Origin: Thermodesulfobacteriota bacterium
Lineage (GTDB): Bacteria; Desulfobacterota; Desulfarculia; JACQYL01
Assembly: GCA_963675595.2 (NCBI GenBank)
Contig: CAXXLZ010000001.1
Location: 96,001-160,000 of the forward strand
DNA: 64,000 bases
Direction of reading: 5' to 3'
The notes under the pieces were generated by a model. The model did no database searches. It was given only the letters and a program-made list of their open reading frames with translations, and was not told the origin of the DNA. A program made the translations under genes and the position numbers. Below are positions 1 to 64,000 of this stretch, piece after piece (positions within the stretch are counted from its first letter, which is position 1; each line of letters begins with the position of its first letter).

Positions 1-1502
1 AGAGCCGGGAGCGCGCCCTTGGTCGCCCGTACCGTGTGGTCCTCGCCGTCGATGGATACCCTGGGTTTGAGTTCGCGGATTCGGGTGCCGGCGTAGCGTC
101 CGGCCAACATGTTGAGAACCAGGTCGAATTGCCGGCGTGGCAGATTTCGATACGGGTAACTCGTTCTGATTCGTGCGTACAAGTCGTCCCGGTTCCATGT
201 CTCCGTACCCGTCATGGAGACGATTACCTGGGCGAGGACATCCAGCGGAGCTTCCACAGGGCGGAGTTCCTCAATGCTTTGAGACAGGATTTCCGGGGTC
301 AGCACGGCCGCCTCGAGAAAGTCGCGACTGTGGGAAGGGAACAGGATGCCGCGACTTACTTCTCCCACCCGGTGTCCGGCCCTGCCGATCCTTTGGATGG
401 CCGACGAGATGGAGGACGGGCATTGCACCAGAATCACTTCATCGATGTGGCCCACGTCAATGCCGAGTTCCAAGGAATGGGTGGCCACAATGGCTTTCAA
501 ACGGCCGTCCTTGAGCCTTTGTTCCACTTCCTCACGGATTTCGCGGGCCAGTGAACCGTGATGGGCATAGGCCACGGGCTGTTCTTCGTGGAGATTCACC
601 AGATAGGTGATCTTTTCGCAAAGCCTGCGGCTATTGACAAAAATCAGTGTTGAACGGTTCTTACTTATGATTCTTTTCAGATCGGCGGCAACGGCTGTCC
701 AGAGCGATTCTTCAACGGTCGTGTCCACGACTTCTTCCGTGGATCGTACCTGAATGGAGAAACGTTTATTCCGTTCCGAACGTACAATGGAGACTTCACG
801 CGGCACGCAGCGAGGCGGGTCGTCGTGATCGCCCTCCAACCGAAGTCCGCCTACAAACCGAGCCACGGTTTCCAGAGGACGAATCGTAGCGGACAGAGCG
901 ATCCTCTGGAACTCGCCCGATAGTGGGATCAGGCGATCCACGGCAGTGATGAGGTGGGTGCCGCGCTTGGTTCCCACCACGGCATGGATTTCGTCCAGGA
1001 TGACGGTGGTAAGCCGGGTCAGGATCGATCGGCCGCCCATGGAGCTCAGCAGGAGGTTCAAACTCTCCGGTGTGGTAATCAGGATTTCCGGCGGATGAAG
1101 CACCATCCTTCTGCGGTCGCCCGGAGGCGTGTCTCCACTCCGTGTCAGTACCCGGATCGGAGGAAAGGGGATGCCTTCCGCCTCGAATTCTCGGCTCAGT
1201 TCATTCAGTGGAGCGACCAGGTTTCGTTGGACGTCGTTATTCAGGGCCTTGAGAGGCGAGACGTAAAGGATGCGTGTGACGTCCCGCTCAAGATGAACGG
1301 TGAGCAGGTCATGGATCGCCCACAGAAAGGCGGTGAGGGTTTTCCCGCTTCCGGTGGGGGCTGTGAGCAGTACATGCTCGCCGGCCGCGATTTTCGGCCA
1401 TGACCGCTCTTGGATGTCCGTGGGAGCGGTGAAGTTACGAAGAAACCACCGTCGAAGGAGCGGGTGAAACAGGGAAAGGGAAGTGTTTTCTAGTCGCGCC
1501 AA
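1..1502 (-). CDS. lhr: Lhr-family DEAD/DEAH-box ATP-dependent helicase, 5' part (runs off left edge)
   Basis: Not in ORF track (no stop in window). Manual translation: FHPLLRRWF..PTDIQERSW..LLTAPTGSGKTLTAFL (Q motif, Walker A) and DEIHA near 981-995; probable TTG start at 1502. Confidence 0.85.
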   Translation of the reverse strand, partial: MARLENTSLSLFHPLLRRWFLRNFTAPTDIQERSWPKIAAGEHVLLTAPTGSGKTLTAFLWAIHDLLTVHLERDVTRILYVSPLKALNNDVQRNLVAPLNELSREFEAEGIPFPPIRVLTRSGDTPPGDRRRMVLHPPEILITTPESLNLLLSSMGGRSILTRLTTVILDEIHAVVGTKRGTHLITAVDRLIPLSGEFQRIALSATIRPLETVARFVGGLRLEGDHDDPPRCVPREVSIVRSERNKRFSIQVRSTEEVVDTTVEESLWTAVAADLKRIISKNRSTLIFVNSRRLCEKITYLVNLHEEQPVAYAHHGSLAREIREEVEQRLKDGRLKAIVATHSLELGIDVGHIDEVILVQCPSSISSAIQRIGRAGHRVGEVSRGILFPSHSRDFLEAAVLTPEILSQSIEELRPVEAPLDVLAQVIVSMTGTETWNRDDLYARIRTSYPYRNLPRRQFDLVLNMLAGRYAGTRIRELKPRVSIDGEDHTVRATKGALPA

Positions 1503-1536
1503 AAAGTTTCCCGAAAATGGAATGGCGGGAAAAAGC

Positions 1537-2415
1537 CTAAGTGACCGGCCCGGTGACCTGAAACAACAACGAACGCCATACCGGATCGTCGTCCCAAACA
1601 CGGATCACGCGCACCGGAGCCGCCTGGACCCGATGGAGTACCTCTCTGGCTTCGGAACGAAGCAGGCCGCTAAGGAGAATCCAACGCCTCCGGAAGAATT
1701 CCGGATGCTTCAGCAGCGTTTCCTGGGCCGCGAAGTGTAGGTTGGCCACCAACAGGTCCGACGCCGTGGACACCGCTTCTTCCGCCGGGCCGCAGACGAC
1801 GTCCACCTGTTCGGACATTTCATTGAGTTCCACGTTTCTTCGGGCCGTTTCCACACACAGGGGGTTGAGGTCCACGGCCGTGATGCGGCATCGGGTCGTC
1901 CCGGATTCACAGGACAACCGGGCGGCCGCCAAGGCGAGGATTCCCGTGCCGGTGCCCAGGTCGAGAACTCTCAGGGGCGGATCTTTTTGCCATACCCACT
2001 CCAGTGCTGAAAGACAGTCCCGAGTGGTGGGATGCAGGCCGGTGCCGAACACCAAACCCGGATCCAATCTGATGAGAAACCGGTCAGCGGGTGTTTGCTC
2101 CTGAATCCAGTACGGGAGAATCCGGAAGGAACCGGCGTCCAGCGGTTCCAGCGCCTCCCTGCCCTGCCATTCCGCATAAGTCATCAAGTAGGAATCCGAG
2201 AGACGGAGGTCTTGGGACCGGGAAACCAATTCCCGGATCTTTTCCGGGGCGGGTTCGGAGAAGAACAGGATGGAGCTGTCCCCCTCGACCCAGCATCCGA
2301 GAAACCCGCCGTCTTCGGGCAGGCTTTCACGGGGGGGGATCCCTTCAAGATAGTAAATGTGAAGCTCGTCGTACGGTGCCGGCGGGATGATTCCGCCGTT
2401 CTTGTTCTGTGTCAT
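1537..2415 (-). CDS. PrmA-like (ribosomal protein L11) SAM methyltransferase
   Basis: LDPGLVFGTGLHPTT, VLDLGTGTGILA, DLLVANL motifs; start uncertain (2415 or 2454). Confidence 0.8.
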   Translation of the reverse strand: MTQNKNGGIIPPAPYDELHIYYLEGIPPRESLPEDGGFLGCWVEGDSSILFFSEPAPEKIRELVSRSQDLRLSDSYLMTYAEWQGREALEPLDAGSFRILPYWIQEQTPADRFLIRLDPGLVFGTGLHPTTRDCLSALEWVWQKDPPLRVLDLGTGTGILALAAARLSCESGTTRCRITAVDLNPLCVETARRNVELNEMSEQVDVVCGPAEEAVSTASDLLVANLHFAAQETLLKHPEFFRRRWILLSGLLRSEAREVLHRVQAAPVRVIRVWDDDPVWRSLLFQVTGPVT

Positions 2416-2465
2416 CGGGATGCCTATAATGGTCGGAACTTCTCTGGAACTCAACGGAGTACTTC

Positions 2466-3041
2466 GTGAATTCGACCGGTTCTTCCTCTCGGCGTATGCT
2501 GATACTCGATCGTGACGGGGTCATCAATACAGCCCCGGAGGATTATGTCAAGTCTTGGGAGGAGTTCGAATTCCTGCCGGGTGTGCTGGAGGGCCTGGCG
2601 CTGCTTCACGGCAACGGATTTCGAGTGTTGGTGGCGACCAACCAAAGTTGCGTGGGGCGCGGGATCATCACACAAGAGGAATTGAACGTAATTCATCGGA
2701 ACATGATAAGTCGAGTCGAAGCGGCGGGAGGGCGCATCGAACGAATCTACCAATGCACCTGCAAACCGGATGACGGATGCGACTGCCGCAAGCCCAAACC
2801 GGGTATGCTCTTCGAGGCTGCGAAGGACTTTGATCTGGACCTGTCGCATTGTTTTTTCGCGGGAGACGCTTTGACGGACCTCAAGGCGGGGAAAACCGCG
2901 GGATGCCGGACCATCCTGGTGCTCACGGGTAAAGGGCTCAAAACGTTGGATCGCGTACGGCTCGGGGAAGAGCCGGCTCCGGATTTGGTGTTCTCCGACC
3001 TATCGGCAACGGCGGAGTGGCTGATCGGCAAGGCGGCCTAA
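2466..3041 (+). CDS. gmhB: D-glycero-D-manno-heptose 1,7-bisphosphate phosphatase (HAD)
   Basis: LDRDGVIN, TNQS, CDCRKPKPGM, GD motifs. Confidence 0.9.
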   Translation: MNSTGSSSRRMLILDRDGVINTAPEDYVKSWEEFEFLPGVLEGLALLHGNGFRVLVATNQSCVGRGIITQEELNVIHRNMISRVEAAGGRIERIYQCTCKPDDGCDCRKPKPGMLFEAAKDFDLDLSHCFFAGDALTDLKAGKTAGCRTILVLTGKGLKTLDRVRLGEEPAPDLVFSDLSATAEWLIGKAA

Positions 3042-3042
3042 A

Positions 3043-3184
3043 CGGCCGTTGAAAAATGCGATCCGCGCCGTTGCGCTTCATCTTTCGACTCTCCCGACGT
3101 ATTTCCAGGGACGACTACATCCCTCGGGATTTGCGCGCCTTGCAGGCCATCGTTTTTCACCGACGTACGGCATTTCAACGGACC
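3043..3184 (+). repeat. ~140-150 bp MITE-like repeat, copy 1 (diverged)
   Basis: GGCCGTTGAAAAA..CGTTGCGCTTCATC..CTCGGGATTTGCGCGCCTTGCA..TTTCAACGG; similar to 14389, 19368 and 42194(-). Confidence 0.75.
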
Positions 3185-3248
3185 GAGAAGACGCAGCCGG
3201 CCCCGCCCCAACCGAATGAAGACCTATGAACGGGGCGGGGCGGTCATT

Positions 3249-4400
3249 TCAGTTTTTCTTCGCGCTCACCTTCTGAAAAGACTCCACCAGCAGATCGGAC
3301 GCACGTTGGATCTGTTCCGGTGAGTTGAGGCGTCCCACGGTGAGACGGACGGCTCCTTTGCCCTGTTCCGGGGTAACACCCATGGCCGCGAGGACATGGC
3401 TCAGTTTGACCTGGTCCGAATGGCATGCCGCGCCGGTGGAGGCGTAAATTTCCGGAACGTCGGCGAGAACCTCTCCTCCCTGAACGTCGGGGAAGCCCAC
3501 GAAAAGCGTGTTGGGAAGACGATGCTCGGGATCGCCGAACAGGCGCAGACCGGGAACGCCCTCACTCAATTTCTTTTCCAGATCATCCCGAAGCTCTTTC
3601 ATGGTTGCGGGCCAGTGGGGCAGGTCTTTGTGCGCCGTTTCCGCGGCCGCGCCGATCGCGGCATCGAAAATGACGTTTTCGGTTCCCGCTCGGCGTCCCT
3701 TCTCTTGTGCGGCCCCATAAAGTAACCTGGGCATGTCGACTCCGTCACGCACGAAAAGGGCGCCGATTCCCTTGGGGGCGTAGAGCTTATGGCCGGCCAC
3801 GCTCAGAAAATCAATATTCAGTTCCCGGACGTCCACGGGAACCTTGCCGATGCTTTGGGCCGCATCCGTGTGAAAGAGCGTCTCTCGTTCGCGGCACAGG
3901 GCACCGATTTCCCGGATGGGCATGAGGACCCCGGTTTCGTTGTTGGCGTGCATGACGGTCACGAGAAATGTGGAAGGTCGGAGAGCACGGGCAACGTCCT
4001 GAGGGTCCACCCGACCTTTGCCGTCCACGGGCACGAAGGTCACGTCGAACCCGCGCGACATGAGTTCGAGACAGGGCTCCATGGTGGCGGGATGCTCCAC
4101 CGCGGTTGTGACGATGTGGTCTTTGACGCCCTGAAAGCGGGCCGCGAGGCCGAAGATCACCGTGTTGTTGGACTCGGTTCCCCCGGACGTAAAAAGGATT
4201 TCGGAGGGGTCCGCGCCCAGACAGGTCGCCAACCGTTCTCGGGCCTTGTCCACGGCATCACGAGCCCGGATTCCCAACGGAGTGGCGCTTGAGGGATTTC
4301 CGAAGTCATCGTGAAGAAACGGCTGCATGGCGAGGCGTACTTCATCGATCAAAGGCGTTGTACCGTTGTGGTCAAGATAGATCATGTACAGGTTCTCCAT
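3249..4400 (-). CDS. NifS/IscS-type PLP-dependent cysteine desulfurase family protein
   Basis: YLDHNGTT, FTSGGTESNN, HTDAAQ, SVAGHKLYAPKG (PLP Lys), ASTGAACHS (catalytic Cys). Confidence 0.9.
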   Translation of the reverse strand: MENLYMIYLDHNGTTPLIDEVRLAMQPFLHDDFGNPSSATPLGIRARDAVDKARERLATCLGADPSEILFTSGGTESNNTVIFGLAARFQGVKDHIVTTAVEHPATMEPCLELMSRGFDVTFVPVDGKGRVDPQDVARALRPSTFLVTVMHANNETGVLMPIREIGALCRERETLFHTDAAQSIGKVPVDVRELNIDFLSVAGHKLYAPKGIGALFVRDGVDMPRLLYGAAQEKGRRAGTENVIFDAAIGAAAETAHKDLPHWPATMKELRDDLEKKLSEGVPGLRLFGDPEHRLPNTLFVGFPDVQGGEVLADVPEIYASTGAACHSDQVKLSHVLAAMGVTPEQGKGAVRLTVGRLNSPEQIQRASDLLVESFQKVSAKKN

Positions 4401-4497
4401 GGCAGGGTCGGCTTGGTGGGAGAAAGCACGTAAAGGCCGTGCTCAGTGGACTTGGAAACGCGCCCTGTGAAAAGCCGCCGCCGGCTGGAAACGTAGT

Positions 4498-4944
4498 TTA
4501 CGACGATTCAACCGAGTCCGAAATGTTATCCAATCTGGGCACTGCCGGTTTGATATCCAGAATGGGCGTGCCGTCCAAGGCTTCCATGTAACGCACTTCG
4601 ATGCGACCGGGAGCGTAACTTAGAACCTCGACCACATGGTGACCGATGGGATTGGGCCTGTCGGGACTCCGAGTAGCGAATACGCCTCGTAAAGGATTGG
4701 CGGGGTCGCCCTTGGGATGAACCTGGAGCGTGTCACGGTCGGCAAGATGAAACCAGGTGAGCACAATCAGCTTCCGCTCGGTTTCGAGCCCCATCTCTCC
4801 GTGCCGATAGGGCTCGAACAGCTCCAGCACGGAGACGAGATCGGAGTCGCGACCCTGTTTGGGGGTTCCGTCCGGACTTTCCCACGGAGATCGAACCCGG
4901 CCGATAGGGTGGACCTCGAAGGTCTGTTCCTGGTATGTGCTCAT
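4498..4944 (-). CDS. tsaA: tRNA t6A37 N6-methyltransferase TrmO/TsaA
   Basis: GVFATRSPDRPNPIG and LDGTPILDIKP motifs. Confidence 0.85.
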   Translation of the reverse strand: MSTYQEQTFEVHPIGRVRSPWESPDGTPKQGRDSDLVSVLELFEPYRHGEMGLETERKLIVLTWFHLADRDTLQVHPKGDPANPLRGVFATRSPDRPNPIGHHVVEVLSYAPGRIEVRYMEALDGTPILDIKPAVPRLDNISDSVESS

Positions 4945-5035
4945 GTGAACACGTTCCCTTTTTTCTTGACTTCCCTGGGGTTTCAAATTAGTCATTTGTA
5001 AGAATCTTTATAAGTTACGGAAAGCGAGGTGCTTC

Positions 5036-5500
5036 ATGGTCTACAAAGACGTGCTGAAATCGATCGTCAGCGGCGTATATATCGTCACCGTGGAAGATCA
5101 TGGGAATCTGAACGGCATGACGGCCATCTGGGTGCATCAGGTATCCTATGAGCCTCAACTCGTGGGAGTTGCCGTTTCCCCGCTGAGGAGAACCCACGAC
5201 ATGATCCTTTCGAGCAAGAAGTTCACGGTTAACGTGCTTTCCGAGGGACAACAGGAGCAGGCTCGAAACTTCGGGTTCAAGACCGGCTACTCGACGGATA
5301 AGCTGGACGGCGTTTCTTTCACCAAGAGCGCCAACGGATGCCCCATTCTCCCCGATATCCACTCCTATTTCAACTGCAACCTGGTGAACAACTACAAGAT
5401 CGGTGACCACAGCCTGTTGATCGGAGAGGTGACCGGTGTTACCTTAGTAAACGAGGATGCGGGTCGTCTCGTGTTCGATCCCGATGATTATTTTGGTTAG
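5036..5500 (+). CDS. Flavin reductase-like protein
   Basis: GVYIVT..NGMTAIW..QVSYEP, GDHSLLIGEV. Confidence 0.85.
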   Translation: MVYKDVLKSIVSGVYIVTVEDHGNLNGMTAIWVHQVSYEPQLVGVAVSPLRRTHDMILSSKKFTVNVLSEGQQEQARNFGFKTGYSTDKLDGVSFTKSANGCPILPDIHSYFNCNLVNNYKIGDHSLLIGEVTGVTLVNEDAGRLVFDPDDYFG

Positions 5501-5513
5501 GAAGTGATGTTCC

Positions 5514-5972
5514 ATGCTGCGGGAAGAAGGCATAGTCATAAGCACCCATGAGTACAGGGCCATGGTGACCACGCGCAGGGGCGATGCCTGCAGCGCGTGC
5601 AGCGCCAAAGGGGCGTGTCACGCCATGGGAGGCGGCAAAGAGATGGAAGTCGAGGCATTGAATTCGGCTCATGCTTCCGTGGGTGATCGGGTGGAGCTTT
5701 CTTTGCCCGAATCCTCCGTTCTCACCGCCTCCGTGCTCGTGTATCTGGTTCCCGTGGTGGCGCTTATTGTCGGTGCCATGTTCGGGCAATCAATGGCGCC
5801 TGCCTGGGGCTTGAGTAAGGAAAGCGGGGCCGTGATACTCGGAGTCGCTTCATTCGCGTTGGCTTTCTACATTGTTCGCCTAGTGGGTGCGAAGCTCGGG
5901 GCGGGCGACAAGTATTATCCCACCATTACGAAGGTGCTCCCGGCGGAAGAACCTCCGAAATGCTCGGTCTAG
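5514..5972 (+). CDS. rseC: RseC/MucC family membrane protein
   Basis: EEGIV start, ACSACSAKGAC Cys cluster, VGDRVEL, two C-terminal TM helices. Confidence 0.8.
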   Translation: MLREEGIVISTHEYRAMVTTRRGDACSACSAKGACHAMGGGKEMEVEALNSAHASVGDRVELSLPESSVLTASVLVYLVPVVALIVGAMFGQSMAPAWGLSKESGAVILGVASFALAFYIVRLVGAKLGAGDKYYPTITKVLPAEEPPKCSV

Positions 5973-6046
5973 CGATCGAATGAAGCGAGGTCGGGTCAAG
6001 GACGTCCGCCGGTGCTCCGGCTCCAGGAGAACCCAAGGAGGATACC

Positions 6047-6517
6047 GTGGTTTGGCAGCGAATTCTGATTGTTTTTGATCATACATCCAATGCAATAAAG
6101 GCCGTTGAATACGTGGGGCGCATGTTCGGTAAGGTGAGCGGAGCCGCTGTGACCCTCGTAGGTTTGTTCGAGAGCATCCCGGAACACGATCTGGAAGGCG
6201 ACGCTCCCGGTATGGAGAAACTCCGTGCTTCCATCAGCGCCATGGAAATCGAGAACGAGGAAGAGAAAAAGGCGTTGATCGCCGCCATTGATTCCTTGGC
6301 GGGGCAGGGGGTCGCCTGCGATCGTATCGATGTTCTAAAGGGCGAATCGGGTCACGCAAACGCCGAGGAAATCCTGTCCATAGCTCAAAAGGGAGACTAC
6401 GGAACGATCGTTATGGGCCACCACGAGAGCGGCGCACTGGCCGCGTTCATTTCGGGAGATCCCGAAACACAGCTCTTGCACAAGTTGGCCGGCCGTACGT
6501 TATGTATTGTGGCTTGA
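6047..6517 (+). CDS. Universal stress protein
   Basis: RILIVFD..A..AVEY, AEEIL..A..GDYGTIVMG USP pattern. Confidence 0.8.
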   Translation: MVWQRILIVFDHTSNAIKAVEYVGRMFGKVSGAAVTLVGLFESIPEHDLEGDAPGMEKLRASISAMEIENEEEKKALIAAIDSLAGQGVACDRIDVLKGESGHANAEEILSIAQKGDYGTIVMGHHESGALAAFISGDPETQLLHKLAGRTLCIVA

Positions 6518-6938
6518 GCCGAACCGGGGGTTGGAACAAATACCGAGGATGATAGCCATGATCGCATAATGCCCTGAAGTTGCGGACTTGGATCACGGAA
6601 GGGGGAGAACGGCTTGACCGGTTCTTTCCCTCTTTTTTTGTTCTTCGAATCCCGGACGGCGAAGGGAGCCTTGAAGTGAAATGGGATCAGATTCCATGAG
6701 TACCGGTTGTGCCCGCATCGGACTCGTTTATGTCGCGGAATGCAGGTGTAGGGTTCCTGTGGGCCCGAAGAGAGGGACGCAACGGGCCGCGGAGCAAACG
6801 GGAGAGAAGGATTGGAGGATATCAGGGCGTCGAGGCGGTGGGATAGAACCCGGAAGGCGAGGGAAATAGAGCAAAAAAACCGGCCGGAGAGTCACTGGGG
6901 TCGTGATTCGTCTCCGGCCGATTGAAGATGTTCGGCGG

Positions 6939-7517
6939 TTACTTGACCAAGCCCGCGAAGCCGAGGAAGGACATGGAGAGCAGTCCGGCGGTGATGAGGC
7001 CCAAAGGAGTGCCTTCGAAAGGCTTGGGCACCTTCATCAAAGCGAATCTTTCTCGGATTCCCGCGAAGAGCACGAGCGCCAAGGCGAATCCAACGGCGGA
7101 AGCGAAGGAAAACACCAAGGTCTTCATGAAGTCGTATTTCTCGTTGATGTTGATGAGAGCGACACCGAGCACCGCGCAGTTGGTGGTGATGAGGGGAAGG
7201 AAGATACCCAATGCGCGATACAGGCCGGGAACGGACTTCTGGAGAAACATCTCGACGAACTGAACCAGGGCCGCAATAACCAGAATGAAGGCGATGGTCC
7301 TCAAGTAACCCAGGCCGAAGGGGTCCAGCAAATAGAACTGCACGACCCAGGTGATCACTCCGGCGAGAGTCGTGACGAAGATGACCGCCATGCCCATGCC
7401 CACGGCGGTATCCATGCTTTTGGAAACGCCGAGAAAGGGACAGTTGCCGAGATAGCGGGCAAGGAGAATGTTGTTTACGAAAATTGCGCTCACCAGGAGC
7501 AGGATGTATTCCGTCAT
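6939..7517 (-). CDS. rnfA: Rnf complex subunit A
   Basis: YLGNCPFLGVS, LGIFLPLITTNCAVLG. Confidence 0.92.
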   Translation of the reverse strand: MTEYILLLVSAIFVNNILLARYLGNCPFLGVSKSMDTAVGMGMAVIFVTTLAGVITWVVQFYLLDPFGLGYLRTIAFILVIAALVQFVEMFLQKSVPGLYRALGIFLPLITTNCAVLGVALININEKYDFMKTLVFSFASAVGFALALVLFAGIRERFALMKVPKPFEGTPLGLITAGLLSMSFLGFAGLVK

Positions 7518-7529
7518 GTCCTTAGGCTC

Positions 7530-8120
7530 CTATTTCTTGGTACCGATGATGTTCATGAAACCGAGGAGGAAACCGAGGCAAACAAAGGCTCCGGGGGCTT
7601 TCACCATGAAGGTGAAAGGCTCGAAAGAAGACCAGAGCACATGGGCTCCAAAGAGATTGCCGGCTCCCAGAAGCTCACGGATGGAGCCCAGTACGGTGAG
7701 GGAGGCGGTGAAGCCCAAGCCCATGCCCAAACCGTCGGCGACCGAATAGACCACGGAGTTCTTGGACGCGAAGGCCTCCGCGCGGCCGAGGACGATGCAG
7801 TTCACCACGATGAGAGGGATGAAGATACCGAGTATTTGGTACAAGGAGTAGAAGTAGGCCTGCATGGCCAGCTCGACGATAACCACGAAGGACGCGATGA
7901 TGACGATATAGGACGCGATGCGAACCTTGCTGGGGATGAATTTCCGCAGGAGGGACACCAGGATGTTTGAGCAGACCAGAACGAAGGTGGTGGCCAGCCC
8001 CATACCGATTCCATTCTTTGCGGCGGTGGTGACCGCCAATGTGGGACATAACCCCAGCACCAGACGGAAGGGAGGTATCTCCTTCCATAAACCTTTGGTG
8101 AATTCCGTGGCAAGACTCAT
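7530..8120 (-). CDS. rnfE: Rnf complex subunit E
   Basis: LGLCPTLAVTT, FIPLIVVNCIVLGRAEAFA, GSIRELLG. Confidence 0.92.
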   Translation of the reverse strand: MSLATEFTKGLWKEIPPFRLVLGLCPTLAVTTAAKNGIGMGLATTFVLVCSNILVSLLRKFIPSKVRIASYIVIIASFVVIVELAMQAYFYSLYQILGIFIPLIVVNCIVLGRAEAFASKNSVVYSVADGLGMGLGFTASLTVLGSIRELLGAGNLFGAHVLWSSFEPFTFMVKAPGAFVCLGFLLGFMNIIGTKK

Positions 8121-8701
8121 GACTTGGTCACCTCATCTTTGACTTTGGGGAAAAGCTCCATCGCGTCTCTCACGGCCTTAACCACCGCTGCGCTGGTTAT
8201 GGAGGCTCCGCTGATGGCATCCACTTTGCCTCCTTTGGAGGACAGTCCCACGGCCCCGAGGGAGAGACCTTTGAACTGAGCCGTGAACCAGGGCTCGGTG
8301 GAACGAGCGCCGAGACCCGGGGTTTCGGAATGGCTCATGATGGATACCGCGGCGAGGGAGCCGTCAATGTTCACGCCGACCATGACCGAAATCGGTCCGC
8401 CGTAGCCGATGGCCGACGAGTCGAAGGCGATGGTGGTCACTTTGCCGCCGGACTTGGCGGGGAAGAACTGCTTCTGGATGGGCTGTCCCTTGTCGTCCTT
8501 GCCCACGGTAAGAGTGACCCGGTCCATGACGGGATCATTATCGTATCCCGAAAGCACGGCCTTGATGGAGGGTTCCTTGACGAATTTCAGATAAGAATAC
8601 TCCCGGGGCTCCTCGGTGACCTGCTTAACGGTGGAAAGGGTCAGGCCGCTGGCCCCGCAGATGATTGTCAACACAATGACCATTCGGATGATGTCACGCA
8701 A
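8117..8701 (-). CDS. rnfG: Rnf complex subunit G
   Basis: GYGGPI, SETPGLG, DAISGASITS (FMNylation-type motif). Confidence 0.9.
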   Translation of the reverse strand: MRDIIRMVIVLTIICGASGLTLSTVKQVTEEPREYSYLKFVKEPSIKAVLSGYDNDPVMDRVTLTVGKDDKGQPIQKQFFPAKSGGKVTTIAFDSSAIGYGGPISVMVGVNIDGSLAAVSIMSHSETPGLGARSTEPWFTAQFKGLSLGAVGLSSKGGKVDAISGASITSAAVVKAVRDAMELFPKVKDEVTKS

Positions 8702-9671
8702 CTTTCTTAACCCTCCCGTATACCGCCGGACGGATTCGGTCCAGAAGCGGAGTAATTGCGTTGGTCAGAAGAACGGCGAAGAAGACGCCGTCAGGGTACC
8801 CGCCCCAATAGCGGATCAAGATGGTCAAAGCGCCCACCATCACTCCCGCGAGCAGCTTACCTTGCCTGGTTACGGGCGTGGTGCCTTTGTCCGTTACCAA
8901 AAAGAACGCCGAGAACACCAATCCGCCCGTCAGCAGATGGAACGATGGTCCGGCAAAGACTTCAGGATTGATGGAGTTGCATAGGAGGGTGAATACGGTG
9001 GCGCTCAGAATGGCGCCCACTGGGGCGTGCCAAGAGATGACTCCCTTGGCGATCAGATAAATGCCGCCGAGCAGCAGAGCCGCGATACAGACTTCGCCCA
9101 CCCCGCCGGCCTGATAGCCGATAAAAAGCTTCCACCAGGGGTAGGAAAGCAACTCGCTCAGGTCTCCCCTCACCACGGTCAACGGAATTTGTTCAATGAT
9201 CGGACTCTGAAGGAAAGAAGCGCCGCCGGCTTGAGGGGCATAGTAGAGCGCCATGTAGTTGGGGTAGGCCACGCTCATGACGATCCAGCCGACCGCGGCC
9301 GGATTGAAGGGATTGTTGCCGAGGCCTCCGTAGATCTGCTTTCCCAAAACGATGGCCACCACGGCGCCGAGGGCGACTCCCCACCAGGGAAGCCCCGGAG
9401 GAAACATCAGCGCCAGCAGAAGCCCGATGAGAGCCGCATGGCCGTCGCAGACGGAGATTCTTCTCTTCATGATGCGCTGCATGGCGGCTTCAGCCGCAAC
9501 GGCAACCAGGACGGCAACGACGAGGTTTTTTACCGCGCCCCAGCCGAAATAGTAAATTCCTACGACGGCGGCCGGGGCCAAAGCCAACATGGTTTGGCTC
9601 ATGAGCCGGGATACCGTCACCCCCCCGTGGACGTGAGGGGACATGGAAACATGTAGTCTTCGAGATGTCAT
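8694..9671 (-). CDS. rnfD: Rnf complex subunit D
   Basis: SPHVH, KQIYGGLGNNPFNPA, multiple TM helices; ATG at 9671 overlaps rnfC stop (ATGA). Confidence 0.9.
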   Translation of the reverse strand: MTSRRLHVSMSPHVHGGVTVSRLMSQTMLALAPAAVVGIYYFGWGAVKNLVVAVLVAVAAEAAMQRIMKRRISVCDGHAALIGLLLALMFPPGLPWWGVALGAVVAIVLGKQIYGGLGNNPFNPAAVGWIVMSVAYPNYMALYYAPQAGGASFLQSPIIEQIPLTVVRGDLSELLSYPWWKLFIGYQAGGVGEVCIAALLLGGIYLIAKGVISWHAPVGAILSATVFTLLCNSINPEVFAGPSFHLLTGGLVFSAFFLVTDKGTTPVTRQGKLLAGVMVGALTILIRYWGGYPDGVFFAVLLTNAITPLLDRIRPAVYGRVKKVA

Positions 9672-11020
9672 ACGCCCACCTTCCTCGCGGCAATCTCGGA
9701 TTTGCCGTATCTCATGAAATGGACCATGGGCCTGGCCGCGGGACAGACGTACCCGCACAGACCGCATTCAATGCAGTGGAGAAGGAACCCGTTTTCCGCC
9801 TGTTCGAACCTTCCGAATTCACAGAACCGGCTGAGTTCGTTGGGGAGCAGATTGATGGGACATACGTCGACACAGGCACCGCAGTTGAAACAGGCATTGG
9901 GAGAAAATTCGTGGACGCCTTTTTCGTTCTGGAGAGTCAGAGCGTAGGTCTCTTTGGTAATCGGAACATCCAGGGTGTATTGGGCGTATCCGAGGAGAGG
10001 CCCTCCGAAGATGACTTTGCCCAAGGTATCGGGCTTGATGGAAAGAGAGCCCAGGACATCCCGCACCGGGGTCCCGATCCGGACTCGGAGGTTTTTGGGT
10101 CGCGAAAGACTGGATCCGAACACCGTGATCAGTTTATCCACCTGGGGTTTGTGATCCCGCAAAGCCTCCACGGCGTTCATGACCGTGACCACATCCTGAA
10201 CCAGATAGCCCGTATCTCTGGAGGTACCGTCGGGTAGAGGAATCTCCTTGCCCGAAACCTGCTTGACGAGAATGGGTTCGAGGCCGGAAGGGTACTTGTC
10301 CGACGCCCCGAAAAGTTCGAACCCGGCTTTGGCGTAGGGCCCCAAACGATCGATGGACAGTTGGTCCGTTTCGGAAACCGCCAGGACGACTTTTTCAGCC
10401 CCGACCATGGTCCTCAGGACCCGGATTCCTTTGATCAAGTCGTCGGGATGGTGCCTAAGCAGTCCTCGACGAATAAATACGTTGGGTTCGGAGTCCACGG
10501 CATTGATGATCAGCGTGTGAACCTTTTTGAGTACCGGGATTCCTACCAGAAAAAGGTACGTGTCCGGAAGCTCCGGGGGGACCACCTTTACATGAAGCGG
10601 CACCGCGGGGTTTCCGATTTCGACAATGCCCGCATGGCGAAGTCGGTTTAAGGCCTCCTCGGCCTTCAACTGTGCGAAGTGCTCATCGGGTTCCGGAAGC
10701 TCGACCCATTCGTCCCGGTCGTCCGATTCAATGATCACTGCCGGAACCTTGTTGCCCCTGGGATCGGGCTGGAGGGTCACGTCGGACACCGTTCCGGAAA
10801 CGGTCGCATGCAAGTCGGCCAAGTCGAACCGGTCGCTCTTGCCCACCACTTGGCCGGTTTTTACTTGGTCTCCCTTGGAAACCACCGGTTCGCAGATGCC
10901 TCCGGGGTGTTGCTCCATGAGCAAGACCACTTTCTTAGGCAAAGGAGCCGTTTCGATTTTCGGGTCCAGGCCCGGCGCCTCAGGGAGATGCAGTCCTTGG
11001 AAACTCGGTCTCTTCTTCAT
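9668..11020 (-). CDS. rnfC: Rnf complex subunit C
   Basis: HATVSGTV, KYPSGLE, two CxxCxxCxxxCP 4Fe-4S motifs. Confidence 0.88.
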   Translation of the reverse strand: MKKRPSFQGLHLPEAPGLDPKIETAPLPKKVVLLMEQHPGGICEPVVSKGDQVKTGQVVGKSDRFDLADLHATVSGTVSDVTLQPDPRGNKVPAVIIESDDRDEWVELPEPDEHFAQLKAEEALNRLRHAGIVEIGNPAVPLHVKVVPPELPDTYLFLVGIPVLKKVHTLIINAVDSEPNVFIRRGLLRHHPDDLIKGIRVLRTMVGAEKVVLAVSETDQLSIDRLGPYAKAGFELFGASDKYPSGLEPILVKQVSGKEIPLPDGTSRDTGYLVQDVVTVMNAVEALRDHKPQVDKLITVFGSSLSRPKNLRVRIGTPVRDVLGSLSIKPDTLGKVIFGGPLLGYAQYTLDVPITKETYALTLQNEKGVHEFSPNACFNCGACVDVCPINLLPNELSRFCEFGRFEQAENGFLLHCIECGLCGYVCPAARPMVHFMRYGKSEIAARKVGV

Positions 11021-11103
11021 GGGAATACGAATCCTTTAGGTTGTTCTCACGGCACAGCCCGTGGGGCGGACGCCCACCCTTCGGATGTGAAGACGGGTCA
11101 ACG

Positions 11104-11119
11104 TGTGCGAAAAAGCACA
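11104..11119. promoter_or_regulatory. Palindromic operator upstream of rnfC, Rex-like
   Basis: TGTGC-N6-GCACA palindrome ~85 bp upstream of rnfC; assignment to Rex is inference. Confidence 0.4.
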
Positions 11120-11305
11120 AGGATAACGCGACCCTTGACACACTCGGGCTCAAGAGTTAGCCTACTTTTAAAGTATTCGGGATTAAATCGCAACCAAAAA
11201 GTGGAGCGCTTGTAATTTATTTCTCTAAGTCCGGAGCCCCTAACCGTACTAAATGCTTAGTTCTTTCCCCGGTAGGACCGCACTTGCGCAGGGGGGAGTT
11301 CGAGC

Positions 11306-11614
11306 ATGGTCGACGCCATGACGGATAACAGACTCAAACGTTTCTTTGCCGATCTTCAGAACCTCGCTCCCCTTTCCGGGCTCGAAGTGCATGTGCGCCG
11401 TGAGGAGGATTTCCTGCTGATCCTGGACGACAACCGCATATGGTGCCTGATTCGAGAAGAAGGCACCGACTGGGAACTGTGCTTCAATCGTTTCTGCGGC
11501 GAGGCGGACCGGCGAAGTCTGATGAGGGCCCTGCGCAAAGTGGCCCCCGGAGAGCGGATTCTTTTCGGCGAAGATTGCGTGTTTGTGAGTTTGGAGCCCA
11601 TGAACGACGATTGA
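11306..11614 (+). CDS. Hypothetical protein
   Basis: 102-aa ORF with GGGGGAG RBS and protein-like composition. Confidence 0.55.
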   Translation: MVDAMTDNRLKRFFADLQNLAPLSGLEVHVRREEDFLLILDDNRIWCLIREEGTDWELCFNRFCGEADRRSLMRALRKVAPGERILFGEDCVFVSLEPMNDD

Positions 11615-11812
11615 TTCTTTCACCGCTTTACCGCCTCACCCGTAGTGCCCGTGCCGCCTCTTTCTTCCCCATGTCGCCTGAATCGGTAATAGATTCCCTA
11701 AAAAGCGGGAAAAATGGCCCAATTTCCCGAATTGTGTTCCGGGGGTGGAAAGTACCTACATTCTAATCCCTGATAACTCTATGGGAATTCCTTCCGGATT
11801 TTCTATCAGGGT

Positions 11813-11829
11813 TGGGCACGGTTGTTGCT
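11813..11829 (+). promoter_or_regulatory. Sigma-54 (-24/-12) promoter for the VPLPA-CTERM gene
   Basis: GGCACG-GTTG-TTGCT, exact GG-N10-GC spacing. Confidence 0.7.
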
Positions 11830-11960
11830 TGTAATTGTATAACAAAAGTGAGTAACCTGAACTAAACGACGAACCAACAGAATTTCAGATAGAAGATAAA
11901 GTTTATATGCACCGTGTGTGAATATGTTGAGGGCGAATTGATCGCCGGTAATATGGAGGT

Positions 11961-12743
11961 GTGGATATGGAAAAGAAGATGAGAGCTGGTGGAATGAGGG
12001 GATTGCGGTTCGTGCAGGCGCTTGTGCTGGTTGCCGTGCTGTGTGCATGGTCCGGGTCCGGCTGGGCGCTCTCGATTGGTACGTTCACGCCCAGCGGCGC
12101 GCCGGTGGGAAACCCGGCGATCTACAATACGTTGTACACCGTGGAAATCCTTGGGGACGATGTGGGGAAGTCCTTCTCCGTGGACTGGCTGCTGCCCACG
12201 TCCTACACGGGCTTGAGCGATGAATTGAGCGCCAACGCCCTGATCAACATCGACAACTTCACCGCATCCGAGCTGACGCTGACGGTGAAGTTGACCAACA
12301 GCACCTCGTCGGCGGTTCAGGCAGGGTGGACGGCCTTTGGATTCAGCGTAACGCCCGACGGAACGGCGGCCTACTCCGACGACGGCAGTAAATTCGACGG
12401 AGTGGGGTCCGGGAGCGGCCCGAATCAGACCTTTCCCGGGGGATACAAATTGATCGACGTGTGCGCCTATGCCGCCGGTAATTGCAGCGGGGGCAACGTC
12501 AGCGACGGTCTGCAGAGCGGTGGAAATACGGACACCTTTACGCTGACCATCAGCGGCAGCTTTTCCGGTGAAGACGGCTTGAAGGTGGTGTTGGATTCTT
12601 TTCCGGCGAAGTTCCAGACAGCGGCGGGTTCTTTCGAGATCGCGGGTACCACCACGACCGTGCCCGTGCCTGCAGCCGCCTGGCTTCTGGGGTCGGGCCT
12701 GATCGGTCTGGTTGGTTTGAGACGTAGACGTCCACAGCGTTGA
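11961..12743 (+). CDS. Secreted PEP-CTERM-class (VPLPA-CTERM) surface protein
   Basis: N-terminal signal peptide; C-terminal VPVPAAAWLLGSGLIGLVGLRRRR exosortase signal. Confidence 0.88.
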   Translation: MDMEKKMRAGGMRGLRFVQALVLVAVLCAWSGSGWALSIGTFTPSGAPVGNPAIYNTLYTVEILGDDVGKSFSVDWLLPTSYTGLSDELSANALINIDNFTASELTLTVKLTNSTSSAVQAGWTAFGFSVTPDGTAAYSDDGSKFDGVGSGSGPNQTFPGGYKLIDVCAYAAGNCSGGNVSDGLQSGGNTDTFTLTISGSFSGEDGLKVVLDSFPAKFQTAAGSFEIAGTTTTVPVPAAAWLLGSGLIGLVGLRRRRPQR

Positions 12744-12774
12744 CAAGTCAATCTTTCCAACTAAATCGGAACGG

Positions 12775-12809
12775 AAAGCGGGGTTGATGTCGAACCCCGC
12801 TTTTCTTTT
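12775..12809 (+). terminator. Rho-independent terminator (possibly bidirectional)
   Basis: AAAGCGGGGTT-gatgtcg-AACCCCGCTTT followed by TCTTTT. Confidence 0.8.
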
Positions 12810-12885
12810 GGTCGAGCCCCGCGTGTGGTCCGAGGAAGAGCTCTTCCCGATGTTCGGCTCAGCCCATCGAGAGACGGCCCCGCCG

Positions 12886-13503
12886 CTACTTTCCTTCCTC
12901 GGCGGCCCTCTTCTCCAGGAGCAAGGCCCGCCATCCCCGCCGACAGCGTTCGGCAAGTAATCCGAGCCCGCGTTTTCGCGTCAGGCGATACAGGGCCCGA
13001 TCCTTCTCCAGACCGGCCAAGCCTGAAAGAATCATCAGGCCGGGGCGGGCCAAGTGTTCTTCCAGCCATTCTCCCGTGTCCGCGGCGCAGTCGGGGCACA
13101 GGTTGGCCAAGATGAGGTCGTAAAACCCCCCCACCCACGCCATGTCCGACGCAATCACGGTTACCCGGTCCCGGACATGGTTCATATCGGCATGTTTCCC
13201 CGCGGCTCGGGCGGATTGCGGGTCGATTTCCACCGCCACCACGTCCTCGGCTCCAAGGCGAGCCGCGGCCAGCGCGAGAATTCCACTGCCGCAGCCTGCG
13301 TCGAGTACATGTCTGCACGGAAATTTAGGGATAACGGTTTCGAGCAGTTCCAGACACATGCGTGTGGTGGGATGTTTGCCGGTGCCGAAGGCGGGGCCCG
13401 GTTGAAGCACGACGGTCTTGGAATCCGGGGGCGGGGTGGAAACCCGTTGCCCCAGCCTAATCTCCAGTCGGCTGCTTTTCCAGATCAATTCCGTGTTCGC
13501 CAT
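12886..13503 (-). CDS. Second, short PrmA-like methyltransferase
   Basis: PGPAFGTGKHPTTRMCL, VLDAGCGSGILA, DLILANL. Confidence 0.8.
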   Translation of the reverse strand: MANTELIWKSSRLEIRLGQRVSTPPPDSKTVVLQPGPAFGTGKHPTTRMCLELLETVIPKFPCRHVLDAGCGSGILALAAARLGAEDVVAVEIDPQSARAAGKHADMNHVRDRVTVIASDMAWVGGFYDLILANLCPDCAADTGEWLEEHLARPGLMILSGLAGLEKDRALYRLTRKRGLGLLAERCRRGWRALLLEKRAAEEGK

Positions 13504-13715
13504 GGATTTCCTCCGGTAGTACGATTTTTTCCATGGAGTAGATCCGTTTGTTACAATTAGGGTACCATCTTGTTACCCGGATGGGAACCCCTTGCCGGGC
13601 GACGAAAAAAGTGATCGATTCACGGATTATTTTTTCGAACACCGAAAAAATTCAGGGTTCTTTTTTGGGGTGCACGGAAGAAAACGGGAGGCTCTTTCGA
13701 GCGTAGGCAAGCCCG

Positions 13716-13744
13716 TTGACATCCCGCCTCAAAACCTCTATAGA
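13716..13744 (+). promoter_or_regulatory. Sigma-70 promoter for the Sua5/YciO gene
   Basis: TTGACA-17 nt-TATAGA ending 8 nt before ATG 13753. Confidence 0.5.
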
Positions 13745-13752
13745 AGCGGGCC

Positions 13753-14388
13753 ATGGCAAAAAAAGGAACCAAGACTCAGGTACTGGAAATCAATCCGCAA
13801 AACCCCCAGCCTCGGTTGATTCGGAAGGTCGTGGACCTTCTGAAAGAGGGGGGGGTGATCATTTATCCGACGGATACGGTTTACGGCATCGGTTGCGATC
13901 TGATGAACAAGCGCGCCACGGAACGAATCTATCAAATCAAGCAGCGCAGGCCCGACAAACCGTTCAGTTTTATCTGCGCCGACCTGTCGGACATCAGTCA
14001 ATACGCCAAGGTTTCCAATTACGCTTATAAGACCATGAAGCGCCTGCTTCCGGGACCTTACACGTTTGTGCTCGACGGAGCCAGTCTGACCCCCAAGATG
14101 GCCATGACCCGGCAGAAGACCGTGGGCATTCGCGTGCCCGACAACGAGATTTGTCTGGCCGTGGTGCAAGGCCTGGGAAATCCCGTGATCTCCACCAGCG
14201 CCACGACCGAGGAGGACGGGCGGGTTCCCCCGGATCCCTATTTGCTGGAAGAACAGTTCCGAGGTCGAGTGGATCTGGTGGTGGACGGTGGTTACCTGCT
14301 GTCCGAGCCGTCGAGCGTTATTTCTCTGGTGGGTGCGGAGCCGGAGGTGCTCAGGGCGGGCCAGGGCGACATATCGGAGTTCCAATAG
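13753..14388 (+). CDS. Sua5/YciO/YrdC family threonylcarbamoyl-AMP synthase
   Basis: YPTDTVYGIGC, LLPGPYTFVL, TVGIRVPD, ISTSA. Confidence 0.88.
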   Translation: MAKKGTKTQVLEINPQNPQPRLIRKVVDLLKEGGVIIYPTDTVYGIGCDLMNKRATERIYQIKQRRPDKPFSFICADLSDISQYAKVSNYAYKTMKRLLPGPYTFVLDGASLTPKMAMTRQKTVGIRVPDNEICLAVVQGLGNPVISTSATTEEDGRVPPDPYLLEEQFRGRVDLVVDGGYLLSEPSSVISLVGAEPEVLRAGQGDISEFQ

Positions 14389-14537
14389 CGGGCCGGTGGA
14401 AAACGCGATTTGCGGCATTGCGCCACCTCCTTCGTCACTGCGACGTACTCCATGTCCGCCGCATTCCTCGGTATGTTCGCGCCTCGCATGTCAACCTTTT
14501 TCACCAACCTTCGGTAACCGGCCTTTTCCATCGGGCG
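14389..14537 (+). repeat. MITE-like repeat, copy 2
   Basis: Clear similarity to 19368-19518 along its length. Confidence 0.75.
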
Positions 14538-14647
14538 GAATGGAACATGGCGTGTGTCCCAAACTCCTTACCGAGCCGCAACAGCCTTAGGCGACCCGAC
14601 CGTTATCACGGTCCGGTGCGGCATAGGGGCCTATCCGGCGGATTGCG

Positions 14648-16066
14648 ATGAATTCCAAGCAAGACCTACTTAGAAATTTGCCCTCCGTGGACGAACTGCT
14701 GCGGGACGCTGAATTGCTCGCCCTTCAGGAGCAGGTCGCCAGAGGCCTGGTGAAGACCGTTGTGAGGGAAGTACTGGACGGATTTCGAAGGGACCTGCTG
14801 GCTGCTCCGGCGGGAAAAGAGGTGTTACCTGATCCGGCGGAGATCGTCCGCTCCGTGGCGGAACAGGTTCGGCGCAAATCCCGTCCTCACTTTCAGCGGG
14901 TGATCAACGCCACCGGGGTCGTGGTCCACACGAACCTCGGGCGATCCCTTCTCGCGGCCGAAGCCGTGCAACAGGTCGCCGAACTCGCCGCCCACTATTC
15001 GAACCTCGAATTCGATCTGGATGAAGGCCGAAGAGGTTCACGATACTCTCACGTGGAGGAGTTGCTCACGGAACTCACCGGAGCCGAATCCGCCCTGGTG
15101 GTGAACAACAACGCGGCGGCAGTGTTTCTGGTGTTGGAAACCCTTTCCAAGGGTCGGGAAGCCGTGGTGTCTCGAGGGGAACTGGTGGAGATCGGCGGTT
15201 CTTTCAGGATTCCCGACGTCATGGCCAGGAGCGGTGCGATCATGGTCGAGGTGGGCACCACCAACAAGACCCATCTCAAGGACTATGTCGCCGTCATCAA
15301 TGAGCGGACGGCACTGCTGTTGAAGGTGCACACGAGCAATTATCGGATCATCGGATTCACCCAGGACGTTTCCCTGGAAGAGCTTTCCCGTTTGGGAGCG
15401 GAGCATGGGCTGCCGGTGGTCAACGACCTGGGAAGCGGATGTTTCATCGATTTCTCCAAGTATGGGATCATCAAGGAACCCACGGTACAGGAAACCATCC
15501 GCAGCGGCGCTTCCATCGCCACCTTCAGCGGAGATAAATTGCTCGGGGGGCCCCAGGCGGGCATTGTGTTGGGGAAACGTGAATACGTCGAGCAGGTGAA
15601 AAGAAACCCGCTCAATCGCGCTTTTCGCATCGACAAGATGACCCTGGCCGCACTGGAAGCCACCTTGCTGCTCTACCGCGACCCGGACAAGGCGCTGAAG
15701 AAGATTCCGACCCTCGCCATGATCACGGTGTCGCGGAACGTACTGAGTCGTCGGGCCGCCAAGCTGAAGAACGGTTTGGTGAGAACCCTGCCCGCCGGAT
15801 CGGCGGAGGTGGAAGTCCGGAACGGTTTTTCCAAAGTGGGGGGCGGAGCCCTTCCCGAGATGGATCTGCCCACCAGAATGGTGGCTCTGACGCTGCGGGC
15901 CGGCACATCGGCGGCTTCGGTCGAATCCCGTTTGCGAAATCTTCCCCTTCCCGTAGTCTGCCGAGTGGAACGCGACCAGGTGTTGCTGGATGTTCGGACC
16001 ATTCTGGATTCGGAAGTGGAACCGGTATGCGAAGCCTTTCGATCCGTCCTGAATGCCCGGCAATGA
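14648..16066 (+). CDS. selA: L-seryl-tRNA(Sec) selenium transferase
   Basis: VINATGVVVHTNLGRS, VVNNNAAAV, SRGELVEIGGSFRIPDVM, FSGDKLLGGPQAG. Confidence 0.96.
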   Translation: MNSKQDLLRNLPSVDELLRDAELLALQEQVARGLVKTVVREVLDGFRRDLLAAPAGKEVLPDPAEIVRSVAEQVRRKSRPHFQRVINATGVVVHTNLGRSLLAAEAVQQVAELAAHYSNLEFDLDEGRRGSRYSHVEELLTELTGAESALVVNNNAAAVFLVLETLSKGREAVVSRGELVEIGGSFRIPDVMARSGAIMVEVGTTNKTHLKDYVAVINERTALLLKVHTSNYRIIGFTQDVSLEELSRLGAEHGLPVVNDLGSGCFIDFSKYGIIKEPTVQETIRSGASIATFSGDKLLGGPQAGIVLGKREYVEQVKRNPLNRAFRIDKMTLAALEATLLLYRDPDKALKKIPTLAMITVSRNVLSRRAAKLKNGLVRTLPAGSAEVEVRNGFSKVGGGALPEMDLPTRMVALTLRAGTSAASVESRLRNLPLPVVCRVERDQVLLDVRTILDSEVEPVCEAFRSVLNARQ

Positions 16067-16207
16067 ATCGACCCAACCTTCCCGTTCCATTTCAGGGAAA
16101 ATCGCTTTCCAGCCGGCTCGTTGAAAAATCCGGATGATTGCAGCCCGTTCCGAGGGAAGCGAAAGAACCTCGCAGGAGCACTTTTGTCGAATCAGCAACA
16201 TGACTCC

Positions 16208-16795
16208 ATGGAAGCGCGGGCGCGTTCCGCGTTCGAGGAATCCATCCGCCTGAAAGAGGATTTCATCCGTCGGGAGGCAGGCACGTTGGTGAGGGCTTCC
16301 CTGCGGATCGTCGAGACCTTCCGCCAGGGCGGACGACTGTACCTGTTCGGCAACGGAGGCAGCGCCGCGGATGCCCAGCATATCGCCGCCGAATTCATCA
16401 ACCGCTTTCTGGTGGACCGTGCTGGTCTGCCGGCGTTGGCCTTGACCACCGACAGTTCGGCGTTGACCAGCATTGGGAACGATTCCGACTTCACTCGGGT
16501 GTTCAGCCGCCAATTGGAGGCCCTGGCACGAACCGGCGACTTGGTGTGGGCTTTTTCCACCAGCGGTAATTCCCCCAATGTGCTCAGAGGGCTGGAGTCG
16601 GCTCGATCCATGGGAATCGGGTCCATCGCTTTCCTGGGCGGGGACGGGGGCGGAGCCGCCGCCTTGGCGGAGATTCCCGTGATTGTCGGCAGTCGTGATA
16701 CGCCCAGGATTCAGGAGGTCCACTCCGTGGCGGGGCACGTGATCTGTGAATTGGTGGAAACCCATTTGTTCGGGAGCCGCGCCGATGAAGATTGA
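16208..16795 (+). CDS. gmhA: Phosphoheptose isomerase
   Basis: FGNGGSAADAQHIAAE, STSGNSPNV, TPRIQEVH; start placed at ATG 16208. Confidence 0.93.
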   Translation: MEARARSAFEESIRLKEDFIRREAGTLVRASLRIVETFRQGGRLYLFGNGGSAADAQHIAAEFINRFLVDRAGLPALALTTDSSALTSIGNDSDFTRVFSRQLEALARTGDLVWAFSTSGNSPNVLRGLESARSMGIGSIAFLGGDGGGAAALAEIPVIVGSRDTPRIQEVHSVAGHVICELVETHLFGSRADED

Positions 16796-17729
16796 ACCCA
16801 TCGACTTGAGCGGAGTGAATCCGGTACGTCTCGAGGACCGCAAGAGCAAGGTGCGGTTGGCGGATTTCGGAAAGCCCTGGCAAAAGGGCGGCTCCATGGG
16901 CGCGTTTCTATCCGGCCTTCCCAAAATCTTGGCGGCCCAAGACGTGTTGGAGGCGGCCAAGCGCATCGCCGACGCCCGCAGGCAAGGCCGTGAAGTGTTG
17001 TTGGGCATGGGCGCGCATCCCATCAAAGTGGGCCTCAATCCGGTGATCATCGATCTGATGGAGCGGGGAATTCTGGCGGGCGTGGCCATGAACGGGGCCG
17101 GCGTGATCCATGATTCGGAACTGGCCATGGCCGGCAAGACCTCGGAGGACGTGGAAGCCGAACTCGCCGACGGCAAATTCGGCATGGCCGATGAAACCGC
17201 TCGGATGATCAACGGCGCGGTGGCCACCGGGAACCGGGCCGGGCTGGGCCTGGGGGCGTCCGTGGGCCGCGCTTTGGCGGAAGGTGGTTTCCCTCATTCC
17301 TCCATGAGCATTCTGGCCGCCGGCAGCCGGCTGGACATTCCCGTGACGATTCACGTGGCCATCGGCACCGATATCGTGCACATGCATCCGTCCTTTGTAC
17401 CGGGTGCAACCGGGGAAGCGAGTCATCTGGATTTTCGAACCTTTGCCGCGCTGGTTTCCAGACTCGAAGGCGGGGTCTACATCAATCTCGGTTCCGCGGT
17501 CATTTTGCCGGAAGTGTTTCTCAAGGCCCTCACCCTGGTGCGGAATCTGGGCCATACCGTGGAACGCTTCACCACGGTGAACATGGATTTCATTCGGCAC
17601 TACCGACCCACGGTGAACGTGGTGCAGCGGCCCACCAGCCGGGGCGGCAAAGGGTTTCACCTCACAGGTCACCACGAAATCATGTTTCCGCTCCTGGCCG
17701 CGGCCGTCCTCGAAGAACAGGGCGTTTAG
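16785..17729 (+). CDS. Conserved hypothetical protein, possibly deoxyhypusine-synthase-like fold
   Basis: Overlaps gmhA stop; GAHPIKVGL, NGAGVIHD, GTDIVHMHP, NLGSAVILPEVFLKA. Confidence 0.65.
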   Translation: MKIEPIDLSGVNPVRLEDRKSKVRLADFGKPWQKGGSMGAFLSGLPKILAAQDVLEAAKRIADARRQGREVLLGMGAHPIKVGLNPVIIDLMERGILAGVAMNGAGVIHDSELAMAGKTSEDVEAELADGKFGMADETARMINGAVATGNRAGLGLGASVGRALAEGGFPHSSMSILAAGSRLDIPVTIHVAIGTDIVHMHPSFVPGATGEASHLDFRTFAALVSRLEGGVYINLGSAVILPEVFLKALTLVRNLGHTVERFTTVNMDFIRHYRPTVNVVQRPTSRGGKGFHLTGHHEIMFPLLAAAVLEEQGV

Positions 17730-17833
17730 GCGGCGGATTCGAGGAGGCTTTCTCTTACGCCCCGAGTTGAAACACCTCGCCCGGATGGCTATATGATAGG
17801 GAGACGGCGCGAGCGCGCCACAAGGAGGAAATC

Positions 17834-18058
17834 ATGCCGATTTATGAATATAAGTGCAAAGCATGCGACTGTGAATTCGAAACCCTGGTGATTCGAAGCT
17901 CCGACCCCATCCGGTGCCCCAAGTGCGATCAGGAGAACGTGGAACGGATGATGTCCGCATGCAGCCACAAGAGTGAAGGCAAGTATGTGAGCTCCGGGGG
18001 GGGATCGGGGTCGGGATGCAGCGGATGCAGCGCCACTTCCTGCGCCACATGCCACTGA
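17834..18058 (+). CDS. FmdB-family zinc-ribbon protein
   Basis: MPIYEYKCKAC..FE..CPKC and Cys/Gly tail; AGGAGG RBS. Confidence 0.88.
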   Translation: MPIYEYKCKACDCEFETLVIRSSDPIRCPKCDQENVERMMSACSHKSEGKYVSSGGGSGSGCSGCSATSCATCH

Positions 18059-18359
18059 GGCGGAACCGAGGACACGCGCATTCGTGAGGGGGGACGTTGA
18101 GGACCGGAAGCCCTTCCGGGCCTGATGGAAACCTGAAACGCCTGCGGTGAAACCTTCCACGCATCCATCTCCCTTGAGTGCGTGAGAGGATGCGGCGTAT
18201 ACGTCACCGGCGGTTCCCGAGTGCCCACGATTCCAACGGCAAGACCCAAGGGTCTTGCTTTTGTTTTGGAATTCGGAGCATCATGCGCCGGGCGCACGCC
18301 GCCTCTCTTGGAATGGTTTGCGCCCAAAACCCGTTGGAAGCATTTCGAAGCGAGCCGTG

Positions 18360-19286
18360 ATGGATAAACTGAAAATCGCCACGCGGGGCAGTCCGCTGGC
18401 GCTGTGGCAGGCGGAGCATATTCGGACGCGGCTGCGGGAGCGACTGCCCGATCTGGACGTGGAGCTGGTCCTCTACAAGACCAAGGGCGACAAGATTTTG
18501 GACACGGCCCTGGCTCAGGTGGGAGGCAAAGGACTCTTCGTCAAGGAACTGGAAGACGCCCTGCTCCGGGGCGACGCCGACCTGGCGGTGCACAGCATGA
18601 AGGACGTGCCCGTAGACCTTCCCGACGGGTTGACCTTGGGGGCGTTTTCGGAACGGGAGGACCCCAGGGACGCCCTGGTATCTTCCTATGCTCGGAGCCT
18701 GGGGGAACTGCGACAGGGCGCCCGGGTGGGAACCAGTTCGTTGCGGCGGCGTGCCCAGGTGTTGGAGAAGCGCCCGGACCTGGAGGTCATCACCCTGCGG
18801 GGAAATGTGGGCACCCGTGTCGATCGGATGGAAGTCCTGTACCTGGACGCCGTGATACTGGCCTCGGCGGGGCTCAAACGCCTGGGAATGGGCCACCGCA
18901 TCGCCTGTTTCTTTTCCGAAGACGAAATGCTGCCGGCCATCGGGCAGGGCGTGCTGGGGATCGAGATGCGGGAAGGGGACCGGGAAGTTCGAGACCTTAT
19001 TTCTTTTCTCAACCATCGGGAAACCGAGGTGACACTGCGGGCCGAGAGGGCCTTTCTTCGAAGGTTGGAGGGCGGTTGCCAGGTACCCATCGGTGCGAGG
19101 GCGGTGCTGGACGGCGGAACGGTACGCCTCACCGGAATGGTGGGCGATCTGAACGGGGACCCGGTGATCCGCGAGACGGACGCCCGACCCCCGGAGCAGG
19201 CCGAAGAACTGGGTGAAACCCTGGCCGACCGCATTCTGGAGCGGGGAGGGCGGGAAATCCTCGATCGATTGTATTCCCAAGGGTGA
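18360..19286 (+). CDS. hemC: Hydroxymethylbilane synthase
   Basis: IATRGSPLALWQA, GGKGLFVKELE, VHSMKD, GTSSLRR, LEGGCQVP. Confidence 0.96.
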   Translation: MDKLKIATRGSPLALWQAEHIRTRLRERLPDLDVELVLYKTKGDKILDTALAQVGGKGLFVKELEDALLRGDADLAVHSMKDVPVDLPDGLTLGAFSEREDPRDALVSSYARSLGELRQGARVGTSSLRRRAQVLEKRPDLEVITLRGNVGTRVDRMEVLYLDAVILASAGLKRLGMGHRIACFFSEDEMLPAIGQGVLGIEMREGDREVRDLISFLNHRETEVTLRAERAFLRRLEGGCQVPIGARAVLDGGTVRLTGMVGDLNGDPVIRETDARPPEQAEELGETLADRILERGGREILDRLYSQG

Positions 19287-19367
19287 CGGGTCGGAGCGCC
19301 GCGCGAGCCTTCAAAAGAAGGGAATCGAGGATTCCGCCCGTTAACGGACTCGTCGGAGCCTTGCAGA

Positions 19368-19518
19368 CAGGCCGTTGAAAAACGCGACCTGCGGCGTTGC
19401 GCTTCATCCCTCGTCACTGCGGCGTACTTCTATGTACGCCTCATTCCTCGGGATTTGCGCGCCTTGCATGGCATCGTTTTTCACCAACCTGTGGCAACCG
19501 GCTTTTTTCAACGGGCTG
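19368..19518 (+). repeat. MITE-like repeat, copy 3 (best conserved)
   Basis: Imperfect terminal IRs CAGGCCGTTGAAAAA / TTTTTCAACGGGCTG with internal hairpins. Confidence 0.8.
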
Positions 19519-19772
19519 GTAAGCATTCTCCCCGCCCGCCAACCTGCCCACGGAGGAATCCCGTTCTCGGTTGCGACGCGTAAAGCCGGCAACACGCTCA
19601 AAAAGTTTTGGAAGCAACTGTGTTCTTTGTCAACTGAGTTGTTTGTCACTGATTCCTATGAAGCTGTAACACGGCGCTTGCTAGGCGCGGCACGCGTGGG
19701 GCTGCCGCGCGCAAGCACCGCGCCACAGCAGACCACGGCAGCATCGGTTAACCGATGTGATACATAAACCGG

Positions 19773-20935
<1,163 letters not shown>

Positions 20936-20947
20936 GCTAAATATACA

Positions 20948-20992
20948 AGGGGTCCGGGAAACCCTTTTTCAAAAGGTTTCTCCGGATATCCC
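20948..20992. repeat. REP-like palindromic repeat (IS110 target half); related copies at 23888-23940 and 53082-53130
   Basis: GGGGTCCGGGAAACCCTTTTTCAAAAGGTTTCTCCGGA is close to the reverse complement of 23888-23930. Confidence 0.7.
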
Positions 20993-21059
20993 GTGTATCC
21001 TCACCATATTCTTTCACCGCGGCGTAGCTTGCGTGCGCCGCGTTACTGGGATGGAGTCG

Positions 21060-22586
21060 ATGAACCAGGGAAAAGTTTTTCTCGTGGGCGCCGGACCCGG
21101 AGACCCGGAGCTGATCACCCTGAAAGCGGCGAGGCGGCTTCGGCAGGCGGACGTGGTGGTCTACGACTACCTGGCCAATCCGCGCATCATGGAACATGCG
21201 CCTCCTTCGGCGGAGCGGATTTACGTGGGCAAGCAGGCCGGTGATCACACCATGGTGCAGGAAGACATCAATGCGCTTCTGGTGCGCCTGGCGGAAGAAG
21301 GGAAGACGGTGGTGCGCCTGAAAGGCGGCGACCCCTATGTGTTCGGCAGGGGAGGAGAGGAGGCCGCGGCTCTTCACGCCAAAGGGCTTTCCTTCGAAGT
21401 GGTGCCCGGCATCACTTCCGCCATCGCGGCCCCGGCTTTCGCCGGAATTCCGGTGACGGACCGTCGACTCGCATCGAGCGTGGCCTTCATCACGGGACAC
21501 GAGGACCCCGGCAAGTCCGAATCCAGCATGCATTGGGACGCCCTGGCCCAAGGGGTGGATACCCTGGTGTTTCTCATGGGCATGAAGAACCTGCCGGACA
21601 TCGCCCGACGACTGGTGGAGGAGGGCCGTTCTCCGCAAACACCGGCCGCCGTGGTGCATCGCGGCGCGTCGCCGCAGCAGAAGACCGTGGTGGGCACCCT
21701 GAGCGACATCGTGGAGAAGAGCCGCGAAGCGGGCATGAAGGCCCCGAGCGTGGTGGTGGTGGGAGACGTGGTTTCCCTGCGGGACCGATTGGAATGGTAC
21801 GAGTCCCGTCCGTTGTTCGGCAAAACCATCGTGGTTACCCGCGCCCGAGCCCAGGCGAGTGTGTTCCTGGAACAGCTCGAAGAACTGGGCGCCCGGTGCA
21901 TCTCCTTTCCCACCATCGAAACCCGGCCGCCGTCCTCGTGGGACGAAGCGGATCAGGCGATCCGGTCCATTTCCCAATATGACTGGGTCTTGTTCACCAG
22001 TACCAACGGCGCGGACTATTTCCTGGACAGGCTGAAAGTGTTGGGGGAGGACGTACGCGCCCTGAAAGGCATTTCTCTGGGCGCCATCGGTCCGGCCACG
22101 GCGGAGGCGCTGGAGGCGAGGGGCCTGCGCGTGGATTTCGTCCCCTCCGAATATCGGGCCGAAGGCATCATCGACGAGTTGTCTCCCAAGTTGACTCCCG
22201 GCACCCGCATCCTCATTCCCAGAGCGCTTAAGGCCAGAGAAGTGCTGCCGGAAAAGCTCGCCGAGGCCGGTGCGTCGGTTCACGTGGTGCCCGCCTATGA
22301 AACGGTGCTTCCCTCGGAACGCGCAGGTGAGGTCGAGGCCCTGTTCGAGGCTCGTGAAATCGACATGGTGACGTTCACCTCGTCCAGCACGGTGACCAAC
22401 TTCCTGCAGATGTTCGAGGGCGACCGGGGCGCGGAACTCCTGAGCGGCGTGGTCGTGGCCTGTATCGGGCCGGTGACCGCGGAAACCGCGAAAAAGCACG
22501 GCATTTCCACCGGCGTTCAGCCGGATGAATACACCATCGACGCCCTGACGGCGTCCATTGCGGCATTCTATTCGAAACCTTCTTGA
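21060..22586 (+). CDS. cobA: Uroporphyrinogen-III C-methyltransferase / synthase fusion (CobA-HemD)
   Basis: LVGAGPGDPELITLK, RLKGGDPYVFGRGGEE, then VVTRAR..FTSTNG..FTSSSTV HemD domain. Confidence 0.93.
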   Translation: MNQGKVFLVGAGPGDPELITLKAARRLRQADVVVYDYLANPRIMEHAPPSAERIYVGKQAGDHTMVQEDINALLVRLAEEGKTVVRLKGGDPYVFGRGGEEAAALHAKGLSFEVVPGITSAIAAPAFAGIPVTDRRLASSVAFITGHEDPGKSESSMHWDALAQGVDTLVFLMGMKNLPDIARRLVEEGRSPQTPAAVVHRGASPQQKTVVGTLSDIVEKSREAGMKAPSVVVVGDVVSLRDRLEWYESRPLFGKTIVVTRARAQASVFLEQLEELGARCISFPTIETRPPSSWDEADQAIRSISQYDWVLFTSTNGADYFLDRLKVLGEDVRALKGISLGAIGPATAEALEARGLRVDFVPSEYRAEGIIDELSPKLTPGTRILIPRALKAREVLPEKLAEAGASVHVVPAYETVLPSERAGEVEALFEAREIDMVTFTSSSTVTNFLQMFEGDRGAELLSGVVVACIGPVTAETAKKHGISTGVQPDEYTIDALTASIAAFYSKPS

Positions 22587-22598
22587 TTTCAGAAACCT

Positions 22599-23873
22599 AT
22601 GGAATCCTACGACGCACTTTTGAATTGGGCATACGATCTGCAGAAGTTCGGTATCAAGCTCGGATTGTCGAGCACGGAAAATCTTCTCCGACAATTGGGC
22701 GACCCCCATGTGGGGCTTCCTTCCATTCACGTGGGCGGCACCAACGGCAAAGGGTCCGTATCGGCCATGGTGCAGGCCGTACTGGACGAAGCCGGCTACC
22801 GGGTCGGGTTCTATTCCTCGCCCCACCTGGTGGATTTTGAAGAACGTTTTCGCATCGGAGCGGTGAACTGCTCCAAGGAACGGGTCAGAGACCTCATGGC
22901 CCGGGTCAAGGCCGTGTGTCACCCCAAGGAACCGCCCACCTTTTTCGAATTCACCACAGCCATGGCCTTCCTCTATTTCCGGGAGGAAAACACGGACCTG
23001 GCCATCATGGAAGTGGGTCTCGGCGGGCGTTTGGACTCCACCAACGTGGTGAATCCCTTGGTCACGGTCATCACGAACATTTCCCTCGAACACCAGGAAT
23101 ACCTGGGCGACACCTTGGAGGCCATTGCCTACGAAAAAGCGGGCATCATCAAAAGGGGCGTTCCCGTGGTATCCGCCGCGGTGCAACCGGAGGTGATCCG
23201 GCTGTTCGAACAAACCTGTTCGCGGGTGGGGACCAAACTGCATCTGTTGGGCCGGGACTTCTCCATTTCCCCCAATGGAGCCGGCTTCGGGTTCCACGGT
23301 TTCGGACTTTCCATGGACGGCCTGGTTCCCGCACTGGCCGGACCCGTCCAGCAGAAGAACACGGCTTTGGCCGTGTCCGTGCTCCAACTGCTCAAGTCCT
23401 ACGGGTTCCAGGTGGATGAGTCCGAGATGCGATTGGGCCTGGGCAAGGTTCAGTGGCCCGGAAGGTTTCAGCGAATCGCCTCCGACCCCACCGTGGTGGT
23501 GGACGGGGCTCATAACGTGGGGGCCCTCGAGGCGCTGCGCGACACCCTTGCCGCCGAATTTTCCAACGTGCCTGTGATTCTCGTGTTGGGCATCATGCAC
23601 GACAAGGACATTGCCGCCATGATCCGGACCATCGCGCCTTCGGCTCATGAGATCATCTGCACCCGACCCGCGTATTCCCGCGCGGCGGAACCCGAAGTAC
23701 TCGCCGAACACGCCGGCAAAGTCCATTCTCGCGTGTCCCTGGTACACGACCTGAAATCCGCCGTGGAAACCGCCAAACGCCGGGCCGCGGACACCGGAGG
23801 CGTGGCCGTGGTGGCCGGCTCCCTGTTCACCGTTGGAGAAACCCTGGCCCTGCATCGGGAAGGGAAACTGTAA
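22599..23873 (+). CDS. folC: Folylpolyglutamate synthase / dihydrofolate synthase
   Basis: HVGGTNGKGS, SSPHL, EVGLGGRLDSTN, WPGRF, DGAHN. Confidence 0.95.
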   Translation: MESYDALLNWAYDLQKFGIKLGLSSTENLLRQLGDPHVGLPSIHVGGTNGKGSVSAMVQAVLDEAGYRVGFYSSPHLVDFEERFRIGAVNCSKERVRDLMARVKAVCHPKEPPTFFEFTTAMAFLYFREENTDLAIMEVGLGGRLDSTNVVNPLVTVITNISLEHQEYLGDTLEAIAYEKAGIIKRGVPVVSAAVQPEVIRLFEQTCSRVGTKLHLLGRDFSISPNGAGFGFHGFGLSMDGLVPALAGPVQQKNTALAVSVLQLLKSYGFQVDESEMRLGLGKVQWPGRFQRIASDPTVVVDGAHNVGALEALRDTLAAEFSNVPVILVLGIMHDKDIAAMIRTIAPSAHEIICTRPAYSRAAEPEVLAEHAGKVHSRVSLVHDLKSAVETAKRRAADTGGVAVVAGSLFTVGETLALHREGKL

Positions 23874-23887
23874 GTTCCGCAGTTAAG

Positions 23888-23940
23888 GAGTATCCGGAGA
23901 AACCTTTTGAGAAAGGTTCCCGGGACCCCTTGTAAAACTT
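23888..23940. repeat. REP-like palindromic repeat, uninterrupted copy
   Basis: TCCGGAGAAACCTTTTGAGAAAGGTTCCCGGGACCCCTTGTAAAACTT. Confidence 0.65.
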
Positions 23941-24052
23941 GTCGAACGGGCTGCTCGCTTCCGCTTCGCAACCGGTTTCGGATCACGGGACATTTCGTCC
24001 GATCTTTCAACCCTCCCGTGGAATCTCTCCCAATTCGAGCCACTGCATCCCT

Positions 24053-24079
24053 GTAGGGGCGGACCACCGTGTCCGCCCT
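24053..24079 (+). repeat. GTAG-type REP palindrome
   Basis: GTAG-GGGCGGAC-caccgt-GTCCGCCC. Confidence 0.5.
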
Positions 24080-25135
24080 GAAAGTCTGTATGCATGTCTT
24101 CACCAGAAGACCCTATCGCAGCAACTCCACTAACGCACCTGGGAACGCCGAGCCCCAGCTCGGCACCCACACCTCACACTGCCGGGCTGAAACAAGGAGA
24201 TATGGACTACTTGACTCCAACTCCGCTTGAGCAGAGTAGGTGCTTCCAAGTCAACAGCCAGCCTTTCCCATGAAATCGCCCCCAAAAATGACGGGAATTA
24301 CCAATTGACGGTACCCACCTTTTTGAACATAAGATGAAAATGAGGGATTGCCCTCTTTCCTCGAAAAATCGACCCGACACCGTCAGCTCGCCGCAAGCCG
24401 GAGGCGCTGCCCCCAGGTGACCTCAAACGCCAACCTGCTTTCGCCCTCTTGCGGAGAATGAAGGAGTCATCGATTTACGTAGACGGCAGGAATCGAAAGG
24501 AGTCCGATGGGGCCTGCTTTCGTACGGAAGAAAGGTTGGACAGGGAAGAAGTACGGCTATCGCAGGCAAGGTGAAACCTGCGTGTCGTACCGATCTGTAT
24601 CGGATATTGTGTTTCCGTCTGCTTCTGAAATATTGACCACTCAGACCAAGCCGTTGTTCGCCTCGGCTCCAACCGATCTCTTTCGTCTGGTTCCTATGCA
24701 GTTGATGCCCACAGAAATTATTTAGGGATTCATTTTGTATAGTTGCCTGAAGTGTGTCTCAAGCCTAAAGCATGTATTGTTGAGTTGCGAAAATGCACTA
24801 AATGGGCTTGAAAAATGAGTGGCTTACGTCGATGAGCATTCGTGAAATGGAAAGTGTATCAAAATATGTAACAAATTATATTTATTATCATATATGAATA
24901 ATTTCATGCGATCTACTGAATTTAATTCCGCCTTCTGCATAGAAATATGTCAAACAAAGCTTTTATAGAACAATAATGAGCATGCACCATACAAAAATCA
25001 CTGTGAGACTTCAATTATAACTAAGGATCAAGCCATGGATAAGATTGTCGAAAGCTTCATTGAAGATTTCAAAAATGATTTTGGCTTTGGTGAACTCAAT
25101 AAAAGCAAGCTATTTGAACATTTTATAAATTATAG

Positions 25136-26685
25136 CTAGAGTTTAGAGTCTGGCGACCCTTGGTATAGGAAAAATGCGAATAAAGACAACAAAGTACTTG
25201 ACATTGCCGCGCGGATGCGCGGCCGCCTTTGGCGGCCCTTTAAGGAAAGAAACCTTTCCTTGGGGGTCAACCAATGGATTCGACGGCTCAAGCACTTATG
25301 CTCCTATCGCAGTGGATTTCCTTTCTATTTCAGGCCGTTCCGTGCAGAATAGCTCCGACTCTTCTGGAACTCCTGATGGGATGTATGGTCTGCCGCGGCG
25401 GCCATATTTCTTCCGCGCTTCTGGCCGTTCGGCCCCAGTTGTCCTGGACCGCCTATTACAAGGCCATCGAAAAGGGCCGATTCCAATGGCTTGCGCTAGC
25501 CCGGCAATGGATGCGCCTGATCCTGAAACGGATTCCAAACCGATCCATCGAGTTCGCCATAGACGACTTCCCTTTGCCCAGATCGTCCAAGAAAGCTCCC
25601 TGCGCCGGTTGGCATTACGATCACGCGCACCGGCCCAACCGCCCCAAATTCCTGTGGGGACAGCTTCGGGTTTCTCTGGCTGTCATCTGCCGCCACAAGG
25701 GCCGGGTAGCCGCGTTTCCCCTCTTGTTTCGGCTCATCCGCAAAAAAGGGAACACCACCAAACTGGACGCGGCGCGGCTCTTGATGTCCGTTCTCATGAC
25801 TTGGCTGCCGGATCGCTTTCTCATTATTCTGCTGCTCGATGCCTGGTATATGAAAAGCTCCCTGGTGGTTCCCCTGATTCGCGATGGTGTGACGGTCATC
25901 GGCCAAGTCCGCAAAGATACCGCCCTGTTTTTGCCTCCGGACAATCCGCCTCGGAAGAAACGGGGCAGACCCAGAAAGTATGGGGAAAAACTCACGTTGG
26001 AAAACATCGGACGATTCTGTCGTCCGGTGGAGAAAACCCTCTTTGCCTACGGCTCGGAACGAGTTTTCCAGTTCTACCAAACCAAAGCCAAAGTCCGCTT
26101 CCTGGACGGCCGGTTGTGCAAGATCGTGTGGTGCCGGTTTATGTCCGACAACCCCTCTTGGTCCGATTGGCATCTTCTGATCAGTACCGATCCCGACATG
26201 GACGGCGCGGAAGTGATTACACGCTATGCACGACGATGGTGGACCGAGCCCATGTTCAACGAGATCAAGCACCTGTTCGGACTGAAAAATGCTTGGCAGC
26301 AGACACGGCAGACATTGGCTCGATGGAGCATGATCTTGTGCCTGGCCTACGGCTTGCCACGGCTCTTGGCGCTCTGCCTGGGTCCCAACGCGGCCTATAC
26401 GATGTTTCCAATCCCTTGGAGAAAGAACAGGCCCGCCACCGCCGGCGGGATGGCCGCAGCCATCGGTCGTCTTTTCGGCAACTTAAACGTGCGAGCCATG
26501 TGGAACCGGAAATCCAAAAAATTCCAACCGGAATTCACCGATTCTCCGGAAGACTTGGGGCGCGCTGCCTGATATCCGTGTTCAGTCAATCATCTCAAAG
26601 CCTTACGTCAACGGTATTCAACCCGTCTTGGAGAACTATGCTCTTCTATACAAACTTGGCTGCCCCGCATGGCTCTAAACTCTAG
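25136..26685 (+). mobile_element. IS701-like (IS4 superfamily DDE) insertion sequence
   Basis: 13-bp terminal IRs CTAGAGTTTAGAG/CTCTAAACTCTAG; 10-bp target duplication TAAATTATAG (25126-25135, 26686-26695). Confidence 0.9.
25274..26572 (+). CDS. DDE transposase (IS701-like)
   Basis: AIDD, LLDAWY, YARRWWTEPMFNEIK (YREK-like). Confidence 0.88.
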   Translation: MDSTAQALMLLSQWISFLFQAVPCRIAPTLLELLMGCMVCRGGHISSALLAVRPQLSWTAYYKAIEKGRFQWLALARQWMRLILKRIPNRSIEFAIDDFPLPRSSKKAPCAGWHYDHAHRPNRPKFLWGQLRVSLAVICRHKGRVAAFPLLFRLIRKKGNTTKLDAARLLMSVLMTWLPDRFLIILLLDAWYMKSSLVVPLIRDGVTVIGQVRKDTALFLPPDNPPRKKRGRPRKYGEKLTLENIGRFCRPVEKTLFAYGSERVFQFYQTKAKVRFLDGRLCKIVWCRFMSDNPSWSDWHLLISTDPDMDGAEVITRYARRWWTEPMFNEIKHLFGLKNAWQQTRQTLARWSMILCLAYGLPRLLALCLGPNAAYTMFPIPWRKNRPATAGGMAAAIGRLFGNLNVRAMWNRKSKKFQPEFTDSPEDLGRAA

Positions 26686-27270
26686 TAAATTATAGCTTAA
26701 TTTCAAAAATTGAAAAAGATAGATCAATTATAGAGACTATTAATGTTGGTGGTAGTAACAATCCAGGAATAGATGGTTTAGCAATAATAGTTAATGACCA
26801 TTTAGTTAATTCGCAAGAAGAAGTTGAATATTTCTACGATATTTTGGATAGGCTTGACGTTGAATTTATTTTTATACAATCAAAAACTTCAGACAAATTT
26901 GAAATGTCTGAAATCAATAATTTCATTTTCTCAGTTAAAAATTTCTTTTCTGAAGCTACGTTAAAATTTGAAGATCAAGTACTAAATTTAAGAGATTTGA
27001 AAGAGTTCATATATAAAAAGAGTATAAAGATGGATAAAAGCCCATCACTTAAACTATACTATGCTGCGTGTGGTACTTGGAAAAACGATCAAAATATTAC
27101 TTCATTAATCGAATCAGGAGAGAAAGAGCTAAAGGATACAGGATTATTCAACTCAGTTTCGATTTCTATTATCGACACAGAAAGAATTAAGAAACTATAC
27201 CCCTCTGTGCCAATGAGAGTGAGACACCTACCCGTTGATAAATTAGTGTAGGGCGGGTAGGAGATGGAGC

Positions 27271-27762
27271 ATGATGAGGCACAGAGAGAAAGAGAATCCG
27301 GATGAGGGAATCGTGGTAACGGAGGGAGTCCGTAGGACGACCGGAGTTACCACGATCGGGAAGCACGTCACGGTCCCCGACCCGGAGGTTCCAGAGAAGA
27401 AGCCTCGTCGCAGATTTACAGCCCGGTACAAGCTGAGAATCCTGGAGGAAGCCGATGCGTGTACTGAACCGGGCCGGCTCGGGGCTCTACTTCGGCGAGA
27501 AGGCCTGTATTCTTCGAGTCTGGCGACATGGCGTAGACAACGTGACCAGGGGCAGTTGAGGGCGCTTGGGCCAAAGAAGCGAGGCCGGAAGCCCAAGCAG
27601 AAGAACCCTATGGCAGAGCGGGTGGCCCGGCTTGAAAGGGAGAACCGCCGTCTCGAGAATCAACTGAAACAGGCGCGAACCATCATCGAAGTTCAAAAAA
27701 AAATCTCGGAGATACTGGGGATCGCTCAGCCGGACCTGGACGACGACGGGAGCAGTTCATGA
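27271..27762 (+). CDS. IS3-family OrfA
   Basis: RRRFTARYKLRIL HTH plus coiled coil; A-run near 27695-27703 is a candidate frameshift site. Confidence 0.85.
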   Translation: MMRHREKENPDEGIVVTEGVRRTTGVTTIGKHVTVPDPEVPEKKPRRRFTARYKLRILEEADACTEPGRLGALLRREGLYSSSLATWRRQRDQGQLRALGPKKRGRKPKQKNPMAERVARLERENRRLENQLKQARTIIEVQKKISEILGIAQPDLDDDGSSS

Positions 27763-28754
27763 GCGCGGCGATGGAGCTGCGCACCGAGGTGGGAACCGTG
27801 CAGGCATGTGGAGCCATGGGCCTGCCCCGTGCGAGTTTCTATCGCCGCCTGAAGCCGGCGGCGGCCCGCACACCTCGGCCGGCGCCTCCCTTGGCTCTGA
27901 ACCCCCAGGAGCGGGAAACCGTGGTCGATCTGCTTAACAGCTCCCGTTTTCAGGATGATGCTCCCCGTCAGGTCTTTGCCGTCTTGCTCGATGAAGGACA
28001 GTACTACTGCTCTATCCGGACCATGTACCGGATTCTCAAAGCGGAATCCGGTGATGTCAAAGAGCGAAGAAAGCAGGCGCGGCGGCCTGTCTATAAAAAG
28101 CCCGAGTTGCTTGCGACCGGACCCAACAAAGTGTGGTCCTGGGATATTACGAAGCTAAAAGGGCCTGTGAAGTGGACCTATTTCCATCTTTACGTGATCA
28201 TGGACATCTTCAGCCGCTACGTGGTCGGCTGGATGGTGGCCCATCGGGAAAGCGCCGCTTTGGCCAGGCAACTCATCGAAGAGACGTGCTTCAAGCAGGA
28301 TATCAAGTCCGGCCAACTCATCATCCATGCGGATCGAGGCCCGGCGATGAAAGCGAAGTCCGTAGCCGAGTTCATGGGAGACCTTGGAGTGACCAAGACC
28401 CACAGCCGACCCTATGTCAGCAATGATAACCCCTACTCGGAGGCGCAGTTTAAAACCCTCAAGTATTGCCCGAAATTCCCGAAACGGTTTGGATCAATCC
28501 AGGATGCCCGGTCTTTCTGCCGGGAGTTCTTCTCCTGGTACAACCCCGAGCATCGGCATTCAGGCATCGGGTTGGTCACACCCGAACAGCTCCATTACGG
28601 ACTCGCCCAGGACATTGTAGCGTGTCGCAGCCAAGTTCTTCGGGCTGCCTTCCGGAGCAACCCCAACCGTTTCAAAGGAAAGGTGCCACAGCCGCCAAAA
28701 TTGCCCAAGGCCGCGTGGATCAACAAACCGTCGAGCGATGACGTGAGAGTCTAA
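27759..28754 (+). CDS. IS3-family OrfB (integrase-core DDE)
   Basis: WSWDIT, DIFSRYVVGW, HADRG, DNPYSEAQFKTLK. Confidence 0.9.
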   Translation: MSAAMELRTEVGTVQACGAMGLPRASFYRRLKPAAARTPRPAPPLALNPQERETVVDLLNSSRFQDDAPRQVFAVLLDEGQYYCSIRTMYRILKAESGDVKERRKQARRPVYKKPELLATGPNKVWSWDITKLKGPVKWTYFHLYVIMDIFSRYVVGWMVAHRESAALARQLIEETCFKQDIKSGQLIIHADRGPAMKAKSVAEFMGDLGVTKTHSRPYVSNDNPYSEAQFKTLKYCPKFPKRFGSIQDARSFCREFFSWYNPEHRHSGIGLVTPEQLHYGLAQDIVACRSQVLRAAFRSNPNRFKGKVPQPPKLPKAAWINKPSSDDVRV

Positions 28755-30203
28755 TTTCTGAAAACAGGTGTCTCATTTTCATTGACACATTCCGTACAGA
28801 GAAATTAAGCATAAAATTACAAAAGAAATATATTTAGACAAACATACAATTTTACCAAAAATTGAGGGGGTCACTGAGTCTTATATTGGATATCTCCCTG
28901 TCCATGAATTTCTAAAGTTAGTTACTGACGAAGACGAGGAATTACTAAAAAGTGTTTTTTACGACAATGTGCGTGACTTCCAAGGTTTTAACTATGTAAA
29001 TAAGGAAATTAAAAACTCAGTTGAAAACACACAGTTAAATGACAAGTTTGTGCTTTTGAATAATGGAATAACAGTTGTAGCAAAAAGCGTCAACAAAGTT
29101 GGGACGGCATTTAAAGTAAACGATTTTCAAATTGTAAACGGATGTCAAACAAGCCATGTGTTGTATTACCTTAGAGAGAAGGTATCTGAAAGTTTGCAAA
29201 TACCGCTTAAATTGATTGTCACAGATAATCCAGATGTAACAAATAACATTATCAAGGCAACAAATCAACAAACAGAAGTCAAAAAAGAAGCTTTTGAAAT
29301 ACTATCACCATTCCATAAAAAAATCGAAGAGTTTTATTTGGCTTTTGAAAAGGAAGACAATAAGCGAATTTATTATGAAAGACGTTCAAAGCAATACGAC
29401 AATTCTAAAATTAATAGGATGTATATTATCACACTATCAACACAAATTTCGTCCTTTATTGCAATGTTTCTTAACGAGCCGCATAGTACGAAAAGGTATT
29501 TTGGCGAGCTGTTGCGGGCCTACAAAAATAGACTTTTTCAGGAAGATCACTCACCTTACCCATATTACACATCAGGGTTAGCATTCTATGTATTAGAAAC
29601 CTTTTATCGTGATAGAATTTTAGATCAGAAATTTAAACAGTTTAAACACCATCTATTAATGCTATTCAGGATAAAAGTCACAGGTGAAAAAATGCCACCT
29701 TTTTCAAGCAAGAAAATAGAAAGTTATTGTAATGAGCTTCTTAATATCCTATGGGATCGTAACAAAGCAAAAATGATATTCATTGAATTAGAAGGTGTAC
29801 TAACAAATACGTTTAACAAGTCAAAACTATTGAAACGACAAGCGCATGTTCTCCGATCATTCACAGAAGAATTAATACCTTCCTTGAAGTCTTGCAAGAA
29901 GATTGGGTCTGTTATTTATTATAATGATCTAAAAGGGTATGGATTTATCAGAATTGATGACGACCAAGATGATATATTTGTCCATGTATCTGAAGTCGAG
30001 CGTTCACTAAATCGCTCACATTTAAAAAATGGAGAAAAAATTAAATTCAGTATAATTGATACATACAAAGGGCCGCAGGCTAAGGAATTAGAAACATAAT
30101 AAATGTGTTAAAAAATAGGATAAGCACCCATTGTAGCTTATAATTCGGTTTCTAATATCAATGATAATAATGCAAGAAGCCTTAACTTAGGTCGATCGTA
30201 ATT

Positions 30204-30455
30204 TTGGAGCTGGTAAATATGAGAAAAAATGTATTTGTTTACATTTCGTCTGGAATTATTTTATTAATAGTTTTCATTATTACTGTTATCCCAACAATTA
30301 TTGGTGGATCGGAATTTCTTTATAATGAGGGATCTCTGAGAATATTATATGCAGCAATTAGTTTAGCGGTAGCAATGATTACATTTGGGGTCTTGGGCGA
30401 TTCCGGCGCATTGGTTAAATTCCAGCGACAAAAAGGAACTTTGACGAGTTCGTAA
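30204..30455 (+). pseudogene. Low-GC membrane protein fragment, probably truncated at ~30440 by a mobile-element end
   Basis: Two hydrophobic helices; frame ends just after TTGACGAGTTCGTAAAAA. Confidence 0.45.
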
Positions 30456-30751
30456 AAACCCCTTAACGAATTTATATAGCTGAAAACATAAGTAAAAATG
30501 GTATTTAAGGGTCGACTTCCTTCTTGGGCCTTGTATAATAAGCATCTGACAGGAGTTTAAGAGTTACCTGAGCAGAATAGTCTATAAGGGCTGTAAAAGC
30601 GGTAAGTTACGTTCTGAAAGTTTGTAAGACCCCACCGTCGTTCATCTGGAAACCGAAGGCGTGCAGGATTTGGGCCTGGATGTCGTTCGGTTGTTCGATC
30701 ATGCGGAGGGGTTTTCGTTTTGCCGGACTGAAGCAGAGGCAGGAGTGGAGT
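30440..30751 (-). mobile_element. 3' remnant of a transposase (IS1634-like C-terminus) cut by the adjacent IS3
   Basis: Minus-strand tail ..RMIEQPNDIQAQILHAFG..* stops at 30607 and begins abruptly at the IS3 boundary; family is inference. Confidence 0.45.
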
Positions 30752-30825
30752 TGGAATGCCCCCCGATAATTGGTCCATGTATAATGAGAGTCTGAATGCC
30801 CAAAGAACGGAAGGAGACTTTTTGC

Positions 30826-31107
30826 ATGGCCAAGAGAAAGAGACACAGCGCGGAGCAAATCATCCGGAAACTTGAAGACGCGGACCGTCGTCTGACGGCA
30901 GGGCAGACGATAGCGCAGGTTTGCCAATCGCTGGAGGTGAGCGAGGCGACGTACCACCGGTGGCGAAACCAGTATGGGGGGATGAAGGCTGAGGAGGCCA
31001 AACGGCTAAAAGAACTGGAAAAGGAAAATGCACGCTTAAAAAAGCTGGTCGCCGATCTGATGTTGGACAAGGCAATGCTGAAGGATCTTGCGGAGGGAAA
31101 CTTCTAA
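30826..31107 (+). CDS. IS407-group OrfA
   Basis: KRHSAEQIIRKL..SEATYHRWRNQYGGM..RLKELEKENARLKKLVA. Confidence 0.9.
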   Translation: MAKRKRHSAEQIIRKLEDADRRLTAGQTIAQVCQSLEVSEATYHRWRNQYGGMKAEEAKRLKELEKENARLKKLVADLMLDKAMLKDLAEGNF

Positions 31108-32006
31108 GCCCGGCGCGTCGTAGGAAAGCGGTTGATTATGTTCGAAGTGAACATGCCGCTTCAGAGCGTCGGGCCTGCCGCGTAGCCGGTCAACACCGAT
31201 CCACCCAACGTTATGAGCCGAAGGAACGGGACGATGAGGTGGAACTGATCAAGGCTCTTCACCGGTTGGTTGGAGAACATCCCCGTTTTGGATGCCGTAG
31301 GATCACTCGGCTGCTGCGTGATGCGGGGTGGGCGGTAAACTACAAGCGAATTCATAGACTTTGGAAAGAGGAAGGATTCAAGGTACCTCGAAAAGCCAAG
31401 AAGAAACGCTTCCTGGGAGTTGATGCCAATGCGTGCAACAAGCGTAAGGCGGCTTTTGCAAATGATGTCTGGACGTTGGATTTCATTCATGACCGCTTGG
31501 TCGACGGCCGTCAGTTCAAGTGCTTGGCCATTGTCGACGAGTTTACTCGGGAAAACCTGGCCCTGAGGATCAACCGCTCCATTACGGGTGAAGACGTTTT
31601 GAACGAGCTGAGCCGATTGATGGGCGAGCGGGGAGTTCCAACGGGCATTCGATCGGATAACGGTCCCGAATTTATAGCCCAAAAGGTGAGAAACTGGCTG
31701 AAAGACCTGGGAGTGGGAACCCTTTTCGTCGAGCCGGGAGCCCCTTGGCAGAACGGGTACGTGGAAAGTTTCAACAGCCGTTTTCGGGATGAATTCTTGA
31801 ACATGGAAATTTTCAACAACATCAAGGAAGCGCAGACTCTGGCCGCCAAATGGCGGAAAGCCTATAACGAGGAAAGACCGCACAGTGCATTGAATTACAT
31901 GACCCCGGCCCAGTTCGCGGCGAGCCCTTGGGGCCTCGACTCCGCCTCGCTCAGCTCGGCTTCGCCGAGGCCCCAAGGGCCGGGGATGGAAAACCGCGAG
32001 TCATGA
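31104..32006 (+). CDS. IS407-group OrfB (probably expressed by -1 frameshift)
   Basis: WTLDF, IVDEFTRE, RSDNGPEF, PWQNGYVESFN; GGGAAACTTCTAAG frameshift region. Start approximate. Confidence 0.85.
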   Translation, partial: LSPARRRKAVDYVRSEHAASERRACRVAGQHRSTQRYEPKERDDEVELIKALHRLVGEHPRFGCRRITRLLRDAGWAVNYKRIHRLWKEEGFKVPRKAKKKRFLGVDANACNKRKAAFANDVWTLDFIHDRLVDGRQFKCLAIVDEFTRENLALRINRSITGEDVLNELSRLMGERGVPTGIRSDNGPEFIAQKVRNWLKDLGVGTLFVEPGAPWQNGYVESFNSRFRDEFLNMEIFNNIKEAQTLAAKWRKAYNEERPHSALNYMTPAQFAASPWGLDSASLSSASPRPQGPGMENRES

Positions 32007-32550
32007 TAAAACTCTCATAACTCCTGGACCAAAAACTGGGGGCTTGACAGGGTCCCCTGTGCGAATCTCGATTGGATCGGGTTCACCGCCCGGGAGTAGG
32101 CCGCGGGAAGCATGCCGTAAGTCATGGGAAACCGCCTTTTCGTGATGAGTAGGATATCATGGGAAAGGCAAGTTACGTGCCTTTGCGGGGCATGGATTCC
32201 AGTTCGGCGGAAAGCCTTACGGGATGAGGCATAGGGCAATTTTGCGAGTGGTGATTCGGAATTACCCTATGGAAATGGTTTCCCGGTTTTGGTGGAAGGA
32301 GGAAAATCTTGCCCTTGGATGTTCATGGCCTCTCGGACCGCTGGGGATTGATACCAACGCCGTCCGGATCTCTTCGGCCGTCCGTTTTGGGAAGGGACTT
32401 TCGTCGGCCGGCCGTATTCGCGGGGAACGCCTTTACCGCAGGGCCCTTGGTACGGGCGTCACCCGCCGGCACGTGACGAAACCGAACTGGGGAGATTTCT
32501 TGCCGGGACCGAAAACGACCAGCGGCATGGTCCTCCGGGAACGCCGGCTC

Positions 32551-33021
32551 CTAATCGGCCTGAAGCGGGCGGCATCGAGTCCAAACCAACGAACCGACGA
32601 TCTCTCGGCCGCCGCTTTGAATCGGCGGGGTTCGAAGGACGAGCGTGTCCCCGGAGATTTCGTAGTACCGCACCTGGGGTTCGCCGATCCAGTTGGGGAG
32701 CAAACTTGCCGTAACCCGGTGGGTGACGGTTTCGGCTTGGGGATCCACGGTGAAGGAACCGAAGTAGGCCACGTAGCCCTCAAACGCCTCCCGGATTTCC
32801 TCCGTGGTGCCGGTGCGTTGATCGCCCGACGCCAGAGGGGGCCGGCCGGGGCGCATCAATTGAGCGGCCATATTGCCGCAGGCGTCGTAAATGAGCAGCC
32901 CCTGCGGGTCTTCTCCCAAAGGAAAGGATGTTTCGCCGCCGGTCACGTAAAATTCGGCGGATACCAGTCGCCAAGTGCCGATAAACGGGGCGGCCGCTTT
33001 GGCGGTGAGGCTGGTTTGCAC
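32551..33021 (-). CDS. Lipocalin-like domain protein
   Basis: IGTWRLVS..PLGEDPQGLLIY..GNM..YVAYFG..LVWTR; GTG start with AGGAGG RBS. Confidence 0.75.
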   Translation of the reverse strand: MQTSLTAKAAAPFIGTWRLVSAEFYVTGGETSFPLGEDPQGLLIYDACGNMAAQLMRPGRPPLASGDQRTGTTEEIREAFEGYVAYFGSFTVDPQAETVTHRVTASLLPNWIGEPQVRYYEISGDTLVLRTPPIQSGGREIVGSLVWTRCRPLQAD

Positions 33022-33199
33022 GGGGTGTCCTCCTATGTCGAAAATGGTGATCATTCGTCCCCTTCGAGTTGCCCGGAAAGTCCCATAGTGCGGGTTTGTC
33101 GCGCGCCGTCGGGATGAAGCCCGCATGAGGGGAGCCGGGGGAGCATGAGGTCCACGGCGATCCTGCGAACAAATCTCCGATGGCGATTTCTGCAGTACC

Positions 33200-33529
33200 T
33201 CAGGCCCGTGGCGCGTACATGATGATCCCCACGCCGATCATGCAGATGGCACCCCCCAGCAGGTCATAACGGTCGGGTGCCAACCCGTCGATCTTCCAAC
33301 CCCACAGGATGGACAGCACGATGAATATGCCTCCGTAAGCCGCGTAAACACGTCCGAAATTTGCCGGCTGGAACGTGGGTACGATGCCGTAGAGGGTTAA
33401 TATCACGGCTCCGACCAGGGCCAACCAGGCGCTTTTGCCTTCGCGCAGCCAGAGCCAGACCAGATACCCGCCTCCGATTTCAAAGAGACCGGCCAGGACG
33501 AAAAGTGAAACGGACTTGAGAATCACCAT
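33200..33529 (-). CDS. ynfA: YnfA/UPF0060 small membrane protein
   Basis: [34 protein letters not shown]. Confidence 0.9.
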
Positions 33530-33807
33530 GGGGTCGCTCCTGTTTCACGGCTGTTCACGGCATCATCAAAGCCAAGTCTGCTGTTACAATGACTCGAAGG
33601 TTCCCGAGTCCGATATTCGTCACGTCGGGGCTCAACCCCGCCGGCCGGGAGCCGTGAGGCGCGCCTTCGGTCCATTTGTCCAATCTTTTGTGCTTCTCAC
33701 CCTGCAACATAAGCACGCGATCGACTCCCGAGTCGTCTCACAGACCCTCGGGGGTCGCTCCGCCTGAGGCGGTGCGGCCGTGTTTGGAGAATTTGCGGGG
33801 GGGCCGG

Positions 33808-33833
33808 GGGGGCGCTTTTTAAAGCGCCCCCCT
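33808..33833. terminator. GC-rich hairpin downstream of pylD
   Basis: GGGGGCGCTTT-tt-AAAGCGCCCCC. Confidence 0.5.
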
Positions 33834-33850
33834 GAATGCTCACCTTTGCC

Positions 33851-34693
33851 CTATTCCGCGTCGGCGAGCACCACGCTGTGCACGGCCATGACGGCCACGC
33901 CCAGGGCGAGGGGTTCGTGAATCAGGCGGTCGCCGAGCAAAGCTTCGGCTTTGGGCGTGAGACCGTGGGGCACGCCTGGGGAAGCCACGATGGTGGTGGA
34001 TCGCACCATGGTTTCGGCTAGAATGCCGGCGGCCGGGGTGGCGTCCAGAATGTAGTTTATGGTTCGGCAGGCCTCCGATAGGTCGTCTACCGGAGTCGCC
34101 CGGGGCCAGGCTTTGATGAAGTCCACCAGCCGAGCCTGGTTGACTTCGCGTACATAAACTTTTGCGCCCAACCGGATCAGCGCGTCCACGGCATAGGTTC
34201 CCACGGGTCCTAAGCCCAATACCAACACTTCCTTGCCGGCGATGCCGTCTTCCCGGAGGTTCACGGCTCCGGCCAAGGCCTGGACGAAACCGTGGGCCGT
34301 GGCCCACGCGTTGTCCACGGTACGCTTCATGGGCATGTTCACGGCCAAGAACCGGTAATCGTCGGACGCGAAAAGCACGTCGGCGCGGCTTTCAATCGCT
34401 TCGGCAAATCCTCCCACGTCCATTTGTCCCATGATCTCGGGCCGCATGTCCAGGTGCCTGAGCACGGCGCATATGGCCTCGGCGAAACCGGGGATCACTC
34501 CTTGGCCGGAAGACATGGTAATGACCGCGGCGGAGGATTTCCTGAGGAGGTCTTTGACGCGGGTCAACGGAGCATTCACGGTACGGGCGGCGATGCCCAG
34601 GAGGTCGAAGCCGGTTCTTCTCTTCAGGTCCCCGTCCAGGGCGTTGAGGGAAACGGGAATGTCTTTGATCAAGTCGTGGTATAGGCGGGTCAC
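33851..34693 (-). CDS. pylD: Pyrrolysine synthase (3-methylornithyl-N6-L-lysine dehydrogenase) homolog
   Basis: MTRL..TG.DL.GIA, GQGVIPGFA, DVGGFAEA, ASDD.RFLA, DN..ATA.GFV, Rossmann GLGPVG, SPGVPHG, IHEPLALGVAVM. Confidence 0.88.
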   Translation of the reverse strand: MTRLYHDLIKDIPVSLNALDGDLKRRTGFDLLGIAARTVNAPLTRVKDLLRKSSAAVITMSSGQGVIPGFAEAICAVLRHLDMRPEIMGQMDVGGFAEAIESRADVLFASDDYRFLAVNMPMKRTVDNAWATAHGFVQALAGAVNLREDGIAGKEVLVLGLGPVGTYAVDALIRLGAKVYVREVNQARLVDFIKAWPRATPVDDLSEACRTINYILDATPAAGILAETMVRSTTIVASPGVPHGLTPKAEALLGDRLIHEPLALGVAVMAVHSVVLADAE

Positions 34694-34704
34694 AAGGGAT
34701 TCTC

Positions 34705-35853
34705 CTATTCGTCCGGAGGGGACGGGTCCAGAAGGGTTTCACACCGGAATGCTTCGAGCAGGTTCTGAATCGCCCGGTCTCTCTTTTTCCGAGCGAGGTC
34801 TTCGGTATCTTCCACGATGACGGCCGTGGCCTCCCAGGCGAGAGGATTCCTCTGACAATTGGAGATGAACTCGTGGAAGCCAAAGGCGTTGGACATCACG
34901 GCCAAATGCCCCGCGTTTGCCAGGATGTGCTCTCCGGACACCTCGATGGTCTTGTCGCGCTGGCGAAGATGTTCGTAGATCACGGCCTTGCCGCGGGTCC
35001 CTGCGGGCAGGGGATCGGGCGGACGGCCCGACGTCCAATATCGGGCCAGGAGTTCGACCATGTTGATACCGGTGGAATGGAACACCGCGGTGGGGGTCTG
35101 GCTCGGAAGCCGGGCGTCGATTTCAAGGACCTTAAGGCCGTCATCCGGAGACATGACTTCGATGTCCATGATGCCGGAGAGATTCAGTGCCGAAGCGATT
35201 CGCTCGCCCAACCGTCGGAATTCGGCTTCCACTTCCCTGCCGGTGGCGGGTCCTGCCAAGACCCTTTTGCAGTCGTAGACCGCGTCGAATTCCAGTTCGG
35301 TGACCTGGAACCCAACCGCGCGTCCCCGATGCGCCATGACTTCCAGGGAAAAGGAAGGCCCTCCCACAAATTGCTGGATGACCACTTCCTTCCCCAGTTC
35401 GGCAAGCGCTCGGTTCAGGGTTTCCTCGTTGAAAACTCTGCTCACGCCGGTGCTGCCGCTGGATCCGGAAGGCTTGACGATCACCGGAAACCCGCACTGA
35501 GGCCAGGGGTCGGGGGTGGGAATCTCGGCGGACGCGAACAACTCGTTGGATCGAAGTTTGGACGAAGTGACCCGGTAGGACGCAAGGTCCAGGGCCAGGG
35601 GGACTCCCAGCCGGCGGGCCGTTTCATCCAGGTAGGTCAGGGTCTCGATGTTTTCCGTGGCCGGAAGAATGCAATCAAAGGATGGGAGCACGCCTTCGAG
35701 GTCTTGCACGGCGGAATGGAGGAATCGGTCGGCAACTCCGCGTGCCGGAGGTTCGACATCCCGGTCCACCACCGTGGTTTCAAATCCCGCCTTGCGAGCC
35801 AGATACGCCGCCTCCAGGCCCTGGAGTCGGCCGCCGACGATGCAGAGTTTCAT
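34705..35853 (-). CDS. pylC: 3-methylornithine--L-lysine ligase (ATP-grasp) homolog
   Basis: IVGGRLQGLEAAYLARKAG, PATEN, SSKLRS, VKPSGSSGSTGV, YDCKRV, GIMDIEV, LEIDARLPSQTPTAV, VSGEHI. Confidence 0.9.
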   Translation of the reverse strand: MKLCIVGGRLQGLEAAYLARKAGFETTVVDRDVEPPARGVADRFLHSAVQDLEGVLPSFDCILPATENIETLTYLDETARRLGVPLALDLASYRVTSSKLRSNELFASAEIPTPDPWPQCGFPVIVKPSGSSGSTGVSRVFNEETLNRALAELGKEVVIQQFVGGPSFSLEVMAHRGRAVGFQVTELEFDAVYDCKRVLAGPATGREVEAEFRRLGERIASALNLSGIMDIEVMSPDDGLKVLEIDARLPSQTPTAVFHSTGINMVELLARYWTSGRPPDPLPAGTRGKAVIYEHLRQRDKTIEVSGEHILANAGHLAVMSNAFGFHEFISNCQRNPLAWEATAVIVEDTEDLARKKRDRAIQNLLEAFRCETLLDPSPPDE

Positions 35854-35857
35854 GAAA

Positions 35858-37351
35858 TCATCTTCCCGTTAATTCGGCCATAACCGTGTCTCCCTCCGGG
35901 GACCGACCCAGCCTGACCTTTTGTCCGACCCGGTTTTCCGCACAAAGGGCGTTCATGTCGTCCGGACGGGCGGGTCCGTTGGCCAAGAATCTCAGACCGG
36001 GCTCGGTTCTTCCGTAAATGATGGAGTACGCCGGGGAACCGTCCCGCGAGAACACCACGGTGTAGGTTTCGATGGTTCCTTCCCCCGAGGGAGCGGGATC
36101 GAACGGCACGGGCGGGTCTCCCACCAGAAAATTTTCGCGGTCCTCCAAATCGTGAGCGCCGATGTCCGAGTCCGACGGCCGGACTCCATAGACGCCGGCC
36201 GCGTGTTTGTGCATGAACCAGCCGAGCCCCGTAACCATGCCGTTTTCGAGGCGACCTGCAGCGATGTCTTCAGCCAAGGTGGCCACGGAGTGCAGCACGT
36301 AGCTGTTTCCCGGGCCGCCGAAAAAGCCGAGTCCTCCGGTGAGGGTCAGAGGACGGGGGTCTTCCGACGTGAGGCCGAGCATCTTCCGGGCCATGAGAAC
36401 CGCGCAGGGAAAGCAGCTGTAAAGATCGAAGGCTTGGATGTCCTCGAGGCGCATGCCGCTCCGTGCCATGGCTTTTTCCGCGGCGGAGAGCAGGGGAGGG
36501 GACGATGTGAAATTCGTTTTTTCCACCAGGAAGCGCCGGCGGTCTTGGGCGTATCCTCCTCCCAGGAAATAGACGGGGTTTTCTCCCTTGGACCTCCAGG
36601 GAGCCGCTTTGGCTTCAGAGGTCAGCAGTACGGCCGCTCCCATGTCCACGGTTAACAGGGACGTCATGTATTTGGTGTACGGGAAGGTCACCCATCGGTT
36701 TTGGGGGGTGGGCGTCATGATCTCGTTAGGGGTTCTGGGGCTTCGGGTCCATGCATGGGGGTGAGCTGCCGCCACCCGGCTGAACCCGGCCCAGAGTTCC
36801 GCAACACGGGCTCGGTGGGATGCGATGTCCCCTCCTGAGGACTCCGCGGCCAAGGCCGTTTCAAACAGAGGAAAACCATGGATGGGCTGAAACATTCCGT
36901 GCCGGGTTTCTTCGGGAGTCGACCCGATCATGTCGTCGGTGAGGTCTTCCGAGTCCAGCCCTTGCATGAGGCGGTTGTCGCCGTCGGAGACGCGGGAACG
37001 GTAGGTCTCGGCGCCGGCTACCAGGGCGGTCTCCAATTCGCCTCTCGCGATCATGCCCGCGGCCGTGTTGATAAGGGATTGCGGTGTGTTGCCTCCGATC
37101 CGGGCCACGGTCTTAAAGCGGGGAGATGCGCCCAGCCTTTCCGCAAGTTCTCCGGCCGCGTCACGGTACGGAACGCTCATGGTTCGGGTCAGGAAGATTC
37201 CGTCCAGGGAGGTCCGGAGATTTGGGATTCCTGCGCGCTCGAAAGCTTCCAGGGCGGCCTTGTGCATGAGGCCCAAGGGATCGAGGCCTTCGGAGTCCTC
37301 TTTTCTCTGAGTGATTTGCGCCCAACCGGGCAGGACAATTCCGGGTTTCAT
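35858..37351 (-). CDS. Thiolase-like (acetyl-CoA acetyltransferase family) protein with C-terminal extra domain
   Basis: GGNTPQ, DLYSCFP, TLTGGLGFFGGPGNSY, C-term TIETYTV; stop lies 4 nt upstream of the pylC ATG. Confidence 0.8.
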   Translation of the reverse strand: MKPGIVLPGWAQITQRKEDSEGLDPLGLMHKAALEAFERAGIPNLRTSLDGIFLTRTMSVPYRDAAGELAERLGASPRFKTVARIGGNTPQSLINTAAGMIARGELETALVAGAETYRSRVSDGDNRLMQGLDSEDLTDDMIGSTPEETRHGMFQPIHGFPLFETALAAESSGGDIASHRARVAELWAGFSRVAAAHPHAWTRSPRTPNEIMTPTPQNRWVTFPYTKYMTSLLTVDMGAAVLLTSEAKAAPWRSKGENPVYFLGGGYAQDRRRFLVEKTNFTSSPPLLSAAEKAMARSGMRLEDIQAFDLYSCFPCAVLMARKMLGLTSEDPRPLTLTGGLGFFGGPGNSYVLHSVATLAEDIAAGRLENGMVTGLGWFMHKHAAGVYGVRPSDSDIGAHDLEDRENFLVGDPPVPFDPAPSGEGTIETYTVVFSRDGSPAYSIIYGRTEPGLRFLANGPARPDDMNALCAENRVGQKVRLGRSPEGDTVMAELTGR

Positions 37352-37540
37352 GACGGTTTCCTATGTGGCTTCATCCGGAGTATCGGGGTCCGGGGTGTTG
37401 AGAGGGAGCATGAGCGTCGCCTGGTCAAAATAATCGATGGAACCGTTCCAATGCAAGTTGCCCGGAGCTCGGACGGCGAGTCTATGAACGGTTCAGGGAC
37501 ACGTACGAGGTTAGGCGAGGGAGCCCGGGTACGGGGAACT

Positions 37541-37571
37541 CCAAAGGGAGCCGAAGTCAGGCTCCCTTTGG
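37541..37571. terminator. Hairpin terminator between the VWA gene and the thiolase-pylCD unit
   Basis: CCAAAGGGAGCC-gaagtca-GGCTCCCTTTGG. Confidence 0.65.
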
Positions 37572-37621
37572 AGAGTCGAGGCGATTCGCACGGGTCGGTA
37601 TTTCGCTCCCGGAGCGGGCTT

Positions 37622-39922
37622 TCAGGTCGTCAGCCGTTTGTACATGGCGGGCAGCACCGTGGGCAACTGCTCCGCTTTGGGAACGATAATGCTTTGAGTT
37701 TGAGGACAGATGAGTTTCATGTACTCGGAGCCTTTTTGGTCCGAGGTGATGATGAAGGGATGGATTCGGTGTCGTCGGGCTTCTCTGAGGGCTCTGTGGG
37801 TATCGGCCACGGCATAGCTCAAGGTGCCGTATTCCAGATCGTACGGGCGTCCGTCGGTCAGGATGACCATCAGCTTGATGAGAGCGGGCACTGCGTTGAG
37901 CTTGTAGATACCGTGTCGGATCGCGGTGCCCAGGCGGGTGAAATGCTTGGGCTCGAGATTCCCGAGACGGTATTGGGCCTTTTCCCCGTAAGGCTCACCG
38001 AAATCCTTCACCGTGAACAGGTCCACTCGGTAACGACCTTCCGAGGTGAAGCCGAAAATGGCGAAGGGGTCTCCCACCGAATCCAGCGCTTCCGCCATCA
38101 GGACCATGGCTTCTTTCTGCAGATCGATGACCCTTCGTCCGCCCACCATTTCTTCGGTGGAACCGCTCATGTCCACGAGAAACAGAACGGCCACATCCCG
38201 GGATCGTTTGTCCCGCCGGATGTACACGCTGTCCGTTAAAGGTCCGCCGGCTTTCATCTCGACAATGGCCGGAATCAGGGCTTCCCAGTCGAGATCGTCG
38301 CCGAACTCCTGGGCGCGAAGCTTTCGGAACTGTTCGGGCTTCAAGCGGAGAAACTGTCTTCGAATCAGGTTGATCAGTCCGTGAAGACGGTTCCTCACGT
38401 CCGCGGCAAACGCGTTGGGTTCGTCCTTGGCCATACGTTGCCGCACCAGACACCAGTCGAGCTTGTAGTCCGAAAGACCGGTGTCCCATTCCTTGTACAT
38501 GAAGGTCTTGAAGGATTCTTCGAGCTCTTCGGCTTCCGGTGAAAGGAATTCAAGGTTGTCGAAAGCCTCTTGAAGGTCGTCCCAAATCCCTTTGAAATCA
38601 CGCTTGCCCTCGGCCATCATGAAGGTGAGCAGAGCTTCCACCACGGCCGGCGGCAGATCGTACTTCTCCTCGGCCTTCATGAGGACTTTTTGAATCAGAC
38701 CGTCGGTGTCTTTGACGAGATGGGGAAGGAGGTCCCCCCACCACGGCATGGGGCGAATGATTTCAGTCTCCGGATCGTCCGAGTATCCTTCCGGCAGGTC
38801 GGGCTCGGCCAGACGCTTCATTTCGGCGAGGAGGGCGGGGAGTTTTTTCAGAAGCCGCTGGTCCGCCTCCACATGCGTCCGGGTGGGGTGGACCCTTCGA
38901 GACATATCCCGCCAGTCCATGGCTTCGAGCAAAGCGGCCTGGTGCAGTGCCATGAGCTTGAACAATCCCAACCGGGGAACCACCTCGGGGAGAAAAATGG
39001 TGCGTCCGTCCGTGGCGGGCCCTCCGGTGAAGCCCTGGACTCCAATGAGGGAGTTGTTGGATCGGATTTTCACCCGCCGTCCGAGGTAGGCCTCGCACAT
39101 GAGGGACAGCATGTTCGCTCGATCCTGGAGCACGATTCCGGAGGTCAAGCTGTCGCGTTTTTCCAGGGACTTGAAGGTCGTGCCGCTGAAGTAGCCCACC
39201 AGTTCTTCTTCCGAGCGGCTGTCCTCGAGTCCCTGATCGACCCAATTGACGGTTTCGGAATCGTTCAGAAGCAGGCAAACACGTGTTCCCAGGCGAATAA
39301 AGGCTTCGGCCGCGGAAGCGGCGCGCAGGGAAATCCTCTCCGCCTGGTCCAGAAGGAAATTCCAATGTTCAAGAGGGGTCGCGCACTGATCGGATACCGC
39401 CTCTTCGAGATAGGCCTTGACGGCCCGGCCCATGCGGCGGCCCGCCTTCAAGGCTTCGATGGCCAGTTCGCCCCAGAGCATCACGTGTTCCGGCCCGAAA
39501 CTTCTGACCGCGGCCGGCGTGTGTTTAAGGAACGCGGAAGCGCATTCCACGTCGGAGTCGGCCATCCGGACGGCGAACAGGGTCCATTCTTCGATGGCGA
39601 CCTCAGTGGAGGATACGGCGCTCACGCTTTCAAAGTAAGACGAGGTCATGGTCCAATTTCGGACCGCGAGACGTTTGGCTCCCCTGAGAATCAGCGGGGT
39701 TGAGGGGTTGCCCCTCAGATTTTCGATGTTGTGGAAAGTACTGATAAAAAAGTTGGTCGCCATGCGGGACCTGAGATGGGCGATGGAGCCGCAGATTCTC
39801 AGATAGGCGTCATGGGTACCGTTGGGCAAACGCTGCAGGATGTCCGGATGGGACCTGAGGAATTCCGTCAGGGAACTCATGCGGACGCGGGAATAAGTTC
39901 GACAGGGAGAGAGAATATCCAT
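37622..39922 (-). CDS. NorD/CbbO-type VWA-domain protein
   Basis: PATDGRTIFLP, YKEWD..DY, MIDAS VDMSGST, TRLGTAIRH, LTDGRPYD. Confidence 0.88.
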   Translation of the reverse strand: MDILSPCRTYSRVRMSSLTEFLRSHPDILQRLPNGTHDAYLRICGSIAHLRSRMATNFFISTFHNIENLRGNPSTPLILRGAKRLAVRNWTMTSSYFESVSAVSSTEVAIEEWTLFAVRMADSDVECASAFLKHTPAAVRSFGPEHVMLWGELAIEALKAGRRMGRAVKAYLEEAVSDQCATPLEHWNFLLDQAERISLRAASAAEAFIRLGTRVCLLLNDSETVNWVDQGLEDSRSEEELVGYFSGTTFKSLEKRDSLTSGIVLQDRANMLSLMCEAYLGRRVKIRSNNSLIGVQGFTGGPATDGRTIFLPEVVPRLGLFKLMALHQAALLEAMDWRDMSRRVHPTRTHVEADQRLLKKLPALLAEMKRLAEPDLPEGYSDDPETEIIRPMPWWGDLLPHLVKDTDGLIQKVLMKAEEKYDLPPAVVEALLTFMMAEGKRDFKGIWDDLQEAFDNLEFLSPEAEELEESFKTFMYKEWDTGLSDYKLDWCLVRQRMAKDEPNAFAADVRNRLHGLINLIRRQFLRLKPEQFRKLRAQEFGDDLDWEALIPAIVEMKAGGPLTDSVYIRRDKRSRDVAVLFLVDMSGSTEEMVGGRRVIDLQKEAMVLMAEALDSVGDPFAIFGFTSEGRYRVDLFTVKDFGEPYGEKAQYRLGNLEPKHFTRLGTAIRHGIYKLNAVPALIKLMVILTDGRPYDLEYGTLSYAVADTHRALREARRHRIHPFIITSDQKGSEYMKLICPQTQSIIVPKAEQLPTVLPAMYKRLTT

Positions 39923-39930
39923 GATCGCTG

Positions 39931-40773
39931 TTAGAAGATGCCGCCGACGATTTCGGAAATCGCTTCCTGCATTTCGGGATCGTCGGTCATACAGCGGGTG
40001 ATGGCGGCTTCACAAGCAACGGCCGGAGCGAGGCCGCGGGCCATGAGTTTTCCCGCGTAGACCAGCAGGCGCGTACTGACCCCTTCCTCGAGACCGTGTT
40101 GCCGCAGGTTGCGCACCATGTCGCCCAATCGAACGAGACGCGCGGCGGTTTCTTCGTCCACGCCGGATTCCTTGCGGACGATTTCCTGTTCCTTTTCCGC
40201 CGGCGGATAGCTGAATTCCAATGCCACGAATCGTTGACGTGTTGAATGCTTCAAATCCTTCATCACGCTCTGGTACCCCGGATTATAGGAGATGACCAGA
40301 AGGAAATCAGGATGGGCTTCCAACAGCCGCCCGCGCTTCTCCTGGGGCAGGATCCTCCGATCGTCGGTCAAGGGGTGAATCACCACCGTGGTGTCTTTGC
40401 GGGCTTCCACCACTTCGTCGAGATAACAGATGGCTCCGTTCTTCACCGCCAGGCTCAAGGGTCCGTCCGTCCACTCGGTCTCTTGCTTCTTCAGGAGAAA
40501 CCGGCCCACCAAGTCCGAGGCGGTCAAATCCTCATGGCAGGATATGGTGACCAGAGGGCGGGAGAGCCTCCAAGCCATGTGTTCCAGAAATCGAGTCTTT
40601 CCGCACCCGGTCGGCCCCTTGAGCATAACGGGCAACTTGATGTCATAGGCCTGTTGGAACACCTCCAACTCATCTCCAATGGGGAGGTAGAACGGTTCTT
40701 TGGGCAGATAGTAATGCTCGATGGCCACCTCGTGCGAGGCCTTCAGGGGTCGTGATGTACCGGTCTGCTGCAC
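39931..40773 (-). CDS. CbbQ/NirQ/NorQ (MoxR) AAA+ ATPase
   Basis: [57 protein letters not shown]. Confidence 0.93.
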
Positions 40774-40919
40774 AGCTGCTCCTTCCGATTCTTCTATAAC
40801 TGCGGAGAATTAGCGGGGACGGCCACGCTTACCGTCCCTTTTCCATACAAGTCAAGTATAGACGACGTCCGGCGCCTCTTCAAGAAGGTTCGAGAAATAG
40901 GGGGGACTTGGGTGCAAGA

Positions 40920-40955
40920 AGGCCGCCGTTGCACGGACGCGCGCAACGGCGGCCT
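40920..40955. terminator. Hairpin downstream of the MtaA-like gene
   Basis: AGGCCGCCGTTGC..GCAACGGCGGCCT. Confidence 0.6.
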
Positions 40956-40982
40956 CGCTGAGGCTTGGAAAGGCCCGAGAAC

Positions 40983-42023
40983 TTAGTATTTGCCGTAAAG
41001 CTCCGCGGCCTCCATCATGGCGATGGCGTTCATGATGGAACCGTTGGGCGGATACTCACACCCGGTGGCGAGGATGAAACCGCCGCCTTTGCCCAGTTCC
41101 TCGATCTCGCGCTTGCATTCCTCCCTCATGTCCGCGGGGGAACCAAGAAACGCGTACTGAGCCGGATTGACATAGCCGCAAAGGCAGGTCTTGTCCCCCC
41201 ATTTTTCTTTGGTTTCCTTCATGTCCTTACAGTCGTCCGGCGTGTAGGCGAAGGAAATGGCCACGGGCTGCATGGTTTCTATCTGCACGTCGAAATAGAT
41301 GCCGTTGCCGCAGTTGTGAACCATGACCATGGCGCCTCCCTCGCGAACCGCGTCGGCGATCCGCTTGGCGAAGGGGCCTTCGATTTCTTTCCAAAGTTCC
41401 TTCTTCATGATGCACTGGGAAGCAAACAGGGTATCCAGCACCACGGCATGCACCCCGGTCTTGGTCATGGCCTTGATATAGTCCACCAACACGTCGGTGA
41501 TTACTTCTTCCGCGTGCATCACCGCTTCCTTGTTCTTCATGCAGTCCCGGAAGAGACGTTCCGCGCCTCGCATCATGGAGAGAATTCCCAAAGGGCCGTA
41601 AACGAATCCCATGATGGGCACGGTGGCGCCGCGTTCGTTCATGAGAACGTCGCAGTATTTGACCATTTCATTCATTCGGGGGGCCTTGGCCACATCGATG
41701 CGTTCCACTTTGTAATAGTCGTCGGGAGACTTGATCAGAGGATTGTCGTAGTTGGGATGCGGGGTGTCTTCGATGGGGAACACCACTTCCTGGCCCAGGT
41801 CCGCCGCCTCCACGGACAGGTCCACAAGGGTGAGCACGCCGTCGAAGCCGATGAGTTCCTGTGCCTGAAGCATGCACTTCGCGGCCAGCTCTCCGTCCTG
41901 TGCCCATTCGGCGTAGGTGACTCCGTAGACTCGCCTGGAGGCTCCGCAAACGAGGGGAGCCGCGGGTACGCGATCCGCTTCCTTGAACTGAAGGGCTGTG
42001 GCCACGCGTTCCAAAGATGTCAT
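40983..42023 (-). CDS. UroD/MtaA-CmuA family (methylcobamide:thiol methyltransferase-like) protein
   Basis: MTSLERV..DRVP, VEAADLG, GFVYGP, Zn-type HNC (MVHNCG) and GFILATGCEYP. Confidence 0.82.
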   Translation of the reverse strand: MTSLERVATALQFKEADRVPAAPLVCGASRRVYGVTYAEWAQDGELAAKCMLQAQELIGFDGVLTLVDLSVEAADLGQEVVFPIEDTPHPNYDNPLIKSPDDYYKVERIDVAKAPRMNEMVKYCDVLMNERGATVPIMGFVYGPLGILSMMRGAERLFRDCMKNKEAVMHAEEVITDVLVDYIKAMTKTGVHAVVLDTLFASQCIMKKELWKEIEGPFAKRIADAVREGGAMVMVHNCGNGIYFDVQIETMQPVAISFAYTPDDCKDMKETKEKWGDKTCLCGYVNPAQYAFLGSPADMREECKREIEELGKGGGFILATGCEYPPNGSIMNAIAMMEAAELYGKY

Positions 42024-42193
42024 ATTGTCCTCCTGTTTCGCCCGAATGGGGCGGGAAAATGGTAACGGTGGTTTCCCGGAGTTTAGACAACTTAAATTGT
42101 TTTAACATAAAAATAGGTATATTGAAAATAAACCTCTCCCTTACCGCCCGAACGCCTTGGGGGGAGGGGGCCCGGGTGGGAAAAGAGCCTTAC

Positions 42194-42343
42194 CGGCCCG
42201 CTGAAGAAGTCGGATTACGGCAGACTGTCAAGAACGATGACATGCAAGGCGCGTAAATCTCGAGGAAGGAGGCGTACGTGGAAGTACGGCGCAATGACGA
42301 GGGACGAAGCGCAACGCCGAAGATCGTGTTTATCGCCGGCCTG
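42194..42343 (-). repeat. MITE-like repeat, copy 4
   Basis: Reverse complement aligns with 19368-19518; begins right after the stop at 42344. Confidence 0.75.
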
Positions 42344-42931
42344 TTACCGGATTCGGTCGAGGATCGTATCGATACCTCGACCGTTTTTGAGGCTTAAAGG
42401 AATGACTCCCGAAACCACCGGATCTAAAATCTTCGAAATCCTGTGGAGACCGGACTCATCCAGTGTTTCCGAATGACTGAGGGCCACCAGATCGGCGCCG
42501 TCGATCTGGCCGGTAAGCAGCAGACGCTTCTCCAACCAGTGTTTGTCGAAATCCGCACCGTTCACCAGAGTGATGAACGTCCCGGTTTCGTATTTCACGT
42601 CCCGTCGAGCCATGGCACAGACCATCTGCAATTCTCGAGTCACCACCAGGCCCGACGGTTCGACAAAGATGTAGCCGAACTCCCCGGTTCTGACAATCTC
42701 CTTAAGGCGAACCGCAAAACTGGACGCCAGTGAACAGCCCAGTCATCCGCCCCGAAGACGCTCCATGTAAACCGCGTGGTCGTCGACGAAACTCTGATCG
42801 TAAGCTTGCTCGCCCTCTTCGTTGACGATGACCGCGGACCGGGATCCCTCCCCGTGCAGTCGGGAAATTAATTCCCTGATCAAAGTCGTTTTTCCGCTTC
42901 CCGTAACGCCGGATATGGGGATCACCTTCAT
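42344..42931 (-). CDS. Selenocysteine-containing CobW/G3E-family GTPase (Sec at codon 63)
   Basis: ORF-track fragments 42743-42931 and 42344-42646 are in one frame: GVTGSGKTT..VNEEG..RGG-U-LGCS..FVEPSG; TGA at 42745-42743 aligns with the first Cys of GGCICC in the neighbouring paralog. Confidence 0.88.
42709..42742 (-). promoter_or_regulatory. Candidate bacterial SECIS element
   Basis: After UGA: CU-GGGCUGU-UC-ACUGG-CGU-CCAGU-UUU-GCGGUUC; apical loop starts 16 nt after UGA and has G at position 2 followed by U. Confidence 0.7.
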
Positions 42932-43449
42932 GGTTCGGGGTCCGCCTCCTGTTCCGTATCCTTGAACTGCTCTTCCAGTTGTTTGATGAAATCCTGTTTT
43001 GAGGCGGTGAAATCGAATTCGTCGAAGTAGGTGTGTTCCTTTTCCTTGTCCACGGTGAGGCCTCTACCTTCGGCGATCTCGTGGATTCCTTCCAGAGTGG
43101 CCGCTTTCACTTCCTCTTCACGGATACCCTGTACGATGCTGTTCACGGCCATATACAGCTCCGCCACCGGATGGGAGAGGTGTCCGGAAGAATACGCGCC
43201 GTGGGAGACTCCGATGGTATCCGCCTTCATGGTTCCGGCTTCACTCATGATGTGCGATTTGATGTGCCCGATGCAGCGGGCGCCCCGGGCCATACATTTG
43301 TTCGCGATGGAAAGCATCATGGTTTCAGCCAGATTCTTTATCTGGGTCTCATCCAGAGGGGTGGGATGACTCACTTTCACCGCGACACCGTACCCACTCA
43401 CTCCGTGTTCGGTATAACAGCCCTTTTCCGCCGTCAAGGGGTCCGTCAT
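42928..43449 (-). CDS. Hypothetical protein, CobW C-terminal-like (IGHIK motif)
   Basis: 173 aa, GARCIGHIKSH; stop overlaps start of the Sec GTPase (ATGA). Confidence 0.7.
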   Translation of the reverse strand: MTDPLTAEKGCYTEHGVSGYGVAVKVSHPTPLDETQIKNLAETMMLSIANKCMARGARCIGHIKSHIMSEAGTMKADTIGVSHGAYSSGHLSHPVAELYMAVNSIVQGIREEEVKAATLEGIHEIAEGRGLTVDKEKEHTYFDEFDFTASKQDFIKQLEEQFKDTEQEADPEP

Positions 43450-43453
43450 GGCC

Positions 43454-44068
43454 TTACTCCTTCCATGTCATGATGAGCTCTTTGACCCGATCCACTCCTT
43501 CACCGGAAAACGTGGACAAACGAAGGAGCTCCGCATCGGGATTGAGTTCTTTGATCTTGCTTTCCGTACCGTCCAAAGTGCCCGGGTCCACAGCGTCCAC
43601 TTTGCTTACGGCAACGACATTGGCGTCTTTGACCTGCGTAGTGACGAGTTGGCCCAGGGCGTCCATATCCAACAGCTCGGCCGGTCGGGTGGCGTCGAAT
43701 AGAACAATGGCCGGTCCGAGGGCGATCTTGGCGTCGCGTCCCCCCATCCTTGCGGCCAACTTGACCTGATGAGGAACGGCCACCCCGGTGGGTTCCACCA
43801 GCACGTGGTCGGGGTTGAATTCCCGGTAAAGGGCGTAAATCGTCTTGGCGAACGTGGCGGCGACTTCGCAGCAGATGCATCCTCCTCCGATATCCTTAAC
43901 TCGGAGTCCGGTTTCTTCGATGATTTTTCCGTCAACGGGAATCTCTCCGATTTCGTTGACCACAAGCGCGACTTTCTGTTCTCCGTGTCCGGCCAATTCC
44001 CTGGAAAGCCTCAGCAGCAAAGTGGTCTTTCCACAACCCAAGAATCCTGCGATCTGCGTGATTTTCAT
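43454..44068 (-). CDS. CobW/HypB/UreG (G3E) GTPase, nucleotide-binding domain only
   Basis: AGFLGCGKTT, VVNEIG, GGGCICC, VEPTG, SKVD; start placed at ATG 44068. Confidence 0.9.
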   Translation of the reverse strand: MKITQIAGFLGCGKTTLLLRLSRELAGHGEQKVALVVNEIGEIPVDGKIIEETGLRVKDIGGGCICCEVAATFAKTIYALYREFNPDHVLVEPTGVAVPHQVKLAARMGGRDAKIALGPAIVLFDATRPAELLDMDALGQLVTTQVKDANVVAVSKVDAVDPGTLDGTESKIKELNPDAELLRLSTFSGEGVDRVKELIMTWKE

Positions 44069-44500
44069 GGACCATCCCTTCTCGACGCGTGCAAACGAAT
44101 CCCCATTCGCGGACCAATCCGCCAATCTCGTTGGAGAACAGTGAACGTCGGCGTTACAGATGAAAGATGGAAACACGGGTGCGCCGGGCATCGTGCGTAG
44201 CCCGGATCGGAATTACTGGGTGGGTTCCGGTATGAAGAACCTGATGTCTGGTCAAGCTGCAAGATCAACCCTGCTCGAATAACCTGCATGAGGGACTGCG
44301 CTGTGTGACCTTCGATTTCCGGTGAACCGAGGTGAGAACACCGTCGGATAGCGGGTACTTCCCGCCCTCCGGAAAACCGGAATTTTCCAATGAGCTTACG
44401 GCGGCGCCTTTCAGCTATCCGGTACTCGAGGTGAAATCGGCGCCGTACGTTTGATTCCTGTACCTCCCAACGTCTATTGGAATCTTGTATAGACCTTATA

Positions 44501-44529
44501 AGAATAAGTACTGCAACCGGCATTGTCAA
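44501..44529 (-). promoter_or_regulatory. Candidate sigma-70 promoter upstream of the cobW-like operon
   Basis: Minus strand TTGACA-17 nt-TATTCT in an AT-rich patch. Confidence 0.5.
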
Positions 44530-44744
44530 TGAGATCACACTTCCCCAACAGACCGTTGAAAGAAACCGGTTGCTGCGGGCCGCCGAGTCATGGACGGATC
44601 GCCGGGGCGGGCGGGGAGGACCGTTTACAGACGGCCCTCGCAGGGCATCGTTCGTTGTTTCTTCCCAAAGGGTCGAGGAGCACACGGTGTAGTCGCTCCC
44701 CGACCTTGGCGGGCGACCGGATTCAATCGGCCGGGAGTTCGACG

Positions 44745-46187
44745 TCACTCATGCCGGCCGGTGGGGATTGGGTCCGGGTCATCTTCATTCCGACGGAGAG
44801 GTATGTCCCATTTCTTCATGTACTTCCAGATCGCCGTGCGGCTGAGCCCGATCCTGCGTGCGACCTCCGCCTTGTTCCAGTCGCAAACCTCCAGCTCCTC
44901 GACCAGCATCTTCTTGGTCGGTTTCTTTCTTCGGGCCGATGCATGTTTGGATTCGGAGCGGGGCGTTGAACAAATCGGCGTTTGTTCGGGCCGCCGAACT
45001 TCGACGGGAAGATCCATGGGCTCTATTGTCACCCGGTTACACAGAACAAATGCATGTTCGACGGCGTTTTCCAGTTCGCGCACGTTGCCGGGCCAATCGT
45101 AATCGATCAGCATTCGCATGGCCTCCTGAGACAGGTTCTGGATTTTCTTGCCCGTCTTTTCGTTCATTATTTTGATGAAATGGCTCACCAACAGAGGAAT
45201 GTCTTCACGACGCTCCCTTAAAGGGGGAATTGAGATGGGAAACACCTTGAGGCGGTAGTAGAGGTCCTCACGAAATCGTCCCTCCCTCACCATGGCATAC
45301 AAATCCTGATGGGTGGCGGTGATGACGCGTATATTGATCTTGCGCCTTTTCGAGTCTCCCACCCGTTCGACCTCCCGTTCCTGCAACACGCGTAGGAGTT
45401 TGACTTGAATGAAGGGCGTCAGTTCTCCGATTTCGTCAAGGAACAAGGTCCCTCCCTCGGCTTGCTCGAATCGGCCGACACGATCCCTGACCGCGCCGGT
45501 ATAGGCGCCCTTCACATGGCCGAAAAGTTCGCTTTCCAGAACCGATTCGGAGAGCGCGCTGCAATTGACGACCACCAGCGGGGCGCTCTTTCGATCACTG
45601 CGGTAGTGAATGGCTCCCGCCACCAACTCTTTGCCGGTTCCGCTTTCGCCCTGGATCAGAATCGTGGCGTCGCTGGCGGCCGCCGCGCGTATGGTGGAAA
45701 ACACCTGCTGCATGGGGCGACTCCGCCCGATGAGATTGTCTATGCGATGAATCTCGGCCAGCCGAAGCGTTGCCTCTTCCGCCTTTTTTCGGGCCAGGTT
45801 AAGCTCGGTCAGGTCGGCCACCGTTTCCACGACTCCAATGGCCTTCCCTTTGCTGTCTCGGACCACCCCGGCATTTTTGATGACCGATACCTCATGGCCG
45901 TCTTTGTGCCTGAGTCGGCATTCTTTGGCTTCGGAGGTATCTTTCTGAAGAATACCGCACTTATGGAATCCGGACGGACACGCCTTTCCGAAGCACTGCG
46001 AACATTGCAGCAGCTCACAGGTACGACCCAAGGCTTCCTTCGAGCTGTAACCCGTGATACGCTCCATGGAACCGTTCCAGGAAGATATCCGACCGTCGGC
46101 GTCCAACGTGAAGACCCCGTCCGCCATGCAGTTGAGTATCCGGTTTACGAATCGGATGTCCCAGAGGCTGTATGTTTGACCGTTCAT
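44745..46187 (-). CDS. PAS-domain sigma-54-dependent activator (Fis HTH)
   Basis: Cys-rich PAS, GESGTGKE, ESELFGHVKGAYTGA, LFLDEIG, FREDLYYRL, WPGNVREL, C-terminal HTH. Confidence 0.95.
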   Translation of the reverse strand: MNGQTYSLWDIRFVNRILNCMADGVFTLDADGRISSWNGSMERITGYSSKEALGRTCELLQCSQCFGKACPSGFHKCGILQKDTSEAKECRLRHKDGHEVSVIKNAGVVRDSKGKAIGVVETVADLTELNLARKKAEEATLRLAEIHRIDNLIGRSRPMQQVFSTIRAAAASDATILIQGESGTGKELVAGAIHYRSDRKSAPLVVVNCSALSESVLESELFGHVKGAYTGAVRDRVGRFEQAEGGTLFLDEIGELTPFIQVKLLRVLQEREVERVGDSKRRKINIRVITATHQDLYAMVREGRFREDLYYRLKVFPISIPPLRERREDIPLLVSHFIKIMNEKTGKKIQNLSQEAMRMLIDYDWPGNVRELENAVEHAFVLCNRVTIEPMDLPVEVRRPEQTPICSTPRSESKHASARRKKPTKKMLVEELEVCDWNKAEVARRIGLSRTAIWKYMKKWDIPLRRNEDDPDPIPTGRHE

Positions 46188-46323
46188 TTCCTCCCATTCT
46201 CCTGCTATGTTTACGTTAAGTTAACGTTACCTTTCATTCTTCCTCCAATAATCGTTTCTCAAGCGTCTGTCAATTACCGGTAAATATCTAGCTATAACAA
46301 TTGGTTGTGCGCTTAATACAACT

Positions 46324-46339
46324 TGGGCACGAGATTTGC
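46324..46339 (+). promoter_or_regulatory. Sigma-54 promoter upstream of thioredoxin
   Basis: GGCACGAGATTTGC, GG-N10-GC. Confidence 0.65.
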
Positions 46340-46593
46340 CCGGATTAGGGTTGAACCACGCAATCCGGCTTCGGACCGTGGCGTCCGTCGGCCGGATGAT
46401 CAAGGATTTTTCGTCGATACGGGAACGTGTGGAGGCCGTCGTTGTGCGATGGAACAAAAGGGCCTTTCAACCCGGGTCCCTGTGACGCGGCGGATTCGGA
46501 GATCGATTTTCCGCCTGCCGGGCTCTCAGTCCCGGCCGATGCCCCTCCGGCGGACGTCGACATCGGATCAGCTCAGATCGGAGGCGTTCAACG

Positions 46594-46920
46594 ATGAAAA
46601 TAGAATCGAGGGAAGAATTCCATGACGTCACCCAACAAGGCGTCGCGCTCGTCGATTTCAATGCCGCGTGGTGCCCGCCCTGCCGGGCCCAGAAATCGAC
46701 CCTTCAAGAGCTGGAAAAAACCTACAAAGACAGAGCGACCATTGCGGAGCTCGACGTTGATGAACACGTGGAAATCGCAACGGATCACAGTATTCAGAGC
46801 GTCCCCACCCTGATTCTCTTCAAGGCGGGTACGGAGATTCGCCGATTTATCGGACTTCACAGTTGGGAGACGTTGTCACAGGCGGTGGAAAAGGCATTGG
46901 AAGACGGATCGGCAATATAG
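46594..46920 (+). CDS. trxA: Thioredoxin
   Basis: LVDFNAAWCPPC, IQSVPTLILFK. Confidence 0.9.
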   Translation: MKIESREEFHDVTQQGVALVDFNAAWCPPCRAQKSTLQELEKTYKDRATIAELDVDEHVEIATDHSIQSVPTLILFKAGTEIRRFIGLHSWETLSQAVEKALEDGSAI

Positions 46921-47004
46921 GACGGAGGCGAACTCGGATGTGCCCCGGTGAGGAACGCCCCAATGGGAGGCGTTCCTCGCTTCAATCGGCGCCATGCGCG
47001 ACGA

Positions 47005-48360
47005 TCAGCGCACCGCGGCGCGGAGCATGTTCAATACCTGGTTGGACGCATCGATGAGCGGATGCACCGTGGGTGCCGGTGTGAGCAGCGGATGGGTGGC
47101 CAGCTGCATCATTTCGATCTCCCGCACGGTTACCTTCTTCTGAATGCCCAAGGCGACGAGGTTGACAAGTTCTCCCACCGAAGGTCCGCCGGACATCTGG
47201 CCTCCCAGCAGAATGCCGGATCGATCCGCGAACACCAGCTTGAGTTTCATGGGCAAAGCTCCGGGCAGGGTTCCGGGATGATGATCCGGAGCGGTCGACG
47301 TGGCGGTCAGGTAACGAAATCCTTCCTTCTCACATCCGCGGCAGGTCATGCCGGCGCTGGCGAAAGATCGGCTTCCGATCTTGGTCGAGAAAGCGGCGAT
47401 GGTGCCTTGAATCTGACGGATTACCCGGATTCCATAGATGTTGATGCCGGCTACGCGGGCTTCCGCCGTAGCGGTGGAAGCAAGCCACACCGGAACGGCC
47501 CGCCGTGTGAAGAAGTCTCGCTTGAGCGCGCAATCGCCCACGGCAAATACGCCCTCCGCCGAGGTTCGCATGTAGTCGTCCACCCACACGGAACCTCCAT
47601 CGGCCAATCTCAGTCCCGCTTCTTCAGCCAACCCGCTGTTGGGTTTGCCTCCGATGCCGACCAACACCATGTCCGCGGGGATGCTTTCCCCTCCCGCGAG
47701 GGTAACGGATGTCACTTGGCCGTCGCCGTCTATGGATTGCACCGTGCTTCCCAAATGGAGTCGCACGCCGGCGGCGTCGAGTTCACCGGTCGCCTCGTCG
47801 CAGAATTCGTCGTCAAAGGCCGTATACATGATTTTGGGCATGATCTCCGCCACATGCACCTGCGTATCCGGAGAGTGGGACAACTCGTCGGCGAACTCGG
47901 CGCCGATAAAGCCGCCTCCGATGATGACCACGTTTTTCGCTTTACGCGCTTCTTCTCGGAGCGCGACCATTTGGGCCATGCTCTTTTCGATGGTGTGCAC
48001 ACCTTTCTTGTCTCCGCCCGGTATGGGGGGCATGCCGGGACGCAGTCCGGTGGCCAGCACCAGGCGTTCGAAGGAGACGTCGCCTTTGTTTTGGAGCTTC
48101 ACGGCGTGCTTTTCGAGGTCCAGAGACAGGGCGGAATCCACGAGTACATCGATCCCCGCATTTTGGAGCGGGAGGTTTCCCATGGCGTTCTGAGCGGGAT
48201 CGGACATGGTGTTCATCATATAAGGAATGGCACACGGTATGACGCCGTCCCCGATCTGCTTGACCACGCACACCGATTTGTCCGGGTACACGTTCTTGGC
48301 GGTCAGCGCCGTTATGACACCGGCGGGTCCTCCGCCGATGATGACGATGTGGTAAAACAT
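47005..48360 (-). CDS. FAD-dependent pyridine nucleotide-disulfide oxidoreductase (NADH oxidase / CoA-disulfide reductase family)
   Basis: IIGGGPAG, single redox Cys IPCAIPY, LVLATG, IIGGGFIGAE, FAVGDC. Confidence 0.9.
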   Translation of the reverse strand: MFYHIVIIGGGPAGVITALTAKNVYPDKSVCVVKQIGDGVIPCAIPYMMNTMSDPAQNAMGNLPLQNAGIDVLVDSALSLDLEKHAVKLQNKGDVSFERLVLATGLRPGMPPIPGGDKKGVHTIEKSMAQMVALREEARKAKNVVIIGGGFIGAEFADELSHSPDTQVHVAEIMPKIMYTAFDDEFCDEATGELDAAGVRLHLGSTVQSIDGDGQVTSVTLAGGESIPADMVLVGIGGKPNSGLAEEAGLRLADGGSVWVDDYMRTSAEGVFAVGDCALKRDFFTRRAVPVWLASTATAEARVAGINIYGIRVIRQIQGTIAAFSTKIGSRSFASAGMTCRGCEKEGFRYLTATSTAPDHHPGTLPGALPMKLKLVFADRSGILLGGQMSGGPSVGELVNLVALGIQKKVTVREIEMMQLATHPLLTPAPTVHPLIDASNQVLNMLRAAVR

Positions 48361-48428
48361 GGTTGATCCTCCTTGATATATTCATGCGCCCGAATCCTAG
48401 ACCTCGGGCGTTTGGTTCCAAAGGACGA

Positions 48429-48443
48429 GCAAGACCCGTTCCA
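48429..48443 (-). promoter_or_regulatory. Sigma-54 promoter for the oxidoreductase
   Basis: Minus strand TGGAACGGGTCTTGC, ~70 bp upstream of ATG 48360. Confidence 0.7.
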
Positions 48444-49227
48444 GAATTCGAACCGGCTGCGTCTCGTGTAAGTTGTTGCCGTGAATAAAAAATTCGAACG
48501 TAGTCCATAATCCGCCGAGAGCCCTCTTCCCGTCCGCGTCCGGTCTCTTTGCGCGGTGTAAAGGAAACCGCCGGCGAGGCTCTCACCTCGGAACGCCTTC
48601 CCTCATTCGCCCAAATCCGTTCCTCGGTCGCCGAGATTGCCTGCCGGCTCATCCCGGTGCACCCAATCCCCGGGATCGCGAGATCGCGGGTGAACAGGAG
48701 GCAACGTTACCTAGGGTTACGGTAACGCAGGTAACGCTCGGGGGGCGGGCCGCTCTTGAACCGCTTCGTATCGTGGATGTGCTGTAACCTATTGTCGCGG
48801 CACCATGAATCGTCATTCGTCATGGAGTGGCATGGAAGTTGACTTGTCGTTGGGGGACGGACATCAAAACCCGGGCGGCGGGGTGCACAAAAGAACCCTG
48901 CAAACGCAGGAACGGCCGTTCCGCAGAATTCATGGCGCCCGGAGATATCGGGAATCGTTCTCAACGGAATCCGCCGTGTCCGCAAGTGCTTCGAGAGGGA
49001 GGAGGGCGGGAGGCCCCCTCGAAGGCTTTGCCCGACGTGCGCCGACGGAGCGTCGATCGTGTCCGGTTGCCGCGGGCCGCTCTTTCCGTCGTGCCGACAA
49101 CGTCGGAAGTTCAAGAACCACGGATGCAAGGAGGACTCGTGCCGTCCGGCGGTCGGTAGCGCAGGGCGTCGTTCGGAACCATGGGGACCGCTCGTTGAAC
49201 CGGTCATAAGGAGAAAGGAGAAGGCTG

Positions 49228-50109
49228 ATGCGAAGAGTCGTGGTGGCGATTGGATTGCTGTGTATGATTTTTTCATTGACCGCCGTTCAGACGGCGACGG
49301 CCGCGCCTGGGTTGTTGATGACGGCGAGTCGTGACGGATTCTGGTCCAACCAGTTTCCCGACGAACTGATTCTGCTGGTGCATGGTTATTACTACTGGGC
49401 GGATGAATTTGCCGACGACAACGGCGACAATCAGGACATGAACGATACCAAGGTGGGAATCAATCTGTACCGTTTGATCAAGCCGTGGCACTTCGGCGAT
49501 CATAATCAATATCAATATGTGCTGGAGGGCATTTTCGGGCTTGAAAACGTGAGCATCGACAACAACGGTATCGGTTCGAACTTCAACGAATCGGGCATCA
49601 TGAATCCGATGATCTACACGTCCATTGGATGGAACAACGAGAGCCAAACGACGCATCTCCAGTTCGCCGTAGTGCTCGTGGCTCCCTATGGCGACGACGA
49701 CCTGAAACTCAATCCCGGAGACGACAGCTATCAGGTCATGCCGCTGGTGGCTCTCGAACAACGGTTCGGACCGTTCTGGATCGATGGATCGGCCGGGTAC
49801 TATCATTATTTCGATGACCTGCACGACGACAACACCAACGGGAAGGACTATTTTGAGGTAAACGTGACCCCCAGCATGCACTTCGGACCTGTGGCGCTCT
49901 ATGTGCAGGGCGATTACACGAACACGCTCGAAAGCACCGTGTACGACGTGGACCAGGGCGATTCCGGCTATAATTTCGCCATCGCTCCGGGCGTCCATTG
50001 GTGGTTCTTACCCAACATGGAAGCCAATTTGAAGTATTTCAGGGACATCGCGGGAAAGAACGAAATGCAGGGACAAGGGGTCAACTTCCGCCTCATGTGG
50101 ATATTCTGA
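49228..50109 (+). CDS. Outer-membrane beta-barrel transporter (SphA / phenol MetA-pathway-like)
   Basis: Signal peptide, Asp/Asn/aromatic-rich strands, APYG motif, C-terminal aromatic (..FRLMWIF). Confidence 0.65.
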   Translation: MRRVVVAIGLLCMIFSLTAVQTATAAPGLLMTASRDGFWSNQFPDELILLVHGYYYWADEFADDNGDNQDMNDTKVGINLYRLIKPWHFGDHNQYQYVLEGIFGLENVSIDNNGIGSNFNESGIMNPMIYTSIGWNNESQTTHLQFAVVLVAPYGDDDLKLNPGDDSYQVMPLVALEQRFGPFWIDGSAGYYHYFDDLHDDNTNGKDYFEVNVTPSMHFGPVALYVQGDYTNTLESTVYDVDQGDSGYNFAIAPGVHWWFLPNMEANLKYFRDIAGKNEMQGQGVNFRLMWIF

Positions 50110-50765
50110 GTTCAGACCGGGCCGAACCCCTCGGACCGACTGCGGCCTTAGCGGGTGCGTCCGGAACGAGGTGAAGGGGCTTCGGAAGTAACGACGAGTT
50201 TCGTGTCCTCCTTGGATCGCGGGATCGGGCCTACAAGGCCTGGTCCCGTTTTTTTTCATTCACCGGGCGCCTGGAAAATGCCGTGTCGGCCTCGGATGCT
50301 CCATCGTTGTGACGGCGGATCTCCCGAACAAAGAGAAGACCCGCGTGGTTTCTCACCCGGCGACCCCCTGAACAATAAGCCATTCGTAATAATTCACTGG
50401 GTCGTCGGGGGACCCATGTTCCCCGGACCTCCTCATGCGGGGTTCGTCCCGCTGAAGCGTGACGAAGCCGAACCAGGGAATTCCTTTGCCGATTCAAGAG
50501 GTTTAGGGAATGTTGAAAATCAGTGAGGAAAGCCGGCTCTCCCTCAGCCTCTCCGGCGGACGGGCTTCCTGTTGAAACCAACTCGGGGTCGGGGAAATCT
50601 CAGGGCGGAGAGCATGCCCGCAAGGCCGACGGTCGTGGGAAAAGTGGAGGAAAGCGAAACACCCGGACCGTGCCGCGGTGACGTGCCGAAAAACGATCGG
50701 GGAACCTTTGTGCAAGGTTCCCCGAATTCAAAGCGGCTATTGATGGATTGATGAAAGGCGAACGA

Positions 50766-51155
50766 CTACTTCTTCATCGTGTCGTCCTTCATGGTTTCCT
50801 CTTTCATCATCCCGCCTTCCATCTTGTTCTTTTCCATCATCATGTCTTTTTTCATCATATCGTCTTCGCGGACGAGCACACCGGGTCTGTACTGAAATTC
50901 GATGCCCGTGGTGGGATCGACCCACGTTTCGGCCGTGCCTTCCTTCTTGATCAGCTTACCGGGTTTGTATTCGAACCGGATTCCAGTGGAAGGGTCCACC
51001 CAGGTCTGGGTTTCCGTCTTGTCCATCTTCAAGGGATCGGACGTCTCGATCTTTTGGCCCGTGGTGCTGTCCACCTTTTCCATGCACAGGGCGGCTCCGC
51101 TGAAACAGGTTACCAGAAACAATGCCGACAACAATACCAGCCATTTTTTCGTCAT
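50766..51155 (-). CDS. Secreted Met/Lys/Asp-rich (MXKDX-like) repeat protein
   Basis: Signal peptide, two TWVDPxTGIxFxYxPG repeats, tail DDMMKKDMMMEKNKM..MMKEETMKDDTMKK; GGAGG RBS. Confidence 0.75.
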   Translation of the reverse strand: MTKKWLVLLSALFLVTCFSGAALCMEKVDSTTGQKIETSDPLKMDKTETQTWVDPSTGIRFEYKPGKLIKKEGTAETWVDPTTGIEFQYRPGVLVREDDMMKKDMMMEKNKMEGGMMKEETMKDDTMKK

Positions 51156-51541
51156 AATCTGGATCCTCCTAATCTTGATGTGAACGATTCTCGGGCGATC
51201 GATTCACCCGATGCATTCCTTAGGGGCTCACGTTGACGCCCATTTCCTTCCCTTTCAAGGACAATGCCAATCCAGTCTAACTCGGAGCCGACAACGCGGC
51301 AATACAGTGGAGACTCTATATTCCGTGAGCATTCGGCGTGTTGTCGCGAGAAGCTGAGCCGCGGCAAACGAGGGCTTTCTCGCGCGTCCCGGCTTGCATA
51401 CCTGGATCTCATGAGATAGGCTGGAAACCTTATCGGAATATCGAGAGAATCAAGGGGAAATGATCCTGAGCCGGGGTCCAAAGGCCACGGGCGGATCCGT
51501 CCCGATATGATTCCCAATGATCGTCAAGGTACGGAGATTTC

Positions 51542-53071
51542 ATGCTCGCCAAGGTGCTGAGTTCGGCCATTCTGGGGGTGGACGCCTATCTGGTGGAAGT
51601 GGAAGTGGACATCACCTCGGGTCTTCCCGCCATGGCCACCGTGGGTCTGGCCGAAGGAGCCGTTCGGGAAAGCAAGGACCGGGTCAAGGCCGCCGTCAAG
51701 AATTCGGGATATCGCTTTCCCGTGGACCGCATCACCGTAAATCTGGCGCCGGCGGATCGGAAGAAGGAGGGGTCAGGATTCGACTTGCCCATGGCCGTGG
51801 GCATCCTCGCCGCCACGGGCGCGGTGGTTCCAGAGAAGCTGAACCGCTACGTGCTGAGCGGAGAGCTGTCCCTGGACGCCCGGGTCAAGGGAGTCCGCGG
51901 AGTGCTCCCCATGGCCGTGGAAGCCCGGGAAAAGGGCCTCACCGGGGTGGTGATTCCCCGGGAGAACGCCGCGGAAGCCGCCGTGGTGCAGGGCATCGAG
52001 GTCGTGGGCGTGGACTCCCTGTCCCAAGCCGTGGAATTCCTCAACGGAGGGGACGCGGGCGTTACGCCTCAAATCGGGTCCCGACCGTCCGAGGACCCCG
52101 TGCCCGAATATGCCGTGGACTTCAACGAGGTCAAAGGCCAGGAACAGGCCAAGAGAGCCCTGGAAGTGGCCGCCGCCGGCTCCCACAACGTCCTGATGAT
52201 GGGCCCTCCGGGTTCGGGCAAGACCATGCTGGCCAGGCGGTTGCCGTCCGTCCTGCCCGGTCTGTCCTTCATGGAATCCCTGGAGTGCTCCAAAATCTAC
52301 AGCGTCATGGGACTCATGCCCGACGGCCGAGGTCTCATCAGTGCGCGGCCTTTCCGATCTCCCCACCACACCATTTCCGACGCGGGCCTCATCGGAGGCG
52401 GCATCATCCCCAGACCCGGAGAAGTGAGCCTGGCTCACCACGGCGTGCTGTTTCTGGACGAGTTGCCCGAATTCAAGAAAAACGTGCTGGAAGTGCTGCG
52501 GCAACCTCTGGAAGACGGGGTGGTCACCATTGCCCGCGCTTCGTCCAGCATGACCTATCCCGCCCGCTTCATGCTGGTGGCCGCCATGAACCCGTGCCCC
52601 TGCGGCTACCTGGGAGACCCGCGGCATCCCTGCACCTGCCAGACACCGGCGGTGGAACGCTACCAGGCTCGAGTTTCGGGACCCCTGTTCGACCGCATCG
52701 ACATTCAGGTGCACGTGCCGGCAGTGAGCTACCGCGACCTCAGCGCCCACACGGCCGGGGATTCTTCGACACAAATCCGCCAACGAGTGGAGACCGCCCG
52801 GAAAGTCCAGCTCGACCGTTTCCACGGACTTCCCGTGTACACCAACGCCCAGATGGGCAGCCGCCTCATCCAACAATTCTGCAAACTGGACCCCGGCGGA
52901 AAAACTCTCCTGGAAACCGCCATGGAACGCCTGGGCCTGTCCGCCCGAGGCTACGCCCGGATCCTGAAAATCTCCCGAACCATCGCCGATCTGGCCGGAG
53001 AAGAACAGATCGCCCCGGCCCACGTGGCCGAAGCCGTCCAGTACCGGAGCCTGGATCGGAGGAAGCGATAA
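51542..53071 (+). CDS. comM: ComM/YifB Mg-chelatase-like AAA ATPase
   Basis: VNLAPAD..KEGSGFDL, GPPGSGKTM, RPFRSPHH, GEVSLAHHGVLFLDE, NPCPCG. Confidence 0.95.
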   Translation: MLAKVLSSAILGVDAYLVEVEVDITSGLPAMATVGLAEGAVRESKDRVKAAVKNSGYRFPVDRITVNLAPADRKKEGSGFDLPMAVGILAATGAVVPEKLNRYVLSGELSLDARVKGVRGVLPMAVEAREKGLTGVVIPRENAAEAAVVQGIEVVGVDSLSQAVEFLNGGDAGVTPQIGSRPSEDPVPEYAVDFNEVKGQEQAKRALEVAAAGSHNVLMMGPPGSGKTMLARRLPSVLPGLSFMESLECSKIYSVMGLMPDGRGLISARPFRSPHHTISDAGLIGGGIIPRPGEVSLAHHGVLFLDELPEFKKNVLEVLRQPLEDGVVTIARASSSMTYPARFMLVAAMNPCPCGYLGDPRHPCTCQTPAVERYQARVSGPLFDRIDIQVHVPAVSYRDLSAHTAGDSSTQIRQRVETARKVQLDRFHGLPVYTNAQMGSRLIQQFCKLDPGGKTLLETAMERLGLSARGYARILKISRTIADLAGEEQIAPAHVAEAVQYRSLDRRKR

Positions 53072-53290
53072 AGAAGAGCTTACCGGTGGAGACTTTCGAG
53101 AAAGTCTCCACCGGACCCCCGCCAAAGCCTTCTGGGTGGGCCTCACCGCCTGCGGCGGAGAGGCGAGGCGGAGCGCAGGGTGTGGGCGAGGAAGAGCATG
53201 AAGGTTCGGCGGTAGTGAAGGTGAGGTAAGTGAAGTAGTTATACTGTTTGAATGCATAGGTATATGTGAGGTGGAGGCCCCCTGGCGGTA

Positions 53291-53450
53291 GATTGGGCTG
53301 TATGCCTGCCGAGCCAAGCCATGGGCTTGCTCGGAATCATTCACCAACCAGGGAGGCCTCCTGGTGGGCAGTATCTGCTACATCGGTCTGGACGTTCACA
53401 AGGAAACGATTACCTATGATCGAATTTGTCACGTTAGTCAACAACGTCCC
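53291..53450 (+). repeat. 160-bp direct repeat copy 1 (IS110 5' remnant plus tail)
   Basis: 154/160 identical to 61842-62001 by manual alignment; encodes VGSICYIGLDVHKETI. Confidence 0.9.
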
Positions 53451-53492
53451 TAATACTTCCTACTTTCCGGACCAACTCTGAAGGTTAAGTCC

Positions 53493-54116
53493 ATGCCGCC
53501 GAAACAGCGATTCAGTCGAGAAGATGTGGTAGATGCCGCTTTTTCCGTCGTCCGAAAAGAAGGATGGGCTGGGCTTTCAGCTCGTGCCATTGCCAAAGAG
53601 CTGAATTCCTCCACCCGGCCCATTTATGACCACTTGAAATCCATGAAGCATATCGAAAACGAGGTGGTTAAAAAGGCCCTCGCTTTTTTTGTCGATTTCA
53701 TCAGCAGGGACCGGACCGGAGACAAGTGGCTCGACCAGGCCTTGGGATACGTGCTGTTTGCCGACCAGGAAAAACACCTCTTCCGATGCATTAACGACGA
53801 AAAGCACATCCAAGCACAGAAAACATTTGCCCGGGAGCACTGGGAGCGGCTCGGCGAACAACTCGCGGATGACCCTCGTTTCAAGGGCCTTGCTCCTGAG
53901 GAAAGGAACAGGATTCGCGTTGTGCGATGGTTCATGCTTCACGGGCTTTCTTTTCTCGTCAGCAATGGCTGGTACAGGCTTTCGGATAAGGAAAAATCGA
54001 TTCTGCTCGATAAGAGGAAGATGACCCTGGTCGATTTTCTTCGGACTGCAAACCAGGCTGTGTATGACGGAATCATGAAGTCATTTGAGGGCGAAGATGA
54101 GCGCAAAGGGTTTTGA
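53493..54116 (+). CDS. TetR/AcrR family regulator
   Basis: MPPKQRFSREDVVDAAF..GLSARAIAKELNSSTRPIY. Confidence 0.88.
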   Translation: MPPKQRFSREDVVDAAFSVVRKEGWAGLSARAIAKELNSSTRPIYDHLKSMKHIENEVVKKALAFFVDFISRDRTGDKWLDQALGYVLFADQEKHLFRCINDEKHIQAQKTFAREHWERLGEQLADDPRFKGLAPEERNRIRVVRWFMLHGLSFLVSNGWYRLSDKEKSILLDKRKMTLVDFLRTANQAVYDGIMKSFEGEDERKGF

Positions 54117-54225
54117 TCGGAAGGGGCACAGGCGGGGAAAATTTTTTCATGGAAAAACAACACATGTTGTGTAACGATTGTTGTCCTTATAGCTGTCCAG
54201 CATTTTCTACGGGCAAGGAGATACA

Positions 54226-55119
54226 GTGAAGCCGGACCGGCCAAGCATTACCGCTGAAAATATCGCCGCACTGCGGGCCATTGAAACGATGCGCCCTGAA
54301 AAGGAACGGATCTTTTCAGATCCGTTTGCCGTTCAATTTCTTTCCGATCGACTTTCGGAAGTATCGACCTCACGCGCGTTTCGAGAGCGGCTTCTTTTCC
54401 ATTGGGAGCGGGTCACTCCCGGGGTTTGCGGTGCGGTTCTGATACGAACCCGGTTTATCGACGACTGCTTGACCCGGGAGATTGAAAAGGGTGTTCGCCA
54501 AATCGTCATTCTCGGGGCAGGCTATGATACCCGCGCACTGCGCTTTTCGCGGATGTGTGAAAACTCCGCCGTATTCGAACTCGACCATCCGGCCACGCAG
54601 AAGCTGAAACTGGACAAAATCAAGCAGCACATGGAGATCCTCCCGAAGCATGTCCAATACATTTCAATTCAGTTCGAGAAAGAGCTATTGGAAGAAAAAT
54701 TGTACGCGCCATCCTTTGACCCTCTTGAGAAGACCTTTTTCGTCTGGGAAGGGGTCAGCTATTACATGCCGCCGGCTGCTGTAGACCGAACGCTTTTTTT
54801 TATTGCGAACCACAGCGGGGAGGGGAGTTCCGTCGTTTTCGACTATTTTCCCCCATCGGTGGCGGATGGTAGCTGCCTGCGAGCCGAAAGCGTGGGACTC
54901 AGGGGAAGCCTGAAAGTGTTCGGGGAAGAGATACTGTTCGGCATTGCACCGGAGAAGATAGTCGATTTTTTGGAAGCGCGGGGTTTTTTCAAAGTGAAGA
55001 ATTGCACGGCTATGGAATACAGGCGGAACTGCGGTTTGGAAAAGCAAATAGACCTGCCCGTTTCGGAAATTTTCCATTTTGTCCACGCAAAGGTGAAACC
55101 AAAAACAGGGGAAGGATAG
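54226..55119 (+). CDS. Class I SAM methyltransferase (leucine carboxyl methyltransferase-like)
   Basis: RTRFIDD, QIVILGAGYDTRA, FELDHP, WEGVSYY. Confidence 0.88.
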   Translation: MKPDRPSITAENIAALRAIETMRPEKERIFSDPFAVQFLSDRLSEVSTSRAFRERLLFHWERVTPGVCGAVLIRTRFIDDCLTREIEKGVRQIVILGAGYDTRALRFSRMCENSAVFELDHPATQKLKLDKIKQHMEILPKHVQYISIQFEKELLEEKLYAPSFDPLEKTFFVWEGVSYYMPPAAVDRTLFFIANHSGEGSSVVFDYFPPSVADGSCLRAESVGLRGSLKVFGEEILFGIAPEKIVDFLEARGFFKVKNCTAMEYRRNCGLEKQIDLPVSEIFHFVHAKVKPKTGEG

Positions 55120-55149
55120 ATCCCCCGGCGGGAAAAGGAGGTTCGGAAC

Positions 55150-56697
55150 ATGAAGATTCAGTCCATGACAGACTTGCGCAGGTGGAAATGGTTTCTTGGG
55201 GTATCGGCAATAGTGATATTTTCTTTCTGTTTGAACGGCACGGTTTTGGCCATGGAGCCCAAAAAGGGCGGAACCCTGATTTTCGGGGTAGAAGAGGAAT
55301 TTGCGGGTTTCGACGCCTTGAAAGCGCGGGGTTTTGCCATTTGTGATGCGATCGCAAACTCAGTCATCCAGGAACGGCTTTTTGAGATAAACGACAAGGG
55401 AGAACTGATTCCGATTCTGGGATTGTCGGCGACTCCTTCATCAGACCGGAAAACCTGGACGATCGCTCTTCGAAAGGGGGTCTTTTTTCATGACGGCACA
55501 CCGTTCACCGCCGACGCCGTGGTGGCGCACTGGGAGCGGCTCCTGGATCCGAAAAATCGATTCGGCGGCCGGGATACGATTGCCCCGATTCAGTCCGTGG
55601 AAAAAGTGGACGATTTTGCCGTTCGCTTTGTCCTGGCTCACCCCTGGCTTCCTTTTTTAGCCACGCTTTCCGACGGAAGGACTCTGGCCCCCTGCATTCC
55701 CTCGCCCAAGGCGGTTGCCGAGGATCTGCAGAACCGAGCGCCTGTGGGAACCGGCCCTTACATGTTCAAAGAATGGGTGTCCGGAGACTGTTTTGTCGTC
55801 GCGCGCAACCCTCATTACTGGAAACAAGGGCTACCCTATCTGGATGAAATCATTTTTAAACCGATGCCCGACAGCCAGACCCGATATGCAAGCCTCGAGA
55901 CCGGCCAGATGGATATGATCTGGACCGACCGGGGCGCCGCCATTGAAAAAGCTGAAAAGGATCCCGCACTGGTTCACTATGTCAGTGAGGGAAACGGGGC
56001 TGAAATATTCATCCTCAACACAGCCAAACCGCCCCTGGATGATGTCCGGGTCCGCAGGGCCCTGGCCTATGCTTGGGATCAGCAGGTTTGTGTAAAGCTT
56101 AGTTATGAGGACGGCATCCCCTTGGTTAAGACGCCGTTCGGGGTCGGAATGGATTGCGGTGAGGCAGGATACCCTGCTCACAACCTGGAAATTGCCAGGG
56201 AGCTGGTCGCCGATTACGGCAAGCCCGTGGAAATCGAATGCCTTCACTCCAACACCAAAAGAGGTCAAGAGCAGGGAGAACTACTGCAGCAGTTTGCGAA
56301 AAAAATCGGGGTGACTATCAAACCGATAGGGATGAGTTTTGGGCCTGTGGTGAAAAAGGTGGTGACCAGGGACTACCAGATTTCGACATGGAGAATTCCC
56401 GCCCTGTGCGATCAAGGCGCGAATCTTTTTTCGGCCCTCCACAGCAAGAGCCGGAGAAACTGGTCTGGAATTAATGACTCCGATCTGGACAGCCTTGTAC
56501 TTGCCCAGAACAGCTCGACCGACCCGAAAGAAAGAAGTGCCCTTCTGTGCAAAATTGCCGAGAAGATCAACGAGGATGTGCCGTTTATCTATCGAGGGGG
56601 GCGTCGGTTTCATGTCCTGTCCAAGAAAGAGGTCAAGGGAAGGGTCAGGTTTCAGAACGGGATCTTTGAGCTATCGGACCTCTGGCTGGACCGGTAG
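55150..56697 (+). CDS. ABC transporter substrate-binding protein (family 5, Dpp/Opp-like)
   Basis: PKKGGTL, LRKGVFFHDGTPFTA, PVGTGPY, DVRVRRAL. Confidence 0.9.
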   Translation: MKIQSMTDLRRWKWFLGVSAIVIFSFCLNGTVLAMEPKKGGTLIFGVEEEFAGFDALKARGFAICDAIANSVIQERLFEINDKGELIPILGLSATPSSDRKTWTIALRKGVFFHDGTPFTADAVVAHWERLLDPKNRFGGRDTIAPIQSVEKVDDFAVRFVLAHPWLPFLATLSDGRTLAPCIPSPKAVAEDLQNRAPVGTGPYMFKEWVSGDCFVVARNPHYWKQGLPYLDEIIFKPMPDSQTRYASLETGQMDMIWTDRGAAIEKAEKDPALVHYVSEGNGAEIFILNTAKPPLDDVRVRRALAYAWDQQVCVKLSYEDGIPLVKTPFGVGMDCGEAGYPAHNLEIARELVADYGKPVEIECLHSNTKRGQEQGELLQQFAKKIGVTIKPIGMSFGPVVKKVVTRDYQISTWRIPALCDQGANLFSALHSKSRRNWSGINDSDLDSLVLAQNSSTDPKERSALLCKIAEKINEDVPFIYRGGRRFHVLSKKEVKGRVRFQNGIFELSDLWLDR

Positions 56698-56803
56698 GCG
56701 GATATTTCCGTTAACAATGCAGAGAGAGGTCTTTGATTCCGCCGTGGATACATTCCGAATAGAGCCTGAATAAAAAGGCGTTACGATTGGGCCGGGAAAG
56801 TGA

Positions 56804-57757
56804 GTGCGACGAATGGGGAAAAAAGCCCTGCACCTTGTCTTGGTGGTTTTAGTGGTGTCGGCAATCACCTTTTTGGTGGTGGATGTGCTCCCCGGCGATA
56901 TTGCTTTCCGGATCGCCGGCGAAACGGCAACCCTCGAGGACATTCAGGCGATCCGGGAAGAACTCGGACTCGAACGCAATCCTTTCCTCCGGTACGTGAG
57001 TTGGGTTGCCGATGTGTGTCAGGGCGACCTTGGCATCTCCCACCTCACCCACGAACCGGTACTGACTGCGATCGTCGCCCGACTTCCCGTGACCGTCGAA
57101 CTGATGGTTTCGGCCCAAATGATCGCCCTGGTTCTGTCGGTGCCTGCAGGGATTTACGGAGGATACAGGCCAAGGTCATTTCTCGACCGTTTTCTGGGGT
57201 CCACCGGTTTTGCCCTTATGTCGATGCCGGGGTTTGTGATGGCCCTGGTTTTGATCTATCTCTTCGCCATAAAGGTCGGATGGTTCCCGGCCACCGGTTT
57301 TGTGCCCCTGTCCGCCGGCCCCCTGGACAACCTGCGATCGATTTTGCTCCCGGCCATGAGCCTTGCCCTCATTGAGTGGGTGCCGCTCATGCGGGTGCTC
57401 AGAAACGACATGATAGCGACTCTACGGGAAGATTTCATCCTCATGGCCCGGTCCAAGGGGCTGCCGCCCCGCTCCATTTTATTCCGGCATGCGCTTCGCC
57501 CCTCTTTGTTCACGCTGGTTACCCTGTTGGGCATACAGATCGGCCATCTGATCGGCGGAGCAGTGATCGTGGAGACCATCTTTGCTTTGCCGGGAATCGG
57601 CCGTTTGCTGATCGGAGCCATTTTCAACCGTGATTTTATGGTTGTTCAGGGATGCGTTCTTTTCATCACGGTCGGTTACGTGATGGTCAACTTCCTTGTC
57701 GATATCTCCTACACCGTTCTTGACCCCCGGCTTCGGAGGGAGGGGCACGGTGACTGA
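56804..57757 (+). CDS. ABC transporter permease (DppB-like)
   Basis: LPGD, GDLG, ARSKGL, HALR, VETIFALPGIG. Confidence 0.9.
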   Translation: MRRMGKKALHLVLVVLVVSAITFLVVDVLPGDIAFRIAGETATLEDIQAIREELGLERNPFLRYVSWVADVCQGDLGISHLTHEPVLTAIVARLPVTVELMVSAQMIALVLSVPAGIYGGYRPRSFLDRFLGSTGFALMSMPGFVMALVLIYLFAIKVGWFPATGFVPLSAGPLDNLRSILLPAMSLALIEWVPLMRVLRNDMIATLREDFILMARSKGLPPRSILFRHALRPSLFTLVTLLGIQIGHLIGGAVIVETIFALPGIGRLLIGAIFNRDFMVVQGCVLFITVGYVMVNFLVDISYTVLDPRLRREGHGD

Positions 57758-58688
57758 ATTCAGCCGTGGCTCGATGACTTCCAGGGTCCGCTGCTCCCGC
57801 GTTACCGGGTCGAGATCTTTTTCAAAAGCTCTTGGCGAGTCTTTCCGGCTTTCCGTTTTATGGCTCGCCTGTGTCCTGTTTTTTGCTGTCACAGCCAATT
57901 TCTGGCCCCTTCCCGAATATGACCACATGGACTGGAAGAACCCTGCGGCCCCACCGGGGACCGAAAGCTCTTCCCCGGAGCAGAGCGTCGAAGGGGTGGC
58001 GGGGAAAAAATGGGTCCACATCCTGGGAACCGATACCATGGGGAGAGACATCTTTTCGCGCATCGTTTTCGGTGCCCGGGTTTCCCTGGCCGTCGGATTG
58101 ATAACCCCTTGCATCGGGTTGGCGATCGGCGGAATTTTGGGCATGCTGGCCGGATTTTACAGGGGGCGGGTGGAGTCATTGATTGTGGCGATCATGGACG
58201 CCGTATTGGCATTCCCGGGCCTGGTGCTTCTGTTGGTAATCACATTTGCCTTGGGAGCCGGCCTTTCGAACATGATCCTGGCATTGGGGATTCTGACCAT
58301 TCCAGGTTTTACCAGAGTTGCTCGCGCCAACACTCTCAAGGTCGGCGTATTGGAATTTGTCCAGAGCGCCCGAATGCAAGGGCAACGCGATTTCGACATC
58401 TTGCTGAGAGAAATTCTACCCAATGTAATTTGGCCTTTAGTCGTCTATGCGCTGCTGGTGGTGTCTTATATGATTATTGCAGAGGGGGCCCTTAGCTTTC
58501 TCGGTTTGGGGGTTCCCGCACCGACCCCGAGCTGGGGCGGAATGATTGCCGAGGGAAGAGAGATTCTCGACAGGGCGCCGCATGTCAGCTTGATTCCGGC
58601 CCTTGTCATGTTTCTCACGGTCCTTTCCTTCAACATCATGGGAGATTCTTTGAGGCGGGTGATTGATCCGAAAGAGGAGCAATGGTGA
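57750..58688 (+). CDS. ABC transporter permease (DppC-like)
   Basis: HILGTDTMGRDIFSR..GARVSL, LSFLGLG, PSWGGMI. Confidence 0.9.
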   Translation: MTEFSRGSMTSRVRCSRVTGSRSFSKALGESFRLSVLWLACVLFFAVTANFWPLPEYDHMDWKNPAAPPGTESSSPEQSVEGVAGKKWVHILGTDTMGRDIFSRIVFGARVSLAVGLITPCIGLAIGGILGMLAGFYRGRVESLIVAIMDAVLAFPGLVLLLVITFALGAGLSNMILALGILTIPGFTRVARANTLKVGVLEFVQSARMQGQRDFDILLREILPNVIWPLVVYALLVVSYMIIAEGALSFLGLGVPAPTPSWGGMIAEGREILDRAPHVSLIPALVMFLTVLSFNIMGDSLRRVIDPKEEQW

Positions 58689-59695
58689 CACTCATGGCTG
58701 CCGATTCGGAAACACCTGCTCTTCAGGTGAAAAATCTCACGGTTTCCCTCCATACCCCTCGCGGAACCGTGCGAGCGGTAAACGATGTTTCCTTTGCCGT
58801 TGAACGGGGTAAAACTCTTGGTATTGTAGGTGAATCGGGCTGCGGCAAGACGATCCTGTGCCGAACCTTGATCGGTTTGCTTCCGGACTGTGCTGTTGTC
58901 GGCGGAGAGTCGCGGGTCGCTTTTAACGGCAAGGGTCTGCTCCGGCTCCCGGACCCTGATTTGAACAAGATTCGAGGCATGAAGATAGCCATGGTCTTCC
59001 AGGACCCTCTTTCTTCCCTCAATCCGGTGATGACCATCGGCCGGCAAATTGCCGAGGCCCTCGTTTATCACCTTGGAATGAAATGGAAAGATGCCGATTT
59101 TCAAGCCATCGAATTGCTTCGGTCTGTCGGGATTCCAAGTCCTGAACGGCGGGCGAGGCAATATCCGCACCAGTTATCGGGGGGAATGAGACAAAGAGTG
59201 GCCATCGCCATCGCCCTTTCCTGCAAGCCGAAGCTATTGATTGCGGACGAGCCGACGACGGCGCTTGATGTGACCGTTCAAGAAGCTGTTCTCGACCTGT
59301 TGGTACTTAACCAGACGGAAAGGAAGATGGCTATAATCCTTGTCACCCACGATCTGGGGATCGCCGCCTCTCGCGCTCATGAAATTGCCGTGATGTATGC
59401 AGGAAGACTTGTCGAGCGGATTTCGGCTCAACAGCTGTTTGACCATGTACGGATGCCCTATACCCGGGCGCTTGTGGACGCATTACCGAAGATGAATCAA
59501 CCGCCCCACACCCCTCTTCGTTCCATCGATGGCCAACCTCCGGATTTGGCCGGAGAGATCGGAGGCTGCGCCTTTGCGCCGCGGTGCGATCGGGCCGAGG
59601 AAAGATGCCTCAGCAGTATCCCTCCCCTTCAGCCGACCGGTGATCCTCACCACCTGTTTGCGTGCTGGAATCCGATTCCGGAGAGCCGTCCATGA
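58682..59695 (+). CDS. ABC transporter ATP-binding protein (DppD-like)
   Basis: GESGCGKT, LSGGMRQR, IADEPTTALD. Confidence 0.92.
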   Translation: MVTLMAADSETPALQVKNLTVSLHTPRGTVRAVNDVSFAVERGKTLGIVGESGCGKTILCRTLIGLLPDCAVVGGESRVAFNGKGLLRLPDPDLNKIRGMKIAMVFQDPLSSLNPVMTIGRQIAEALVYHLGMKWKDADFQAIELLRSVGIPSPERRARQYPHQLSGGMRQRVAIAIALSCKPKLLIADEPTTALDVTVQEAVLDLLVLNQTERKMAIILVTHDLGIAASRAHEIAVMYAGRLVERISAQQLFDHVRMPYTRALVDALPKMNQPPHTPLRSIDGQPPDLAGEIGGCAFAPRCDRAEERCLSSIPPLQPTGDPHHLFACWNPIPESRP

Positions 59696-60654
59696 AGGAG
59701 AGCCCCGCCATGCTGGAAGTCCGAAACATCGTGGTGGAGTTCGATGCCGGACGAGGCAGGCGTGTTCATGCGGTGTCGGATGTCAGCTTTCATATGACGC
59801 AGGGAGAAACGCTGGGTTTGGTGGGAGAATCCGGCTGCGGCAAGTCTTCTATCGCAAGGGCTGTGATGCAGCTTCCCCGTCCCACGTCCGGCCGTGTTGT
59901 TTTTCTGGGCGAAGATCTGACCAGGGTCGGCAAGGCGCGGCTCCGCCGGCTTCGGCCCGGCTTCCAGATGATCTTTCAGGATTCGATTTCTGCGCTCAAT
60001 CCCCGGCGAAAAGTTGGAGAAACTATTGCCGCGCCGTTGAGGGTCCCGGGAAAGACGCCCCATACGGAGCGGATTCAGAAAGCGCGGGAGATGATGAGCG
60101 CTGTCGGTCTCGAGCCGGCCCTATTCGATCACCGTCCTTTTCAGCTTTCCGGAGGGCAATGTCAGCGCATTCAGATTGCCAGGGCCCTTATGACAGGGCC
60201 CAAGCTTTTGATCTGCGATGAACCGGTGTCCTCCCTGGATGTCTCCGTACGGGCCCAGATCCTTAACCTCTTGGAGCGGCTTCGAACACGCCATGCACTT
60301 ACCATGCTGTTCATATCCCATGACATGGCGGTGGTGAAAAACGTGTGTGACCGGGTGGGCGTCATGTATCTGGGAAAGCTGTGTGAAGAAGCCCCCACCG
60401 AAGCACTTTTCCGGAGTCCGGCCCATCCCTATAGCGCCGTCCTCATAAGCGCGGTTCAGATGCCGGGCAATGCCATGGATTTTCCCAAAACAAGGGCCGG
60501 AGGGGTGGACCTTCCGACGCCGATCGATCCGCCTTCCGGATGCCGGTTTCACACCCGCTGCCCCTATGCGCGCCCTCTATGCAGCGAGCTTGAGCCGGCC
60601 TTGCGGAATATTGCCCTCCACCGCCAAGTCGCTTGCCATTTTCCGCTTTCTTAG
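59692..60654 (+). CDS. ABC transporter ATP-binding protein (DppF-like)
   Basis: GESGCGKS, LSGGQCQR, ICDEPVSSLD, PPSGCRFHTRCP. Confidence 0.92.
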   Translation: MKESPAMLEVRNIVVEFDAGRGRRVHAVSDVSFHMTQGETLGLVGESGCGKSSIARAVMQLPRPTSGRVVFLGEDLTRVGKARLRRLRPGFQMIFQDSISALNPRRKVGETIAAPLRVPGKTPHTERIQKAREMMSAVGLEPALFDHRPFQLSGGQCQRIQIARALMTGPKLLICDEPVSSLDVSVRAQILNLLERLRTRHALTMLFISHDMAVVKNVCDRVGVMYLGKLCEEAPTEALFRSPAHPYSAVLISAVQMPGNAMDFPKTRAGGVDLPTPIDPPSGCRFHTRCPYARPLCSELEPALRNIALHRQVACHFPLS

Positions 60655-61218
60655 CCCTCGGTGGTGGCCGATTTAACTGGAAAGTGCGTATTCCCCTGGA
60701 TTGTGACCACCCATTCCGCTACAAACTTATCGGACGATTTCATACCAAAGGTTTTATCAATCACCGGCGAGCAATTTTCAGAATGTATCTTCAGCATATC
60801 GCAGGTATCGCGGGGAATTGGGGTCAGGTCTTGTCATTTGATTCTTGTCCTTCCAGTTGGACAATTCCGCTCACGGTGGAGCAATAAGACAGCATGCACG
60901 ATAAGTCCGCTTATGCAGCTCCACAACATCCCCCAGGATGGTCGGAAAGGTTCGCCGGTCGAAATCCTCAGGAAAAATCAGCCGTTCGGCAGATTCTCAT
61001 GACGGTAAATTGATAAAGGGCGACTGGAAATTCAGGTCTCAAGGGTCTCGACAGGGGCGGTGTTTGTATTCATGAATATCAAAAAACAAGACCTGAGCCC
61101 ACAGCACTTGTGCTACCTACAAGAGATAGGGACGCCGGCGGTGAACGTCGGTGGAACCGAGTTGCCGGCCGATGCCGTTCCCCCTTACAACCCACCAAAC
61201 AAGTCGAGGCATGACGCC

Positions 61219-61515
61219 ATGACCACATTCGACGATATCAGCCGGATCCTTCACGATCATCTGGGAGAATTACGGCGTATCTACGGGGTCGCCGAAATCG
61301 GCGTATTCGGTTCTTTTGTGCGCGGCGAACAGCAAGAGAACAGCGACGTGGACGTACTCGTCGAATGTTCGCGGCCGGTCGGGTTCGTGGCTTTCATGCG
61401 GCTGGAAGTCCATCTGCAGGGACTCCTGGGGAGGAAAGTCGATCTGGTGAGCAAGAAGGCCCTGAAACCTTATATCGGGAGGCGTATTCTGGAAGAGGTC
61501 CGCTATGTCGCCTGA
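61219..61515 (+). CDS. Minimal nucleotidyltransferase antitoxin (MntA-like)
   Basis: GVFGSFVRGEQ..SDVDVLV, GRKVDLV. Confidence 0.88.
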   Translation: MTTFDDISRILHDHLGELRRIYGVAEIGVFGSFVRGEQQENSDVDVLVECSRPVGFVAFMRLEVHLQGLLGRKVDLVSKKALKPYIGRRILEEVRYVA

Positions 61516-61780
61516 GCGTGAGGCGCGTGACTACCTGTACGATATCCTCCAGTCAATTGCCGATTGCCGGCTTTTCATCTCCGGGATGTCCTACGATCAG
61601 TTCTGTGCGGACAGGAAAACCGTCAATGCGGTCATTCGCAGCTTGGAGATCGCCGGCATGCGCGACAAGCTTATTCACGAATATTTCGGGGTCGACCTGG
61701 AGATTGTCCGGGAGACGATGCGAAATGATCTTACGCCTCTGGATACCGCAATTCGAAAATCGCTAAAGGAAACAGAATGA
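61505..61780 (+). CDS. HEPN/DUF86 (HepT-like) RNase toxin, internally shortened
   Basis: YLYDIL..AVIRSLEIAGMRDKLIHEYFGVD (RX4H motif present). Confidence 0.75.
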   Translation: MSPEREARDYLYDILQSIADCRLFISGMSYDQFCADRKTVNAVIRSLEIAGMRDKLIHEYFGVDLEIVRETMRNDLTPLDTAIRKSLKETE

Positions 61781-61841
61781 AGTTCGCTCAGGCCGGCTTT
61801 TCTTAAGGAAGTTCCATGGAGACATTTCCCTCCCGCCCACG

Positions 61842-62001
61842 GATTGGGCTGTATGCCTGCCGAGCCAAGCCATGGGCTTGCTCGGAATCATTCACCAACC
61901 AGGGAGGCCTCCTGGTGGGCAGTATTTACTACATCGGTCTGGACGTTCACAAAAAAACGATCGCCTATGATCGAATTTGTCACGTTAGTCAACAACGTCC
62001 C
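61842..62001 (+). repeat. 160-bp direct repeat copy 2
   Basis: See 53291-53450; encodes VGSIYYIGLDVHKKTI. Confidence 0.9.
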
Positions 62002-62056
62002 CGAATTCCCCATCCTTTCACTCTGCGCGGTTGTTCTATGTTGTTCAAGAAAATTC

Positions 62057-62085
62057 TTGACACCTGCCATTCAATGCCTTATCAT
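62057..62085 (+). promoter_or_regulatory. Sigma-70 promoter flanked by inverted tandem heptamers
   Basis: TTGACA-17 nt-TATCAT; GTTGTTC-N3-GTTGTTC at 62030-62046 and GAACAAC-N3-GAACAAC at 62093-62109. Confidence 0.7.
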
Positions 62086-62131
62086 GCATTATGAACAACG
62101 ATGAACAACAACCGAAAAATAGGAGGATGTC

Positions 62132-64000
62132 ATGGGCACACCCAAATTCAAGGCTACCTTGAACCGAAGCAAGGGGCGAAGCAGTTGGTGCGTTATTTTC
62201 AGCCACCCGTTACGTCAGAAAAGCGATGGCAAACCAGGCCTTCGCGTTAGGCGGGGATTAGGCACAACAGATGATGCTGAGGCTCAGAAGCTGGTTGATC
62301 AGCTCGATGAAATTCTTTCCGATCAATCCATGTGGTCGCCTGGAGCTAAAGATGCCGCTGAAAGAAAATATGACAAAAGGATTGTGGACGCTTTCTACGA
62401 CCATTTGACTCCGGCACTACACGATTCAAAAAAGGTCAGAGATGATATCTTGCCTCTACCTGGAAAAGATGGTGGTTACTTCAAAATGCTTTTCCTTGGT
62501 ACCACTGGTGCAGGAAAAACAACAATCCTTCGTCAGCTTATCGGAACTGACCCAGAGAAGGAAAGGTTCCCTTCTATATCACCTTCGAGAACGACAATCT
62601 GCGACATTGAAATTATTACCTCACCGGATATTTACAGATCTGTAATCACCTTCTTTCCCAAGGAAAAGGTCCGCCACTATATTGAAGAATGCGTGATCGA
62701 TGCGATAATGGAGCACGCTGATTCTGAACCAACAGCGAAAGTAGCGAAGCGTCTCCTCGAACATAAGGACCACAGATTTCGGTTGAGCTACCTTCTTGGT
62801 TCTATGCAGCTTTTATCCCATGTTTCAAACGAAGAAGAACTGTCAGACGAAGATGATGAGCAAGAGGATGAGGAATTTGGCCAAATCCTTGTTTCAGAGG
62901 AAGACCGAAAGCAGCTCTCCGATAAGCTGAAAAGTTACATCGAACGCATCCAGCATTTATCCGATTCTTCAAAGGAGACTCTGATAGCTGACTTAGGCAT
63001 GTCAGAAGAGGAGGCCGTAAAAGAATGGGAGGACTTTCAGGAACTCCTTGAATATCAGTTGATTAACGACGAAGGTTTTCATGAAGTTGTTGATGAACTG
63101 ATCGATGATGTCGAGGCCAGATTCAAATATGTGGATAAAGGACGAATGGAGTTCGGTCAGGATGGATGGCCATCATATTGGATGTTTAATACCGAAAACC
63201 GCGAAGAATTTATTCCTATTGTGAATAGGTTTTCAAGCAACTATGCAAAAAATTTCGGGCGGCTGCTCACGCCTTTAGTTGATGGGATGCGAATATCAGG
63301 TCCTTTTAAGCCTGTTTGGTGGGATGGGCAGGACGAGCCAAGATATGTGCTTCTTGACGGCGAGGGCTTGGGCCACACATCCGAATCTGCGTCGAGTATC
63401 TCGACGGCGACTACGAAAAGATATGAAGATACAGACGTTATTTTGCTTGTTGATAATGCTGCGCAGCCGATGCAAGCTCCACCACTTGCCGTATTACGAA
63501 GCTTGGTATCAAGTGGCCACGAATCAAAGCTCATAACGTGCTTTACCCATTTCGACGAACTCAAAGGTGACAACCTTCCTGACACAACATCGAAAAAAGC
63601 TCATGTTCTTTACGCGATAGACGGAGCCATTGCCGGAGTTTCAAAAATATTGGGCCGTAATGCAGAAAGCGCGTTGAAAAAAGCCACATCTGACCGTGTA
63701 TTCTTCCTTTCAAACATCCAAAACCAACTGCCTGAAAAAGCTCGGCTGACTCGTTCTGAGTTTCTGAAACTTCTTAACAGTGCAGAACAGGTCGCTAATC
63801 CTAAATATGCGGATGAGGTTACTCCGGTCTATGACGTGGCCAATCTGGTCCTATGCATCCAAAAAGCCACGCAGGATTTTCACAATCCTTGGAGGGCGAG
63901 GCTTGGTCTCCAGTCACACACCGAGTATAGGAAGGAACACTGGGCACGGATCAAAGCCCTTTCGAGGAGGCTTGGCGTTCTCGGTGAAGACGAATACCAC
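62132..64000 (+). CDS. Large P-loop GTPase (dynamin-like) hypothetical protein, partial (>623 aa)
   Basis: Not in ORF track (no stop in window). AGGAGG RBS; LGTTGAGKTT (G1), SRTT (G2), LLDGEGLGH (G3), FTHFD (G4-like); lower GC than the core genes. Confidence 0.8.
   Translation, partial: MGTPKFKATLNRSKGRSSWCVIFSHPLRQKSDGKPGLRVRRGLGTTDDAEAQKLVDQLDEILSDQSMWSPGAKDAAERKYDKRIVDAFYDHLTPALHDSKKVRDDILPLPGKDGGYFKMLFLGTTGAGKTTILRQLIGTDPEKERFPSISPSRTTICDIEIITSPDIYRSVITFFPKEKVRHYIEECVIDAIMEHADSEPTAKVAKRLLEHKDHRFRLSYLLGSMQLLSHVSNEEELSDEDDEQEDEEFGQILVSEEDRKQLSDKLKSYIERIQHLSDSSKETLIADLGMSEEEAVKEWEDFQELLEYQLINDEGFHEVVDELIDDVEARFKYVDKGRMEFGQDGWPSYWMFNTENREEFIPIVNRFSSNYAKNFGRLLTPLVDGMRISGPFKPVWWDGQDEPRYVLLDGEGLGHTSESASSISTATTKRYEDTDVILLVDNAAQPMQAPPLAVLRSLVSSGHESKLITCFTHFDELKGDNLPDTTSKKAHVLYAIDGAIAGVSKILGRNAESALKKATSDRVFFLSNIQNQLPEKARLTRSEFLKLLNSAEQVANPKYADEVTPVYDVANLVLCIQKATQDFHNPWRARLGLQSHTEYRKEHWARIKALSRRLGVLGEDEYH

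What the first reader, a model, noticed from the sequence alone, without database searches (positions are those of the whole stretch)
33851..37351. Orphan pylC-pylD with a thiolase-like gene in the position of pylB
Full-length PylC and PylD homologs are tightly linked (4-nt and 11-nt gaps) behind a thiolase-like gene, in a unit bounded by hairpins at 37541 and 33808. In the canonical bacterial order pylT-pylSc-pylB-pylC-pylD-pylSn, radical-SAM PylB precedes pylC and pylSn follows pylD; none of these is in the window, and both pyl genes end in TAG. Either pyrrolysine synthesis is split across loci, or PylC/D have been recruited to a PylB-independent pathway, for example ligating D-ornithine or a thiolase-derived acyl unit to lysine. 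PylC/D are known to make pyrroline-carboxy-lysine from D-ornithine without PylB. The thiolase-like protein has GGN where classical thiolases carry the nucleophilic Cys, so its chemistry is unclear.
Basis: partly seen in the sequence, partly recalled or inferred. Interest (0 to 1): 0.85.

Follow-up and report, generated by a model that had tools for sequence, protein, structure and literature searches.

The report
Detached pylC-pylD behind a thiolase-like gene
Two genuine pyrrolysine-biosynthesis genes (pylC, pylD) sit in a tight operon behind a catalytically odd thiolase-like gene, far from the rest of the pyrrolysine machinery; it is most likely a broken-off piece of a known cassette rather than a new pathway.

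Summary
Three minus-strand genes, 4 and 11 nt apart, encode a TLP1-type thiolase-like protein, PylC and PylD. PylC and PylD both score above NCBI's curated equivalog cut-offs. No pylB, pylS, tRNA-Pyl or methylamine methyltransferase lies anywhere in the 64 kb window.

- The missing thiolase cysteine is a trait of the whole TLP1 family, not a peculiarity here.
- TLP1 relatives are about ten times more numerous than PylD relatives.
- None of the 71 PylD loci fetched from other genomes has a TLP1 gene; 62 of them have pylB.
- The window's PylC is sister to six canonical tRNA-Pyl–pylSc–pylB–pylC–pylD clusters.
- It has an ordinary branch length and keeps all four D-ornithine-binding residues.
- Split pyl clusters also occur in genuine Pyl systems, including three Thermoleophilia loci with tRNA-Pyl.

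My reading: this is a detached pylCD module with canonical chemistry, fused into an operon with an unrelated lineage-typical gene, beside an IS-rich island. Whether pylB, pylS and pylT lie elsewhere in the genome could not be tested.

A TLP1-coupled, PylB-independent pathway is not excluded (about 0.15). Interest is moderate.

The parts
35858..37351 (-). TLP1-type thiolase-like gene (497 aa; stop TGA), first gene of the unit
   Evidence: Pfam TLP1_add_C 49 bits. NCBIfam PRK08257.1-3 scores 382 bits, below its cut-off of 654. PDB 4egv E 7e-57; IGGN aligns with MsTLP1 IGGQ; YSCF and GGL motifs are kept and NGG is not. The 120 best homologs are 49-59% identical and about 498 aa long.
34705..35853 (-). 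[quoted passage not shown]
   Evidence: TIGR03909 364.5 bits against cut-off 248.3. PDB 4ffl E 2.4e-51. S169, E171, D230 and T253 match the four D-ornithine-binding residues. The protein deviates at 2 of 64 conserved columns. It is sister, with support 100, to six canonical loci.
33851..34693 (-). pylD, 3-methylornithyl-N6-L-lysine dehydrogenase homolog (280 aa; GTG start, stop TAG), 11 nt after pylC
   Evidence: TIGR03911 181 bits against cut-off 150. Pfam PylD_N 83.7 bits. PDB 4j43 E 7.5e-21. All 30 invariant columns of alignment A1 are kept. The protein deviates at 6 of 51 columns that are at least 90% conserved.
37539..37573 (-). 14-bp perfect hairpin after the stop of the upstream VWA gene, 187 nt before the TLP1 start
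   Evidence: -29.7 kcal/mol, z -5.6, 0 of 200 shuffles fold as well. No U-tract follows. Not listed by the terminator scan.
33807..33832 (-). 11-bp G+C-rich hairpin 19 nt after the pylD stop
   Evidence: Read. Fold z -1.5, 18 of 200 shuffles fold as well, no U-tract.
37352..37538 (-). untranslated leader or promoter region of the unit
   Evidence: No sigma-70-like site. No sigma-54-like site here. No Rfam match at E up to 1.

Best explanation
The unit is a detached pylC-pylD module of the pyrrolysine cassette. It keeps its canonical chemistry and has become fused, in this poorly sampled lineage, into one compact operon with a lineage-typical TLP1 gene that is not its functional partner.

Shown: the three genes are intact, tightly spaced and compositionally at home. 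PylC and PylD are orthologues of the pyrrolysine enzymes and keep the D-ornithine pocket.

Inferred: PylC ligates (3R)-3-methyl-D-ornithine (or D-ornithine) to the N-epsilon of L-lysine using ATP. PylD oxidises the delta-amine with NAD, and the product cyclises to pyrrolysine (or desmethylpyrrolysine).

Inferred: the precursor and the decoding genes (pylB, pylS, pylT) are either elsewhere in the genome or lost. I put those two at roughly even odds. The separation most likely arose by rearrangement next to the IS-rich, low-GC island that starts about 2 kb downstream.
For: - PylC and PylD pass curated equivalog cut-offs.
- The window's PylC is sister (SH-aLRT 100) to L001-L004, L006 and L007. 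Its end branch of 0.61 lies within that clade's range of 0.09-0.63.
- All six of those loci have PylSc and PylB directly upstream of pylC and a tRNA-Pyl.
- The four D-ornithine-binding residues of PylC are conserved.
- PylC deviates at 2 of 64 conserved columns; 14 of 60 sequences deviate as much. PylD deviates at 6 of 51.
- No TLP1 homolog is present in any of the 71 PylD loci.
- TLP1 has more than 3226 relatives against 337 for PylD. Its named close relatives are Desulfobacterota.
- Two distant plasmid homologs of TLP1 lie in acyl-CoA clusters.
- Split pyl arrangements exist in real Pyl systems. L031, L046 and L055 have pylC-pylD-tRNA-Pyl with no pylB within 10 kb. L056 has mtmB-pylC-pylD. 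L005 and L049 lack pylC between pylB and pylD.
- GC3 of the three genes is 0.72-0.77, close to their neighbours' 0.65-0.76.
- IS3- and IS110-type elements and a 32.5% GC gene lie at 19.8-32 kb.
Against: - The 4-nt junction with a Shine-Dalgarno-like stretch and the bracketing hairpins look like a selected three-gene operon, which usually means shared function.
- No pylB remnant remains at the junction.
- No PylB on a contig of the home contig's length (1,781,447 bp), or of 68,790 bp, is among the 120 best PylB relatives. That leans toward pylB being truly absent.
- PylD is in the most deviant 11 of 177 sequences, with T59 where 99% of the others have P.
- The nine closest PylD relatives (P0005-P0012, P0018) are metagenome proteins whose gene context could not be seen. 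A conserved TLP1 linkage in the true sister group is therefore not excluded.
Confidence: 0.58

Rival explanations
1. A new PylB-independent pathway in which TLP1 is a working partner. For example, TLP1 would use an acyl-CoA to make or modify the substrate or product of PylC/PylD, yielding a free lysine-derived pyrroline metabolite rather than a genetically encoded amino acid.
For: - Tight three-gene operon bracketed by hairpins.
- All three genes intact and compositionally at home, suggesting long retention.
- No pylB, pylS or pylT in 64 kb.
- No PylB seen on the home contig among the 120 listed hits.
- PylD is moderately deviant.
- The context of the nine closest PylD relatives is unseen.
Against: - 0 of 71 PylD loci have TLP1.
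- The TLP1 family is far wider than Pyl.
- The window's TLP1 is an ordinary family member, deviating at 10 of 175 conserved columns; 19 of 117 sequences deviate as much.
- PylC's D-ornithine pocket is unchanged.
- PylC's branch is not accelerated.
- M. smegmatis TLP1 showed no thiolase activity and has no known function (PMC3406046 passages), so no chemistry links it to the pathway.
Confidence: 0.15
2. A silent relic. The rest of the cassette was lost and pylCD are no longer used. They are still intact only because too little time has passed.
For: - An IS-rich, rearranged neighbourhood.
- No partner genes in the window.
- PylD shows more departures from conserved columns than most relatives.
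Against: - Both ORFs are full length with no frameshift or internal stop.
- 62 of 64 and 45 of 51 conserved columns are kept.
- GC3 matches the host, which argues for long residence under selection.
- Compact junctions with ribosome-binding stretches.
Confidence: 0.15
3. PylC/PylD paralogs with changed substrates, not ornithine plus lysine, that only look like Pyl enzymes.
For: - PylC has A48 where 97% of relatives have D.
- PylD has T59, D82, M88 and S110 at columns conserved in 95-99% of the others.
Against: - Both score above equivalog cut-offs.
- The four D-ornithine-binding residues are kept.
- The proteins nest inside the Pyl clade rather than outside it.
Confidence: 0.08

Closest known systems
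pylTSBCD pyrrolysine cassette (bacterial form tRNA-Pyl, pylSc, pylB, pylC, pylD), as in loci L001-L004, L006, L007
   Same: pylC followed directly by pylD. Both are orthologous at 46-56% identity, and the D-ornithine pocket is conserved.
   Different: pylB is replaced at the upstream position by a TLP1 gene. There is no pylSc, no tRNA-Pyl, no corrinoid protein and no close MtaA within 26-33 kb on either side.
Split pyl loci in Thermoleophilia (L031, L046, L055) and Methanomassiliicoccales (L056)
   Same: pylC-pylD with no pylB within 10 kb and another gene in the upstream position.
   Different: In the Thermoleophilia loci the upstream gene is a nitroreductase and tRNA-Pyl follows pylD. L056 has mtmB beside pylCD. 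The window has no Pyl marker at all besides pylCD.
Thiolase-like protein type 1 (TLP1) of Mycobacterium smegmatis, PDB 4egv
   Same: Same domain set (thiolase fold plus TLP1 C-terminal domain). No nucleophilic Cys. YSCF and GGL motifs are kept.
   Different: The NGG motif is not kept. About 35-40% identity by eye over the aligned part (not computed). The window's closest relatives are Desulfobacterota proteins at 49-59% identity.
Engineered PylB-free route: D-ornithine plus PylC/PylD gives desmethylpyrrolysine (pyrroline-carboxy-lysine)
   Same: The same two enzymes without PylB (PMC11467909 passages).
   Different: That route is a laboratory feeding experiment in E. coli. No natural D-ornithine source, such as a racemase, was seen in the window.

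Membership tests
PylC (TIGR03909, 3-methylornithine--L-lysine ligase) | Score above the curated equivalog cut-off over the full length | tested here: met
   364.5 bits against 248.3; residues 3-369 match model positions 2-374 of 374.
PylC (TIGR03909, 3-methylornithine--L-lysine ligase) | D-ornithine-binding residues S177, E179, D233, T256 (M. barkeri numbering as given in PMC10176472) | tested here: met
   These are S169, E171, D225 and T248 in the 4ffl chain. They align with window S169, E171, D230 and T253. The mapping was done by hand from the printed alignment.
PylC (TIGR03909, 3-methylornithine--L-lysine ligase) | ATP-dependent ligase activity on 3-methyl-D-ornithine and lysine | not testable with these tools
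   Needs an enzyme assay.
PylD (TIGR03911, 3-methylornithyl-N6-L-lysine dehydrogenase) | Score above the curated equivalog cut-off, with PylD_N domain and Rossmann GxGxxG | tested here: met
   181 bits against 150. PylD_N 83.7 bits. G160, L161, G162, V164 and G165 are among the invariant columns.
PylD (TIGR03911, 3-methylornithyl-N6-L-lysine dehydrogenase) | Conservation of family-wide conserved columns | tested here: inconclusive
   45 of 51 columns that are at least 90% conserved are kept. Six deviate, including T59 where 99% have P. 11 of 177 sequences deviate as much.
Complete pyrrolysine system (pylT, pylS, pylB, pylC, pylD plus Pyl-containing methyltransferases) | pylB, pylS and tRNA-Pyl clustered with pylCD | tested here: not met
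   None in 64 kb. As a positive control, ARAGORN found tRNA-Pyl in 9 of the 11 loci scanned.
Complete pyrrolysine system (pylT, pylS, pylB, pylC, pylD plus Pyl-containing methyltransferases) | pylB, pylS, pylT and TAG-interrupted mttB, mtbB or mtmB anywhere in the genome | not testable with these tools
The only indirect hint is that none of the 120 listed PylB relatives lies on a contig of the home contig's length.
TLP1 (thiolase-like protein type 1) | TLP1 C-terminal domain; nucleophilic Cys replaced; YSCF and GGL motifs | tested here: met
   PF18313 at 49 bits. IGGN aligns with IGGQ, and YSCF and GGL are present. The motifs are as named in PMC3406046.
TLP1 (thiolase-like protein type 1) | NGG motif in place of the thiolase CxG | tested here: not met
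   The window has GLGW where MsTLP1 has ANGG.
Classical thiolase (acetyl-CoA acetyltransferase) | Nucleophilic Cys (Cys89 of Z. ramigera) and NCBIfam equivalog scores | tested here: not met
   No Cys at that position. The best NCBIfam score is 382 bits against a cut-off of 654.

The most novel reading that the evidence does not exclude
TLP1-pylC-pylD is a self-standing three-gene cassette of a Desulfobacterota-like lineage. It would make a free pyrroline-lysine metabolite, such as an acylated or otherwise modified (desmethyl)pyrrolysine, without PylB, PylS or tRNA-Pyl. That would be the first natural use of the pyrrolysine enzymes outside genetic-code expansion, and the first functional context for the orphan TLP1 family.
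Probability: 0.15. Interest if true: 0.8.

Novelty: new variant of a known kind. Interest (0 to 1): 0.4.

Why it matters
pylD has been treated as a signature of the pyrrolysine trait (PMC1976440 passages). A well-kept pylCD pair with none of its partners nearby bears on how the cassette breaks up, moves and decays. If the partners prove absent genome-wide, it would raise the question of whether the two enzymes have a life outside code expansion. It also shows that pylD alone can mislead automatic calls of 'Pyl-decoding organism'.

Tried and rejected
- **Contig lengths as a proxy for context.** I compared 'longest_contig' values between the hit lists. Many PylD relatives share a contig length with a PylB hit (for example 18121, 14587, 9865, 55443).
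  - One PylD/TLP1 coincidence appeared: P0078 and P0223, both 4249 bp. I rejected it because P0078 is 91% identical to the PylD of L010, which has pylB upstream.
  - A second coincidence (3113 bp) comes from different sources.
- **pylB or pylS remnants in the window.** tblastn up to E 10 found none.
- **PylSn.** I had no query for it. The ORFs next to pylD in L004 and L006 matched no NCBIfam model, and the small ORFs beside the window's pylD matched none either. PylSn therefore stays unchecked by homology.
- **Sigma-54 promoter before TLP1.** None found. The window total of 24 matches compares with 26 expected by chance.
- **Riboswitch or other RNA in the leader.** None found.
- **PylD on plasmids.** No match.
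- **ESM Atlas for TLP1.** It only confirmed the family.
- **The listing of cluster members.** Not answered, because the database was off. Names and accessions of cluster members stayed unseen.
- **Literature.** Searches for orphan pylCD or a thiolase link found nothing relevant. In one search none of the 20 listed of 26 papers held 'thiolase'. One search returned 2 papers, seen as listing only. PMC3529041 is not held.
- **Not run.** No complex prediction or structure prediction was run, since no binding claim is made.
Full report
**What is there.** Three minus-strand ORFs occupy 33851-37351. The first (35858-37351, 497 aa) matches Pfam TLP1_add_C. It also matches the crystal structure of Mycobacterium smegmatis thiolase-like protein type 1 (4egv, E 7e-57). 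It scores 382 bits on NCBIfam PRK08257.1-3, below that model's cut-off of 654.

The second ORF (34705-35853, 382 aa) scores 364.5 bits on TIGR03909 PylC, cut-off 248.3. The third (33851-34693, 280 aa) scores 181 bits on TIGR03911 PylD, cut-off 150, and carries Pfam PylD_N.

The gaps are 4 and 11 nt. Each downstream start is preceded by a Shine-Dalgarno-like stretch. Both pyl genes end in TAG, but so do 10 of 41 family-supported genes in the window.

Hairpins lie at 37539-37573 (14 bp, z -5.6) and 33807-33832 (11 bp, z -1.5). Neither has a U-tract, and neither was called a terminator by the scan.

**What is missing.** The window has no tRNA gene and no Rfam match. ARAGORN did find tRNA-Pyl in 9 of 11 related loci scanned as a control. 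tblastn with PylB, PylSc, a Pyl-type corrinoid protein and MtaA from relatives found only a weak match, 21% identity, of MtaA to the URO-D gene at 40983-42023. Reading TAG through gave no interrupted methyltransferase.

**The thiolase-like gene.** The 'GGN instead of Cys' is real. However, MsTLP1 has Gly at that place, lacks thiolase activity, and shares the altered YSCF and GGL motifs with its homologs (passages of PMC3406046). The window protein keeps YSCF and GGL but not NGG.

TLP1 has more than 3226 relatives. The best 120 are 49-59% identical and about 498 aa long. Those that carry names are from Desulfobacula, Desulfobacterales, Desulfarculaceae and Deferrisomatales. PylD has 337 relatives.

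The window's TLP1 is an ordinary member. It departs from 10 of 175 conserved columns, and 19 of 117 sequences depart as much. Two distant plasmid homologs at 33-35% identity lie among acyl-CoA genes.

**PylC and PylD.** The best PylD relative other than the window's own cluster is 54% identical. A profile scan of genome contigs returned 71 loci. Across those loci:
- 0 of 71 hold a TLP1 homolog, 67 hold PylC and 70 hold PylD.
- 62 hold PylB and 42 hold PylSc.
- Of the nine without PylB, four end at the contig edge or lack pylC (L029, L030, L032, L067) and one is not a PylD locus (L071).
- The other four have at least 8.7 kb upstream with no pylB: L031, L046, L055 and L056.

In the three Thermoleophilia loci the order is aldehyde:ferredoxin oxidoreductase, ferredoxin, nitroreductase, pylC, pylD, tRNA-Pyl. 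L056 has mtmB pieces next to pylCD. L005 and L049 have pylB next to pylD with no pylC between them. Split cassettes therefore occur in real Pyl systems.

In the PylC tree of 60 rows, the window is sister (support 100) to L001-L004, L006 and L007. Its end branch of 0.61 lies within that clade's range. All six have tRNA-Pyl, pylSc and pylB upstream.

In the PylD tree of 177 rows, the window falls in a 10-row clade (support 96). The other nine rows are metagenome proteins P0005-P0012 and P0018.

PylC departs from 2 of 64 conserved columns and PylD from 6 of 51. 14 of 60 and 11 of 177 sequences respectively depart as much. The four D-ornithine-binding residues of M. barkeri PylC, named in PMC10176472 (passages), align with identical residues in the window protein.

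**Surroundings.** Upstream on the same strand, beyond the hairpin, lie:
- a VWA protein and a CbbQ-type AAA+ protein;
- a URO-D/MtaA-like protein;
- a CobW-related selenoprotein with an in-frame TGA;
- an unknown ORF and a second CobW-like GTPase;
- a sigma-54 activator.

Downstream lie ynfA and then a low-GC, IS-rich island. GC3 of the three genes (0.72-0.77) resembles their neighbours. The sister loci have pylCD at 49-60% GC.

**Home genome.** The window's PylD cluster is on a 1,781,447-bp contig. Among the 120 best relatives of the L004 PylB, all at least 59% identical, none is on a contig of that length or of 68,790 bp. This is only a weak hint that pylB is absent. The list is cut at 120 of 4043 hits, and the genome probably has other contigs.

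**Reading.** The evidence fits a detached pylCD module with canonical chemistry, fused with a lineage-typical TLP1 gene (confidence 0.58). A TLP1-coupled new pathway (0.15), a silent relic (0.15) and changed substrate specificity (0.08) remain possible.

UAG is often used as a stop in the Pyl-decoding D. hafniense (PMC1976440 passages). The frequent TAG stops in the window therefore decide nothing.

No paper on orphan pylCD or a thiolase link turned up.

Noticed in passing
window 42344-42931 (-), within 37622-46187: A CobW-related selenoprotein gene with an in-frame TGA (GGULGC; NF041053 251 bits against cut-off 180). It lies in a minus-strand cluster with a second CobW-like GTPase (43454-44191), an unknown 173-aa ORF, a divergent URO-D/MtaA-like gene (40983-42023), a CbbQ-type AAA+ gene (39931-40773), a 766-aa VWA protein and a sigma-54 activator (44745-46187). 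The function of the cluster is unknown.
   Followed up: partly
window 19773-32006: A rearrangement-prone stretch. It holds an IS110-type transposase (19773-20891) and two IS3-type pairs (27271-28754 and 30796-32006). It also holds an AIPR plus cold-shock-domain protein of only 32.5% GC (28969-30099), inside a low-GC island.
   Followed up: partly
L031 8122-10990; L046 7719-11111; L055 7490-12264: Three Thermoleophilia loci have nitroreductase-pylC-pylD-tRNA-Pyl, preceded by aldehyde:ferredoxin oxidoreductase in L031 and L055 (with a ferredoxin in L031). None has pylB within 10 kb. This is a recurrent pylB-less arrangement in genomes that do carry tRNA-Pyl.
   Followed up: partly
L005 7967-10822; L049 285-3357; L038 13-2508: Other non-canonical pyl gene orders. 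L005 and L049 have pylSc-pylB-pylD with no pylC between. L038 has pylD-pylB-pylC.
   Followed up: no
window 1537-2454 (-) and 12886-13503 (-): Two separate genes in one window match the PrmA methyltransferase family.
   Followed up: no
window 25174-26685 (+), 32224-33117 (+), 51517-53229 (+), 62132-64000 (+): Long ORFs with no Pfam match. The first three also have no NCBIfam match. Whether they are real genes was not examined.
   Followed up: no

Follow-up and report, generated by a model that had tools for sequence, protein, structure and literature searches.

A Very Probable Selenocysteine Codon (In-Frame TGA) in a CobW-Related Protein Gene of a Conserved, Putatively Metal-Handling Cassette

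Analysis of the window (the whole stretch of 64,000 nucleotides of DNA examined here) revealed a minus-strand gene in which an in-frame TGA very probably encodes selenocysteine (Sec) in a small CobW-like metal-handling NTPase. It is highly probable that this is an intact selenoprotein gene with Sec at codon 63, that its product belongs to family NF041053, and that the product is a putative selenium partner in a metal-handling cassette. The selenoprotein family is already known, and the gene is a real but not a new member of it. The existence of the family is not news; the addition made here is the cassette context.

The TGA codon and the selenoprotein family

The gene and its internal TGA were located as follows.

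42344..42931, minus strand: CobW-related selenoprotein gene, 195 codons with a TAA stop; G1 motif GVTGSGKT, U63-L-G-C66, EPSG, and SHSE.
42743..42745, minus strand: in-frame TGA at codon 63, read here as selenocysteine; TGA in 13 of 13 orthologous loci, Cys in relatives.

Two open reading frames of the minus strand, 42743..42931 (62 amino acids) and 42344..42646 (100 amino acids), lie in the same frame. An earlier note on this DNA had joined them as one frame split by the TGA, and minus-strand translation bore this out: 42931..42344 is a single frame of 195 codons, interrupted only by the TGA at 42745-42743. Translation with TGA as U yielded 195 residues with one U, at codon 63 (...YMERLRGG-U-LGCSLASSFAV...IFVEPSGLV...LVALSHSETL...).

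A Pfam search of the product found PF02492 (CobW/HypB/UreG nucleotide-binding domain) at 6e-26. The curated NCBIfam equivalog model NF041053, named "CobW-related selenoprotein," matched with 251 bits against a cutoff of 180 and aligned residues 1 to 194 with positions 1 to 194 of its 195 positions. The canonical Cys-containing paralog of the same cassette scored 127 bits, under this cutoff. The product is assigned to NF041053 by its full-length score over the cutoff together with the UGA at U-x-x-C and Cys in homologs. It differs from other members in that it alone keeps the Gly of EPSG (1 of 16 members) and in that it has SHSE where 14 of the 16 have Asp at the fourth position; nothing in the window copy excludes membership.

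The earlier note had left it in doubt whether the family had been reported. This doubt is settled by the curated NF041053 model and by the tables of two selenoprotein reviews, which list the family as UxxC with one Sec (PMC9312934, PMC13188914). The same tables name it "Cobalamin synthesis protein CobW-like" and credit Zhang and Gladyshev 2007 (PMC9312934, PMC13188914). The main text of that paper (PMC1976440) contains none of the terms "CobW," "cobalamin," "COG0523," and "GTPase," so the two reviews are the basis for this attribution; the paper may include the family as one of its unnamed single-sequence candidates or in its supplements. A full-text literature search for NF041053 found only the 2026 review (PMC13188914). 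The literature examined contained neither protein-level evidence of Sec insertion in this family nor an experimental characterization of it.

A scan of public contigs, with one genome per species, yielded 13 orthologous loci, all from Desulfobacterota-type MAGs, and one distant CobW. The aligned codon was TGA in all 13 loci, within GG-U-[LV]-GC-SL, and the frame continued beyond it. Mean pairwise identity over 91 pairs was 0.525 for residues 1 to 62 and 0.527 for the remainder, which indicates that the sequence past the TGA has not decayed. The sharing of this codon by 13 independently assembled public contigs also bears on the suggestion that the TGA was created by a sequencing or assembly error, an explanation that could be raised for a single window without read data and that these contigs effectively refute.

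Searches of protein collections revealed the Cys forms. A word-indexed search found the full-length Cys relatives P0002 (GGCVGCSL) and P0003 (GGCVGCTL), along with 47 matches of 108 to 139 amino acids that cover the C-terminal part only. An exhaustive profile search at E<=1e-30 gave 12 representatives, namely, two full-length Cys forms, P0003 and P0063 (GGCIGCTL), and 10 fragments beginning at or after profile position 64. P0002, P0003, and P0063 exceed the NF041053 cutoff, with 290, 245, and 218 bits, respectively. The proposal of the earlier note that UGA replaces a conserved Cys in a UxxC motif is supported by these three homologs and by the alignment of U63 with C64 of YjiA. The paralog two genes upstream, as the same note had read it, carries GGGCICCEV...VEPTG at the matching place. 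In the aligned sequences, TGA in orthologs combined with Cys in homologs is the classical signature of a Sec/Cys pair.

The short matches show how ordinary gene prediction handles such a gene. Seven of the 10 C-terminal fragments examined begin one codon past the Sec position (M/V-GCSL...), and P0052 terminates in ...YLRGG. Many public predictions of relatives are therefore truncated just past the Sec codon. The expectation that standard annotation would call the gene a pseudogene holds insofar as gene callers that stop at TGA truncate it, but a pipeline that applies NCBIfam could name it. The same fragments, and the fact that more genes of the window end in TGA than in either of the other stop codons, could be taken to mean that the TGA is a true stop, leaving a pseudogene or split gene with a 62-amino-acid P-loop fragment and possibly a separately initiated C-terminal piece. 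We regard this as very improbable, given the TGA in 13 of 13 orthologs, the open frame, the equal conservation of both sides, and the Cys of the homologs. In the window, CTG directly follows the TGA, and no in-frame start occurs before codon 96, 33 codons on; this argues against a restart, which would lose 32 conserved residues.

The remaining way to read through the codon would be one other than Sec, either by a code in which UGA is reassigned to Trp or Gly or by near-cognate suppression. It can be said for such readthrough that selA is the only Sec-machinery gene visible in the window. TGA, however, ends 18 of the 39 confident window genes, two of which, unk173 and the VWA gene (both described below), belong to this operon. 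It is also the terminal stop in 7 of the 13 selenoprotein orthologs, and the residue of the aligned homologs is Cys, not Trp or Gly. We give this explanation very little weight. The ordinary TGA stops indicate that the standard code applies and that this UGA is recoded by its context. None of the three signs that the earlier note had named as contrary to its reading (decay past the TGA, a sequencing error, and Trp or variable residues in homologs) appeared in these comparisons. Its core reading, a CobW/G3E selenoprotein with UGA at the first Cys of the metal motif, is supported by NF041053, by the conservation of the TGA, and by the Cys forms.

Sec machinery and hairpins after the UGA

The UGA at codon 63 would be decoded as selenocysteine by the Sec machinery of the host. 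One gene of this machinery and two hairpins near the UGA were found.

14648..16066, plus strand: selA (TIGR00474, 621 bits against a cutoff of 267.9).
42709..42740, minus strand: candidate SECIS stem-loop, lower stem GGGCUGU/GCGGUUC, upper stem ACUGG/CCAGU.
42722..42739, minus strand: family-conserved small hairpin (RNAalifold, columns 13 to 19 with 24 to 30, 7 bp, loop CNCU).

The selA gene, already noticed in the window from the sequence and confirmed here by TIGR00474, lies about 27 kb from the selenoprotein gene. selB, selC, and selD were absent within the 64-kb window, as judged by the lack of a tRNA, an Rfam match, and an NCBIfam match among 52 long ORFs. Comparison of 17 TGA-read-through ORF candidates of the window with NCBIfam gave no match to a selenoprotein model. 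One of these candidates was an IS3 fragment, and one was an ordinary thioredoxin.

The bacterial SECIS model, as given in a review, comprises a loop of 3 to 9 nt, an upper stem of 4 to 16 bp, and a G in the first two loop positions, located 16 to 37 nt from the UGA with a minimum free energy of <= -7.5 kcal/mol (PMC13188914). The stem-loop at 42740..42709 has the apical loop CGU, lies 16 nt past the UGA, and has a folding energy of -11.1 kcal/mol; it fits four published constraints. To this extent the claim that a hairpin fitting the SECIS model directly follows the codon stands, but support for a SECIS element is weak. Shuffled versions of the 71 nt that follow the TGA fold as well as the native sequence (z = 0.01), and in the constraint test, which was our own reimplementation and not bSECISearch, 8 of 14 family sequences passed, as did 39 of 144 random in-frame sites of window genes. 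The upper stem, a short CUGG/CCAG helix, is conserved without covariation. Rfam gave no match in the window at the gathering score and none in 42300-43000 at E<=10.

An RNAalifold consensus from a 14-sequence alignment revealed the small hairpin at 42739..42722, in which 87.8% of cells are paired, compared with 16 to 67% when the pairing is slid. It contains one covarying pair (15-28) with five pair types, and its covariation score was reached in 5 of 500 shuffles; in the window this pair is a C.U mismatch. The hairpin starts 3 nt past the UGA and its loop has no leading G, so it lies too near the UGA and does not fit the published SECIS model. A second hairpin (columns 26 to 31 with 35 to 40, loop G-U-C, spacing 22) fits that model better. 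It shows three compensatory pairs and a covariation score reached by 16 of 500 shuffles, and 3 of its 6 pairs form in the window. The centroid register obtained from the window alone (columns 9 to 18 with 25 to 33) was rejected, with 74.6% pairing and a covariation score reached by 245 of 500 shuffles. A SECIS element is plausibly present, possibly differing between sublineages.

Protein anatomy and the six-gene cassette

In G3E P-loop GTPases, the Glu-type G3 motif is ExxG, and the G4 motif NKxD confers guanine specificity. The AlphaFold2 model of the selenoprotein had a pLDDT of 91.2 and a pTM of 0.89, with the lowest-scoring block at residues 61 to 70, which hold the U-x-G-C loop. The best PDB matches of the model were HypB, YjiA, MeaB/MMAA, and UreG, with TM values of 0.6 to 0.71. 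According to this model, the product is a stand-alone G3E-type P-loop NTPase domain of 195 residues. Pfam found PF02492 only, and the CobW_C domain was absent.

Alignment with Escherichia coli YjiA placed U63 on C64, G65 on C66, and C66 on C67 of the CxCC motif. The position of the middle Cys is occupied by Gly in 16 of 16 aligned family members, and the motif of the family is therefore U-x-G-C. In COG0523 proteins, CxCC has been described as the site of high-affinity metal binding, and CobW, one of these proteins, serves the CobNST chelatase (PMC11672702).

The window copy contains the Walker A motif GVTGSGKT and the Glu-type VEPSG, and it has SHSE in place of NKxD. The earlier note had pointed to a degenerate G4 in the Sec copy, SHSE against SKVD in the paralog. 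The motif is indeed degenerate, but this is not specific to the copy: the Lys of NKxD is missing from all 16 members, where its place is taken by Arg in 13, His in 2, and Gln in 1, and the Asp is kept in 14 of 16. G3 reads EPSE in 13 of the 16 members, EPSS in 2, and EPSG in the window copy only. Within this alignment, degeneracy of both G3 and G4 is a family-wide trait, and it suggests that nucleotides are handled in a way unlike that of ordinary CobW.

The selenoprotein gene is the third gene of a six-gene cassette consisting of a CobW paralog, unk173, the selenoprotein, an MtaA-like methyltransferase, a MoxR AAA+ ATPase, and a VWA protein. The five other genes are as follows.

43454..44068, minus strand: short canonical CobW-like paralog (PF02492, 1e-32; G1 motif GFLGCGKT, GCICC, VEPTG, SKVD).
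42928..43449, minus strand: unk173, a Cys/His-rich protein of 173 amino acids, no Pfam or NCBIfam match.
40983..42023, minus strand: MtaA/MtbA-like methyltransferase of the URO-D family (PF01208, 7e-57).
39931..40773, minus strand: MoxR-type AAA+ ATPase, CbbQ/NorQ-like (Pfam AAA_5, CbbQ_C).
37622..39922, minus strand: VWA-domain partner of the AAA+ ATPase (VWA and a weak CobT_C match; 766 amino acids, DMSGS).

All 13 loci show the gene order of the window up to the limits of their contigs. The ORF of the CobW paralog could start as far upstream as 44191; its orthologs begin with MKITQ. Its 13 orthologs have 84% column identity and are 70 to 82% identical to the window copy. The unk173 orthologs are 64 to 74% identical to the window copy and the selenoproteins 42 to 53%. 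With a column identity of 57%, compared with 84% for the paralog and 76% for unk173, the selenoprotein is the least conserved and fastest-evolving of these cassette members. The MtaA-like protein is 72 to 79% identical in 13 of 13 loci, and MtaA and CmuA models match it under their cutoffs. Its alignment with Methanosarcina mazei MtaA (PDB entry 4ay7) had an E value of 5e-14 and brought into register the H-x-C and C positions, which we take to be the zinc ligands of MtaA. The AAA+ gene was present in 12 of 13 loci (the contig of L011 ends short of it), with 75 to 80% identity where complete, and the VWA gene in 10 of 13, with 51 to 61% identity where complete; the other three contigs end first.

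The TGA stop of unk173 overlaps the start of the selenoprotein gene (ATGA). Among its 14 orthologs, C11, H15, C52, C59, H62, H66, and other residues are invariant. The protein matched the C-terminal part of a fusion protein, P0071, with a BLASTP E value of 3e-9. Such natural fusions of 336 to 372 amino acids combine an N-terminal canonical CobW-like G-domain with an unk173-like C-terminal half and share the IGHIK motif; in the five fusions scanned, Pfam found only PF02492 and no CobW_C. We conclude that unk173 is probably a stand-alone version of a C-terminal domain that other organisms encode in fusion with CobW-like G-domains. Its identification as a classical CobW_C domain was rejected on the basis of the profile-profile comparison with full-length COG0523 (probability, 0.2) and of the fusions, which are without CobW_C in Pfam. 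The AlphaFold2 model of unk173 had a pLDDT of 82, and the only PDB matches with E<=1e-3 were three YjiA chains with TM values of 0.27 to 0.29. A weak fold resemblance to YjiA thus remains. For unk173 the ESM Atlas contained unnamed clusters only, and the predicted complex of the CobW paralog with unk173 scored 0.01, which is uninformative either way.

The surroundings of the cassette vary among genomes. Upstream, Pfam identified CbiM and a fused CbiQ-ABC protein in L001, L009, and L013 and CbiQ-ABC alone in L012, and a PAS-LuxR regulator lies upstream in L009, L012, and L013. L013 also carries an upstream cobalamin adenosyltransferase gene preceded by a cobalamin riboswitch (L013:1-90; RF00174, 33.5 bits, clipped by the end of the locus); this riboswitch was found in 1 of 13 loci and not in the window. 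Downstream genes encode DUF2284 proteins in L001, L009, and L013 and DUF1638 proteins in L009 and L012. Price et al. report that a DUF1638 protein is needed for methionine synthesis via a B12-dependent synthase (PMC5764234). The protein is described there as co-occurring with a RamA-like B12 reactivation protein, and no specific function is proposed (PMC5764234).

In the window, the neighbors of the cassette are a PAS/sigma-54 activator gene at one end and, at the other, a thiolase-like gene and then pylC and pylD; no cobalt transporter gene adjoins the cassette. Genes for a thioredoxin and a pyridine-nucleotide disulfide oxidoreductase lie 3.6 to 5.4 kb off. A scan for sigma-54 promoters with a consensus motif gave 24 matches against an expectation of 26.4, and the region upstream of the cassette contained none; scans for sigma-70 promoters and terminators gave results near chance. 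Full-text literature searches returned no description of the six-gene cassette, of the detached domain, or of the family-wide motif changes.

Possible role of the selenoprotein and comparison with known systems

The selenoprotein probably serves as the partner that carries selenium in a conserved cassette for metal handling, whose other members would be the CobW-like paralog, the detached Cys/His-rich domain, the MtaA-like zinc/corrinoid-type methyltransferase, and the MoxR AAA+/VWA pair. Its selenolate/thiolate pair would bind a soft metal and hand it on, with cobalt as the leading candidate and zinc or nickel as possible cargoes. Cobalt is favored because of the CbiM/CbiQO genes and the B12-related neighbors; zinc is an equally plausible cargo, because the MtaA-like neighbor keeps the zinc-type ligand positions. 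The selenoprotein would work with the paralog, the detached domain, and the MoxR/VWA motor toward metalation of a client. MoxR/VWA pairs have been described as driving metal insertion (bioRxiv 10.64898/2026.10.09.757910), and by analogy with CobW-CobNST and NorQD we infer that the cassette may metalate a client. The most specific form of this proposal is that the cassette is an undescribed metallocenter-assembly machine, in which an NTPase-degenerate selenoprotein with a mixed Se/S site would pass cobalt from CbiM/CbiQO (or zinc or nickel) to a corrinoid-type methyltransferase system, in a manner like that of CobW-CobNST but without CobN. In all this detail, the proposal is speculative and unlikely to be correct as it stands.

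The main functional rival accepts a genuine selenoprotein and takes U-x-x-C to be a redox or chalcogen-transfer center rather than a metal ligand, for example, in the handling of selenide, sulfide, or methyl-selenium for the MtaA-like neighbor. UxxC is a classic redox motif, and a review assigns most prokaryotic selenoprotein families a presumed part in redox reactions (PMC9312934). For MtaA homologs of other gene clusters, methyl-selenium or methyl-sulfur compounds have been proposed as substrates (PMC10418091). The loss of the middle metal-site Cys, the degenerate G3 and G4, and the thioredoxin and disulfide oxidoreductase genes mentioned above would also agree with such a role. By contrast, fold, motif position, and paralog all indicate the site of a G3E metallochaperone, and the MoxR/VWA pair of the cassette and the CbiM/CbiQO importer of related genomes point in the same direction. 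The clusters described by Kountz and Balskus consist of a different gene set; their mlp clusters were considered as a match and rejected, and the text of the paper names no GTPase, VWA, or ATPase (PMC10418091). We consider a redox or chalcogen-transfer role possible though doubtful.

The selenoprotein can be compared with several known systems. It resembles the COG0523 proteins (CobW, YjiA, ZigA, and ZNG1) in its G3E G-domain with a metal-site loop in the same place and, like CobW, in its genomic link to cobalt and B12 genes. It differs from them in carrying U-x-G-C in place of CxCC, the motif by which membership is judged, and in its length, having 195 amino acids and neither CobW_C nor the G4 Lys, whereas COG0523 proteins have about 320 to 400 amino acids. 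The cassette has a C-terminal-type domain of another kind, which is the product of a separate neighboring gene. The selenoprotein is not CobW proper, since it scored 54 bits with TIGR02475 against a cutoff of 332 and lies far under the equivalog cutoffs of both CobW and ZigA.

HypB and UreG, stand-alone nickel chaperones of about 200 amino acids, are similar in size and fold and include the best structural matches (2wsm and 2hf8, TM of 0.67 to 0.69; 4hi0 and 5xkt, TM of 0.67). In sequence, the match to HypB is weak (18.7 bits against a cutoff of 121; PDB HypB chain, E value of 0.19), and the cassette showed neither hydrogenase nor urease genes. The likeness to CobNST with CobW and to NorQD lies in the pairing of G3E proteins with a MoxR-type AAA+ ATPase and a VWA protein. 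The cassette gave weak matches to CobS (36 bits against a cutoff of 558) and CobT_C, and no CobN-like subunit was seen in it; the candidate client is the MtaA-like URO-D-family protein.

For annotation, these results mean that the locus is one selenoprotein gene, neither a pseudogene nor two fragments. The analysis adds to the known family a cassette conserved in 13 of 13 loci, often beside a CbiM/CbiQO transporter, and the family-wide degeneracy of G3 and G4. A G3E chaperone-like protein with selenocysteine at its metal site would represent an uncommon use of this amino acid, and the conserved cassette with its cobalt-transporter neighborhood provides a testable setting for the role of selenium in this family.

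Conservation within the cassette

Comparison of the 13 orthologous loci from public genomes (L001 to L013) with the window copy revealed that the CobW-related selenoprotein (42344..42931, minus strand) is the least conserved of the cassette genes, with 42 to 53% identity, versus 70 to 82% for the adjacent Cys paralogue. Despite this low identity, the in-frame TGA and the U-x-G-C motif were invariant in all 13 loci and the window. In locus L002 (positions 164 to 774), the canonical CobW paralogue is broken into two frames near residue 101, possibly owing to an assembly indel or a frameshift. The adjoining Sec gene is intact.

Analysis of the region preceding the first cassette gene revealed neither an Rfam match nor a sigma-54 consensus hit in the following stretch:

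44069..44744, minus strand: non-coding stretch of 676 nt between the sigma-54 activator gene and the first cassette gene

Natural fusions of the CobW-like G-domain

Searching the protein collection revealed eight natural fusion proteins of 336 to 372 aa (P0071, P0073, P0076, P0077, P0083, P0084, P0085, and P0089), all of which combine a canonical CobW-like G-domain with a C-terminal domain that contains the motif "IGHIK". This C-terminal domain is homologous to the 173-aa protein of the window cassette. A Pfam scan of five of the fusions (P0071, P0073, P0076, P0083, and P0084) did not recognize it in any of them, and it looks like an undescribed CobW-associated domain.

Metal and cobalamin neighbours

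In locus L013, a cobalamin riboswitch (RF00174; positions 1 to 90, 33.5 bits, with the match ended by the locus edge) is followed by genes for an adenosyltransferase, CbiM, CbiQO, and a regulator, all upstream of the cassette. No cobalamin riboswitch was detected at the gathering score in the other 12 loci or the window. A transporter encoded in the window could represent a second system for taking up metal close to the cassette; its top NCBIfam models are nickel and nickel/cobalt, every score being below the cutoff.

55150..60654, plus strand: five-gene Nik/Opp-type ABC transporter

Other window genes and the pyrrolysine pair

Other features noted in the window are as follows:

7530..11020, minus strand: Rnf electron-transport complex genes rnfC, rnfD, rnfG, and rnfE
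18255..23873, plus strand: hemC followed by a fused uroporphyrinogen-III methyltransferase/synthase gene (both tetrapyrrole genes), plus folC
19773..32006: transposase cluster (IS110, IS701, and two IS3-type copies)
28969..30099: 376-aa protein among the transposase genes, with a C-terminal cold-shock domain
33851..35853, minus strand: pylD (TIGR03911, 181 bits) and pylC (TIGR03909, 364 bits)

Relative to selA, the hemC, fused, and folC genes are located 2 to 8 kb downstream. At its N terminus, the fused ORF has a long extension that overlaps with the opposite-strand IS110 gene and may be spurious. One IS3-type copy has an orfA fragment at 30661..31107, and the 376-aa protein has a weak N-terminal match to MzaE/AIPR-like proteins.

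The pyrrolysine biosynthesis pair pylD and pylC is positioned approximately 2 kb 3' of the cassette VWA gene. The presence of this pair suggests that the 22nd amino acid is probably in use in this organism together with the 21st.
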